Of a stretch of 20,139 bases of DNA, positions 1 through 20,139 are shown piece by piece (position 1 is the first letter of the stretch; each line of letters starts with the position of its first letter). The position numbers were made by a program, and so were the translations under genes. The notes under the pieces were generated by a model. The model did no database searches. It had not been told where the DNA came from and saw nothing but the letters and a program-made list of their open reading frames with translations. Source of the stretch: Polyangiales bacterium (lineage in GTDB: Bacteria > Myxococcota_A > Polyangia > Polyangiales > Ga0077539). The stretch covers positions 411,947 through 432,085 of the forward strand of contig JBGARZ010000009.1 in assembly GCA_044229975.1 (NCBI GenBank), read 5' to 3'.

Positions 1-171
1 CGCGGCCCAGCGAGGGCGCGGCCCCAGCGCACTGCTTCGCCCCTCCAACCGAAGACGAACCGCGCGCTCGATGCCGTCCGCGAGCCAGTCGATGAGCACG
101 CGCACCGCGGCCAGCGGCGGAGGTCCGTCGCGGAAGCCGGGTACATGCACACGCTCGTGAATCTGCGGCAT
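1..171 (-). CDS. Partial CDS. These are the first 57 codons of a leftward gene that runs off the window edge (MPQIHERVHVPGFRDGPPPLAAVRVLIDWLADGIERAVRLRLEGRSSALGPRPRWAA...). Function unknown.
   Basis: An ATG on the minus strand at 171-169 is open to position 1. Third-position GC is about 80% and the residue composition looks protein-like. It is missing from the supplied ORF track because it is truncated. I recognise no motif. Confidence 0.3.
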   Translation of the reverse strand, partial: MPQIHERVHVPGFRDGPPPLAAVRVLIDWLADGIERAVRLRLEGRSSALGPRPRWAA

Positions 172-184
172 CGTCGCAAACTAC

Positions 185-200
185 CACGAGCACACTCGTG
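185..200. promoter_or_regulatory. Perfect 6-4-6 palindrome CACGAGcacaCTCGTG in the divergent intergenic region. A third CTCGTGAA half-site lies at 154-161. Candidate operator.
   Basis: Read directly from the sequence. It sits between the leftward partial gene (start 171) and the rightward acyltransferase (start 267). Confidence 0.25.
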
Positions 201-266
201 AACGAGGCAAGGCCGGACCGCGGGCGTCGCGTGATCGGCGCCCACGGGCGATGGTAGGCTGCGCGC

Positions 267-854
267 GTGAAGCGCATCTGGTTGTCGACAATGGCGCTGG
301 AGCTCGCGAAGTGGCGCTTCGAGGGGGAGCTTCCGCGCGAGAAGAAGTACGTGTGCATCGCGTACCCGCACACCAGCAATTGGGACGGGCTGCTGATGAT
401 CGCCTTCGCCACGCAGCTCGGGCTGAAGGCGCGCTGGATGATCAAGGACGAGTGGACGCGGCCGCCGCTCGGGCTGGCGCTGCGCGAGCTCGGGGCGGTG
501 GGCATCGACCGCAGCCGCGCCAACAGCGTGGTGGCGCAGATGGTGGAGGAGTTCGGTCGGCACGAGGAGTTCGTGCTGGGCATTCCGCCGGAGGGGACGC
601 GCGGCCGGGCCGAATACTGGAAGTCGGGCTTCTATCACGTCGCCCTCGGAGCGAAGGTGCCGGTGGTTCCCGCGTACATCGACTTCGCGGGCAAGCGCGC
701 GGGCATGGGACCGCCGATGTGGATGACCGGCGACGTGCGCGCGGACATGGACCGCATCCGCGCGTTCTACGGCTCGCTCGACGTGCGGGCGTACGCGCCC
801 GAGAACGTGGGACCCATCCGCCTGCGCGAAGAGACCGCAACCCCGTCGGGCTAA
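267..854 (+). CDS. Lysophospholipid acyltransferase (1-acyl-sn-glycerol-3-phosphate acyltransferase, PlsC family).
   Basis: HxxxxD acyltransferase motif in 'YPHTSNWDG', and motif III 'PEGTRG'. GTG start at 267 (alternative ATG at 291, MALELAKW). TAA stop at 852-854. Normal amino-acid composition. Confidence 0.65.
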   Translation: MKRIWLSTMALELAKWRFEGELPREKKYVCIAYPHTSNWDGLLMIAFATQLGLKARWMIKDEWTRPPLGLALRELGAVGIDRSRANSVVAQMVEEFGRHEEFVLGIPPEGTRGRAEYWKSGFYHVALGAKVPVVPAYIDFAGKRAGMGPPMWMTGDVRADMDRIRAFYGSLDVRAYAPENVGPIRLREETATPSG

Positions 855-858
855 GCGC

Positions 859-1230
859 CTACGCACCGAGCGCGTGGGCGAGCGCTCCCGCAACGAGAAA
901 CGCCACCGCGATGGCGTCGGCGACGAAGACCCGGACGAGCGCCGGGTGCTGCCTCCGCGGCGACCCCATCAGCGCCATGAACGACGTCGCGCTCACGAGT
1001 CCCACCGTGAGTGCAGCGGTCCAGAAGCGCGGGACGAACGCGGCGTACAGAAGCGCCGCCCCGAGCAGACCGAAGAGCACCGCGCGGTGACGGAGCAGGA
1101 GCAGCAGCGCGCGGTCGCGCACGTCGACGCCATAGAGGGCCGCGAGCGCCGACGCGCCGAAGACCCCGCGCAACGGCAGCAGGTGGATGACGCTGGCGAC
1201 GAGGAGGGCAACGAAGGGAACGTGTCGCAT
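859..1230 (-). CDS. Hypothetical small integral membrane protein (123 aa, about 4 hydrophobic helices).
   Basis: Leu/Ala/Val-rich hydrophobic segments. The overlapping plus ORF 874..1236 is a charged antisense shadow. It lies downstream of the thioesterase on the same strand. Confidence 0.5.
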   Translation of the reverse strand: MRHVPFVALLVASVIHLLPLRGVFGASALAALYGVDVRDRALLLLLRHRAVLFGLLGAALLYAAFVPRFWTAALTVGLVSATSFMALMGSPRRQHPALVRVFVADAIAVAFLVAGALAHALGA

Positions 1231-1305
1231 CGGTGACCCGATGGGTACGCCGCCGCCCCGCGACGGGCCATGACCTCGGAGGTCATGCGCGGAGACAGCA
1301 GTCGC

Positions 1306-1779
1306 CTACCAGCGGTGATAGGCGGGGTGGTCGGGCTTCACGGCGACGAAGGTTCCGCTGCCGATGGCGGTGACCTTGCCGTTGGCCGTCATGATCGCCT
1401 GGATGACGGCGCGGTCTTCGGTCGACGACACGACGTGCGCGTCGACGTGCACCGGCCCCAGCGGCGTCGGGCGCTTGAGCGCCACCTTGAACTCCGCGGT
1501 CACCATGCACGGCGCGTGGTCGAGGCCACCCTTGCGCATCAGGTGATGGATGGCGGTCCAGTTCATGTGGCAGTCGAGGACGGCGCCGATGATGCCGCCG
1601 TTGAGGACGTCTTCGAAGGCCTCGTGGTGGCGCTCGGGGACGAAGTCGCAGGTCACGTGCGCGTCGCTCGCCTCGCTCGCGGCGACGCTGCGGATGCGAA
1701 GGCCCCGCTCGTTGGCGGGCCCGCAGCCGAAGCACCGCCCGTGCGGCGCGAAGGTCTCCTGGAGGGATCGCTCGCTCAT
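1306..1779 (-). CDS. Hotdog-fold thioesterase, PaaI-like family.
   Basis: 'CFGCGPANERGL' N-terminal signature and a central 'GGIIGAVLDCHMNW' block typical of PaaI/4HBT-type thioesterases. I place the start at the internal ATG (MSERSLQETF) at 1779-1777 because the upstream extension is Arg/Gly-rich junk. It lies 4 nt downstream of the previous gene, so the two are probably operonic. Confidence 0.6.
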   Translation of the reverse strand: MSERSLQETFAPHGRCFGCGPANERGLRIRSVAASEASDAHVTCDFVPERHHEAFEDVLNGGIIGAVLDCHMNWTAIHHLMRKGGLDHAPCMVTAEFKVALKRPTPLGPVHVDAHVVSSTEDRAVIQAIMTANGKVTAIGSGTFVAVKPDHPAYHRW

Positions 1780-1783
1780 CGCG

Positions 1784-2242
1784 TCAACCCCAGCCGCTCG
1801 TCGACTGAGCCTGTCCCCCGAACCGCGCCCGCGCATGCTCGATGGCCGCTAGCGCGTCGCCCGGAGCGCGCAGCGTCACGCGGCCGTCGAGCACCACCGA
1901 GCTCTCCGCGCGACCGACCTGCGACCACGGGATGCGGATGGGCGGATGGAAGGGGAAGAACTTCGACACCCGCAGCGCGAGCCCGGTGCGGTCGGCGCGG
2001 ATCGCGAGCAGCCCCCCGCGGTACGAGGTCACCCCGATCATCGCGTAGAGGGGCGTCGGGAGCGCCTCCATCCCCGCGAAGACCTGGTCGTCGATGAGGT
2101 ACTTCGCGACGAGCGATCGGTAGCCGCTCACCGTCGCCAGCAGGATGCACACGAAGCACCAGATGCTGGTGAACATGATCGTGAACGCCACGACGATGAA
2201 GGGGATGAGCCAGAGCTGCGCATCGGCTGGTTGGGGGTTCAT
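1784..2242 (-). CDS. Hypothetical membrane-anchored protein with an N-terminal transmembrane helix and a ~100 aa soluble domain.
   Basis: ATG at 2242-2240. Hydrophobic helix 'LWLIPFIVVAFTIMFTSIWCFVCILLATV'. Ordinary composition. First gene of a 3-gene leftward cluster that includes the thioesterase. Confidence 0.55.
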   Translation of the reverse strand: MNPQPADAQLWLIPFIVVAFTIMFTSIWCFVCILLATVSGYRSLVAKYLIDDQVFAGMEALPTPLYAMIGVTSYRGGLLAIRADRTGLALRVSKFFPFHPPIRIPWSQVGRAESSVVLDGRVTLRAPGDALAAIEHARARFGGQAQSTSGWG

Positions 2243-2315
2243 GCCGCGACGATACCCGTTCTACGAACAGATCGTTTATGTCGGCGCTTCCGCCGTCGGA
2301 GTACAGTCCGCGCGC

Positions 2316-3899
2316 ATGACACTCCGTGGCGCATCACCTCCGGTCGCGCTCCTCGCCTGCCTCGCTGCGTGCAGCGGCGCCAGCATCGCCGCTTGCAGCG
2401 GCACCAGCACCGCCGTCGACGCCGGGCGATCGACCGACGTCCCCGCCGCGGTCGACGTCCCCGTCGCCGTCGATGTCGTGGACGTCGTGGATGTCACCGA
2501 GAAGGCGCCCGACGTCTCCGCCCTCGACGCTCCGACCGACGACACCCCCGTCGACGACGACGTGCCCGTGAGCGACGTGCCGACCGACGCGCCCGTCTCC
2601 GTAGCGTTGGCCGTCCCCTGCGCCGACACCGCGGCCAACGTGTACGTCACGCCCGCGGGCCTGCCGCTCTTCTCGCCCGCCGAGCGCGGCGCCGTGGTGC
2701 GCTGCACCGTCGACCCGCCGCAGAGCCTCGCGATGGTCGAGTCCAGCCTCCGCGCCGCCAACGTCGAGGGCGTCACCGCCGCGTGGCCCGTCGACGTCTA
2801 TCGCATCGCGTTTCGCACCATGCGCAACACCATCGGTGACGGGCTGTCGAGCGCGCGTGTGTACGTCCCTCGGGGGGTGGTCGGGCCGCGCCCGCTCGTG
2901 GTCGTCGCGCACCCCAGCGAGGGCATCGCCGACACCTGCGCCACCTCGCGCCGCGCCGACAGCATGCGCGACCTCGCGCTCCCGTGGGCCGCCCGCGGCT
3001 ATCCCGTCATCGCCCCCGACTACGCCGGCCTCGGCACCGACGGGACCCAAGGCTACCTCGACAACCGCGACACCGCGCAGTCGCTCCTCGACGGCGCCCG
3101 CGCGCTGCGCCGCATGCTCACGCCGGGGTCGCTCTCGTCGCGCATCCTGCTCGTGGGCCACAGCCAGGGCGGCGGCGCCGTGCTCGCGGCGCAGTCGCTC
3201 GTGCGCACCTACGGGGCCGACGGGGACATCGCCGCCGCCGTGGTGTTTGCGCCGGAGTGGCCGTCGCGCATCAACTCGTTCCGGCTGCTCGACGCGCTCC
3301 GCAACCCCGACGCGCTGACCATCACCTACGGCCTCACGACGCCCGTCGTGGCGACCTCCATGGCCTTCGCGTTCTACGAGAACTACCTCGGCGCCGGTCG
3401 CGGCGGCGAGGCCTTCCCCGCGCTGGCGCGCACCACGTCACCGGCCTCCATCAACTCGCTCTGCCTCACCGGCTACGGCGGCTATGTGCAGGGGCTCCAG
3501 CTCCGGGTGCGCGACTGGCTCGACGAGCCCGTGCGCGCGGGCTTCGTCGCCTGCGCCACCGACCGCGCGAGCCCCGCCTGCGCGGGCCCGGGGAGGGTCT
3601 TCTTCGAGTACGTGCGCGCCAACGCCGAGCTCGGACAGGCCGACCCCATGGGGGCGCCCGTGCTCTACGTGCAGGGCATGCTCGACACCATCATGCCGCC
3701 CGCCCGCGAGGCCGCGTGCAACCTGCTCCTGCTGCGCCGCGCCGGGGTCGACGTGGAGGTGTGCACCGACAACGCCGCGCTGCACACCACCGTGGTCGAG
3801 CGCAACGCGCGCCGCGCCATCGCCTGGGCCGAGGCCCGCCTCGCTGGCGGAACCATCCCGGGCTGCACCGGACCCGCGATGCCCGACTGCGAGCCGTAG
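2316..3899 (+). CDS. Secreted lipoprotein of the alpha/beta-hydrolase fold, a lipase/esterase-like enzyme.
   Basis: Start ATG at 2316 (MTLRGASPPVALLACLAACSG) gives a type II signal peptide with lipobox LAAC. This is followed by an acidic Val/Asp/Pro low-complexity linker. The 'LLVGHSQGGGAV' nucleophile elbow is a GxSxG motif. The upstream part of supplied ORF 2145..3899 overlaps the divergent gene and is not coding. Confidence 0.7.
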   Translation: MTLRGASPPVALLACLAACSGASIAACSGTSTAVDAGRSTDVPAAVDVPVAVDVVDVVDVTEKAPDVSALDAPTDDTPVDDDVPVSDVPTDAPVSVALAVPCADTAANVYVTPAGLPLFSPAERGAVVRCTVDPPQSLAMVESSLRAANVEGVTAAWPVDVYRIAFRTMRNTIGDGLSSARVYVPRGVVGPRPLVVVAHPSEGIADTCATSRRADSMRDLALPWAARGYPVIAPDYAGLGTDGTQGYLDNRDTAQSLLDGARALRRMLTPGSLSSRILLVGHSQGGGAVLAAQSLVRTYGADGDIAAAVVFAPEWPSRINSFRLLDALRNPDALTITYGLTTPVVATSMAFAFYENYLGAGRGGEAFPALARTTSPASINSLCLTGYGGYVQGLQLRVRDWLDEPVRAGFVACATDRASPACAGPGRVFFEYVRANAELGQADPMGAPVLYVQGMLDTIMPPAREAACNLLLLRRAGVDVEVCTDNAALHTTVVERNARRAIAWAEARLAGGTIPGCTGPAMPDCEP

Positions 3900-3908
3900 C
3901 GAAGGACC

Positions 3909-4574
3909 ATGAGCGCTCACCGACCGATCGAGATCCAGTGCTCCGCCTGCGGCGCCGCGGGGGAGTATGTGATGTGGGAGTCGGTCAACCGCGACCTCGA
4001 CCCCAGGGCCGCGAAGGCGCTCGGACACGGCGAGCTCCTCATGCACGAGTGCGCGGCGTGCGGTGTGAAGTCCGAGGTGGTCCACCCGGTGCTGCTCCAC
4101 GCAATGGCGCAGAAGGAGATGGTGCAGTTCACGGCGGGCGACGACGTGGGCGACGCGCTCTCGCCCGCGGTCGCGATGATGAAGGCGCTGGGGCCGTTCG
4201 TGCTCTGGACGGTGCCGAGCGTGGCCGACCTGCGCGAGGCCGCGCGCGTGTACGAGGCGGGGTTCGAGATGTTCGCGATGATGATGTTCCGGTTTCGGCT
4301 GCGGGCAGAGCTGGTGCGGTCGGGGAAGCCGGAGGTCACGGGCGTGCACTTCGATCACATGATCGACGAAGGCGATGGCCCGACGGCGTTGTTCGCGGTG
4401 CTCGTCGAGGGCGCGGGGGACGCAGGGTACGTGGGGGTTCCGCGCGCCCGCATCGCGGAGAACGAAGCCTTCCTCGCGCAGTTTCGCGAGCACGCCGTGA
4501 CGCCATGGACGTGGACGGCGTGGGACGACGAGACGGCCGGGGCGGTCTACCAACGGCTCGCGGGGCCGGACTGA
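3909..4574 (+). CDS. Hypothetical protein with an N-terminal zinc-ribbon (CpXC-like) pair, 'CSACG...CAACG'.
   Basis: A 'GAAGGA' Shine-Dalgarno-like sequence lies 5 nt upstream of ATG 3909. The start is 10 nt after the lipase stop, suggesting an operon. Two CxxCG motifs are spaced ~40 aa apart. Ordinary composition. Confidence 0.55.
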   Translation: MSAHRPIEIQCSACGAAGEYVMWESVNRDLDPRAAKALGHGELLMHECAACGVKSEVVHPVLLHAMAQKEMVQFTAGDDVGDALSPAVAMMKALGPFVLWTVPSVADLREAARVYEAGFEMFAMMMFRFRLRAELVRSGKPEVTGVHFDHMIDEGDGPTALFAVLVEGAGDAGYVGVPRARIAENEAFLAQFREHAVTPWTWTAWDDETAGAVYQRLAGPD

Positions 4575-4594
4575 GCGTCCGGCAGTAGAGAGGG

Positions 4595-4728
4595 CCGCCA
4601 GGGCGCAAGGGTCGCAAGGAACGGATGGGGAGGGATTGGCGCGGTGTTCGGAGCAGCGGCTGACTACCGTTGAATCCAGCCCTCCCGTCCTTCCCCATCT
4701 GTTCCTTGCGACCCTTGCGCCCTGGCGG
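4595..4728. repeat. Inverted-repeat element with 40-bp arms (38/40 match) flanking a ~55-bp spacer.
   Basis: Left arm ccgccagggcgcaagggtcgcaaggaacggatggggaggg (4595-4634). Right arm ccttccccatctgttccttgcgacccttgcgccctggcgg (4689-4728) is its reverse complement with 2 mismatches. Imperfect extension to about 48 bp. It lies 20 bp after the stop of the 3909..4574 gene. Confidence 0.6.
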
Positions 4729-4764
4729 CTTTGTCTCTCGCGGTTTGTGGCCGCGTCGACCCGC

Positions 4765-4950
4765 TCACTCCGCGCGGCGGCAGCAGGTCGCGCACGAGAG
4801 CGGCTGACACCGCCCATACGCAGGTGACGTCGGCTCCGCGCAGCACACGTACCCGTCGTCGCAGATCGTCCCCACGCAGCGGTTGGGCCCCGCGTCGGCC
4901 GCCTCCGTCGCGTCGATGCCGGCGTCGTCCAGCGAGCGCCCGCCTCGCAC
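4765..4950 (-). CDS. Possible small cysteine-rich ORF with 8 Cys in the last 40 residues (...CVGTICDDGYVCCAEPTSPAYGRCQPLSCATCC...). It may be a fragment of a frameshifted gene.
   Basis: High third-position GC in this frame over 4765-4950, but the same positions also serve a plus-strand frame. GTG start only. No signal peptide. A second coding-like block (5036-5125, minus, 'MALLQRCPSATAAKLWTLVVETRWSNASES') lies in a different frame upstream. Confidence 0.2.
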   Translation of the reverse strand: MRGGRSLDDAGIDATEAADAGPNRCVGTICDDGYVCCAEPTSPAYGRCQPLSCATCCRRAE

Positions 4951-5245
4951 GACGGCGCGGCCTCTGCCATCGTGCGCGGGATTGCGGCGGTGGTATCCGC
5001 GCGGCGCAGTCGCTCCACGCCGCGGGTCGACACGCCGACTCCGATGCGTTGCTCCAGCGGGTCTCCACGACGAGCGTCCACAGCTTCGCGGCCGTCGCGC
5101 TCGGACACCTCTGCAAGAGCGCCACGCTGCGGGCGCGACCCCCTCGCCGCCGAGCTCAGCGCCGACCCCGGCCTGCGCGCGTGGGTCGAGTCGCTGGGGG
5201 TTCCCGTACTCATTGGCTGTGGGTGTTGCCGCGTTGGCGCCGACC

Positions 5246-6217
5246 TCACCCGCCGCGCAGCAGGCGCAGCACCGTCACCGCCGCCGTCACGCTTCTCACC
5301 GTCGGCGCAAAGGTCCACCGCAGCGACGCCATCCCCTCCGCCACCGTCAGCGTCGGAACGTCCTCCAGGCACACCTCCCGCAACCCCTTCTGCGCCTCCC
5401 TCGCGCGCAGCGCTGCCGTCGCGCCGGGCTCGCCCTCCCACCCGAAGCGCCCGTCGAGCTCCGCGTCTCCCGTCGCCGCGCCGCGCCCGCTGCGTCCCAG
5501 TCCGCCCGACGCGCTCTGCGGCCGCAGCACCAGCCGCGCCGCCGACCGACGCGCCGTCGTCAGCAGCCCCACCTCCACCCGCGGCCCCGACCAGAACCCG
5601 CTCCCCTTCACCGCCCACGCATCGAAGACCATCGGCGCACCGCCCACGCGAAACCGCGCCCGCGCGCCCCGACCGTGCGCTGCGTCCAGCGTCGCCGCCG
5701 CGTCGAAGCGCAGCGCGATGTCCCTCACCCGCGCGCTCAACTTCTCCTGCGCGTCACTGCCTAGCTCCGCCGACGACACCTCGGCGAGCGACGCGTCGAT
5801 CACCCGCATCCACGGGAAGTCCACCCGCGGCCACTCGGCGGCAGGAACGTTCCAGGCGCGGTGCGGGTCGTCCATGTCAGCGAGCGCTTCGTCGATCGCC
5901 GCACGACAGCGCTCCAGCGCATCGATGGCCGCCAGCGCCGTGTGCCACTCGTCCACCCAGCGCCCGCCCTCTCGCAGCAACCCCTCGATGCGCTCGCGAA
6001 CCTCCACTGGCAGGTGACGCCACCCCCGCGCCTCGATGCGCGCGATGCCCTCACGCGCCTCCGCGTCGAGTCGTTGCCAGCGCTGCTGCAAGGTCGGGAG
6101 CGCGTCGCGGTACACGGTCGGCCGTGCTCCCTCGTAGCACGCTGTCCACCCGCGAGGTTTCCCCGACCGCCCGGTCGGGATACGTTCCGTCGCACCCGTC
6201 ATGGCGCTCAACCCCAT
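5246..6217 (-). CDS. Hypothetical protein (about 320 aa) of unknown function.
   Basis: Very strong third-position G bias along the whole ORF and ordinary composition. ATG candidates at 6217 and 6202. Both overlap the start of the divergent gene beginning at 6201. Confidence 0.55.
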   Translation of the reverse strand: MGLSAMTGATERIPTGRSGKPRGWTACYEGARPTVYRDALPTLQQRWQRLDAEAREGIARIEARGWRHLPVEVRERIEGLLREGGRWVDEWHTALAAIDALERCRAAIDEALADMDDPHRAWNVPAAEWPRVDFPWMRVIDASLAEVSSAELGSDAQEKLSARVRDIALRFDAAATLDAAHGRGARARFRVGGAPMVFDAWAVKGSGFWSGPRVEVGLLTTARRSAARLVLRPQSASGGLGRSGRGAATGDAELDGRFGWEGEPGATAALRAREAQKGLREVCLEDVPTLTVAEGMASLRWTFAPTVRSVTAAVTVLRLLRGG

Positions 6218-7406
6218 CGTGCTCGCGGTGCCGTTCTACTTCGTCGGGATGGGCGTCGAGGCGCTCATCAACCACAAGCTCCGCGCGCGGCTCTACGTGC
6301 TCGACGACACGCTCAACAACCTCGCGTGCGGGCTCTTCCAGCAGCTCCTCACGGTGGTCGCCAACGTCGCGCTCATGGCGCCGTACTACTGGCTCTATCG
6401 CCACGCGCGCGTGACCGACTGGTTCATCGCCCACCCCACCGTCGCGTGGATCACCGCGTTCGTGCTGTCGGACTTCTTCTATTACTGGTTCCATCGGTGG
6501 AGCCACGAGAGCGCCATCGGGTGGTTCAGCCACGTCGTCCACCACCAGAGCGAGGAGTACAACCTCTCCGTCGCGCTCCGTCAGGACGGCTGGCAGCCGC
6601 TCTTCTCGATGTGGTTCTTCCTGCCCATCGCGCTGCTGGGCGTTCCGCCCGCCGCGTTTGCCACCGCGTACGGCCTGGTCATCGTGCTCCAGTTCTGGAT
6701 CCACACGCGGCTCATCGGTCGCCTCGGACCGCTGGAGTGGGTGCTCAACACCCCGTCGCACCACCGCGTCCACCACGGCGTCGACCCCAAGTACCTCGAT
6801 AAAAACTACGCCGGCGTCTTCATCATCTGGGACCGGATGTTCGGCACCTTCCAGCGCGAGGAGGAGTCGCCCACCTACGGAACCATCGAGCCCGTCGCGA
6901 GCTTCAACCCCGGCTGGTCGCACCTCGCGTACGGCGCCAAGCTCGCGAAGAAGGTCGCCGCCATGCCCGACCTCTGGAGCGCCGCGCAGGCCATCGTCCG
7001 CTCGCCCGGATGGGTTCCCGCGGGCGTGCCGATGGAGGACCTCAACGCCCTCGCCGCCGAGCGCCTCACGGCCCCGAAGTACCGCGTGACGGTCACGCCT
7101 CCGCGCCGTCGCTACGTGCTCGCGGCCTTCGTGTTCGCGATGGTTCCGGGGCTCGCGCCGCTGGTGATTCCCTTTCCCGCGCTGGTGACGGTGGCCCTCT
7201 CGGCGCTCTCGGTGTGGGGCCTCACCAACGTCGGCGGCGTCACCGAGTCGCGCGCCTGGGCGGCTCCGTCGGAGCTCGCGCGGCTCGCGCTGATGAGCGC
7301 GGCGAGCATCGGGCTCGCGGCGTGGTCGCACCAGCCCGCGTGGTTGATCGCGAGCGTGGTGTCGGTGGTGTTGGCGGGGTGGACCCGTCGCGTCGCGACG
7401 GCCTGA
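6201..7406 (+). CDS. Fatty acid hydroxylase superfamily / sterol desaturase family integral membrane protein.
   Basis: Three histidine boxes, 'HRWSHE', 'HVVHHQS' and 'HHRVHHG', in the characteristic order and spacing for di-iron membrane hydroxylases/desaturases. Multiple transmembrane helices. Extra C-terminal ~110 aa hydrophobic extension. Confidence 0.75.
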   Translation: MALNPIVLAVPFYFVGMGVEALINHKLRARLYVLDDTLNNLACGLFQQLLTVVANVALMAPYYWLYRHARVTDWFIAHPTVAWITAFVLSDFFYYWFHRWSHESAIGWFSHVVHHQSEEYNLSVALRQDGWQPLFSMWFFLPIALLGVPPAAFATAYGLVIVLQFWIHTRLIGRLGPLEWVLNTPSHHRVHHGVDPKYLDKNYAGVFIIWDRMFGTFQREEESPTYGTIEPVASFNPGWSHLAYGAKLAKKVAAMPDLWSAAQAIVRSPGWVPAGVPMEDLNALAAERLTAPKYRVTVTPPRRRYVLAAFVFAMVPGLAPLVIPFPALVTVALSALSVWGLTNVGGVTESRAWAAPSELARLALMSAASIGLAAWSHQPAWLIASVVSVVLAGWTRRVATA

Positions 7407-7424
7407 ACGCCAGTCTTCGCAAGG

Positions 7425-7446
7425 TCACCGCGGCCGGACGCGGTCA
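7425..7446. terminator. GC-rich hairpin (ACCGCG-gccgga-CGCGGT) with no U-tract, lying between the convergent desaturase and dehydrogenase stops. Possible bidirectional terminator.
   Basis: Inverted repeat seen in the sequence. It overlaps the stop codon of the leftward gene ending at 7444. Confidence 0.2.
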
Positions 7447-8682
7447 GCGCGCGAGCAGGCTGCGCGCGATCTGCGACACCTGGATCTCGTCGGTGCCGCC
7501 GTAGATCTGGAGCACCTTGGCGTCGCGGCAGAGCTGCTCGACCTGATACTCGGCCATGTAGCCGTTGCCGCCGAAGAGCTGCACCGCCTCCAGGCAGACG
7601 TCCATGGTGGCCTGCGCCGTGTAGAGCTTGCACGCCGACGCCTCGGCCATGCTCATGGACTTCCCCGCCGCCGCCATCTCGATCTGGCGGAAGACGAGGT
7701 TGGTGATGTTCATGCGCGCGACCTCCATCTTCGCGAGCTTCAACTGGATGAGCTGAAACTCCCCGATGGGCTTGCCGAACTGCACCCGCGTCTTCGCGTA
7801 CTCCGTCGACAGCGCGAGGCACTGCTCGACGATGCCCAATGCCATTGCGGCCACGCCCGTTCGCTCCGACGCGAAGGTCTCCTTGGCCGCCGCGCGCGAC
7901 GGCGTGTCCTCGGTCTCGCCGATGAGGCGATCGACCCCCACGCGAACGTCTTCGAGGAAGAGCTCGCCCGTCGGTGAGCTGTGCATGCCCATCTTGCGAA
8001 GGGGCTTGCTCTGCACGAGGCCGGGCATGCCCTTCTCCAGCACGAAGCTCACGATCTTGCGCCGCTCGGGCGGGGTCTCCCCGTCGTCGAGCTTGCAGAT
8101 GAACACGATGGTGTCGGCGTACGGACCGTTGGTGATGAAGGTCTTGCTGCCGTTGAGGATGTAGCCGCCCTCACCATCGCGGCGCGCCGTGGACTTCATC
8201 CCGCCAAACGCGTCGGAGCCAGAGCCGGGTTCGGTGATGGCCCACGCCCCGATCTTGTCGAGGGTGAGCAGGTCGCGCGCCCAGCGCTCCTTCTGGCGGA
8301 TGGTTCCGCGGGACATGATGGCGGCGGCGGTGAGGCCGAGGCTCACGCCCATCGCGGTGATCATCCCGGGGCTGTACTTCGAGATCTCGATGACGGGGAT
8401 GAGCCGCAGACCGAGGTCCATTCCGCGGGGGGCGCGCTCCCTGGTGTCGTCGTCGGTGGGGGCGGCGCCGCTCTCGGCCTTCGCCTTCTCGCGAGCGATC
8501 TGCGCCTCGAACTGCCCGATGGCCATGTCGCGCACCCCAAACGATTCGAGGAACTTCCTCAGGATGTCGTACGGGAGCATGTCGCCGTGCTCCAGCGCTT
8601 CGAGGTTGGGCTTGATCTCGGCCTCCACGAAGCGACGGACGGCGTCACGGATGGCCTGATGGGTCTCGTTCCATTCGAACAT
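7444..8682 (-). CDS. Acyl-CoA dehydrogenase (412 aa).
   Basis: Start ATG at 8682-8680 (MFEWNETHQAIRDAVRRFVEAEI) with 'GGAGGA' 8 nt upstream. Canonical ACAD blocks 'GAWAITEPGSGSDA', 'YILNGSKTFITNG', 'QLFGGNGY' and 'YGGTDEIQ'. The upstream 390 codons of supplied ORF 7444..9852 are Arg/His-rich junk. Confidence 0.85.
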   Translation of the reverse strand: MFEWNETHQAIRDAVRRFVEAEIKPNLEALEHGDMLPYDILRKFLESFGVRDMAIGQFEAQIAREKAKAESGAAPTDDDTRERAPRGMDLGLRLIPVIEISKYSPGMITAMGVSLGLTAAAIMSRGTIRQKERWARDLLTLDKIGAWAITEPGSGSDAFGGMKSTARRDGEGGYILNGSKTFITNGPYADTIVFICKLDDGETPPERRKIVSFVLEKGMPGLVQSKPLRKMGMHSSPTGELFLEDVRVGVDRLIGETEDTPSRAAAKETFASERTGVAAMALGIVEQCLALSTEYAKTRVQFGKPIGEFQLIQLKLAKMEVARMNITNLVFRQIEMAAAGKSMSMAEASACKLYTAQATMDVCLEAVQLFGGNGYMAEYQVEQLCRDAKVLQIYGGTDEIQVSQIARSLLAR

Positions 8683-8755
8683 GGCGATGGGTCCTCCGCG
8701 ACGAACGATACAGGACTCCGTGAGCCCGCGAGGGCGACGCCCATTGCATCGCCTT

Positions 8756-8784
8756 CGTTGACAATACCGTCCATGACATACCGA
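8756..8784 (+). promoter_or_regulatory. Candidate sigma70-type promoter. A perfect TTGACA -35 hexamer sits at 8756-8761, with a weak -10 (ACCGAT/CCGATT) 16-17 bp downstream.
   Basis: Lies in the 132-bp divergent intergenic region between the dehydrogenase (start 8682, minus) and the lipoprotein gene (start 8815, plus). The -10 is poor. Confidence 0.2.
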
Positions 8785-8814
8785 TTCTGTTGAGCATCGG
8801 GCGGCGGTACAACG

Positions 8815-9741
8815 GTGCTCATGAACACCTCGTCGTCGCGTCGTGGCCTCTCGCTGGTGATGTTCGCGCTGCTCGCGACGGGTTGCGGGGCGTCGGTGTC
8901 GTCGGCGCCGGTGACGGTGGAGAGCGACGCCGGGAGCGTGGTGACGGACGCGCCGACGCCGGTCGCGCCGATGACGTGGCCGAGCTGTGCCGAGGTGCGG
9001 GCGACGTGCGGGGCCGAGCCGCAGCGCCTGGTGCGCGGACACGCCGAGGGGCTGACGGGGCTCGACGGCGCGCGGGTGCGCTTCGCGATGCGGTACATCC
9101 GCGAGGAGGGCAACGGGCTCAACGTTCCGCACGGCGTGGTGGTGGCGGGGGCCGAGGTGCGCGACGGGGCCTTCGAGGCGTGCGTGTGCATGCCGATGGG
9201 CGGCAACAACTACCCGCAGGTGGTGGCGGTGGTGTTTGCGCCGGGGACGACGGGGGAGACGAGCCGCGAGGTGGCGCGGGCGACGTTCAGCCAGCGCTAC
9301 GCGACGCTGGGCAGCGAGAACCTGTCGTACGCATTGAGCGGGGTGGCGTCGGCGCCGGTGGTGGAGGCATCGCTCGCGGGGCTGGTCGAGCGCGCGCACA
9401 CGGTGCGGGTGCGCGGCGTGGAGACGGCGGCGGCGATGGAGGGAAGGGTCTACGCGGGTCTGGTGGCCGACGAGCGGCCCGTGGCGGCGCAGGTGGTGAC
9501 GGGCGGCGCCGTCGAGGGCGGCGCGCTGGGCTTCGAGTGGATCATGCCGGGGCGCGAGTGGCCGAGCGAGCGCGTGGCGATGGTGGTCGACCGCAACGGC
9601 AACCGACGGTGTGACGAAGGGGACGTCGGCGCGACGGTGCGGCTCGATGGGCGGCGCGAGGTGGATGGCGTCGCGTGGGTGCAGGGCGACGCGCTGGCGG
9701 GCGTGTGCGCGGCGCTGCGGATGGAGTCGGAGCGGGAGTAG
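8815..9741 (+). CDS. Hypothetical lipoprotein (about 308 aa).
   Basis: GTG at 8815 or ATG at 8821. Signal peptide 'MNTSSSRRGLSLVMFALLATGC' with lipobox ATGC. No recognisable catalytic motif. Confidence 0.55.
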   Translation: MLMNTSSSRRGLSLVMFALLATGCGASVSSAPVTVESDAGSVVTDAPTPVAPMTWPSCAEVRATCGAEPQRLVRGHAEGLTGLDGARVRFAMRYIREEGNGLNVPHGVVVAGAEVRDGAFEACVCMPMGGNNYPQVVAVVFAPGTTGETSREVARATFSQRYATLGSENLSYALSGVASAPVVEASLAGLVERAHTVRVRGVETAAAMEGRVYAGLVADERPVAAQVVTGGAVEGGALGFEWIMPGREWPSERVAMVVDRNGNRRCDEGDVGATVRLDGRREVDGVAWVQGDALAGVCAALRMESERE

Positions 9742-9764
9742 CGGCGGGGTCGTTGCGCCCGGCT

Positions 9765-9887
9765 GCCGCGCACTGAAGTACGCGGCAACGTTGCGGACAT
9801 CGAGCATGGCACTGCAAGTCCGCTCTGCGGACTTTGCATGGAATTGCGTCATCCCTTCCGGCGTTGCCGCGTACTTCAGTGCGCGGC
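9765..9887. repeat. MITE-like element with perfect 26-bp terminal inverted repeats (gccgcgcactgaagtacgcggcaacg) flanking a 71-bp core that carries its own internal hairpin (gcaagtccgc-tct-gcggacttTgc).
   Basis: Arms at 9765-9790 and 9862-9887 are exact reverse complements. It lies between the convergent lipoprotein and kinase genes. Confidence 0.6.
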
Positions 9888-9931
9888 GACGAGCGCGACG
9901 GCACCCGAAAGAGTGGACGAATCAGGAGTCT

Positions 9932-11335
9932 CTACTCGACCGGGACGTGCTCGTGGGCCTGCGGGCGGACGGTGACCGCGGGCCGCGGCAACGGGCGCAA
10001 CACACGCGGCGCAACCCTCACCGGCGGACCTGCATCGACCACGAGCGCCTGCGTCGGGACCGCCACCGGAGGCGGTGACACGACGGGCGGAGGCGGAGGC
10101 GGCGGCGTCACCACCAGCGTCGGTGGCGGCGGCAGTGGCGCGTGGGCGGGCGCAGGCGCGGGGCTCGACGAGCCGACGAGGTACAGCGCCGTGAACGACA
10201 GGCCCGCGGTGGCGAGTGCCGCGGCGACGAGCAGCGGGGCGCGAGAGGGGCGCGGCGCGACGGACTGGGTGATGGGCTTGAGGGTGGTGGTGCGGTCGGG
10301 GGGCGGGCGCGGTCCGAGGACGGGCGCGGTGGTGAGGGCGTCCCAGCTCGCGGTGGCGGGGACGGCGGCGTCGAGGGCGCGGAGGAGGTCGCGCGCGTGC
10401 TGGAAGCGATCGGCCGGGCGCAGCGCGAGGGCGCGGGCGAGGACGGGCTCCCAGGGGCCGACGTCGAGGCCGAACTTCGCCGGGGTGGGGCGCGTGGCGG
10501 AGAGGACGTCGACGGTGAGGGCGGTGTTGTCGTCGCCGCGGAAGGGCGGGCCGTCGGTGAGCACCTCGACGAGGAGGAGCGCGAGGGCGTGGACGTCGGT
10601 CCAGGGGCCGGAGCGGGTCCCGCCGATCTGCTCGGGGGAGGCGTACGCGAGGGTGAAGGCGCGGAGGTCGGTGCGGGTGGCGGTCTCGCCGGAGGCGACG
10701 GTCTCGTCGAGGTCCATGGCCTTGGCGATGCCGAAGTCGAGGAGCTTCGGGGTGACGCCGTCGCGGGAGCGGGCGAGCATGACGTTGGCGGGCTTGAGGT
10801 CGCGGTGGGCGACGCCCTCGTCGTGCGCGATGGCGAGCGCCTCGAAGACCGGGCGCAGGAGCGCGAGGGCCTCAGCGGGAGGGCGGCCGGTGCGGTCGCG
10901 GCGGGCGTCGAGGATGGATTCGAGGGAGTCACCGTCGATCCATTCGAGGACGATCCAGGGGGCGGCGCCGCCTGATGGGAGGAGGCCGCCGCCGAAGTCG
11001 AGGACGCGGACGATGCCGGGGTGTTCGAGGCGGGCGATGGTGCGCGCCTCGAAGACGAACTTGTCGATGAACGACCGGCGGTGCGACTCCGGGATGGTCG
11101 ACGGGGTCTTGAGCACCTTGATGGCGACAGGCTTCTGGAGGGAGCGGTGGGTGGCCCGGTAGACGACGCCGAAGCCGCCCTCGGCGATGAGGGAGTGGAC
11201 GTCGTATTTGCCGTCGAGGCGGGTTCCCAGGAGGGAGAAGGGGTCGGTGGGGGCGGCGGGGGGCACGGCGGGGGTTAGTTGAATTGTTCGATGACGAAAG
11301 GGTTTGATACCGTTCCTGTGATCGGCCCAACACAA
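9932..11335 (-). CDS. Serine/threonine protein kinase (Hanks type). It has a C-terminal transmembrane segment and a proline-rich periplasmic tail.
   Basis: Motifs 'GGFGVVY', 'AIKVL', 'HRDLKPANVM', 'DFGIAK' and 'ASPEQ'. Transmembrane segment 'LLVAAALATAGLSFTALYLVG'. Poly-Pro tail. The supplied start is a TTG at 11335 that overlaps the upstream gene. A GTG at 11266-11264 (MPPAAPTDPFSLLG...) lies 9 nt after the upstream stop and is the more likely start. Confidence 0.85.
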   Translation of the reverse strand: MCWADHRNGIKPFRHRTIQLTPAVPPAAPTDPFSLLGTRLDGKYDVHSLIAEGGFGVVYRATHRSLQKPVAIKVLKTPSTIPESHRRSFIDKFVFEARTIARLEHPGIVRVLDFGGGLLPSGGAAPWIVLEWIDGDSLESILDARRDRTGRPPAEALALLRPVFEALAIAHDEGVAHRDLKPANVMLARSRDGVTPKLLDFGIAKAMDLDETVASGETATRTDLRAFTLAYASPEQIGGTRSGPWTDVHALALLLVEVLTDGPPFRGDDNTALTVDVLSATRPTPAKFGLDVGPWEPVLARALALRPADRFQHARDLLRALDAAVPATASWDALTTAPVLGPRPPPDRTTTLKPITQSVAPRPSRAPLLVAAALATAGLSFTALYLVGSSSPAPAPAHAPLPPPPTLVVTPPPPPPPVVSPPPVAVPTQALVVDAGPPVRVAPRVLRPLPRPAVTVRPQAHEHVPVE

Positions 11336-12138
11336 GGCGGATAGCGCGCGTCGGGAGCAACGATTTCCAATCTCAGCGAGTAACTACGTCCCGCGTCGAG
11401 TCGGTATAGTTCGTGACCGGTGATGTTTAGTGGTGTCCCCATAGGCGGCTCCGATACGAGGCGGACCGTGTAAGAGTTTCCATGGGTGTCGTTCGCGGCT
11501 ACGCTACTAAGGGGTACCGATGTAACCTCATAGTAGGCTGAGGCCGATGCCGTAAAGGCGATGCTGAACTGCGGCCCCATCAGCGGAATCGCCAAAACGG
11601 AAGGAGATGAGGGACATGGAACACTGATGCTATCTACTGTGGGACTCGTCGGCCTCCAACTCCCAATCACCACCTGCCTTCCCGCTGGTCGCGCTTCTAC
11701 CGCCGCAATCCTCGCCTCCAGCGCACCCGCGGCGGCCGTCGCCCGCCCGGCCTCCAACGCATACGGCACGGCGCCCAGCTTCGACCGCGGGAACGTCGTC
11801 CCCTCCACCTGCACCTCGGCCCACAGCTCCGGGTTCGCCCGCACCGCGCCGACACACGCCGCATCCAGCGCCACCCGGAATCGCCCGCCCGTGAACGTCG
11901 TCCCCACCGCGGTCGTCGAGCACACCGTCGCGCCCGCCGTGGCAGCGTCCCACAGCCGCACCGTGACGTTGCGCGCGCCTTCCACCGGGCGCCCGCCGTC
12001 ATTGAGCACACCGCCGTAGTACAGCGGGTTCACCGCCGGGACGCCGTCCGCTCGCGCTCGCCCGACGCGATAGGCGACAACGCCCACGACGAGACAAGCG
12101 CCAACGCTCCACACCAGGAGGGAGGAGGGTCTCTTCAT
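11275..12138 (-). CDS. Signal-anchored (N-terminal transmembrane) protein, paralogue A. It has a conserved N-terminal beta-rich domain ('VRLWDAATAG...GRFRVALD...ELWAEVQVEGTTFPRSKLGAVPYALEA') and a variable C-terminal domain.
   Basis: ATG at 12138-12136 with GGAG 9 nt upstream. The remainder of supplied ORF 11275..12423 lies inside the palindromic repeat and is not coding. Transmembrane helix 'LLVWSVGACLVVGVVAY'. About 90% identical over residues 20-150 to the gene at 12809..13675. Confidence 0.7.
   Translation of the reverse strand: MKRPSSLLVWSVGACLVVGVVAYRVGRARADGVPAVNPLYYGGVLNDGGRPVEGARNVTVRLWDAATAGATVCSTTAVGTTFTGGRFRVALDAACVGAVRANPELWAEVQVEGTTFPRSKLGAVPYALEAGRATAAAGALEARIAAVEARPAGRQVVIGSWRPTSPTVDSISVPCPSSPSVLAIPLMGPQFSIAFTASASAYYEVTSVPLSSVAANDTHGNSYTVRLVSEPPMGTPLNITGHELYRLDAGRSYSLRLEIVAPDARYPPCVGPITGTVSNPFVIEQFN
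11651..12050. repeat. Copy 1 of a ~400-bp direct nucleotide repeat (about 90% identity with 13179-13580). It covers the 5' coding part of paralogue A.
   Basis: Aligned by eye. Identity begins exactly at 'ggcctccaactcccaatcac', which encodes VIGSWRP, and runs toward the gene start. Confidence 0.7.
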
Positions 12139-12171
12139 ACGATAGGACTCCAGGTGGGCCTGACTTGAGGC

Positions 12172-12440
12172 GATGGGGAGTGGTTCAGGCCAGTGTGCGT
12201 CGCTGGGGTTCGGGCGCTGGCCCTCACCCCAGGCAATAACAAGCAGGCGCCCCGGACAGGGTCCGGGGCTTTCGACCAGGAACTCGTTGAAGCCAATGAC
12301 ACCATGCGAGATCCGCGTCGTAAGACCCATCGAGTGTCGGTTCGAAAGCCCCGGACCAGTCCGGGGCGCCCGCTTGTTATTGCCTGGGGTGAGGGCCAAC
12401 GCCCGAACCCCAGCGACGCACACTGGCCTGAACCACCATC
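12172..12440. repeat. Large composite palindrome. Arms of ~100 bp (about 96% identity) flank a ~65-bp centre. Each arm ends in an 8-bp GC hairpin (ccccggac-agg-gtccgggg) followed by CTTTCGA.
   Basis: Left arm 12172-12275 and right arm 12341-12440 are reverse complements with 3-4 mismatches. The palindrome also appears as mirrored 'proteins' in supplied ORFs 12173..12709(+), 12193..12666(+) and 12135..12875(-). Confidence 0.6.
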
Positions 12441-12491
12441 AAGCGACGTCCCGACCTCGCGCATCCCGTCGACGAGCATCCACTCACGCTC

Positions 12492-12718
12492 GCCCAATGC
12501 GTCCTTACCCGAGGGGGCGCTCCCGCCCAGGCCCTCCCAGCGCGTCCTTACCCGAAGGGACGCGACCGCCCACGTCAGCGGTATCCGGTCTCCGTCGGGA
12601 AGCTCGACGCGCGCCGGATCGGACCTCCGCGAACGCGAACGTAGGTGGTCGCGTCCCTTCGGGTAAGGACGCGTTGGGAGGGCCTGAGTGCGAGCACCCC
12701 TTCGGGTGAGGGCGCATT
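12492..12718. repeat. Second nested palindrome, a REP/BIME-like cluster. Four copies of a ~24-nt hairpin unit (cgcgtccttacccgaagggacgcg and variants) are arranged as two inverted pairs.
   Basis: 12539-12572 is the reverse complement of 12643-12678 (2 mismatches). 12492-12522 is roughly the reverse complement of 12688-12718. Each unit contains a cUUCGg or GAA-loop hairpin. Confidence 0.5.
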
Positions 12719-12808
12719 GGGACAGCCCGGGTGAATGGGCTGTTGAACGGAGACGCGGAGCCGATGCGCTCAAATGGTCAACCCGCAAGAGGCAGTCGTG
12801 AGCATCCA

Positions 12809-13675
12809 TCACTCCAACTGCTCCGCCATCATGGGCCTTCGCGCGAAGAACTCCGTAGCCGGACTCGTTCGACATGCCACGTCCGCACGCATCTCTACGA
12901 AGAACGAGTATTCTCTTCCAGTTTCAAGACGAAAGACGGCTTCAAGTCGATCTCCGATCTCACTCCTATCAAACACCAAAGCAGCAGGAACACTCGAAGC
13001 CAGCCGCGTAAACCCAAGCGCAACCGTATTTTCTGCCGGTGCCGATACCCGATACAATCCGGCCGATGATGCAGTGAAGGTCAACGAGAACGGTTCACCC
13101 CCGATCCTCACATACGAGGTCGCGGGAGGCGGCGTCGTTGGACAGATAACGGGGAAGGTAACTGCTGTCGGCGTAGCCGGCCTCCAACTCCCAATCACGA
13201 CTTGTCTCGTCGCAGTTCTCCCCTCCACCGCCGCAATCCTCGCCTCCAGCGCCCCAGTCGCACCCGCCGCGCTCACCGCCCTCCCGGCCTCCAACGCATA
13301 CGGCACCGCGCCCAGCTTCGACCGCGGGAACGTCGTCCCCTCCACCTGCACCTCGGCCCACAGCTCCGGGTTCGCCCGCACCGCACCGACGCACGCCGCG
13401 TCCAGCGCCACCCGGAAGCGCCCGCCCGTGAACGCCGTCCCCGCCGCGCTCGTCGTGCACACCGCCGCGCCCGCCGTCGCCGCATCCCACAGCCGCACCG
13501 TCACGGCCCGCACGCCCTCCACCGGGCGCCCGCCGTCACTCAACACACCGCCGTAGTACAGCGGGTTCATCGCCGGAACACCGTCCGCCCGCGCCTTCCC
13601 CAGCCGATACGCCGCGACCATGCCCACAACGGACAACGCCGCGGCGCCCAGCACCACGCCCCGCCGCGCCTTCAC
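12809..13675 (-). CDS. Signal-anchored protein, paralogue B. It has the same conserved N-terminal domain as 11275..12138 and a diverged but homologous C-terminal domain.
   Basis: GTG start at 13675-13673 (MKARRGVVLGAAALSVVGMVAAY...) overlaps the TGA of the upstream gene as GTGA. An ATG at 13714 is an alternative. Transmembrane helix present. 'AVPYALEA' block. Confidence 0.7.
   Translation of the reverse strand: MKARRGVVLGAAALSVVGMVAAYRLGKARADGVPAMNPLYYGGVLSDGGRPVEGVRAVTVRLWDAATAGAAVCTTSAAGTAFTGGRFRVALDAACVGAVRANPELWAEVQVEGTTFPRSKLGAVPYALEAGRAVSAAGATGALEARIAAVEGRTATRQVVIGSWRPATPTAVTFPVICPTTPPPATSYVRIGGEPFSLTFTASSAGLYRVSAPAENTVALGFTRLASSVPAALVFDRSEIGDRLEAVFRLETGREYSFFVEMRADVACRTSPATEFFARRPMMAEQLE
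13179..13580. repeat. Copy 2 of the ~400-bp direct repeat, covering the 5' coding part of paralogue B.
   Basis: See copy 1. It is also the source of the mirrored antisense ORFs 11561..12019(+) and 12774..13556(+). Confidence 0.7.
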
Positions 13676-14028
13676 GGCAACAACCCTCCCGTCAAACACA
13701 GCGTCCCCACGCATCCCGGTGCGCCCACCTCGAAGCCCGTCTCGCTCAGCTCCAGCGTCCCCATCGTGACGCTCCCGCCGCTCGTCGTCGCGATCCCCTG
13801 CGCCTGCATCACCAGCCCCGTCGCGCCTCCACCGTCGTCCGGCGTCCCCGCGTCACCCGTCACGTCACCCGTCGCATCCCCCATCACCCCGCGATCGCCC
13901 AACGCGCCATCAACCATCGCCGCCCCGACGTCCATCACCGCCGCGTCGCGCCTCGGTCGGTACACCCACTCCTCATCGGAGCACCCCGCCACCAGCACCG
14001 CGGCCACCGCCCACCGCGCCGCCTTCAC
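13672..14028 (-). CDS. Small Gly/Asp-rich lipoprotein (about 118 aa).
   Basis: GTG at 14028-14026 overlaps the upstream TGA as GTGA. Signal peptide 'KAARWAVAAVLVAGC' with lipobox LVAGC. Its stop overlaps the next start as GTGA again. Confidence 0.5.
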   Translation of the reverse strand: MKAARWAVAAVLVAGCSDEEWVYRPRRDAAVMDVGAAMVDGALGDRGVMGDATGDVTGDAGTPDDGGGATGLVMQAQGIATTSGGSVTMGTLELSETGFEVGAPGCVGTLCLTGGLLP

Positions 14029-15038
14029 AGCACGCCACCCACCGCGAGCCCGTTGCCCGTCGGAACCACCCACGTCGTCGGTCGCCCCTCCGCCGCGCTC
14101 CCCCCGCTCGCCCGCGCCACCAGAAACCACACCACCCCGCCCGCCACCATCGCGCTGCCGACCCCGATGGCCACGTTGGTCCCCGTCGTGAACCCGCGCA
14201 TCCGCTCGTCCGCGTCGATGGACGACGCGTCACACCCACCCGCGTCGCACGCCCCGTCGCGCTCGCTCATCGCGCCGCCGTGCATCCCCCACAGCACGCC
14301 CGCACCCACGAAGGCCGCCGCCCCGACGCCCGCCAACACCCACGGCCCGGCGCCCACCCCGCGACGCACCGGCCCCTCCGCCGGCGCCACCGCCCTCGGC
14401 GCTTCCACCACGGTCCGCGGCGCCGGTCGCACCACCGCATCCGCGGCTCTCGGCGCGTCAAGCGCGACCTCGGCGCTCGCTCCCGCGGTCACCGTCACCG
14501 TCACCGTCTGCGCGTGATGGAGCGCCTCGTCGCTCACGCGCACCGTCACCTCGCCCGGATCAACCGGCACCGCCACGCCCCACGCCGCCGCGGGCAGCTC
14601 GCGACCGCCGACGGTTACCGCCGCGTTCGTGAGCCCGGCCGGAACGCGCACCGTCAGCCGCCCGACCCGCCCCGAGAGAGCCCCCGTGAGCTCGCGACAG
14701 ATGCCGAGGATGCGATCGCGGTTGCGCAGGGCCGCGTCGGCGGTGGCGTCGGCGGTGCAGCGTCGCGCGTGATCGAGCGCCGTGACGAAGTGCCCGAGCT
14801 GCTCATGTTCCTGCGCGAGCAGGAGCGCCAGCGACGGCGTCATCCGCAGGGCCGCCGCGCGACCGGCGAGCTCCGCGGCCTGCGCGTGGTCGCCCGCCTC
14901 ACGGGCGCGCTCGGCCTGCGCGACGAGGTCACGCCGTAGCGCGTCGGTGTCGGTCTGCGCGAGCGCCGTCGAGGTGGTCGTGAGCAGCGCGACCGCACAC
15001 ATGACCGAGCGCGCCCACCGTCCGATCGTCCCGCTCAT
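14025..15038 (-). CDS. Secreted, membrane-anchored hypothetical protein. It has a signal peptide, a helical (TPR-like) N-terminal region, a beta-rich PEGA-like middle, and two C-terminal transmembrane helices.
   Basis: ATG at 15038. Signal peptide 'MSGTIGRWARSVMCAVALLTTTSTALAQ'. Segment 'LTVRVPAGLTNAAVTVGGRELP...GEVTVRV' resembles a PEGA-type beta-sandwich. Hydrophobic segments 'GPWVLAGVGAAAFVGAGVLWGM' and 'VAIGVGSAMVAGGVVWFLVA'. Confidence 0.55.
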   Translation of the reverse strand: MSGTIGRWARSVMCAVALLTTTSTALAQTDTDALRRDLVAQAERAREAGDHAQAAELAGRAAALRMTPSLALLLAQEHEQLGHFVTALDHARRCTADATADAALRNRDRILGICRELTGALSGRVGRLTVRVPAGLTNAAVTVGGRELPAAAWGVAVPVDPGEVTVRVSDEALHHAQTVTVTVTAGASAEVALDAPRAADAVVRPAPRTVVEAPRAVAPAEGPVRRGVGAGPWVLAGVGAAAFVGAGVLWGMHGGAMSERDGACDAGGCDASSIDADERMRGFTTGTNVAIGVGSAMVAGGVVWFLVARASGGSAAEGRPTTWVVPTGNGLAVGGVL

Positions 15039-15127
15039 CGGGGCAGGAAGGTAGTCGCGGCGGCGGGCGACCGTCTACCCGGGACGGACCCTCCGATGCG
15101 CCACCACCCACGCGACCCGCCGACCCT

Positions 15128-15325
15128 TCACTTCCGACCGCGCTTCTCGTACGCCCCGATCATCGCTTTCAGCTTCACCGCCCGCGCCTCGCTCGCGCCC
15201 CGCGTGTGCCGCGTCGAGACGATCGCCAGCGCGATCTCGTACGCGGCCAGCACCGCGGCGAGGCCCGCAGCGATGGTGGCAGCGATCGGAGCGGTCGGAG
15301 CAGCGGTAGTGGTTCGCTTCATCAT
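15128..15325 (-). CDS. Possible small membrane protein (65 aa, MMKRTTTAAPTAPIAATIAAGLAAVLAAYEIALAIVST...EKRGRK). A plus-strand ORF 15096..15398 is a competing reading of the same positions.
   Basis: High third-position GC, but the third positions coincide with the plus frame. The plus ORF's TGA overlaps the fic ATG as ATGA. Neither has a good Shine-Dalgarno sequence. Confidence 0.2.
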   Translation of the reverse strand: MMKRTTTAAPTAPIAATIAAGLAAVLAAYEIALAIVSTRHTRGASEARAVKLKAMIGAYEKRGRK

Positions 15326-15346
15326 CAATGTGCTCAAGGTCCGCTG

Positions 15347-15370
15347 GGCGACGCTACCCGACGCGTCGCC
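15347..15370. promoter_or_regulatory. 8-bp inverted repeat GGCGACGC-n8-GCGTCGCC 25 bp upstream of the fic ATG. An adjacent GCGATacgATCGC repeat follows. Candidate operator.
   Basis: Seen in the sequence, in the 5' region of the Fic gene. Confidence 0.2.
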
Positions 15371-15394
15371 GTGTCGCGATACGATCGCCGCTCG

Positions 15395-16636
15395 ATGATC
15401 TTCGCGGCGCGACAGCTCCCATGGTCCGTGGTCGACCCGGCGGGCATCCCCTTCGACCCGGCGCCCGCGTACGCCATCGCCCGCAAGCACTTCGCGGCGT
15501 TGTCTTCCACCGACCGCGTCCACGCCGCCCACGGTCACTACCACCTCGACCTCGACCTCATCACCCACTACGGCGCCTGGGCCTCCGGCTGGGACTGGAC
15601 CTCCTCCTACGGCGGCCCCCTCTCCCCTCCCGACGCCACCGACCACGCCGACGCCTGGGTCCAGCGCACCGTCACCTCGCTCGTGCGCTGGCGAGAGTTT
15701 CTCGAAGAGCTCGCCCTGCTCCAGATGTCCCTTCGCGAAGAGACCGACGGCCTCCCGCTCGCAGACCGCATCGAGCACGCCGCCGCCCGCTACCTCCCGC
15801 TCGTGCTCGACCTCACCGGCGCCACCGCCGAATGGTATGTGACCTTCAAGGTCGCCTTGCGATGGCACGTCGAGTCGCTCGGCGTCGTCGACCCGCGCGT
15901 CGCACGCGTCATCGGTGACGTCGTCTCGGGTGTGTTCGAGAGCTGGTGCGCTCCGTCGAGCGCCACCGCCGCGTCGACGTGCGCCGAGCTCGGACTCCGC
16001 GTCGGCGAACTGAACGCGAGCCCCGTCAAACTCGGCGACGCCCTCGCCCGCTGGTGGACGCGACGCGCCGAGACCACCTGGCACAAGCCCCGCTCACGAC
16101 AACCTGGTCCCGTCACCACCGACGGACACCGCGCCTTCATCGAGCGACGCGACGCCGCCCGCTCGGCCGATCGCGCCCGCCACATGAACGACGCGCTCAC
16201 GTTCATCCGGGCGGAGGCCAACGCGCAGCGACCGCTCTCGTGGACGATGCTCCGCGAGGCGCAGCGACACGTGCTCGGCGTTGCGTCGGTGGACTTTCGC
16301 GACGGCGACGCCTTCGCCCACCACGGGCGCGAGCGCTACGCCCTCGGCGCCGACACCTTCGAACGCTTCGAGAACTGCCTCGCCAACGCAGCCCGCCCGT
16401 CGCTCCCGCCGCTCGCGAGGGCAGCGCGCGTGTACCTCGACGTCTGCTTCGTGCACCCCTTCGCCGACGGCAACGCCCGCGCCGCGCGCCTCGCGCTCGA
16501 CCACGTGCTCACCACCGCCGGGCTCGCGCTGCACACCGCGGAGCCGGTGTTTCTCCTACCGCGCCGCGCCGACGACCCGATGAACGGCGCCAACCTGATG
16601 TACCTGCTCGATCAGCTCTCGAGTCCGACCCGCTGA
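15395..16636 (+). CDS. Fic/Doc family protein, a putative AMPylase/adenylyltransferase. It carries a variant active-site motif, HPFADGNARAAR.
   Basis: C-terminal 'DVCFVHPFADGNARAARLALDHVL' matches the Fic signature HPFx[DE]GNGRxxR with the second Gly replaced by Ala. ATG at 15395. The upstream part of supplied ORF 15206..16636 is Arg/Gly junk. The ~300 aa N-terminal region is unrecognised. Confidence 0.7.
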   Translation: MIFAARQLPWSVVDPAGIPFDPAPAYAIARKHFAALSSTDRVHAAHGHYHLDLDLITHYGAWASGWDWTSSYGGPLSPPDATDHADAWVQRTVTSLVRWREFLEELALLQMSLREETDGLPLADRIEHAAARYLPLVLDLTGATAEWYVTFKVALRWHVESLGVVDPRVARVIGDVVSGVFESWCAPSSATAASTCAELGLRVGELNASPVKLGDALARWWTRRAETTWHKPRSRQPGPVTTDGHRAFIERRDAARSADRARHMNDALTFIRAEANAQRPLSWTMLREAQRHVLGVASVDFRDGDAFAHHGRERYALGADTFERFENCLANAARPSLPPLARAARVYLDVCFVHPFADGNARAARLALDHVLTTAGLALHTAEPVFLLPRRADDPMNGANLMYLLDQLSSPTR

Positions 16637-16814
16637 GAGCCGGGGGTCTCGCGGCTTCGGTACGACGCGCGACGGTCACGCCCGCAGTCACCAGGGCCCA
16701 CGCCGCAGCGTCAGCGCGGCGCGCAACGGTCGGGACCGCAGTCACCGTCGACTGCCAACGTTGTGGGTGCGCGCCGCGCTCACCGCCCCGTACCAGCCCC
16801 CAGCGATCCCCCCG

Positions 16815-17357
16815 CTACGGATCCGGCGGGCGCAGCACCGGGCTCAGCACGCCGTCGTAGACCCGCGCGTCGACGCTCCCGTGGCAGGTGTTGCACCCGA
16901 TGCCGTCGGCCGCCCCGTACGGGTCGTCGAGACCCGTCCGCGGATTGAGCCCGCGCGCCACGATCACCACCCGCCCCCGCGCATCGATCCGCAGCCGGAA
17001 GAACTCCCACCCCACGTTGCCGCGCGCGTTGTAGCCGCCCGACCGCTTCACCGACGCGAACACCTGCCACGTCGTCGGGTCACCGCGCTCCAGCGTTCGC
17101 ACGATGATCGTCCCCGTCTCGAAGGTCCGCGACTCGGGGCGGCGCGGGATGTTCACGTACGCGTACTGCTCCGGGCCCTCCAGGTGGCCGCCCGCCGAGA
17201 AGCGCCCGAGGGAGGTGCGGCGCCACCGGCGGAAGCCCTCGAAGTCCTGCGTGAAGGCCACGAAGCTCGTGCGCGGCCGACCCGCGTCGGCCCTGGTCGA
17301 TCGCGGCGATCGGCACGCCACCGCGAGCAGCGCCAGCAGCAGCGCCGCGCGCCTCAC
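16815..17357 (-). CDS. Periplasmic c-type haem protein, cytochrome P460 / cytochrome c'-beta-like (about 180 aa).
   Basis: Signal peptide 'RRAALLLALLAVAC'. 'VGWEFF' block and a single CxxCH ('GIGCNTCHG') near the C-terminus, as in the P460 family. GTG start at 17357 lies 1 nt after the upstream TGA. The supplied TTG start at 17417 would overlap the upstream gene by 59 nt. Confidence 0.45.
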   Translation of the reverse strand: MRRAALLLALLAVACRSPRSTRADAGRPRTSFVAFTQDFEGFRRWRRTSLGRFSAGGHLEGPEQYAYVNIPRRPESRTFETGTIIVRTLERGDPTTWQVFASVKRSGGYNARGNVGWEFFRLRIDARGRVVIVARGLNPRTGLDDPYGAADGIGCNTCHGSVDARVYDGVLSPVLRPPDP

Positions 17358-17358
17358 C

Positions 17359-18852
17359 TCAGAACGCGCCCGACGTGGGGAACTCCCGCGCACACCGCTC
17401 GCGCACGTCTTGAGCAACCGTGCCCGCGGCCGGCAGCGTCGGCGGGGTCATGAAGGGCGGGTTCTCGAAGTCGAACATGTCCGTCGGGACGTTGGCGTTG
17501 GCGTCGCGGCGGGTGAGCGCCGGCAACCCGAAGCGCGCCTCGATGAAGCGCAGGATGGACCCGTGGTCGAAGGTGCGGTGCGACACGAAATGCCGCCGCG
17601 CGTACGGAGACACCACCATGAACGGGACCCGCACCCCGTAGCGGTCGAAGCGCCCGTCGGCGGGCATGCCGTTGATGCGCGGCGTGAGGTCGTCGGGCTC
17701 GCACGCGGCGGGAGGCGCCACGTGGTCGGCGAAGCCGCCGTGCTCGTCGTACACGAGGAAGAGCGCGCTGCGACGCCAGAGGGGAGAGCCCATGAGCGAG
17801 CGGACGATGCGCTCGACGAAGCGCTCGCCGTTCATCGGGATGCCCGGCGGGTGCTCGTCGACGCGCTCACCGCCGTCGCCCTGGTAGTTGGGCTCGACGA
17901 TGGTGACGGGGGGGAGCGTTCCGGCCGCGAGGTCGCGGTGCAGGTCTTCGATGGTGCCGTAGTTGTTGCGCGTCGCCCCGCGCACGATGCCGTAGTACGG
18001 GAAGAACCCGAGCATCCGGGCGCCGCCCGCGTAGTCCTTCCAGGCGATGCCCGCCGCGTCGAGCGAGCCGAAGAGGTGGCCCACCGGGGTGTTGCGCGTG
18101 TCCTGCGAGATGAGCGTGTTATGCGCGAGCCCGAAGGACGTCCCCGCCATCAGGTACATGCGGTTGGGCCCGGTGGGACCGAGCAGCGAGCAGAAGTACC
18201 GGTCGCCGATCGCGAAGGTCGTCGCGAGCGAATAGTAGAAGGGGATGTCGCTCTGATCGAAGTAGGTCAGACCGCGCTCACCGTCGGGGTCGTTGGTGGT
18301 GACGAAGCCGTCCATGCGGCCGTTGTTGTACTGGCGATGAACGGAGTTCCACCCGTGGGCGACGTCCTCGATGCACCGCTGGGTGTCGTGGTGGAAGAGC
18401 ACCGGCGCGCCCGCCGCCGTGGGGTTGGACCAGTCCGCCGCCGCCACGTCGACGTCGGTCTGACCGGCCGCCGGCAACCGGCTGAAGTAGTGATCGAAGG
18501 AGCGGTTCTCCTGCATCACCACGATGATGTGGTCGATGGGCATCTGGTCGCCGATGGGAACCTCACGCCCCACCGTCTCCGCCGCCCACGCGCCGCGCCC
18601 GAAGGTGCACGCCTGCCGCTGCGTCGCCCGCGCTTCGTCCGTCTCGGTGCGCGTGATGGGCGGCGGCCGAACGTAGTCCGGCGGCGGCGCGTCGACGGGC
18701 TCCTTGCCGATGTCCTCGGACACATCGAGGGCGGCGGACACATCCGCCACCGCCGCATCCGCGGGAGGCGTCGCCGCGTCCTCGGTACAGCCGGCCAGGA
18801 GCGCAGGGATCACCAATGCGAGACAGCGCGCGCGCGACATGGTCGGGACCAT
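17359..18852 (-). CDS. Phosphoesterase of the phospholipase C / acid phosphatase AcpA family. Lipoprotein.
   Basis: 'VVMQENRSFDHYFS' signature of the PLC/AcpA phosphoesterase family. Size of about 500 aa is closer to AcpA than to PlcH. Signal peptide 'MSRARCLALVIPALLAGC' with lipobox LLAGC. An ATG at 18852 (MVPTMSRAR...) has GAGGG 10 nt upstream. An alternative ATG is at 18840. Confidence 0.8.
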   Translation of the reverse strand: MVPTMSRARCLALVIPALLAGCTEDAATPPADAAVADVSAALDVSEDIGKEPVDAPPPDYVRPPPITRTETDEARATQRQACTFGRGAWAAETVGREVPIGDQMPIDHIIVVMQENRSFDHYFSRLPAAGQTDVDVAAADWSNPTAAGAPVLFHHDTQRCIEDVAHGWNSVHRQYNNGRMDGFVTTNDPDGERGLTYFDQSDIPFYYSLATTFAIGDRYFCSLLGPTGPNRMYLMAGTSFGLAHNTLISQDTRNTPVGHLFGSLDAAGIAWKDYAGGARMLGFFPYYGIVRGATRNNYGTIEDLHRDLAAGTLPPVTIVEPNYQGDGGERVDEHPPGIPMNGERFVERIVRSLMGSPLWRRSALFLVYDEHGGFADHVAPPAACEPDDLTPRINGMPADGRFDRYGVRVPFMVVSPYARRHFVSHRTFDHGSILRFIEARFGLPALTRRDANANVPTDMFDFENPPFMTPPTLPAAGTVAQDVRERCAREFPTSGAF

Positions 18853-18898
18853 ACCAGAGACCCTCGTGACGGAGTCGTGACGACGCGCCGTCGTTGCG

Positions 18899-20086
18899 TC
18901 AGCGCACCTCGACCCCAAGGGCCTGCCCCGCGCGCACCATCCGCTCGGCCAACGAACCCGCGCGGTCGGGGTCGGACTCCTCACCCAGAAACCCGTGCAA
19001 CGCACCGTAGGCCGTGGCGCGCTGCGCGGCGGTGGGGGCATCGGGGTTCCAGCCCGGCGGTACGGGCGGGAGCGCGTCGCCGGGCAGCGCGTCGTACCGC
19101 GCCTCGATGGCCGCGAGCCGCGCGTCGATGGTCGTTGCCATCGCCTCGTGACCGGCGTCGCGGAGCCACGGTCGGAAGCACGCGAAGAGCGCCCGTCCCC
19201 CGTGGAGGTTGGCGCGCATGTCCGCGAGCGTGCGACGCGCGTACCGCGACTCCTCCTCGGCCGTGGCCGCGAGGTCGATCTTCTCGTGCTGCTCGCGCAT
19301 CGACGACACCACGCCGCGGTACGCCGCCGCCGGGTCGAGCGCGAGCGGGCCGAACGCCCTCCGCATCGCGGCGATGTCGTCGATGACCCGTCGCACGAGG
19401 CCGTCGCGAAAACCCGCCGCCTCGCGCGCGTCGCCCGGATACGACGGCGCCACGTACACGCTGCCCTCTCGCAGCGATCGCTCGAAGGCGAGCACCTCGG
19501 GCGCCACCTCGTCGGCCCACAGGATGCGCTCGATGGCGTGCATCCCGGTGACGCCGACGCCGTCGAAGGGGTCGGGGTCGAGGCCGCCTTCCGCGAAGCC
19601 CTCGTAGCGCGCGTCGATGACCACGTCGGTCTCCGGGAAGAGCACCACCACGCCGGCCTCGATGTGCTCGTAGGCGTCGCGCATGCGCCCCCACGCCGCG
19701 CGCATCCGACGGACGGAGGCGGCGTCGGCGCGGGCGTTCCAGCCGTCGGCGTCGGGGGCGGGCGCGGCAGCGTGGAGGTCGCGCGCGGCGGTCTCCAGCG
19801 CGGCCATCTCGGTCGCGAGGTACGCCTTCACCTCCAGCGTCACGCGCTCGGCGGGAGAGAGCCGCGCGGCCTCGCCGCCGAGGGTCGCGACGAGCCACAG
19901 CGCGAGCCACGCCACCGCCGCGAGGCGCAGCCATTTGCGGGGAGCCTTCACAGTCGCGGCGACCGCTTCCGGACCGGGGTTGGTCGCGTCCCGCGCCTGC
20001 ACCCCGGGCAAGCGATCGGCATAGGGGCGGCCCCTCCGTGAGGAGGAGCCGACCCCTGCCACACCACCGGACAAGCGGGTCCGCAT
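18899..20086 (-). CDS. Imelysin-like (peptidase M75 / IrpA-EfeO-type) periplasmic protein.
   Basis: 'GVTGMHAIERILW' matches the imelysin GxHxxE signature. N-terminal signal/anchor 'WLRLAAVAWLALWLVATLGG'. The start is uncertain: ATG at 20086 or an in-frame GTG near 19950. Stop TGA at 18899-18901. It lies 46 nt upstream of the phosphoesterase gene. Confidence 0.45.
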   Translation of the reverse strand: MRTRLSGGVAGVGSSSRRGRPYADRLPGVQARDATNPGPEAVAATVKAPRKWLRLAAVAWLALWLVATLGGEAARLSPAERVTLEVKAYLATEMAALETAARDLHAAAPAPDADGWNARADAASVRRMRAAWGRMRDAYEHIEAGVVVLFPETDVVIDARYEGFAEGGLDPDPFDGVGVTGMHAIERILWADEVAPEVLAFERSLREGSVYVAPSYPGDAREAAGFRDGLVRRVIDDIAAMRRAFGPLALDPAAAYRGVVSSMREQHEKIDLAATAEEESRYARRTLADMRANLHGGRALFACFRPWLRDAGHEAMATTIDARLAAIEARYDALPGDALPPVPPGWNPDAPTAAQRATAYGALHGFLGEESDPDRAGSLAERMVRAGQALGVEVR

Positions 20087-20139
20087 CCGGCGGTTCGGAC
20101 GGTTGAGGTCACCTCCGTAGCCTCCACAACCCGAGGCTG

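What the first reader, a model, noticed from the sequence alone, without database searches (positions are those of the whole stretch)
11275..13675. Tandem paralogue pair with a homogenised 5' region and divergent C-terminal domains, split by a palindrome cluster
Genes A (11275-12138) and B (12809-13675) both encode N-terminally anchored proteins. About 400 bp of their 5' coding sequence is near-identical (11651-12050 versus 13179-13580, about 90%). The identity stops abruptly at the VIGSWRP codons. After that point the C-terminal ~110 aa are only distantly related, sharing blocks such as PxxCP, F[ST][LI][TA]FTAS and GRxYS. Such a sharp boundary is what gene conversion or recombination across a fixed junction would leave, not uniform divergence after duplication. 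This architecture recalls receptor-binding or cassette-variable surface proteins. The conserved domain carries the 'LWAEVQVEG...PRSKLGAVPYALEA' beta-repeat seen in so-called tail-fibre-like proteins of predatory and gliding bacteria. Gene A is also immediately followed (9 nt) by a Ser/Thr kinase.
Basis: partly seen in the sequence, partly recalled or inferred. Interest (0 to 1): 0.7.

Follow-up and report, generated by a model that had tools for sequence, protein, structure and literature searches.

The report
Swappable-head envelope proteins beside a kinase
Two neighbouring genes of a myxobacterium-like genome encode small anchored proteins that share a conserved stalk kept alike by recombination, but carry different, exchangeable TNF/C1q-like heads, and they sit in a conserved gene cluster with a Ser/Thr kinase; it is a new, uncharacterised example of the "constant base, swappable tip" design known from phage and Bdellovibrio fibres.

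Summary
Genes A (11275-12138) and B (12809-13675), both on the minus strand, share a ~410-nt block at 86-89% identity. Identity falls to ~50% right after the VIGSWRP codons, and also upstream in the signal/anchor codons.

The step holds at synonymous sites: dS is 0.18-0.20 in the block, above 1.2 in the anchor and above 2 in the head. Differing protein constraint therefore does not explain it; it is a recombination boundary.

A close syntenic relative (flanks 92-96% identical) keeps the same tandem pair and palindromes. Its A gene, however, carries a head unrelated at nucleotide level, replaced between the neck and the last codons. Other genomes hold one, three or five copies with shuffled anchor/head combinations.

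The proteins have no Pfam or NCBIfam match. Models show an anchor helix, a beta-sandwich, a helical neck and a jelly-roll head. The head's best structural matches are phage receptor-binding heads and TNF/C1q-like tips, with modest scores.

The stalk domain defines a very large family (22,665 clusters). Relatives carry C1q, BclA, tail-collar, S74 or lectin tips.

Heads have GC3 of ~0.57 against ~0.88 in the stalk. The cluster p337-lipoprotein-fibre(s)-Ser/Thr kinase is conserved.

Function is inferred: ligand recognition, possibly feeding the kinase. I rate it a new variant of a known kind.

The parts
14025..15038 (-). p337: first gene of the conserved cluster. It has a signal peptide, a helical (TPR-like) region and C-terminal hydrophobic segments. 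No family match.
   Evidence: ORF. No significant Pfam or NCBIfam hit. Homologue directly upstream of the lipoprotein and fibre genes in L001, L002, L003, L004, L020 and L021, and next to a kinase in L007 and L014.
13672..14028 (-). Small lipoprotein gene (118 aa, lipobox LVAGC). Its GTG start overlaps the p337 stop, and its stop overlaps the GTG start of B (GTGA in both cases).
   Evidence: Sequence read. Homologues in the same position in related loci.
12809..13675 (-). Gene B (288 aa). It is the family member in the position that is occupied in all related loci, directly coupled to the lipoprotein gene.
   Evidence: Identical to database protein P0016 apart from the start residue. Orthologue at L020:8476-9342.
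13586..13675 (-). B-type signal/anchor codons (residues 1-30). These are not part of the shared block.
   Evidence: dS vs A is about 1.2-2. All 16 informative sites group A with A and B with B across the two genomes. The same anchor type is found with many different heads.
13178..13585 (-). B copy of the conserved block: beta-sandwich domain plus helical neck, ending in VIGSWRP.
12812..13177 (-). B head cassette (122 aa), GC3 0.56.
   Evidence: The orthologue in L020 is under purifying selection (omega 0.19), with dS of 0.46 against 0.15-0.19 in flanking genes.
12477..12737 (.). Palindromic element P2: a 261-nt hairpin built from four ~43-nt REP-like units (two direct, two inverted).
   Evidence: I1, D5. 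(dG -213 kcal/mol; 90% identical in L020; sub-motif in other intergenic sites of L021, L022, L023 and L003). (4 motif copies vs 0.04 expected). No Rfam match.
12180..12436 (.). Palindromic element P1: a 257-nt near-perfect hairpin.
   Evidence: I2: 88-nt arms, 93%. (dG -233 kcal/mol; present in L020 at ~75%).
11275..12138 (-). Gene A (287 aa), with its own GGAG ribosome-binding site 9 nt upstream of the ATG.
   Evidence: Identical to database protein P0001.
12049..12138 (-). A-type signal/anchor codons (residues 1-30). These are not part of the shared block.
   Evidence: The A-type anchor occurs with at least 5 different heads in other genomes.
11650..12048 (-). A copy of the conserved block: beta-sandwich residues ~40-120 with two invariant Cys, and neck helix 124-149.
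   Evidence: Sub-segment 11749-11856 is 97% identical to B, against 91% between orthologues.
11278..11649 (-). A head cassette (124 aa), GC3 0.57, modelled as a jelly-roll beta-sandwich.
   Evidence: The region about 11293-11740 has no nucleotide-level counterpart in the orthologous gene of L020. The same head type sits in L021 behind a B-type anchor (omega 0.07).
9932..11266 (-). Ser/Thr protein kinase with one transmembrane segment and a Pro-rich C-terminal tail. It starts 8 nt after A's stop.
   Evidence: It directly follows the last fibre gene in L001, L002, L003, L020, L021 and L008.

Best explanation
A and B are tandem members of a very large, uncharacterised family of small extracytoplasmic proteins. 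Each is built as an N-terminal signal/anchor helix, a conserved beta-sandwich, a short alpha-helical neck and a variable jelly-roll (TNF/C1q-like) head.

The identity step is a recombination boundary. The ~400-nt stalk block stays similar among paralogues and among genomes through homologous exchange. Together with the conserved last codons and the downstream gene, it provides the homology arms through which whole head cassettes are replaced.

Heads are discrete, old types. Each is under purifying selection, and each has its own low-GC composition.

Unequal exchange between stalk blocks would also explain the variation in copy number (1 to 5 in a row).

Shown: the anatomy, the synonymous-site step, a head replacement between close relatives, the mosaic combinations and the conserved gene cluster.

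Inferred: the heads bind external ligands as trimers, and the proteins work with the co-transcribed membrane Ser/Thr kinase, p337 and the lipoprotein as a recognition/signalling module.
For: Step at synonymous sites:
- A vs B dS is 0.18-0.20 in the block, 1.2-2.0 in the anchor codons and 2.1-2.9 in the head.
- Third-position identity is 0.83 inside vs 0.25 outside, with 0/200 permutations reaching it.

This is not a matter of constraint. The core/anchor dS ratio is 0.6-0.8 in three orthologue pairs and 4.7 in a fourth: Aw-AL 0.38/0.57, Bw-L021 0.28/0.37, Bw-L004 0.28/0.44, Bw-BL 0.28/0.06. For tandem paralogues in three genomes it is 0.16-0.26: 0.20/1.24, 0.28/1.09 and 0.56/2.38.

Head replacement:
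- L020 (GCA_044228995.1) is syntenic, with flanks 92-96% identical. It has the same pair and the same palindromes.
- Window ~11293-11740 has no nucleotide homologue there.
- AL's head is 27% identical to A's, and its nearest heads (39-43%) sit on stalks only 70-75% identical.

Mosaics: the B-type anchor occurs with the A-type head in single-copy loci L021-L023 and L025. The A-type anchor occurs with at least 5 heads.

Heads are functional: omega is 0.19 (B type) and 0.07 (A type). Indels fall in loops, 69 of 75.

Fold:
- Full-length AF2 model has pLDDT 83.
- Head-only model has pLDDT 88 and pTM 0.79.

Family:
- The stalk profile finds 22,665 clusters at E<=1e-3.
- In 129 relatives the tips include C1q (7), tail Collar (6), FGE-sulfatase (3), BclA_C (3), S74 (2) and lectins.

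Cluster: p337-lipoprotein-fibre(s)-kinase is found in 7 loci. The kinase+p337+fibre association recurs in the distant loci L007 and L014, and kinase+fibre in L008. Start/stop overlaps couple the genes.
Against: - Trimerisation, location (inner-membrane anchored vs secreted) and any ligand are untested.
- A discrete recent A/B conversion tract is not statistically secure (run test p=0.08). No site supports the pattern expected if both genomes had homogenised their pairs (0 of 13 informative sites in the core).
- Higher dS in heads than in flanks (2.5-5x) could reflect relaxed synonymous constraint rather than old alleles.
- The kinase link rests on gene order only, and myxobacterial genomes carry many kinases.
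- No donor of the replaced head was identified.
Confidence: 0.7

Rival explanations
1. Intragenomic gene conversion only. A and B are old duplicates whose stalk block is repeatedly homogenised within this genome. The heads simply diverged in place, without cassette import or replacement.
For: Paralogue stalk dS (0.20) is the lowest of all comparisons for both A and B. Segment 11749-11856 is 97% identical between A and B against 91% for orthologues. The adjacent pair L001b/L001c behaves the same way (dS 0.28; run test p=0.014).
Against: The A head differs completely between two genomes whose flanks are 92-96% identical, while the B head is conserved between them. Head relationships are discordant with stalk relationships. 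The stalk is equally similar between genomes (dS 0.28-0.38), so the exchange is not purely intragenomic.
Confidence: 0.15
2. No recombination. The step only reflects a strongly constrained N-terminal domain next to a weakly constrained C-terminal domain after an old duplication.
For: The stalk is highly conserved at protein level family-wide, with 34 invariant columns in 71 sequences.
Against: The step is equally sharp at synonymous and third-codon positions. The anchor codons upstream are saturated between paralogues but not between orthologues. Heads are under purifying selection within a type (omega 0.07-0.19), so they are not weakly constrained.
Confidence: 0.04
3. A polymorphic toxin or contact-dependent competition locus (CdiA-CT/Rhs/SitA-like). 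On this view a conserved delivery domain carries a variable C-terminal toxin with a lower G+C, and tandem copies are spare toxin modules.
For: It has a conserved N-terminal part, a sharp junction at a conserved motif, a low-GC variable C-terminus and tandem copies.
Against: All heads share one beta-sandwich framework (TFTA, YRVS, AGxxYTF, terminal EQLN) and a jelly-roll model, not diverse enzyme folds. No small immunity-like gene follows either copy: palindromes follow B and the kinase follows A. There are no PADLOC, Pfam or NCBIfam toxin hits.
Confidence: 0.03
4. Targeted hypermutation. The heads are variable regions of a diversity-generating retroelement or a similar mutator.
For: Three of 129 family relatives carry the FGE-sulfatase/C-type-lectin fold typical of such targets.
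Against: The 20-kb window has no second copy of either head (template repeat), and no reverse-transcriptase domain was found among the ORFs scanned. Heads are stable between genomes, with omega 0.07-0.19. Differences are not confined to particular bases.
Confidence: 0.02
5. Assembly artefact. The tandem pair is a collapsed or chimeric join of two alleles in a metagenome-assembled genome.
For: The source appears to be a metagenome-derived contig. All relatives found are MAGs.
Against: An independent assembly (L020) has the same gene order, palindromes and B head. Tandem arrays recur in L001, L007 and L012. Each copy has its own start context.
Confidence: 0.01

Closest known systems
Bdellovibrio bacteriovorus MAT (mosaic adhesive trimer) fibres (Caulton et al. 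2024, PMC10769870)
   Different: A and B are 287-288 aa against 600-1150 aa. They have a 26-residue helix instead of long beta-prism/beta-helix shafts. They sit in a conserved cluster with a Ser/Thr kinase. Homology of the N-terminal domains was not tested. Surface display is unknown.
Receptor-binding proteins of lactococcal siphophages (Tuc2009, TP901-1, p2): shoulder, neck and exchangeable head
   Different: There is no sequence similarity to any phage record (tblastn) or PHROG. The window has no phage genes. A and B carry an N-terminal membrane anchor or signal.
C1q/TNF superfamily heads on coiled-coil or collagen stalks (C1q, cerebellin, BclA, ExsFA, Pgp3)
   Different: A and B themselves have no Pfam C1q or TNF match. 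The structural scores are modest. Trimer formation is untested.
TraA, the polymorphic kin-recognition receptor of Myxococcus (PMC6372800)
   Same: It is a myxobacterial envelope protein with a highly polymorphic recognition domain on a conserved remainder, with many specificity types in nature (abstracts).
   Different: TraA's variable domain is N-terminal. From my own knowledge it is PA14-like, followed by Cys-rich repeats and a MYXO-CTERM sorting signal. None of this is present here (no Pfam hit). TraA is not kinase-linked.
REP/BIME-type extragenic palindromes
   Same: P2 is built from four ~43-nt units in direct and inverted order. It is intergenic, and its sub-motif recurs at other intergenic sites in related genomes.
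   Different: The hairpins are far longer (257-261 nt) than classical REPs. Genome-wide copy number is unknown. There is no Rfam family.

Membership tests
Bdellovibrio MAT fibre superfamily | Shared invariable N-terminal domain homologous among members | not tested
   No MAT N-terminal sequence or structure was available in the tools; PDB entries hold only tips. The paper states that the domain has no PDB homologue.
Bdellovibrio MAT fibre superfamily | Long intertwined trimeric beta-prism/beta-helix shaft | tested here: not met
   The AF2 model of A shows only one helix (124-149) between the two beta-sandwiches. Total length is 287 aa.
Bdellovibrio MAT fibre superfamily | Variable, evolutionarily swapped C-terminal tip of adhesive fold (TNF-like, lectin, S74-capped) | tested here: met
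C1q/TNF superfamily | Sequence match to the C1q or TNF family models | tested here: not met
   No Pfam or NCBIfam hit for A or B at E<=0.1. BclA appears only at E 0.4-0.7 with a head profile.
C1q/TNF superfamily | Compact jelly-roll beta-sandwich of ~130 residues | tested here: inconclusive
C1q/TNF superfamily | Homotrimer about a three-fold axis | not testable with these tools
   Only monomer prediction is offered. The helical neck is compatible with a coiled coil, but this was not tested.
Polymorphic toxin systems (CdiA-CT, Rhs, SitA) | C-terminal domains of unrelated toxin folds | tested here: not met
   All heads align on one framework and model as one beta-sandwich.
Polymorphic toxin systems (CdiA-CT, Rhs, SitA) | Cognate immunity gene immediately downstream of each variable end | tested here: not met
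   B is followed by palindromes. A is followed after 8 nt by a conserved kinase.
Diversity-generating retroelement targets | Nearby template repeat and reverse transcriptase | tested here: not met
   No further copy of either head in the window. No reverse-transcriptase domain in the neighbouring ORFs scanned. The rest of the genome was not seen.
Silent-cassette antigenic variation (pilE/pilS type) | Promoter-less partial copies that donate sequence to an expressed gene | tested here: not met
   The head profile hits only the two full-length genes in the 20-kb window. The rest of the genome was not seen.
Eukaryotic-like Ser/Thr kinase (downstream gene) | Pkinase catalytic domain | tested here: met
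   PF00069 with E=1.7e-36, above the curated cut-off.

The most novel reading that the evidence does not exclude
The family would be a bacterial recognition system. Interchangeable TNF/C1q-like heads sit on a short membrane-anchored stalk and act as polymorphic ligand sensors (for prey, kin or phage surfaces). They would signal through the co-encoded sensor-less transmembrane Ser/Thr kinase with p337 and the lipoprotein. That would be a modular 'swap the head, keep the signalling base' receptor, widespread in Polyangia.

A second unusual reading concerns composition. The heads' stable low GC3 (0.57 in a genome with GC3 of ~0.9) may arise because allelic head types are too divergent to recombine internally and so escape GC-biased gene conversion. 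If so, each gene would be a within-gene natural experiment on what maintains high G+C in bacteria.
Probability: 0.25. Interest if true: 0.8.

Novelty: new variant of a known kind. Interest (0 to 1): 0.55.

Why it matters
If correct, it matters in four ways.

First, a family of more than twenty thousand sequence clusters with no database model gets an architecture and a testable role. It is a miniature, anchored version of the constant-base, swappable-tip fibres known from phages and Bdellovibrio.

Second, the conserved pairing with a sensor-less membrane Ser/Thr kinase suggests how some of the hundreds of orphan myxobacterial kinases might receive external input.

Third, the locus gives a clean example of head-cassette replacement between near-identical backgrounds, with mapped junctions.

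Fourth, the sharp and stable GC3 step inside single genes offers a direct way to ask whether recombination-linked bias or selection keeps these genomes GC-rich.

Tried and rejected
- Pfam, NCBIfam, PADLOC and PHROGs on A, B, p337 and the lipoprotein gave nothing. The kinase hits only generic kinase models, including PD-T4-6, which I did not read as a defence call.
- Rfam on the whole window gave no family for the palindromes.
- The sigma-70 promoter and intrinsic terminator scan of 11200-15300 found none.
- Exact look-up of protein A's contig found nothing on record. The source genome was not in the species-representative collection, so I could not search the rest of the genome for further copies or silent cassettes.
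- Foldseek of the full-length model against PDB gave nothing below E=0.01.
- tblastn of stalk plus head against 50,697 phage records gave no match.
- A Sawyer-type run test for a discrete A/B conversion tract gave p=0.08, which is not secure.
- I tried to read the single-copy gene of L021 as a B/A deletion hybrid using diagnostic sites. The pattern is explained as well by B-lineage-specific substitutions, so I draw no conclusion.
- Literature searches found no description of this family in Myxococcota.

Full report
**1. The observation**

The window is ~70% G+C. The finding lies in a run of minus-strand genes.
- Gene A (11275-12138) encodes 287 aa.
- Gene B (12809-13675, GTG start) encodes 288 aa.
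- Both begin with a hydrophobic helix followed by the invariant AYRxGRARADG motif.

A direct repeat of 300 nt at 89% links 11713-12012 and 13250-13549, and it has a weaker extension. In 30-nt bins, identity is 24-30/30 from A 12051 to about 11650 and 11-18/30 afterwards. It is also low in the first ~90 nt of the genes.

At third codon positions only, the best segment is A codons 34-171. Identity is 0.83 inside and 0.25 outside, and no permutation out of 200 reaches that contrast.

The two hairpins between the genes are real and very stable:
- 12180-12436, dG -233 kcal/mol
- 12477-12737, dG -213 kcal/mol

A Ser/Thr kinase starts 8 nt after A's stop.

**2. The step is a recombination boundary, not a difference in constraint**

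Nei-Gojobori estimates for A vs B:

| Region | dS |
|---|---|
| Beta-sandwich core | 0.18 |
| Neck | 0.60 |
| Signal/anchor codons | ~2.0 |
| Head | ~2.9 |

If the core were simply slow at silent sites, orthologues would show the same contrast. They do not.

Core/anchor dS in orthologue pairs:
- Aw-AL 0.38/0.57
- Bw-L021 0.28/0.37
- Bw-L004 0.28/0.44
- Bw-BL 0.28/0.06

Core/anchor dS in tandem paralogues, from three genomes:
- 0.20/1.24
- 0.28/1.09
- 0.56/2.38

So the duplication is old, because the anchors are saturated. The stalk block has been exchanged since then.

In the four-sequence comparison with the close relative L020, the anchor and the first third of the core group by orthology (25 informative sites to 0). 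In the last third of the core (A 11749-11856), A and B differ at 2.8% of sites against 8-9% for orthologues. A formal run test for a discrete tract is not significant (p=0.08). I therefore treat recent A/B conversion as likely but not proven.

**3. Direct evidence for head replacement**

L020 (GCA_044228995.1, contig JBGATW010000002.1) is syntenic, with flanking genes 92-96% identical. It has:
- the same p337 and lipoprotein genes;
- a B orthologue (8476-9342) that the public annotation misses;
- both palindromes;
- an A orthologue (P0024);
- the kinase.

Nucleotide identity runs at 80-96% through all of this, except window ~11293-11740. There it falls to background. The A head (and in this case the neck too) has been replaced. 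One junction lies just after PYALEAGRA and the other lies in the last five or six codons.

The replaced head is 27% identical to A's. Its nearest relatives (39-43%) sit on stalks only 70-75% identical, whereas stalks at least 89% identical carry heads at most 29% identical.

Conversely, the A-type head (76% identical, omega 0.07) is found in single-copy loci behind a B-type anchor (L021-L023, L025).

Across 82 relatives the stalk stays 62-97% identical, and at 81-97% in the closest relatives whose tails have already fallen to 27-50%. The A-type anchor occurs with at least five heads, and the B-type anchor with many.

Copy number varies:
- one copy in L002, L004 and L021;
- two in the window and L020;
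- three in L001 and L012;
- five in L007.

**4. What the proteins are**

No Pfam, NCBIfam, PADLOC or PHROG model matches A or B.

AlphaFold2 with a 71-sequence alignment gives pLDDT 83. It shows helix 7-21, a beta-sandwich at 40-120 with two invariant cysteines, helix 124-149, and a second beta-sandwich at 156-287.

- phage tail-fibre binding domains;
- then Eiger, EDA, ExsFA, cerebellin C1q and BclA.

The scores are modest, but the list is coherent: small trimeric jelly-roll heads.

All heads of this subfamily share a framework (Cys, TFTA, YRVS, AGxxYTF, Cys, terminal EQLN). Indels are concentrated in loops, 69 of 75 inserted columns.

A profile of the stalk domain finds 22,665 clusters at E<=1e-3 among 1.84 billion representatives, and 468 at E<=1e-30. 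Nearly all of the 150 best-scoring hits listed are proteins of 200-500 aa with the domain at residues ~30-155.

Among 129 of these, the C-terminal parts include C1q (7), phage tail Collar (6), FGE-sulfatase (3), BclA_C (3), Peptidase_S74 (2), H-type lectin, discoidin, Link and Gp53-like tail-fibre domains. Collagen repeats also occur.

The stalk is therefore a general base for adhesin-type or lectin-type tips.

**5. Heads are functional modules with their own composition**

Within a head type selection is purifying: omega is 0.19 for B vs its orthologue and 0.07 for A vs L021.

Head dS exceeds flank dS by 2.5-5 fold: 0.46 vs 0.15-0.19, and 2.2 vs 0.41-0.55. This means either older allelic lineages or freer synonymous sites.

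GC3 is 0.56-0.57 in both heads, 0.85-0.89 in the stalk and ~0.9 in neighbouring genes. GC1 and GC2 drop as well. The same drop is seen in every member of this subfamily that I examined in six other genomes, but not in more distant relatives with other tips.

Three-taxon singleton counts within a type show no drift back towards high G+C:
- B-type heads: 37 GC>AT vs 37 AT>GC.
- A-type heads: 63 vs 39.
- GC>AT fixations per GC site are about twice as frequent in heads as in stalks, while AT>GC per AT site is similar.

The counts are small and the method is crude. Even so, they argue against recent import from a low-GC donor followed by amelioration. They favour a locally different fixation regime. 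I could not resolve the cause.

**6. Context**

p337, the lipoprotein gene and B are joined by GTGA start/stop overlaps. A has its own GGAG site, and the kinase follows A by 8 nt.

The order p337-lipoprotein-fibre(s)-kinase is conserved in the window, L001 (with an extra p337-lipoprotein-fibre unit), L002, L003, L004, L020 and L021.

Deeper relatives (~40% stalk identity) again place fibres next to a kinase and p337 (L007, L014) or directly before a kinase (L008).

The kinase has one transmembrane segment and only a Pro-rich tail outside, so it has no sensor domain of its own.

The rest of the window holds ordinary chromosomal genes: acyl-CoA dehydrogenase, fatty-acid hydroxylase, lipase-like hydrolase, Fic and imelysin. 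No phage genes, reverse transcriptase or template repeat were found.

**7. The palindromes**

P2 is a compound of four ~43-nt units, two direct and two inverted. The motif occurs four times against 0.04 expected. Its sub-motif occurs at other intergenic sites in related genomes.

P1 and P2 are both present in L020, so they predate that split.

They are REP/BIME-like dispersed elements with no Rfam family. If B and A are co-transcribed, they would form very stable RNA hairpins between the two cistrons. Whether they act in transcript processing or in recombination is unknown.

**8. Mechanism proposed**

Shown:
- the modular anatomy;
- exchange of the stalk among paralogues;
- replacement of a head between near-identical backgrounds, at junctions inside conserved motifs;
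- shuffled anchor/head combinations;
- variable copy number;
- the conserved gene cluster.

Inferred:
- Head cassettes are replaced by homologous recombination. The arms are the ~400-nt stalk block on one side, and the conserved terminal codons plus the downstream sequence on the other.
- Unequal exchange between stalk blocks makes and removes tandem copies.
- The proteins are extracytoplasmic, given the signal/anchor and paired cysteines in both domains.
- They are probably trimeric and bind external ligands through the heads.
- The stalk docks to the cluster partners, so that recognition is passed to the kinase.

The last two steps rest on architecture and gene order only.

**9. Comparison and verdict**

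The design is the one described for Bdellovibrio MAT fibres (PMC10769870) and for phage receptor-binding proteins. A and B, however, are much shorter, lack a fibre shaft, are anchored and are kinase-linked. Homology of the base domains is untested.

They do not meet the defining features of polymorphic toxins, DGR targets, silent-cassette systems or TraA.

I rate the finding as a new variant of a known kind, in a large unannotated family.

Noticed in passing
window 11278-11649 and 12812-13177; also L001, L002, L004, L020, L021, L024, L025: GC3 drops from 0.85-0.89 to 0.56-0.57 inside single genes, exactly at the head boundary, in every genome of the subfamily. The substitution spectrum shows no return towards the genome's high G+C.
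   Followed up: partly
window 4587-4736: A third long hairpin element (60-nt arms, 83% complementary, dG -125 kcal/mol) lies in another intergenic region. It is unrelated in sequence to the two at 12180-12737.
   Followed up: no
L020 8476-9342 (GCA_044228995.1, JBGATW010000002.1): The B orthologue is not called in the gene calls held for this public record. Instead a 134-aa gene is called on the opposite strand (8592-8996), and a 242-aa ORF is called running through the palindromes (9276-10004).
   Followed up: partly
window 12135-12875 (-), 12173-12709 (+), 11275-12423 (-): The long palindromes create mirror-image spurious ORFs on both strands, with the same peptide strings read from either arm. 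Gene callers can mistake these for genes.
   Followed up: no
window 13672-14130: The lipoprotein gene's real start is GTG 14028 (118 aa, overlapping the p337 stop), not the upstream GTG 14130 of the mechanical ORF. The gene is ~100 nt shorter than its L020 orthologue, through an indel in its Gly/Asp-rich part.
   Followed up: partly
L001 5092-12194; L007 6535-15534; L012 1-2395: Related loci show other array states: p337-lipoprotein-fibre duplicated as a unit (L001), five fibre genes in a row after kinase-p337 (L007), and three fibres within 2.4 kb (L012).
   Followed up: partly
window 15206-16636 (+): A 476-aa protein with a C-terminal Fic/DOC domain sits next to the cluster on the opposite strand and is conserved in L020. 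No link to the cluster was examined.
   Followed up: no

Follow-up and report, generated by a model that had tools for sequence, protein, structure and literature searches.

The 670-nt spacer between two tandem minus-strand paralogues of a Polyangiales bacterium is probably occupied by two adjacent non-autonomous palindromic elements of the REP/REPIN type, here called E1 and E2, which represent a new case, within Myxococcota, of miniature palindromic mobile DNA of a known class. E1 is an inverted doublet, each arm of which carries a core hairpin constrained in sequence and a GC hairpin constrained in structure, while the centre between the arms evolves freely. It is non-coding, dispersed and present in near-identical copies, and its family, judged from matching stretches, appears to have spread through intergenic DNA in uncultured relatives among the Myxococcota. 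E2 is made of 43-nt hairpin units, two in tandem facing two inverted copies, and its similarities indicate a relationship with a gene-less derivative of the repeats that flank a RAYT-like gene. Positions refer to the window, the whole stretch of 20,139 nucleotides that was analysed, which has a GC content of about 72%.

The spacer and its two palindromes

All genes near the spacer are carried by the minus strand, in the following transcription order:

14025–15038, minus strand: gene for a 337-aa product, transcribed before paralogue B
12809–13714, minus strand: paralogue B (301 aa), the upstream flank of the spacer, identified from the ORF list, the comparison with A and a family search
12139–12808: spacer of 670 nt between B and A
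11275–12138, minus strand: paralogue A (287 aa; start codon ATG at 12138–12136), the downstream flank of the spacer
9932–11335, minus strand: Ser/Thr kinase gene, after paralogue A

The products of A and B share 62% amino acid identity and are thus true paralogues, and A has no match in Pfam or NCBIfam. The C-terminal domains of these two surface-protein paralogues are variable and low in GC. A promoter scan found no promoter-like site for gene A in the spacer, and B, A and the kinase gene are therefore probably co-transcribed through two hairpins of about 100 bp. Three orthologous loci, found via protein matches (L001, NCBI GCA_044228995.1; L002, JGI; L003, ENA), all have the arrangement B, spacer, A. 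Their spacers align end to end with that of the window, measure 658–670 nt across the four loci, and keep both elements in all four cases. The comparison with the syntenic locus in relatives, which the preliminary description had proposed, thus bears out the retention of both elements, but only where the paralogue is duplicated, as the more distant, single-paralogue relatives recovered by the paralogue family search (L049/L050 and L051) have the same operon without the spacer. The parts of the spacer are as follows:

12139–12171, minus strand: linker separating E1 from the start codon of gene A, with a GGAG ribosome-binding site at 12149–12152 (minus strand)
12172–12440: E1, palindromic REPIN-like element of about 270 nt, defined by inverted repeats and fold z-score
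12197–12419: part of E1 common to the whole family
12197–12241, plus strand: E1 left core, GCGTCGCTGGGGTTCGGGCGCTGGCCCTCACCCCAGGCAATAACA, near-invariant across 49 family arms
12203–12232: E1 left imperfect hairpin 1 (7 bp, 2 × 2 internal loop, 4 bp, 4-nt loop)
12249–12269, plus strand: E1 left hairpin 2 (9-bp GC stem, 3-nt loop), followed by TTTCGA and no U-tract
12277–12339: E1 centre, asymmetric and unconstrained
12348–12367, minus strand: E1 right hairpin 2, mirror of 12249–12269
12375–12419, minus strand: E1 right core, with hairpin 1 at 12384–12413 and 0 mismatches to the family consensus
12441–12476: linker between E1 and E2, partly complementary to 12746–12757 (helix 4 of the global fold)
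12477–12737: E2, 261-nt palindrome with a tandem pair of 43-nt units, then a centre, then a pair in inverted orientation
around 12493–12531, plus strand, and 12683–12721, minus strand: E2 outer units
12536–12574, plus strand: E2 inner left unit, 43 nt, CCCAGCGCGTCCTTACCCGAAGGGACGCGACCGCCCACG, with a 9-bp hairpin at 12541–12564
12640–12678, minus strand: E2 inner right mirror unit
12499–12520 and 12542–12563, plus strand, 12651–12672 and 12694–12715, minus strand: E2 unit hairpins of about 22 nt (22–24 nt)
12581–12633: E2 centre, fairly conserved, 53 nt with partial self-complementarity (fold helices 7–8)
12738–12808, minus strand: linker between E2 and the stop codon of gene B, with a neutral-like pairwise difference of 27% among the four orthologues

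An inverted-repeat search gives E1 arms of 88 nt (12180–12267 and 12349–12436) that are 93% complementary, with an inner extension (12260–12289 and 12328–12357), and E2 arms of 104 nt (12477–12580 and 12634–12737) that are 83% complementary with 53 nt between them. The minus-strand RNA of E1 folds at −247.8 kcal/mol against a shuffle mean of −118 (z = −23.9), and that of E2 at −213.1 kcal/mol against −126 (z = −16.3), with 0 of 200 dinucleotide shuffles as good in either case. Folding of both strands, as had been suggested, yields strong long-hairpin structures on each, and the result for the minus-strand RNA is reproduced with the plus strand and with DNA parameters (z for E2 of −16 and −18). 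Palindromes do fill most of the spacer, as the preliminary description stated, but not all of it: about 530 of the 670 nt are covered, and the three linkers (12139–12171, 12441–12476 and 12738–12808; about 140 nt in total) are weakly self-complementary. The linker between E1 and E2 may be a decayed outer repeat unit of E2. Likewise, the first palindrome lies at 12172–12440 with its GC hairpins where they had been placed, the left one with its tail (GCCCCGGACAGGGTCCGGGGC followed by TTTCGA) occupying 12249–12275, whereas the term terminator-like does not hold for hairpins that no U-tract follows. The four hairpin units of E2 are also present, arranged as two tandem and then two inverted copies with a repeat period of 43 nt rather than head to head throughout, so that only the two unit pairs face each other.

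Sequence divergence among the four orthologues is distributed unevenly over these parts. Pairwise identity of the spacer as a whole is 81–83% between the window and the other loci, compared with 91–95% for housekeeping genes; a mean column identity of 89% had suggested stronger conservation of the whole spacer than of the flanking genes, a proposal rejected on these pairwise values, as only the cores are conserved. The mean pairwise difference is 6–8% in the two 45-nt E1 cores (variable columns: left 5/45, right 7/45) and 7–10% in the inner units of E2, compared with 25–29% in the linkers (Fisher's test against the linkers: E1 cores, p = 1.6e-10; E2 inner units, p = 1.5e-7), where the bin 12139–12179 differs by 25%, a neutral-like rate, and 12441–12476 by 29%. 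The hairpin-2 regions of E1 differ by 23–27% and the E2 centre by 13% (12 of 53 columns variable), while the E1 centre reaches 39%, with 40 of its 63 columns variable, i.e. 63% of columns versus 11–16% in the cores. Four-fold degenerate sites of neighbouring genes differ by 12–42%, with the exception of one near-identical gene (2.5%). A dead insertion would lose its cores by neutral decay; their conservation in place therefore requires either a host or protein-binding function or repeated conversion from other copies. The E1 copy of L001 belongs to a different subfamily, in which GCGA replaces TAAC in each arm and hairpin 2 is shortened, and both features are common to L012 from another genome; the apparent compensatory change between orthologues is therefore better read as replacement or conversion by a family member.

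E1 as a dispersed family

An exact 23-base pattern of the E1 core, scanned against one genome per GTDB species, matched 27 stretches in three myxobacterial MAG species, namely Myxococcaceae RYN_369, 'Deltaproteobacteria' AalW BATAC.29 (GCA_016704445.1) and Myxococcales E6 bin 30, and none of the 27 is syntenic with the window. With an ENA metagenome contig (L004) this amounts to about 30 loci in all, among them about 10 or more distinct loci in GCA_016704445.1 and about 13 in MAG RYN_369. The concern that the units might be single-copy was thus addressed in the genomes of relatives, where E1 is multi-copy; the closest species representative has two exact-core loci only, and E1 may accordingly be low-copy in this lineage. 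Neither the E1 core nor the E2 unit was found in viral contigs.

Nearly all matches form convergent plus/minus pairs about 180 nt apart, i.e. a doublet of about 225 nt like that at 12197–12419 of the window, while several single matches are found no more than about 150 nt from a contig end, where repeats that interrupt assembly would be expected. One arm reads in the order core, 9-bp GC hairpin of variable sequence and tail, the tail being TTTCGA in the window and CTGTCGAAC as the family consensus. The 44-nt core GCGTCGCTGGGGTTCGGGCGTTGGCCCTCACCCCAGGCAATAACA, which contains the interrupted hairpin, is almost invariant in 49 arms (alignment A4). Its 30-nt hairpin 1 is 99% paired in 41 distinct arms, with one compensatory pair, and in hairpin 2 four of the nine pairs have changed on both sides across the family with 99% of cells still paired, giving five pairs with changes on both sides for the local hairpins together. 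Family members vary in their centres, which can have either orientation, and their outer arms differ between genomes and subfamilies: two MAGs consistently have a module CCCTATCGCTTCTACACATC about 46 nt outward of the core, the palindromes of L015 and L025 extend more than 130 nt beyond the core, and in L009 the hairpin-1 unit is repeated in tandem as three 60-nt copies.

An intergenic position is seen for 19 of the 22 copies examined, usually 40–120 nt away from the flanking genes and with all gene orientations represented; the long ORFs that cover the other three are probable over-extensions. Two copies lie within Bat/MoxR operons. In the AalW MAG, three copies from different loci share 99–100% identity over 229 nt, which points to recent spread. 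No transposase occurs among the 25 most frequent of the 141 Pfam families matched by the 116 predicted genes neighbouring E1 copies, nor among 10 neighbouring genes checked individually, and a transposase gene flanked by E1 cores was not found at the 27 E1 loci.

E2 and a RAYT-like gene

E2 units were seldom found in the material searched. No E2 unit occurs in about 190 kb around the E1 copies, and an exact 20-mer of the unit had no match in a metagenome scan. A relaxed 22-nt pattern gave 16 metagenome matches, only two of which (L045 and L046) extend beyond the pattern, the other 14 being read as chance. Both are single units located just after stop codons, and L045, on an unrelated contig, contains a 39-nt unit copy with two mismatches. 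Outside the syntenic loci, E2 is therefore represented by these two convincing singles and one other composite, L049.

L049 holds a gene-less palindrome with 193-nt arms that connects E2 with a putative transposase gene. In the AalW MAG (L051), an ORF of 162 aa with an HIH (HUH) motif (6574–7062) lies about 300 nt downstream of the kinase gene. It matches Pfam Y1_Tnp with a score of 30.6, above the cut-off of 23; its best NCBIfam match is 'REP-associated tyrosine transposase' at 29.8, far below the cut-off of 80; its homologues are named 'REP element-mobilizing transposase RayT' at JGI; and a sequence comparison with solved RAYT or IS200 structures gave no significant match. The gene, which belongs to a related genome and not to the window, has the same context in 10 of the 10 assemblies returned. 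It is flanked by 150-nt inverted repeats, 94% complementary, that consist of 34-nt tandem units GGTACGACCGCGAGGCCGTCGGCGA, and flanks of the same kind accompany two homologues, one 82% identical and differently placed, the other 48% identical and from another genome. The 34-nt units themselves are absent from the window.

The outer arms of L049 share 82–85% identity over 147–176 nt with the RAYT flanks of L051 (E 1e-41 to 1e-44), while its inner 43-nt units share 75–79% identity with E2 of the window (E 3e-12). In addition, the 28 nt adjoining the RAYT gene on both sides are identical to E2 at 24 of 28 positions (alignment A5). The link between E2 and the RAYT-like gene is an indirect one that would run through L049 and this direct 28-nt match, on the strength of which E2 is best read as a RAYT-less REPIN-like relative of the L051 system. 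A RAYT homologue (P0146) thought to share a contig with an E1 copy was rejected, as the genomes differ. The resemblance to a REP/BIME cluster or a pair of MITEs noted in the preliminary description is thus corroborated, E1 being multi-copy in relatives and E2 units occurring elsewhere in relation to RAYT-like flanks.

Alternative explanations and comparison with known repeats

The retention of both elements at 658–670 nt in all four orthologues, together with cores 3–5 times more conserved than the linkers and most four-fold sites, might suggest a host-selected cis-regulatory element of this operon, namely a domesticated structured intercistronic RNA or bidirectional terminator and insulator that sets the B:A:kinase ratio. 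L001 and L012 retain the structure of hairpin 2 despite different sequences, and the lack of a promoter-like site for gene A makes read-through from B plausible, both of which are compatible with such a role. This explanation is nevertheless considered unlikely. The E1 core is found at about 30 unrelated intergenic sites in every gene orientation, and the single-paralogue relatives have no such element beside their paralogue. Conservation acts on the sequence including the loops, which argues for recognition by a protein rather than for RNA folding alone, and the different subfamily of L001 at the same site argues for conversion or replacement rather than local selection. Searches for known structured RNAs are equally negative: Rfam 15 at gathering thresholds has no match in the whole window, a permissive search returns sub-threshold matches to generic long hairpins only, and a tRNA/tmRNA search of the window gives nothing meaningful. 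An intrinsic terminator, i.e. a hairpin followed by a U-tract, is not present either, a scan of 11900–13000 yielding 0 terminator-like sites and no U-tract after the GC hairpins; the terminator reading is further weakened by family members situated inside operons and by their occurrence in all gene orientations. Four further candidates were dropped on a reading of the sequence: integron attC sites (R-box misfit and no integrase nearby), a sigma-54 promoter (misfit to the −24/−12 consensus), a retron msr/msd (no reverse transcriptase nearby) and an sRNA gene pair (copies without orientation preference).

It is more improbable still that E1 and E2 are classical MITEs, derived from DDE-type insertion sequences and moved by cut-and-paste with target-site duplications. 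The elements do resemble MITEs in their terminal inverted repeats (at least 10–15 bp in the usual definition, and long here), in their size of 225–310 nt, within the range of 50–800 bp, in their multi-copy occurrence and in having no ORF for a transposase or otherwise, and genes for IS110 and Tn5-like transposases occur in related loci. However, their best-conserved part is the subterminal imperfect hairpin and not the ends, which differ between subfamilies; no direct target duplication is recognisable at 13 E1 copies, whose flanks continue the palindrome; no insertion sequence with matching ends is found among the genes neighbouring E1 copies; and E2 is tied instead to the flanks of a Y1 transposase gene. 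A real protein or proteins encoded across the spacer is a highly improbable explanation. The 246-aa minus-strand ORF is annotated in public records and open, with 0 stops, in all four orthologues, where the indels of L001 sum to 12 nt and L003 has a single indel of 6 nt, and gene callers have predicted products of 222–242 aa. Nevertheless, the 5- and 7-nt deletions of L001 shift the frame for about 100 nt and are mirrored in the two arms, an effect of symmetry and not of coding. The codon positions of the three long spanning ORFs are flat in GC (GC1/2/3 of 0.65/0.64/0.68, against a GC3 of at least 0.9 in neighbouring genes), and substitutions fall equally on the three positions (a fraction of 0.33/0.28/0.35 variable sites in the four orthologues), without periodicity. 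The spacer ORFs have 0 Pfam matches, and a search of the 246-aa ORF against 5.8 billion proteins matched five entries, namely the window's own product, three same-locus relatives and one other E1 copy, so that no homologue was found outside the repeat copies. The earlier suggestion that these ORFs are mirror-image artefacts thus proved correct. Least credible of all is a local, never mobile origin of the palindromes as fold-back or inverted-duplication junction sequence, a scar left by the tandem duplication that made B and A, because E1 and E2 sequences are present independently at many other loci and genomes and the spacer shares no sequence beyond chance with the paralogues or their flanks, even though it has been seen only where the paralogue is duplicated and is missing from single-paralogue relatives.

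Two adjacent elements of the REP/REPIN type, the preferred explanation, can be set against the known families. The BIMEs or REP clusters of Escherichia coli are mosaics of short palindromic units in alternating orientation between the genes of operons, where they would be expected to stabilise the upstream mRNA or to cause partial attenuation rather than clean termination. The present spacer is likewise a mosaic of alternating palindromic units within one operon, whereas its unit sequences are unrelated and its arms much longer. Correia/NEMIS, ERIC and RUP, among the bacterial MITEs, are short palindromic repeats of intergenic DNA that do not code for protein and can be co-transcribed with the adjacent genes and processed; they have defined terminal repeats and target duplications (e.g. 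TA for Correia). E1 and E2 share the small size, the palindromic and non-coding nature and the intergenic position, but defined terminal repeats and target duplications are not demonstrable for them, and conservation peaks at the subterminal hairpin.

The closest likeness is to the REPINs and the RAYT gene defined in Pseudomonas fluorescens SBW25, the host being a gammaproteobacterium (PMC3116915). As in a REPIN, two conserved inverted ends, each overlapping a short imperfect palindrome (30 nt for hairpin 1 of E1 and 22–24 nt for the unit hairpin of E2, within the REP range of 20–40 nt), enclose a less conserved spacer and fold into one long hairpin. The elements are extragenic, E1 is multi-copy in relatives, ordered tandem clusters occur (L009), and the lineage has a RAYT-like Y1 gene at a single fixed locus with inverted repeat arrays (L051), i.e. 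a single, vertically inherited RAYT and not a multi-copy insertion sequence, in the related genome and not in the window. They differ from REPINs in that E1 is about twice as long (225–310 nt, with cores about 180 nt from start to start against 71 nt), adds to each arm a second GC hairpin conserved in structure together with outer layers that vary between genomes, E2 pairs two tandem doublets, and the host belongs to an uncultured lineage of Myxococcota. A CGTC-tagged superfamily of REPs has also been described, with an unpaired tag, 8–9-bp stems starting with A-T pairs, 4–5-nt loops and a CCA-like tail (PMC3733652). E1 resembles it in the CGTC just 5' of hairpin 1 in most arms (columns 2–5 of alignment A4), in the predominance of head-to-head dimers and in that no dedicated transposase was found, but the hairpin-1 stem of E1 is GC-rich and interrupted (7 + 4 bp) and has no CCA tail, features that do not match the published definition, and the shared tag may be a coincidence. 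No described REP or MITE family for Myxococcota was returned by literature searches.

The biochemistry of IS200/IS605 and RAYT proteins provides an established basis for the recognition of subterminal hairpins by HUH tyrosine transposases. Such a mechanism fits the present elements, since conservation peaks at the subterminal hairpin and acts on sequence including the loops, and no target duplication is visible. By analogy with these systems, the hairpins would form in the single strands exposed at the replication fork and would be recognised and cut by a HUH tyrosine transposase supplied in trans, whose cutting would copy or move the element without terminal duplication. The transcript running from B through A to the kinase gene would carry two RNA hairpins of about 100 bp, which might act as REP/BIME-like barriers to 3' exonucleases and so protect the B message at its 3' end, or might uncouple B from A by serving as targets of RNase III; partial attenuation would be possible, canonical termination not being inferred. 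A further and rather unlikely reading is that E1 is an undescribed REPIN-like family of Myxococcota whose copies at this locus would be more than passengers, their cores being retained through binding by a RAYT or a host factor that would either control the relative expression of the paralogues or promote exchange of their C-terminal domains.

The REPIN-RAYT system has so far been worked out mainly in Pseudomonas and enterobacteria, and a similar logic is met here in uncultured Myxococcota of 72% GC, in an extreme form with arms of 100–190 nt built of layered hairpin modules. The single RAYT with its fixed locus, the gene-less derivative and the orthologues, in which cores, hairpins and centres change at different rates, together make up a tractable study set. 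The elements also produce long ORFs that annotation pipelines have deposited as hypothetical proteins (P0001–P0005), and copies of E1 appear to break MAG assemblies.

Additional palindromes and layered E1 copies

Apart from the REPIN-like elements E1 and E2 in the spacer between paralogues A and B, the window contains two further palindromes.

9745-9905: third long palindrome, between the convergent stop codons of the Ser/Thr kinase gene and the gene at 8815-9741
4587-4736: fourth palindrome, in an intergenic gap

The third palindrome possesses perfect arms of 26 nt each (9765-9790 and 9862-9887), and its RNA fold has a z-score of -9.6. In the close relative L001 the same two stop codons lie just 9 nt apart, and the palindrome thus represents an insertion/deletion polymorphism of ~180 nt. 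The arms of the fourth palindrome (60 nt, 83% complementarity) are separated by 30 nt, and a related palindrome is present in MAG RYN_369 (L024, 2190-2389), which means that these genomes have at least one additional palindromic repeat family in common.

Members of the E1 family at two other loci (L015, 6640-7140; L025, 1580-2070) are located within larger palindromes, whose arms extend past the E1 core by >130 nt in L015 and by ~65 nt or more in L025. The layers around the E1 member are not alike in the two loci, giving an onion-like build which may have arisen by nested insertion into hairpin loops or by outward growth of the palindrome.

Repeats flanking RAYT-type genes

Two loci with the syntenic operon and a single paralogue carry related structures.

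L051, 6361-7239 (GCA_016704445.1, JADJAE010000150.1): RAYT-like Y1 transposase gene (6574-7062) with its flanks
L049, 1999-2431: gene-less palindrome with 193-nt arms (93% complementary) and 47 nt between them

The RAYT-like gene of L051, which lies immediately downstream of the kinase in the syntenic operon, is bracketed by inverted arrays of 150 nt built of 34-nt units, and it keeps this context in ten metagenome assemblies that are independent of each other and include several wastewater samples. The palindrome of L049, which precedes the gene homologous to window 14025-15038 on its upstream side, combines units of the RAYT flanks with E2-type 43-nt units in one structure. The segments 4318-5375 and 8667-12074 of L067 hold a further RAYT homologue (48% identical), which has inverted triplets of ~60-nt units starting GGTACGCGCC on its two sides, and, 3.6 kb away from it, a gene for a reverse transcriptase-Cas1 fusion.

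Spacer proteins, paralogues and neighbouring genes

On the minus strand, window 12135-12875 forms a palindrome-made frame with zero stop codons in all four orthologues, which public pipelines have deposited as hypothetical proteins of 222-248 aa (P0001-P0005). These entries are an annotation artefact of the palindromes, and one that spreads through protein databases.

The paralogues A and B share a conserved N-terminal module (GC3 ~0.9), and their C-terminal halves are divergent, with a GC3 of just 0.58.

11275-11706 (minus strand): C-terminal half of A
12809-13261 (minus strand): C-terminal half of B

In homologues elsewhere this N-terminal module is fused to a phage tail collar (PF07484), C1q (PF00386) or FGE-sulfatase domain, which gives the family the look of surface or lectin-like proteins whose C-terminal domains have been swapped.

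The fatty-acid hydroxylase gene (window 6201-7406; L001 17198-18403) differs at just 2.5% of four-fold sites, compared with 12-35% for its neighbours, which suggests a recent recombinational exchange of this segment. In L051, a segment of ~1.5 kb (2420-3931) has no called gene and may be a decayed insertion sequence. Inverted repeats of 24 nt enclose it, and its neighbours are the 148-aa gene on one side and the single paralogue on the other.

What the first reader, a model, noticed from the sequence alone, without database searches (positions are those of the whole stretch)
12809..15038. Three-gene leftward operon linked by two GTGA start/stop overlaps
The stop of the secreted PEGA-like membrane protein overlaps the GTG start of a 118-aa Gly/Asp-rich lipoprotein (TGA at 14027-14025, GTG at 14028-14026). 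The stop of that lipoprotein overlaps the GTG start of paralogue B (TGA at 13674-13672, GTG at 13675-13673). Two consecutive 4-nt overlaps imply tight translational coupling and fixed stoichiometry among three envelope proteins: a membrane protein, a lipoprotein and a signal-anchored protein. The ORF track shows other starts (14130 and 13714), so this architecture would be missed by naive annotation.
Basis: seen in the sequence. Interest (0 to 1): 0.55.

Follow-up and report, generated by a model that had tools for sequence, protein, structure and literature searches.

The report
Coupled fibre–lipoprotein–kinase envelope gene cassette
The two four-base gene overlaps are real and conserved but ordinary; they sit inside a larger, undescribed gene cassette of uncultured myxobacteria that links a short fibre protein with a swappable binding tip to a membrane protein, a lipoprotein and a signalling kinase.

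Summary
Codon-position GC switches frame at each junction. Public gene calls (NCBI and Logan) already use these starts, so the layout is not missed by standard annotation. Nine to ten distinct related Myxococcota loci keep an in-frame NTGA overlap at both junctions, each preceded by a G-rich ribosome-binding-like motif.

Four-base overlaps are the commonest gene junction in prokaryotes, so the feature itself is ordinary. It does not prove fixed stoichiometry.

The unit is five genes, not three. A is an exported TPR plus beta-sandwich protein with a hydrophobic helical hairpin. B is a lipoprotein. C is a short fibre: a conserved N-domain, one long helix and a hypervariable tip whose model resembles TNF/C1q-like domains and phage receptor-binding heads. 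A 667-nt spacer holding two giant hairpins follows. Then come C', a second fibre with a different tip, and a single-pass Ser/Thr kinase with a conserved C-terminal peptide.

Tip-coding halves have GC3 near 0.55, against about 0.9 for the rest of the operon. C resembles Bdellovibrio mosaic adhesive trimer (MAT) fibres. My best guess, which is inferred, is an envelope ligand-recognition complex, possibly signalling through the kinase.

The parts
14025..15038 (-). Gene A, 337 aa. Sec-type signal peptide, TPR-like helical domain (about residues 30-122), beta-sandwich (126-192), disordered Pro/Ala linker, two hydrophobic helices (231-252 and 288-309) flanking an acidic loop with two nearly invariant Cys, and a C-terminal beta-hairpin.
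14025..14028 (-). A/B junction GTGA. B's GTG start overlaps A's TGA stop.
   Evidence: Sequence. In-frame NTGA at this junction in all related loci, each giving a lipoprotein signal peptide.
14035..14043 (-). G-rich SD-like motif GGTGGGTGG, 6 nt upstream of B's start, encoded by A's C-terminal ..VGGVL codons.
   Evidence: Sequence. Equivalent G-runs sit at the same place in all loci.
13672..14028 (-). Gene B, 118 aa lipoprotein. Lipobox V-A-G|C, conserved CS(D/N)(D/E)EW..R N-terminus, variable Gly/Asp/Thr-rich linker, and a conserved C-terminal unit ..SETGFE.G..C.G.LC..GGL(V/L)P with two Cys.
   Evidence: NCBI protein P0147 is identical and also 118 aa.
13672..13675 (-). B/C junction GTGA. C's GTG start overlaps B's TGA stop.
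   Evidence: Sequence. ATGA or GTGA at this junction in all related loci.
13684..13690 (-). SD-like GGGAGGG, 8 nt upstream of C's start, encoded by B's conserved Gly-Gly.
12809..13675 (-). Gene C, 288 aa short fibre. Hydrophobic N-terminus with an A-R-A|D motif, conserved beta-rich N-domain (about residues 35-125, two invariant Cys), long helix (125-152), and a hypervariable beta-sandwich tip (159-286).
12812..13210 (-). Low-GC tip-coding half of C (GC 0.56, GC3 0.56, against 0.76 and 0.91 in the 5' half).
12142..12808 (-). Spacer between C and C' holding two unrelated giant hairpins, IR1 at 12477-12737 and IR2 at 12180-12436. It is probably an insertion of dispersed palindromic elements.
   Evidence: RNA fold -507.6 kcal/mol, z = -21.8. 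The two elements are unrelated to each other. The spacer is present in the close relative L018 but absent in L003, where the gap is 33 nt. IR2 copies occur in three unrelated metagenome contigs.
11275..12141 (-). Gene C', 288 aa second fibre paralogue. Its N-domain is 87% identical to C and its tip 29% identical. The tip half has GC3 0.58.
   Evidence: NCBI protein P0054.
9932..11266 (-). Gene K, 444 aa Hanks-type Ser/Thr kinase. Cytoplasmic kinase domain, TM segment 343-365, 79-aa Pro-rich extracytoplasmic tail ending in the conserved ..RPQAHEHVPVE-COOH. Its GTG start lies 8 nt after C' stops.
   Evidence: Pfam Pkinase 2e-36. Sequence. Tail conservation. Hydropathy.

Best explanation
The two GTGA junctions are genuine, evolutionarily maintained stop/start overlaps. 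They lie inside a conserved leftward cassette of an uncultured Myxococcota lineage with the gene order A-B-C-(spacer)-C'-K.

Translation (inferred from anatomy and literature). A ribosome terminating at the TGA of A, and then of B, reinitiates at the overlapping GTG. It is helped by a G-rich SD-like motif encoded by conserved Gly-Gly codons. Synthesis of B and C is therefore tied to translation of the upstream gene.

Products (shown by models and homology):
- A is an exported TPR plus beta-sandwich protein held in a membrane by a helical hairpin.
- B is a lipoprotein with a flexible linker and a small Cys-stabilised C-terminal unit.
- C and C' are short fibres resembling mosaic adhesive trimer (MAT) fibres. 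Each has an invariant beta-rich N-domain immediately after the signal sequence, one long helix read here as a coiled-coil neck, and a swappable tip resembling TNF/C1q-like domains and phage receptor-binding heads.
- K is a single-pass Ser/Thr kinase with a long Pro-rich outer tether ending in a conserved peptide.

Function (inferred, not shown). A and B hold or assemble the fibre through its invariant N-domain in the cell envelope. The variable tips bind an external or periplasmic ligand, probably a glycan or a surface epitope of other cells. In this lineage, occupancy is relayed to kinase K, perhaps by docking of K's conserved C-terminal peptide to A's TPR domain.
For: Overlaps and starts:
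- Sequence and GC3 frame switches.
- Identical starts in the NCBI and Logan gene calls.
- In-frame NTGA at A->B and B->C in every related trio, using GTG, TTG or ATG.
- SD-like G-runs 6-10 nt upstream in all loci.
- Literature: 4-nt overlaps give tight termination-reinitiation coupling, and overlapping pairs often encode subunits of heteromeric complexes (PMC6728339, PMC10666635).

Cassette:
- A-B-C(1-3 copies)-kinase synteny in L002, L003/L009, L006/L007, L010, L011, L012 and L018.
- A, C and K stay linked in a rearranged order (C..K-A, or K-A) in the divergent loci L015-L017.
- A homologous TPR protein, lipoprotein and fibre trio without a kinase occurs in distant relatives.

Folds:
- AF2 models with pLDDT 82-83.

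Tip swapping:
- Median pairwise identity is 70% for the N-domain and 16% for the tip.
- Tips in the wider N-domain superfamily (3064 cluster representatives) include Collar, C1q, FGE-sulfatase, Peptidase_S74, BclA_C, H-lectin, discoidin and collagen. The published MAT fibre family lists S74, TNF-like, FGE and collagen-like tips among its members (PMC10769870 and its Table S3).

Kinase:
- Pkinase 2e-36.
- Conserved C-terminal HEHVPVE peptide after a variable Pro-rich tether in all cassette kinases.
Against: - There is no experimental or co-folding evidence that A, B, C and K interact.
- Overlap does not fix stoichiometry.
- In this genome a 667-nt spacer with two very stable hairpins separates A-B-C from C'-K and could uncouple their expression.
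- Distant A-B-C-like trios lack a kinase, so signalling may be a lineage-specific add-on or mere neighbourhood.
- A's topology is ambiguous. The basic residues flank the hairpin and the acidic Cys-containing loop lies between the helices, which fits poorly with a periplasmic N-domain.
- Homology of C's N-domain to the Bdellovibrio MAT N-domain was not tested directly.
- The trimeric state is inferred from fold relatives only.
- The TPR-peptide docking idea has no direct support.
Confidence: 0.55

Rival explanations
1. This is a pure adhesin or display module. A and B are the anchoring or assembly factors for a fibre (C, C') used for prey, kin or substrate adhesion, as with Bdellovibrio MAT fibres. 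The kinase is only a neighbour or a transcriptional or post-translational regulator, not a receiver of fibre occupancy.
For: Distant homologous trios of TPR protein, small lipoprotein and fibre occur without any kinase. The tip repertoire matches that of adhesive MAT fibres. The MAT paper states that the cell-side partner of the invariant N-domain is unknown. B lacks a Lys at position +2, which in M. xanthus marks inner-membrane retention, so it may be an outer-membrane lipoprotein (PMC3222651).
Against: The kinase gene starts 4-25 nt after the last fibre gene in every close cassette. It also stays next to A and C after rearrangement. Its outer tail carries a conserved terminal peptite-like motif, HEHVPVE-COOH, with no evident role other than docking.
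Confidence: 0.3
2. The true starts are the longer ORF starts (GTG 14130 for B, ATG 13714 for C). The genes would then overlap by 106 nt and 43 nt, and the GTGA motifs are incidental.
For: Both longer ORFs are open. GTGA at a TGA stop is expected often by chance in DNA this GC-rich.
Against: GC3 stays in the upstream gene's frame until each junction. The ATG at -39 is absent in L003, L006 and L013. The -45 GTG is explained by A's nearly invariant Trp codon. The short starts give a textbook lipoprotein signal peptide and a conserved M-K/N-x-R-R N-terminus. Two independent gene-calling sources chose the short starts.
Confidence: 0.04
3. This is a polymorphic toxin or effector system. C and C' would carry exchangeable low-GC C-terminal effector domains, like Rhs or CDI tips, and a neighbouring small protein would be the immunity factor.
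For: A conserved N-terminal part is joined to a hypervariable C-terminal part with a sharp GC drop, and variants are arrayed in tandem. This is the same signature as Rhs core and tip, which I cite from general knowledge.
Against: The tips fold as, or match, TNF/C1q, Collar, lectin and discoidin binding domains, not toxin folds. No small variable gene follows each tip. B lies upstream, is conserved at both ends and is a lipoprotein. PADLOC and toxin libraries were not searched.
Confidence: 0.04
4. This is a remnant of a prophage, tailocin or contractile injection system whose receptor-binding protein genes survive.
For: The best structural matches are phage RBP heads and tail fibres. Collar, S74 and Gp10_C tips occur in the superfamily.
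Against: PHROGs gives no hit for A, B, C or C'. The Pfam-identified neighbours in the window are cellular genes: Fic, acyl-CoA dehydrogenase, lipase and imelysin. The cassette is syntenic with a kinase across many genomes.
Confidence: 0.03

Closest known systems
Overlapping stop/start gene pairs (ATGA/GTGA, -4 overlap) translated by termination-reinitiation (Huber et al. 2019, PMC6728339; PMC10666635)
   Same: Co-directional genes share four bases, NTGA. An SD-like motif lies inside the 3' end of the upstream gene. The overlap is conserved among homologues. The products are plausibly subunits of one complex.
   Different: Nothing unusual. The start codons are GTG or TTG rather than ATG at most A->B junctions. 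Coupling itself is untested here.
Mosaic adhesive trimer (MAT) fibres of Bdellovibrio bacteriovorus, e.g. Bd2734 and Bd2439 (Caulton et al. 2024, PMC10769870)
   Different: C is only 288 aa, against about 600-1100 aa, with a short helix as the only stalk. It is encoded in a cassette with a TPR/beta-sandwich membrane protein, a lipoprotein and a Ser/Thr kinase, which was not reported for MATs. Tip-coding DNA has a strong GC3 deficit. Sequence homology of the N-domains was not tested.
Lactococcal siphophage receptor-binding proteins (Tuc2009/TP901-1 BppL head; BppU/ORF48 N-domain)
   Different: 11% sequence identity, no phage context and no PHROG hit. C carries an N-terminal hydrophobic export or anchor sequence.
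C1q/TNF-family trimeric ligands and bacterial relatives (BclA, Photorhabdus TNF-like lectin, Chlamydia Pgp3)
   Same: Jelly-roll tip following a helical or collagen-like neck. Some family members hit Pfam C1q and BclA_C.
   Different: The window protein itself has no Pfam C1q hit. Trimer formation and ligand are unknown.
Myxobacterial receptor-type Hanks kinases with extracytoplasmic TPR/PEGA sensor domains (from general knowledge, not tested here)
   Same: A kinase domain, a single TM segment and extracytoplasmic TPR/PEGA-type modules are all present in the cassette. JGI labelled two A homologues 'serine/threonine-protein kinase'.
   Different: Here the TPR/beta-sandwich module (A) is a separate polypeptide. 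The kinase carries only a Pro-rich tether with a conserved terminal peptide.

Membership tests
Translationally coupled -4 overlapping gene pair | Co-directional genes whose stop and start codons share NTGA | tested here: met
   GTGA at 14028-14025 and at 13675-13672.
Translationally coupled -4 overlapping gene pair | SD-like motif within the 3' end of the upstream gene | tested here: met
   GGGAGGG lies 8 nt before C's start. GGTGGGTGG lies 6 nt before B's start and is the weaker match. Equivalent motifs occur in all loci.
Translationally coupled -4 overlapping gene pair | Downstream translation depends on upstream translation | not testable with these tools
   This needs reporter fusions with upstream premature stops, or ribosome profiling.
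Bacterial lipoprotein (B) | Signal peptide ending in the lipobox [LVI][ASTVI][GAS]C | tested here: met
   MKAARWAVAAVL-VAG|C in the window. Homologues have LAGC, LGGC, LTAC and similar when read from the overlapping start.
PEGA domain protein (PF08308) (A) | Significant match to the PEGA profile | tested here: inconclusive
   The window protein gives no hit at E <= 1. Two of 40 family members hit PEGA (4e-5) and CarboxypepD_reg. AF2 shows a small beta-sandwich at residues 126-192.
TPR protein (A) | Helical-hairpin repeat fold, or a TPR profile match | tested here: met
MAT fibre superfamily (C, C') | Conserved beta-rich N-domain of about 130 aa immediately after the signal peptide | tested here: inconclusive
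   The architecture is met. Homology to the Bdellovibrio N-domain could not be tested because no sequence or structure of it was available.
MAT fibre superfamily (C, C') | Variable, independently folding C-terminal tips (S74, TNF-like, lectin and similar) | tested here: met
   Tip identity has a median of 16% against 70% for the N-domain. Tips include Collar, C1q, FGE, S74, BclA_C, H-lectin, discoidin and collagen.
MAT fibre superfamily (C, C') | Homotrimeric fibre displayed on the cell surface | not testable with these tools
   Only monomer models were possible. The trimer is inferred from the fold relatives listed; their trimeric state comes from PMC10769870 for the TNF-like tips and otherwise from general knowledge.
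TNF/C1q-like jelly-roll domain (tip of C) | Fold match to TNF/C1q family structures | tested here: met
Hanks-type Ser/Thr protein kinase (K) | Pkinase profile above the gathering score, with catalytic HRDLKPxN and DFG motifs | tested here: met
   PF00069 at 126 bits against a cut-off of 31.7. HRDLKPAN and LLDFGIAK are present.
Diversity-generating retroelement target | Reverse transcriptase plus a template repeat near the variable region | tested here: not met
   No RT was found among the ten longest window ORFs scanned with Pfam. The only repeats of C in 10500-15300 are the N-domain paralogy with C'.

The most novel reading that the evidence does not exclude
A and B are the long-sought cell-side partners that hold the invariant N-domain of MAT-like fibres. 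In this Myxococcota lineage the assembly has been wired to a eukaryote-like Ser/Thr kinase through docking of the kinase's conserved C-terminal peptide. The result would be a modular 'lectin-tipped receptor kinase'. Its specificity would be re-programmed by swapping low-GC tip cassettes, giving a bacterial analogue of TNF/C1q-type ligand sensing used for prey, kin or glycan recognition.
Probability: 0.15. Interest if true: 0.75.

Novelty: new variant of a known kind. Interest (0 to 1): 0.35.

Why it matters
The overlaps themselves add nothing new. They are a textbook operon feature and are already annotated correctly.

What may matter is the cassette they belong to.
- The N-domain of C defines a large family with no Pfam or NCBIfam model for the window protein: 3064 cluster representatives at 50% identity. 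These are short fibres with swappable tips.
- In this cassette the fibres come with two conserved partner proteins. The Bdellovibrio MAT study left the cell-side anchor of such fibres unidentified, so A and B are concrete candidates.
- Tight linkage to a membrane Ser/Thr kinase suggests a testable route from surface recognition to phosphorylation signalling in predatory or social Myxococcota.
- The family-wide drop of about 30 points in GC3 in tip-coding DNA is a clean signature of cassette exchange or of an unusual mutational regime. It deserves an explanation.

Tried and rejected
Searches with no result:
- Pfam, NCBIfam and PHROGs on A, B, C and C' gave nothing significant.
- A profile of the C family against PDB sequences gave only a spurious WD40-like 'RLWD' match.
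- Rfam at gathering threshold found nothing in the window.
- The sigma-70 promoter and intrinsic terminator scan of 9700-15500 found nothing, as expected for this GC content.
- Literature searches for this cassette found nothing.
- A metagenome scan for an IR1 core gave no hits.
- No N-terminal MAT sequences are in the paper's supplements.

Look-ups that failed:
- Source-contig look-ups for P0001 and P0046 are not on record, so the organism name of the window is unknown. Relatives are all Myxococcota or 'Deltaproteobacteria' MAGs.
- The afdb50 fold library was unavailable.

Readings considered and rejected:
- A diversity-generating retroelement: no RT and no template repeat.
- A polymorphic toxin: the tips have binding folds and there is no immunity-like gene.
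- A prophage remnant: there is no phage context.
- The longer ORF starts.
- The 246-aa ORF 12135..12875 and its mirror ORFs: these are artefacts of the palindromic spacer.
Full report
**1. The observation.**
On the minus strand the sequence reads ...GGC GTG CTG TGA AGG CGG... at 14040-14020 and ...TTG TTG CCG TGA AGG CGC... at 13686-13667. Gene A (15038..14025, 337 aa) stops at TGA 14027-14025. An in-frame GTG at 14028-14026 opens B (118 aa). B stops at TGA 13674-13672, and GTG 13675-13673 opens C (288 aa). The mechanical ORF list does show longer starts at 14130 and 13714. Every coordinate in the finding is correct.

**2. Whether the overlaps are more than chance.**
The tetranucleotide alone is not informative. 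With third positions about 90% G/C, a G before a TGA stop is common. The support comes from other lines.
- (a) Third-position GC stays highest in A's frame until about 14030, then switches to B's frame. It switches to C's frame at about 13700.
- (b) The short starts give B a textbook lipoprotein signal peptide (MKAARWAVAAVLVAG|C). They give C the N-terminus M-K-x-R-R plus a hydrophobic stretch.
- (c) The Logan contig carrying the same genes was called as 337 aa, 118 aa and the next gene, with 4-nt overlaps. The NCBI proteins from the source assembly are 118 aa (P0147), 288 aa (P0046) and 287 aa (P0054).
- (d) In related loci every A->B junction is GTGA or TTGA in B's frame and yields a lipobox peptide. 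This holds even where the gene caller had chosen a later ATG. It covers 10 distinct trios: window, L018, L002, two in L003, L006, L010, L011, L013 and L014. Every B->C junction is ATGA or GTGA, in 9 distinct trios.
- (e) The upstream ATG at 13714 has no counterpart in L003, L006 or L013. The conserved GTG 45 nt upstream of B's start is the by-product of A's nearly invariant Trp323 (xxG-TGG).
- (f) G-rich SD-like runs lie 6-10 nt upstream of both starts in all loci. They are encoded by conserved Gly-Gly codons.

The starts are therefore well supported and the overlaps are selectively maintained.

**3. How unusual this is.**
It is not unusual. About 15% of co-directional pairs overlap in most prokaryotic groups, and the 4-nt overlap is the commonest class. 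It supports termination-reinitiation coupling (PMC6728339). Such pairs often encode complex subunits (PMC10666635). Unrelated -4 overlaps occur in the flanks of the related loci, for example the BPD_transp_2 pair in L002 and the gene overlapping ApbE in L006. Coupling does not set a fixed ratio (PMC6728339). The claim that annotation would miss the layout holds only for a longest-ORF rule.

**4. The real unit.**
Downstream of C lies a 667-nt spacer. After it comes the paralogue C' (12141..11275). Eight nt after its stop is a GTG-initiated Hanks-type kinase K (11266..9932; Pkinase 2e-36).

The order A-B-C(1-3 copies)-K recurs in MAGs labelled Myxococcales, Myxococcota or Deltaproteobacteria, sometimes as ABC-ABC-C-K. 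A close relative, GCA_044228995.1 (L018), shares the whole neighbourhood. In the more divergent loci the order is C..K-A or K-A. Distant relatives have a homologous trio of TPR protein, small lipoprotein and fibre without a kinase. A, B and C therefore form an old module, and the kinase is a tightly linked addition in this clade.

**5. The proteins.**

*Protein A.* The AF2 model (pLDDT 83) shows five features:
- a helical TPR-like domain;
- a small beta-sandwich (residues 126-192);
- a disordered linker;
- two long hydrophobic helices (231-252 and 288-309) around an acidic loop with two nearly invariant Cys;
- a terminal beta-hairpin.

*Protein B.* It has conserved ends and a variable Gly/Asp/Thr linker. 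Its +2 residue is Ser, Ala or Asn, not the Lys associated with inner-membrane retention in M. xanthus (PMC3222651). This is a weak hint of outer-membrane anchoring.

*Kinase K.* It has one TM segment (343-365). A variable Pro-rich outer tail follows and ends in a conserved ..HEHVPVE-COOH.

**6. Tip swapping and composition.**
Across 55 family members the N-domain has a median pairwise identity of 70% and the tip 16%. Of 307 pairs with N-domains at least 80% identical, 244 have tips below 30%. C and C' are 87% identical in the N-domain and 29% in the tip.

In all 12 fibre genes examined, the tip-coding half has GC 0.52-0.60 and GC3 0.49-0.67. The 5' half of the same gene has GC3 0.71-0.92. A, B and K in the window have GC3 0.87-0.94. 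I could not establish the cause. Horizontal exchange of cassettes, as with Rhs tips, is the obvious candidate.

The N-domain alone retrieves 3064 cluster representatives (943 at E <= 1e-10). Most are 250-320 aa and have the domain at the same position. Their tips include Collar, C1q, FGE-sulfatase, Peptidase_S74, BclA_C, Gp10_C, H-lectin, discoidin and collagen.

This matches the published description of MAT fibres. [quoted passage not shown] Their tips are swappable and include S74, TNF-like, FGE and collagen-like kinds. One listed member comes from a Myxococcales bacterium (PMC10769870). That paper notes that the cell-surface partner of the N-domain is unknown.

**7. Mechanism.**
Shown: conserved overlapping starts, conserved synteny, the predicted folds, and the modular tip variation.

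Inferred: translational coupling; assembly of A, B and C into an envelope complex; ligand binding, probably of a glycan, by the tips; relay to K; and docking of K's terminal peptide to A's TPR domain. The adhesin-only reading is a serious rival. The polymorphic-toxin, prophage-remnant and long-start readings are unlikely.

**8. Verdict.**
It is incomplete because the unit has five genes including a kinase. It overstates stoichiometry and annotation novelty. The overlaps are ordinary. The cassette is an undescribed variant of a known kind, MAT-like fibres, and is moderately interesting.

Noticed in passing
window 12142-12808 (IR2 12180-12436; IR1 12477-12737): Two unrelated giant hairpins, each about 260 nt, fill the C-C' spacer (RNA fold z = -21.8). 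They are present in the close relative L018 and absent in L003/L009, where the gap is 33 nt. IR2 copies at 80-95% identity occur in three unrelated metagenome contigs (L022-L024), with extra copies of its 36-39-nt terminal segment nearby in L023 and L024. IR2 is therefore a dispersed MITE- or REPIN-like element. IR1 gave no exact hit elsewhere.
   Followed up: partly
window 12812-13210 and 11278-11670; also L002, L003, L006, L010-L013, L018: The tip-coding halves of all 12 fibre genes examined have GC3 0.49-0.67, against 0.71-0.92 in the 5' half of the same gene. This intragenic compositional break runs through the whole family and its cause is unexplained.
   Followed up: partly
window 9932-10180 (kinase C-terminus): After a variable Pro-rich tether, the kinase's extracytoplasmic tail ends in a conserved peptide (RPxxHEHVPVE-COOH) in all cassette kinases. 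The K-A pair of L016 has a similar ..DDRIPAE end. It is a possible docking motif.
   Followed up: partly
window 12135-12875 (-), 12173-12709 (+), 12193-12666 (+): Long ORFs on both strands through the spacer translate to near-identical peptides (for example GQCASLGFGRWPSPQAITS). They are mirror artefacts of the palindromes. The caller annotated a 242-aa 'gene' at the equivalent place in L018.
   Followed up: yes
window 15206-16636 (+): A divergently oriented Fic-domain gene (Pfam Fic 9.6e-8) lies next to the cassette. It is conserved in the close relative L018 and in the Logan contig L001. A 65-aa hydrophobic ORF (15325..15128, minus strand) sits between it and gene A.
   Followed up: no
L003/L009 (ENA k141_2156669; CANJUR010000058.1): The cassette is duplicated as A-B-C, A-B-C, C, K. 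The three fibre genes carry three different tips, and dynamin-like GTPase genes and a UvrD/PD-(D/E)XK helicase gene lie upstream.
   Followed up: no
L021 5184-5963 and 6404-7684: A distant member of the fibre family lies about 440 nt upstream of a 426-aa putative lipoprotein that has TNF-receptor cysteine-rich repeats (PF00020 TNFR_c6). It is a curious pairing for a family whose tips are often TNF/C1q-like.
   Followed up: no
window 15002 vs 15038: The NCBI protein for A (P0001, 325 aa) starts at Met13. That residue is Thr in the 93%-identical P0002, and the truncated form lacks a charged n-region. The ATG at 15038 is the better start.
   Followed up: yes
L018 7309-7996: In the close relative GCA_044228995.1 the first fibre gene downstream of B was not called, and a 134-aa reverse ORF was annotated instead. 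The B->C GTGA junction and an ORF carrying the fibre N-domain motif are still present there. This is a possible pseudogene or annotation miss.
   Followed up: no

Follow-up and report, generated by a model that had tools for sequence, protein, structure and literature searches.

The window, by which the whole 20,139-nt stretch of Polyangiales bacterium DNA that was analysed is meant, carries three ORFs arranged head to tail on its minus strand (Table 1). The imelysin and phosphoesterase genes are spaced by 46 nt (18853-18898), and a single nucleotide (17358) separates the phosphoesterase gene from the gene coding the small haem protein. These ORF coordinates bear out the initial annotation of three exported proteins encoded on the minus strand with gaps of 46 nt and 1 nt. 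The label "periplasmic redox and phosphoester-processing module" that it gave to the locus is reasonable as a tentative description.

Table 1. Features of the three-gene locus and of its upstream region
Feature	Position	Strand	Remarks
Imelysin-like exported protein (EfeO M75-type)	18899..20086	-	Longest ATG ORF; PF09375
PF04185 phosphoesterase, PLC/AcpA family	17359..18852	-	497 aa; predicted lipoprotein, catalytic domain only
Mono-haem c lipoprotein, P460/c'-beta fold	16815..17357	-	180 aa; GTG start
Non-coding leader 5' of imelysin	19952..20139	-	Presumed promoter region

The imelysin matches Peptidase_M75 (PF09375) over residues 90-342 with an E-value of 2.7e-20 (Pfam scan; score 73.5 bits, gathering cutoff 23.5). 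Its similarity to the EfeO equivalog of NCBIfam (NF041757) is weak, at 56.8 bits against 270, and is limited to the M75 part, and EfeO of known structure (7wgu) is matched at 3.7e-8. The GxHxxE motif TGMHAIE aligns to TGFHRLE of 7wgu, and EEESRYA, an acidic site of the EExRY kind known from EfeO/Algp7, to EEDRYS. The proposal of an imelysin/EfeO-type HxxE protein is thus sustained by a PF09375 match above the gathering score and by the presence of HxxE as GMHAIE. The true start is likely GTG 19951, giving a 350-aa protein that begins MKAPRKWLRLAAVAWLALWLVATLGG and has a predicted Sec signal peptide without a lipobox Cys. In L106, a relative with 95.7% identity, the called imelysin gene likewise codes 350 aa, and blastn homology to L106 starts exactly at this codon. 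Upstream of it, the leader is unrelated to the corresponding spacer of this closest relative (blastn). No sigma-70-like site was found in the leader by promoter scan and it has no inverted repeat. Note that the L106 spacer holds an inverted repeat with 86-nt arms.

The phosphoesterase spans the complete PF04185 profile (positions 1-356 of 356, E 4.2e-77, 260 bits, Pfam scan) and its amino terminus, MVPTMSRARCLALVIPALLAGC, has a lipobox (LLAGC). It scores under the cutoffs of both TIGR03396 PC-PLC (217 bits, cutoff 580) and TIGR03397 Burkholderia-type AcpA (104 bits, cutoff 363). Its best PDB matches are the phospholipases C 9gy2 (4e-44) and 8hav (NPC4), together with AcpA 2d1g. The motifs ENRSFDHYF, the Thr of PTGPNR, DEHGGFADH and FDHGS were aligned to PLC 9gy2 and are all conserved. 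The profile match, the lipobox and the motif agree with the earlier description of a lipoprotein phosphoesterase with the ENRSFDHYF signature.

The small protein has a lipobox (LLAVAC) and a single haem motif, CNTCH, at residues 155-159. Its description as a P460/c'-beta-like mono-haem protein holds for the fold and fails for a direct profile match: a direct scan gave no Pfam or NCBIfam match at E<=1, PF16694 included, while alignment to canonical P460/c'-beta members by hhalign reaches 98% probability and 87 of the 115 members of the wider family match PF16694 at E<=0.1 (best 1e-9). A fold search found similarity to P460/c'-beta and to nothing else, and Foldseek against the PDB returned no match. 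Two further searches were discarded, phmmer against PDB sequences because it yielded CxxCH-local noise only, and a 14-sequence profile against the PDB because spurious designed TIM barrels dominated, the c'-beta matches being marginal (E 0.3-0.8). Together the alignments identify the small protein as a divergent cytochrome of P460/c'-beta fold with a C-terminal CxxCH.

The family to which this cytochrome belongs comprises about 390-600 clusters at 50% identity, 390 of them with E<=1e-10, and its members are lipoproteins from Myxococcota and other soil bacteria. CxxCH, K104, R105, W117 and E118 show little or no variation throughout the family, also in members without a nearby phosphoesterase, so that the haem function is ancestral and has been maintained. 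P0031 and P0040 combine tandem P460 repeats with a class I cytochrome c domain, an architecture that would fit an electron-transfer use of the P460 fold. Two other apparent fusions, P0016 (phosphoesterase and P460-like) and P0151 (di-haem and P460-like), are not genuine: both result from read-through in gene calling, and each has a lipobox within its sequence.

The haem-pocket residues were assigned from sequence and profile alignments, since the AF2 model, only moderate in quality overall (pLDDT 72.8), is poor near the haem site. The reference positions are the cross-linking Lys of P460 (Ne K70, Mc K78, Ns K106), the distal carboxylate on which NH2OH oxidation depends (Ne E96, Mc D102) and the Arg44/Arg50 position (PMC11928373, Table 2 and cross-linking section). 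In the window protein the cross-link position is occupied by Arg87 (TIIVRTLE versus AILVK and TVTVKE), Phe100 aligns to Mc D102 (hhalign), and Gln64 is found at the Arg44/Arg50 position. Family-wide, the distal carboxylate position is F or H, K87 is present in 106/115 members and R64 in 81/115; His58, in the distal loop, is a conserved and family-specific residue. Cytochrome c'-beta is defined by the P460 fold without the Lys cross-link (review PMC11928373), a definition by which the lack of Lys at position 87 would put the window protein on the c'-beta side. In classical c'-beta proteins the cross-link position is hydrophobic (Phe61 or Met79) and the distal cap non-polar (PMC11928373), whereas here Phe/Met is replaced by Arg87 and the cap position is uncertain (Gln64, with His58 in the distal loop). 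The check on Lys versus Phe with which P460 was to be told from c'-beta thus turned up neither residue; nor does the protein have equivalents of the distal carboxylate and of Arg44/50. Arg87, Phe100 and Gln64 set the small protein apart from true P460 as well as from classical Phe/Met c'-beta and make hydroxylamine oxidation by it unlikely.

The genomic context of the family was established from 103 loci mapped with family HMMs; single-linkage clustering of six-frame ORFs was dropped as long spurious high-GC ORFs merged families. The usual cassette codes a di-haem oxidoreductase (DHOR, PF06537), imelysin, the P460-like protein and an outer-membrane-like protein (OMP-like), and this order is found on a single strand in dozens of the mapped loci. 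DHOR and/or imelysin lie within 4.5 kb in 28 of the 33 non-redundant loci having at least 3 kb upstream; the remaining five include four with a PF04185 gene instead. The P460-like gene immediately follows DHOR-imelysin on the same strand in L016, L017, L021/22 and many metagenome loci. In L011-L015 and in L106 the order is DHOR-imelysin-phosphoesterase-P460-like with DHOR directly upstream of imelysin. The window likewise has the phosphoesterase gene between the imelysin and P460-like genes, and the position where DHOR would be expected falls beyond it: the DHOR carboxyl terminus (...ALVDFVRRL*) is absent from three-frame translations of the last ~200 nt, and neither a DHOR nor an OMP-like gene was found anywhere in the 20 kb.

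The gene order at the locus is not a chance arrangement, since the triad recurs in L008, L011-L015 and L106, and the phosphoesterase/small-protein pair also recurs in further unrelated flanks. The P460-like proteins of the close relatives with all three genes are 52% identical to that of the window in L015 and at least 71% in the others. Co-conservation of the three genes is confined to these close relatives; more widely, DHOR-imelysin-P460-like and phosphoesterase-P460-like are kept separately. The initial annotation had regarded the neighbourhood as unlike the usual context of imelysin with di-haem proteins. That part of it needs revision, because relatives have DHOR directly 5' of imelysin and the P460-like gene is a regular cassette member in this lineage; the phosphoesterase appears to be the lineage-specific addition. 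No paper linking imelysin with P460, or P460 with phospholipase C, was found in the literature. The cassette is widespread in Myxococcota and other soil bacteria and so far undescribed.

This context bears on whether the small protein engages in the nitrogen-oxide chemistry of P460 and c'-beta (hydroxylamine detoxification, NO binding) next to functionally unrelated neighbours. The fold and homology speak for such a role, as do the Lys retained at the cross-link position by most of the wider family, the binding of NO and CO by c'-beta proteins and the peroxidase-like activity of NeCP-beta, which has a distal Arg (PMC11928373). Yet the window protein lacks the cross-link Lys, the carboxylate required for NH2OH and the Arg44/50 equivalent, and its family nearly always adjoins DHOR/imelysin or PF04185 genes. 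The conserved neighbour clusters in the mapped loci are DHOR, imelysin, the OMP-like protein and phosphoesterases, with no nitrogen-cycle family among them, and a nitrogen-oxide role is considered quite improbable.

Across Myxococcota, the phosphoesterase and P460-like genes stay paired in at least six different genomic contexts, most often one nucleotide apart. The differing flanks include those of L001, L002/3, L007, L103 and L104, several with this same gap. Because several lineages hold the pair without imelysin or DHOR, it may function apart from the iron-like cassette. In a neighbour-joining tree (no support values), the phosphoesterase-paired cytochromes form one clade nested within those associated with DHOR/imelysin, its sister being the DHOR-imelysin-P460-like loci L016/L017. 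Another clade features an 885-aa PF04185-related protein with a beta-propeller, encoded convergently to the P460-like genes, and in L020 a PF04185 gene lies ~900 nt from the P460-like gene. These two distinct cases suggest that the association between PF04185 and P460-like genes arose more than once. The window clade has R87 and Q64, whereas L103 and L104 retain K and R. A strict correspondence between Arg87 and an upstream phosphoesterase, which first seemed perfect, was dropped because the phosphoesterase-paired cytochromes of L103 and L104 have Lys87; the Arg87 substitution would rather have arisen within the phosphoesterase-paired clade.

Two other accounts of the pair have to be weighed. 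PlcR, whose gene directly follows plcH, complexes with PlcH and offers a precedent for the small protein being an accessory subunit or chaperone of the phosphoesterase to which the imelysin link is secondary. The pair, its genes one nucleotide apart or slightly overlapping, is indeed the most stable unit of the locus and persists across its various flanks with phosphoesterase identity down to 57%. The (near) invariance of the haem motif and of K104, R105, W117 and E118 in members without a nearby phosphoesterase argues against this view, as does a fold search that returns P460/c'-beta similarity alone, and the separate lipoprotein signal on each protein makes an export chaperone unnecessary; such a subunit is judged unlikely. 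Alternatively, the phosphoesterase gene could have landed in an imelysin cassette as a neutral insertion, functionally coupled to nothing there. This would agree with most family cassettes having no phosphoesterase and with a ~50%-identical homologue in Minicystis rosea that has no P460-like neighbour. The pair, however, outlasts departure from the cassette with tight spacing in several unrelated flanks, and the recurrence of the PF04185 association in the propeller-protein clade and in L020 is hard to reconcile with neutrality, which is held to be very improbable.

The analysis establishes the identities of the genes, the fold and pocket residues of the cytochrome, and the gene orders that are conserved. 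These lead to the explanation that we consider moderately probable: the three-gene envelope-protein operon would be a lineage-specific derivative of the DHOR-imelysin-P460-OMP-like cassette. A PLC/AcpA-type phosphoesterase gene would have inserted directly 5' of the cytochrome gene and become translationally coupled to it, the OMP-like gene being missing in the window lineage. Later, inside the phosphoesterase-paired clade, the cytochrome would have lost the cross-link Lys (K87R) and the cross-link-supporting Arg (R64Q), the catalytic carboxylate presumably never having been present.

For the functional steps, genomic context and analogy lead us to infer the localisation, complex formation, iron/peroxide role and substrate. 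Like EfeO/EfeM, the Sec-exported imelysin would use its HxxE/EExRY site to bind a metal, in all likelihood iron. The haem lipoprotein would carry an ordinary, non-cross-linked c-haem and, instead of oxidising hydroxylamine, serve as a partner that engages in redox chemistry or reacts with peroxide or gases. P460-fold haems studied to date have low potentials and open distal sites, so they are poorly suited to a simple electron carrier role. By analogy to Fe(II) oxidation by EfeB/EfeO, the haem lipoprotein could cooperate with DHOR, encoded upstream in relatives. The phosphoesterase lipoprotein would cleave phosphoesters at the same envelope site, probably in a 1:1 complex with the cytochrome. 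A bolder version, rather unlikely in our estimate, makes the P460-fold haem lipoprotein an obligate partner of the PF04185 enzyme, either as a redox or gas-sensing regulatory subunit or as a peroxide-dependent maturase. MauG and MbnH, which modify partner proteins, are the model for the latter. If this were true, the PLC/AcpA family would gain its first haem-coupled member in the phosphoesterase, and a large P460 branch would serve imelysin/di-haem-peroxidase metal-redox systems instead of nitrogen-oxide chemistry.

P460 and c'-beta have been studied almost wholly as nitrogen-cycle or gas-binding proteins of proteobacteria. The present data indicate a large uncharacterised branch of the P460 superfamily beside imelysin/DHOR or PLC/AcpA-type phosphoesterase genes, the imelysin and di-haem oxidoreductase setting being that of imelysin operons under Fur and peroxide regulation, which are still poorly understood. 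If context reflects function, the range of uses of the P460 fold would be wider, the missing haem partner of imelysin systems would be supplied, and a natural Lys-to-Arg and Arg-to-Gln variant would be at hand for studying the formation and contribution of the haem-Lys cross-link. With the coupling to the phosphoesterase, a concrete and testable example is at hand of an enzyme and a haem protein that one would not expect to find paired.

Among known systems, the reference set of PF16694 consists of NeP460 (2je3), McP460 (6hiu) and NsP460 (6amg), and of the c'-beta structures McCP-beta (6hih), TtCP-beta (7ead/8brk) and NeCP-beta (7s5o). The window protein differs from them in having no direct Pfam match and no distal carboxylate, Gln in place of Arg44/Arg50, Arg instead of the P460 Lys or the c'-beta Phe/Met, and the family-specific His58. 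It is a lipoprotein from Myxococcota, not from proteobacterial nitrifiers or methanotrophs, in an imelysin/DHOR/phosphoesterase and not a nitrogen-cycle context.

The phosphoesterase shares with PlcH/PlcN, plant NPC4 and Francisella AcpA the full-length catalytic domain and the motifs ENRSFDHYF, TxPNR, DExGGFxDH and FDHxS, its closest solved structures being phospholipases C. At 497 aa it lacks the C-terminal DUF756-type domains of PlcH/PlcN. It is a predicted Sec lipoprotein and not a Tat substrate, and its gene is coupled to that of a haem protein.

The imelysin/DUF1111 (DHOR) operons compared were P. aeruginosa PA4370-PA4373, V. cholerae VC1264-1267 and Leptospira LruB, along with EfeUOB. 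An exported cluster with an HxxE imelysin and a haem peroxidase-like protein is common to these operons and to the relatives of the window, where that protein is DHOR, encoded directly 5' of the imelysin. The imelysin/DUF1111 operons are iron- or peroxide-regulated and cofit, pointing to iron uptake: they were linked to iron and peroxide (PMC3143127), to iron by cofitness (10.1101/072470) and, in Leptospira, are induced by H2O2 and by iron limitation (PMC7567364). The cassette described here has no second imelysin-like gene, DUF1513 or EfeU permease, and its imelysin lacks the N-terminal cupredoxin domain of EfeO. What it adds is a P460-fold mono-haem protein, accompanied by the unclassified OMP-like protein in the canonical form and by the PF04185 phosphoesterase in the window.

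The window (G+C ~71%) codes for the imelysin, phosphoesterase and small protein of a three-gene unit. The initial annotation placed them in three minus-strand ORFs separated by 46 nt (imelysin/phosphoesterase) and 1 nt (phosphoesterase/small gene), an arrangement borne out by the ORF coordinates. Its three protein identities are also correct, that of the small protein through the P460 fold recognized by family profiles and hhalign. The small gene ends the transcription unit because a convergent Fic gene lies downstream. A Fic gene occupies the equivalent position in L106, the closest relative.

Coordinates of features in the window and in the compared loci (L numbers)
Feature	Location	Strand	Remarks
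Imelysin ORF	window 18899-20086	minus	PF09375 2.7e-20; EfeO match weak, M75 part
Phosphoesterase	window 17359-18852	minus	PF04185 4.2e-77, full profile; lipobox LLAGC
Small protein, 180 aa	window 16815-17357	minus	single CNTCH; lipobox LLAVAC
Fic/DOC-domain protein	window 15206-16636	plus	HPFADGNARAARL motif; PF02661 1e-7; convergent to operon
Several long ORFs	window 11275-15038	both	no Pfam match; GC skew strongly negative, down to -0.37; G+C 0.75-0.77, window maximum
Acyl-CoA dehydrogenase, 802 aa	window 7444-9852	minus	~390-aa N-terminal extension without Pfam match
Fatty-acid hydroxylase family gene	window 6201-7406		adjoins acyl-CoA dehydrogenase gene
CpXC protein	window 3909-4574		near acyl-CoA dehydrogenase
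Secretory-lipase-like hydrolase	window 2145-3899		near acyl-CoA dehydrogenase
DHOR-imelysin spacer	L106:5672-5906		inverted repeat
885-aa propeller/PF04185-like protein	L029:3185-5842	minus	also L026-L028, L030, L033
OMP-like genes	L037:5591-6400; L041:4043-4864; L076:901-1743		about 25 other loci
Two P460-like genes	L060:380-949 and 1920-2483		OMP-like gene between, one short locus

The imelysin keeps both GMHAIE and EEESRY. Its start is most likely GTG 19951, which makes the product 350 aa long and gives it a Sec signal; this is the length called in L106, and nucleotide homology between the window and L106 begins exactly at this codon. The phosphoesterase consists of the catalytic domain only and keeps the ENRSFDHYF, TxPNR, DExGGFxDH and FDHxS motifs. 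Its nearest solved structures are the phospholipases C 9gy2 (4e-44) and NPC4 8hav, and AcpA 2d1g, and it scores under the PC-PLC and AcpA NCBIfam cutoffs.

The small protein has no Pfam or NCBIfam match at E<=1, and a word-based homology search found only 15 relatives. The exhaustive profile search retrieved 598 cluster representatives at E<=1e-3 (390 at E<=1e-10). The P460/c'-beta call of the initial annotation thus fails in the direct Pfam scan and stands at the family level. The fold assignment is sound despite the failed direct test because three lines agree: PF16694 (Cytochrome_P460) is matched by 87/115 family members (E<=0.1), with NCBI naming some members "cytochrome P460 family protein"; a search of the PDB with the family profile finds the P460 of M. 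capsulatus (2e-5); and hhalign aligns it to McP460, TtCP-beta and McCP-beta with 98% probability (E 2e-13). Note that the family proteins P0031, P0040, P0119, P0123 and P0162 feature 2–4 tandem P460-like domains, preceded in P0040 by an amino terminal class I cytochrome c domain, which suggests multi-haem chains made from the P460 fold.

For comparison of gene order, 106 loci were gathered. The mapped set comprises the window and L001-L102, which are contigs with exact homologues, 8 genome loci (Myxococcales/Polyangia MAGs) and 80 metagenome loci, mostly from soil and peat; L103-L106 were added to the collection afterwards. Neighbours were mapped by HMMs derived from conserved clusters of ORFs, and the cluster representatives were compared with Pfam. 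The commonest order, on a single strand, is a di-haem oxidoreductase (DHOR, PF06537), imelysin, the P460-like gene and a ~280-aa outer-membrane-like (OMP-like) protein without Pfam match. Upstream sequence of 3 kb or more is available for 33 non-redundant loci, and 28 of these have DHOR and/or imelysin within 4.5 kb; the remaining five comprise three phosphoesterase-paired loci, one locus with a PF04185 gene at a distance of ~900 nt and one without any of these genes. Among the 52 non-redundant loci with sufficient downstream sequence, 26 have the OMP-like gene immediately 3' of the P460-like one; every phosphoesterase-paired locus lacks it. Its product has a signal peptide and looks like a small outer-membrane beta-barrel.

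Cassettes of this lineage regularly contain a P460-fold cytochrome. The neighbourhood, previously considered unrecognised, appears to be a version of the usual imelysin/di-haem-peroxidase context and not an alternative to it, as the DHOR-imelysin cassettes of relatives indicate. In published work, imelysin-DUF1111 operons are connected with the uptake of iron and with responses to peroxide or iron limitation (PMC3143127; 10.1101/072470; PMC7567364). By analogy, the imelysin and haem protein would have an envelope metal/peroxide redox role, with the phosphoesterase as a putative physically associated partner.

Neither a DHOR nor an OMP-like gene was found anywhere in the window, and no DHOR end is present in the 189 nt upstream of imelysin, to the window edge. 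These 189 nt are unrelated to the corresponding spacer of L106, which is 95.7% identical across the three genes and has its DHOR 241 nt upstream of imelysin. The DHOR may lie just past the window edge in the source genome. The entire L106 spacer is an inverted repeat that looks like a MITE or REP element; its 86-nt arms are 90% complementary and enclose a 63-nt loop.

The order DHOR-imelysin-phosphoesterase-P460-like is found in L011-L015, while L016 and L017 have DHOR-imelysin-P460-like without the phosphoesterase. L001, L002/3, L007, L103 and L104 carry just the phosphoesterase followed by the P460-like gene, with unrelated flanks; Minicystis rosea has a ~50% identical phosphoesterase with no P460-like partner. 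In a rough NJ tree every phosphoesterase-paired cytochrome falls in one clade, sister to L016/L017 and nested among DHOR/imelysin-associated cytochromes. A PLC/AcpA-type phosphoesterase appears to have been inserted into the window's cassette and tightly coupled to the P460-fold cytochrome. Neutral insertion and a PlcR-like accessory role are both ranked below the metal/peroxide redox role. In a separate clade, from peat metagenomes, the P460-like gene is convergent to one coding an 885-aa protein with a YNCE/NHL/lactonase-like beta-propeller and a carboxyl terminal PF04185-like region (ERENKTFD motif). This appears to be a second link between the cytochrome and enzymes of this family, and probably one of independent origin.

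In P460 the cross-link lysine is Ne K70, Mc K78 or Ns K106, and c'-beta proteins have Phe or Met in its place; cross-link formation requires Arg44 (Ne), the McP460 distal cap is Arg50, and NH2OH oxidation requires a carboxylate on the distal side (Ne E96, Mc D102) (PMC11928373). In the HMMER and hhalign alignments used to assign pocket residues, TIIV-R87 of the window protein faces AILV-K78, TVTV-K70 and TVIV-F61, so that the Lys versus Phe distinction proposed earlier meets neither residue. The Mc D102 and R50 positions are F100 and Q64. Of the 115 family members, 106 carry Lys at position 87, 81 carry Arg at position 64 and 98 keep His58, which lies within a distal-loop insertion; position 100 is occupied by Phe or His. 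His58 may be an iron ligand, and Arg87 may serve as a distal cap. Because R87, F100 and Q64 occupy the defining positions, the window protein is neither a P460 in the strict sense nor a c'-beta of the Phe/Met type. It resembles the "halfway-house" proteins of the PMC11928373 review, and its pocket is without the residues known as required for hydroxylamine oxidation; nitrogen-oxide chemistry is ranked lower than the metal/peroxide redox role. All members of the window clade combine Lys87-to-Arg with Arg64-to-Gln, and the ancestral Lys87 and Arg64 are both retained in L103 and L104; the substitutions therefore arose within the phosphoesterase-paired clade. They look like a coupled swap of haem-pocket positive charge.

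In the literature searched, no paper mentions imelysin together with P460, and no relevant one joins P460 to phospholipase C. The 2025 review presents the superfamily as one of proteobacteria with ties to the nitrogen cycle (PMC11928373). The component families and the imelysin/haem-peroxidase theme are already known; the new elements, all with putative functions, are the P460-fold cassette member, the conserved pairing of phosphoesterase with cytochrome, and the pocket with Arg87 and Gln64.
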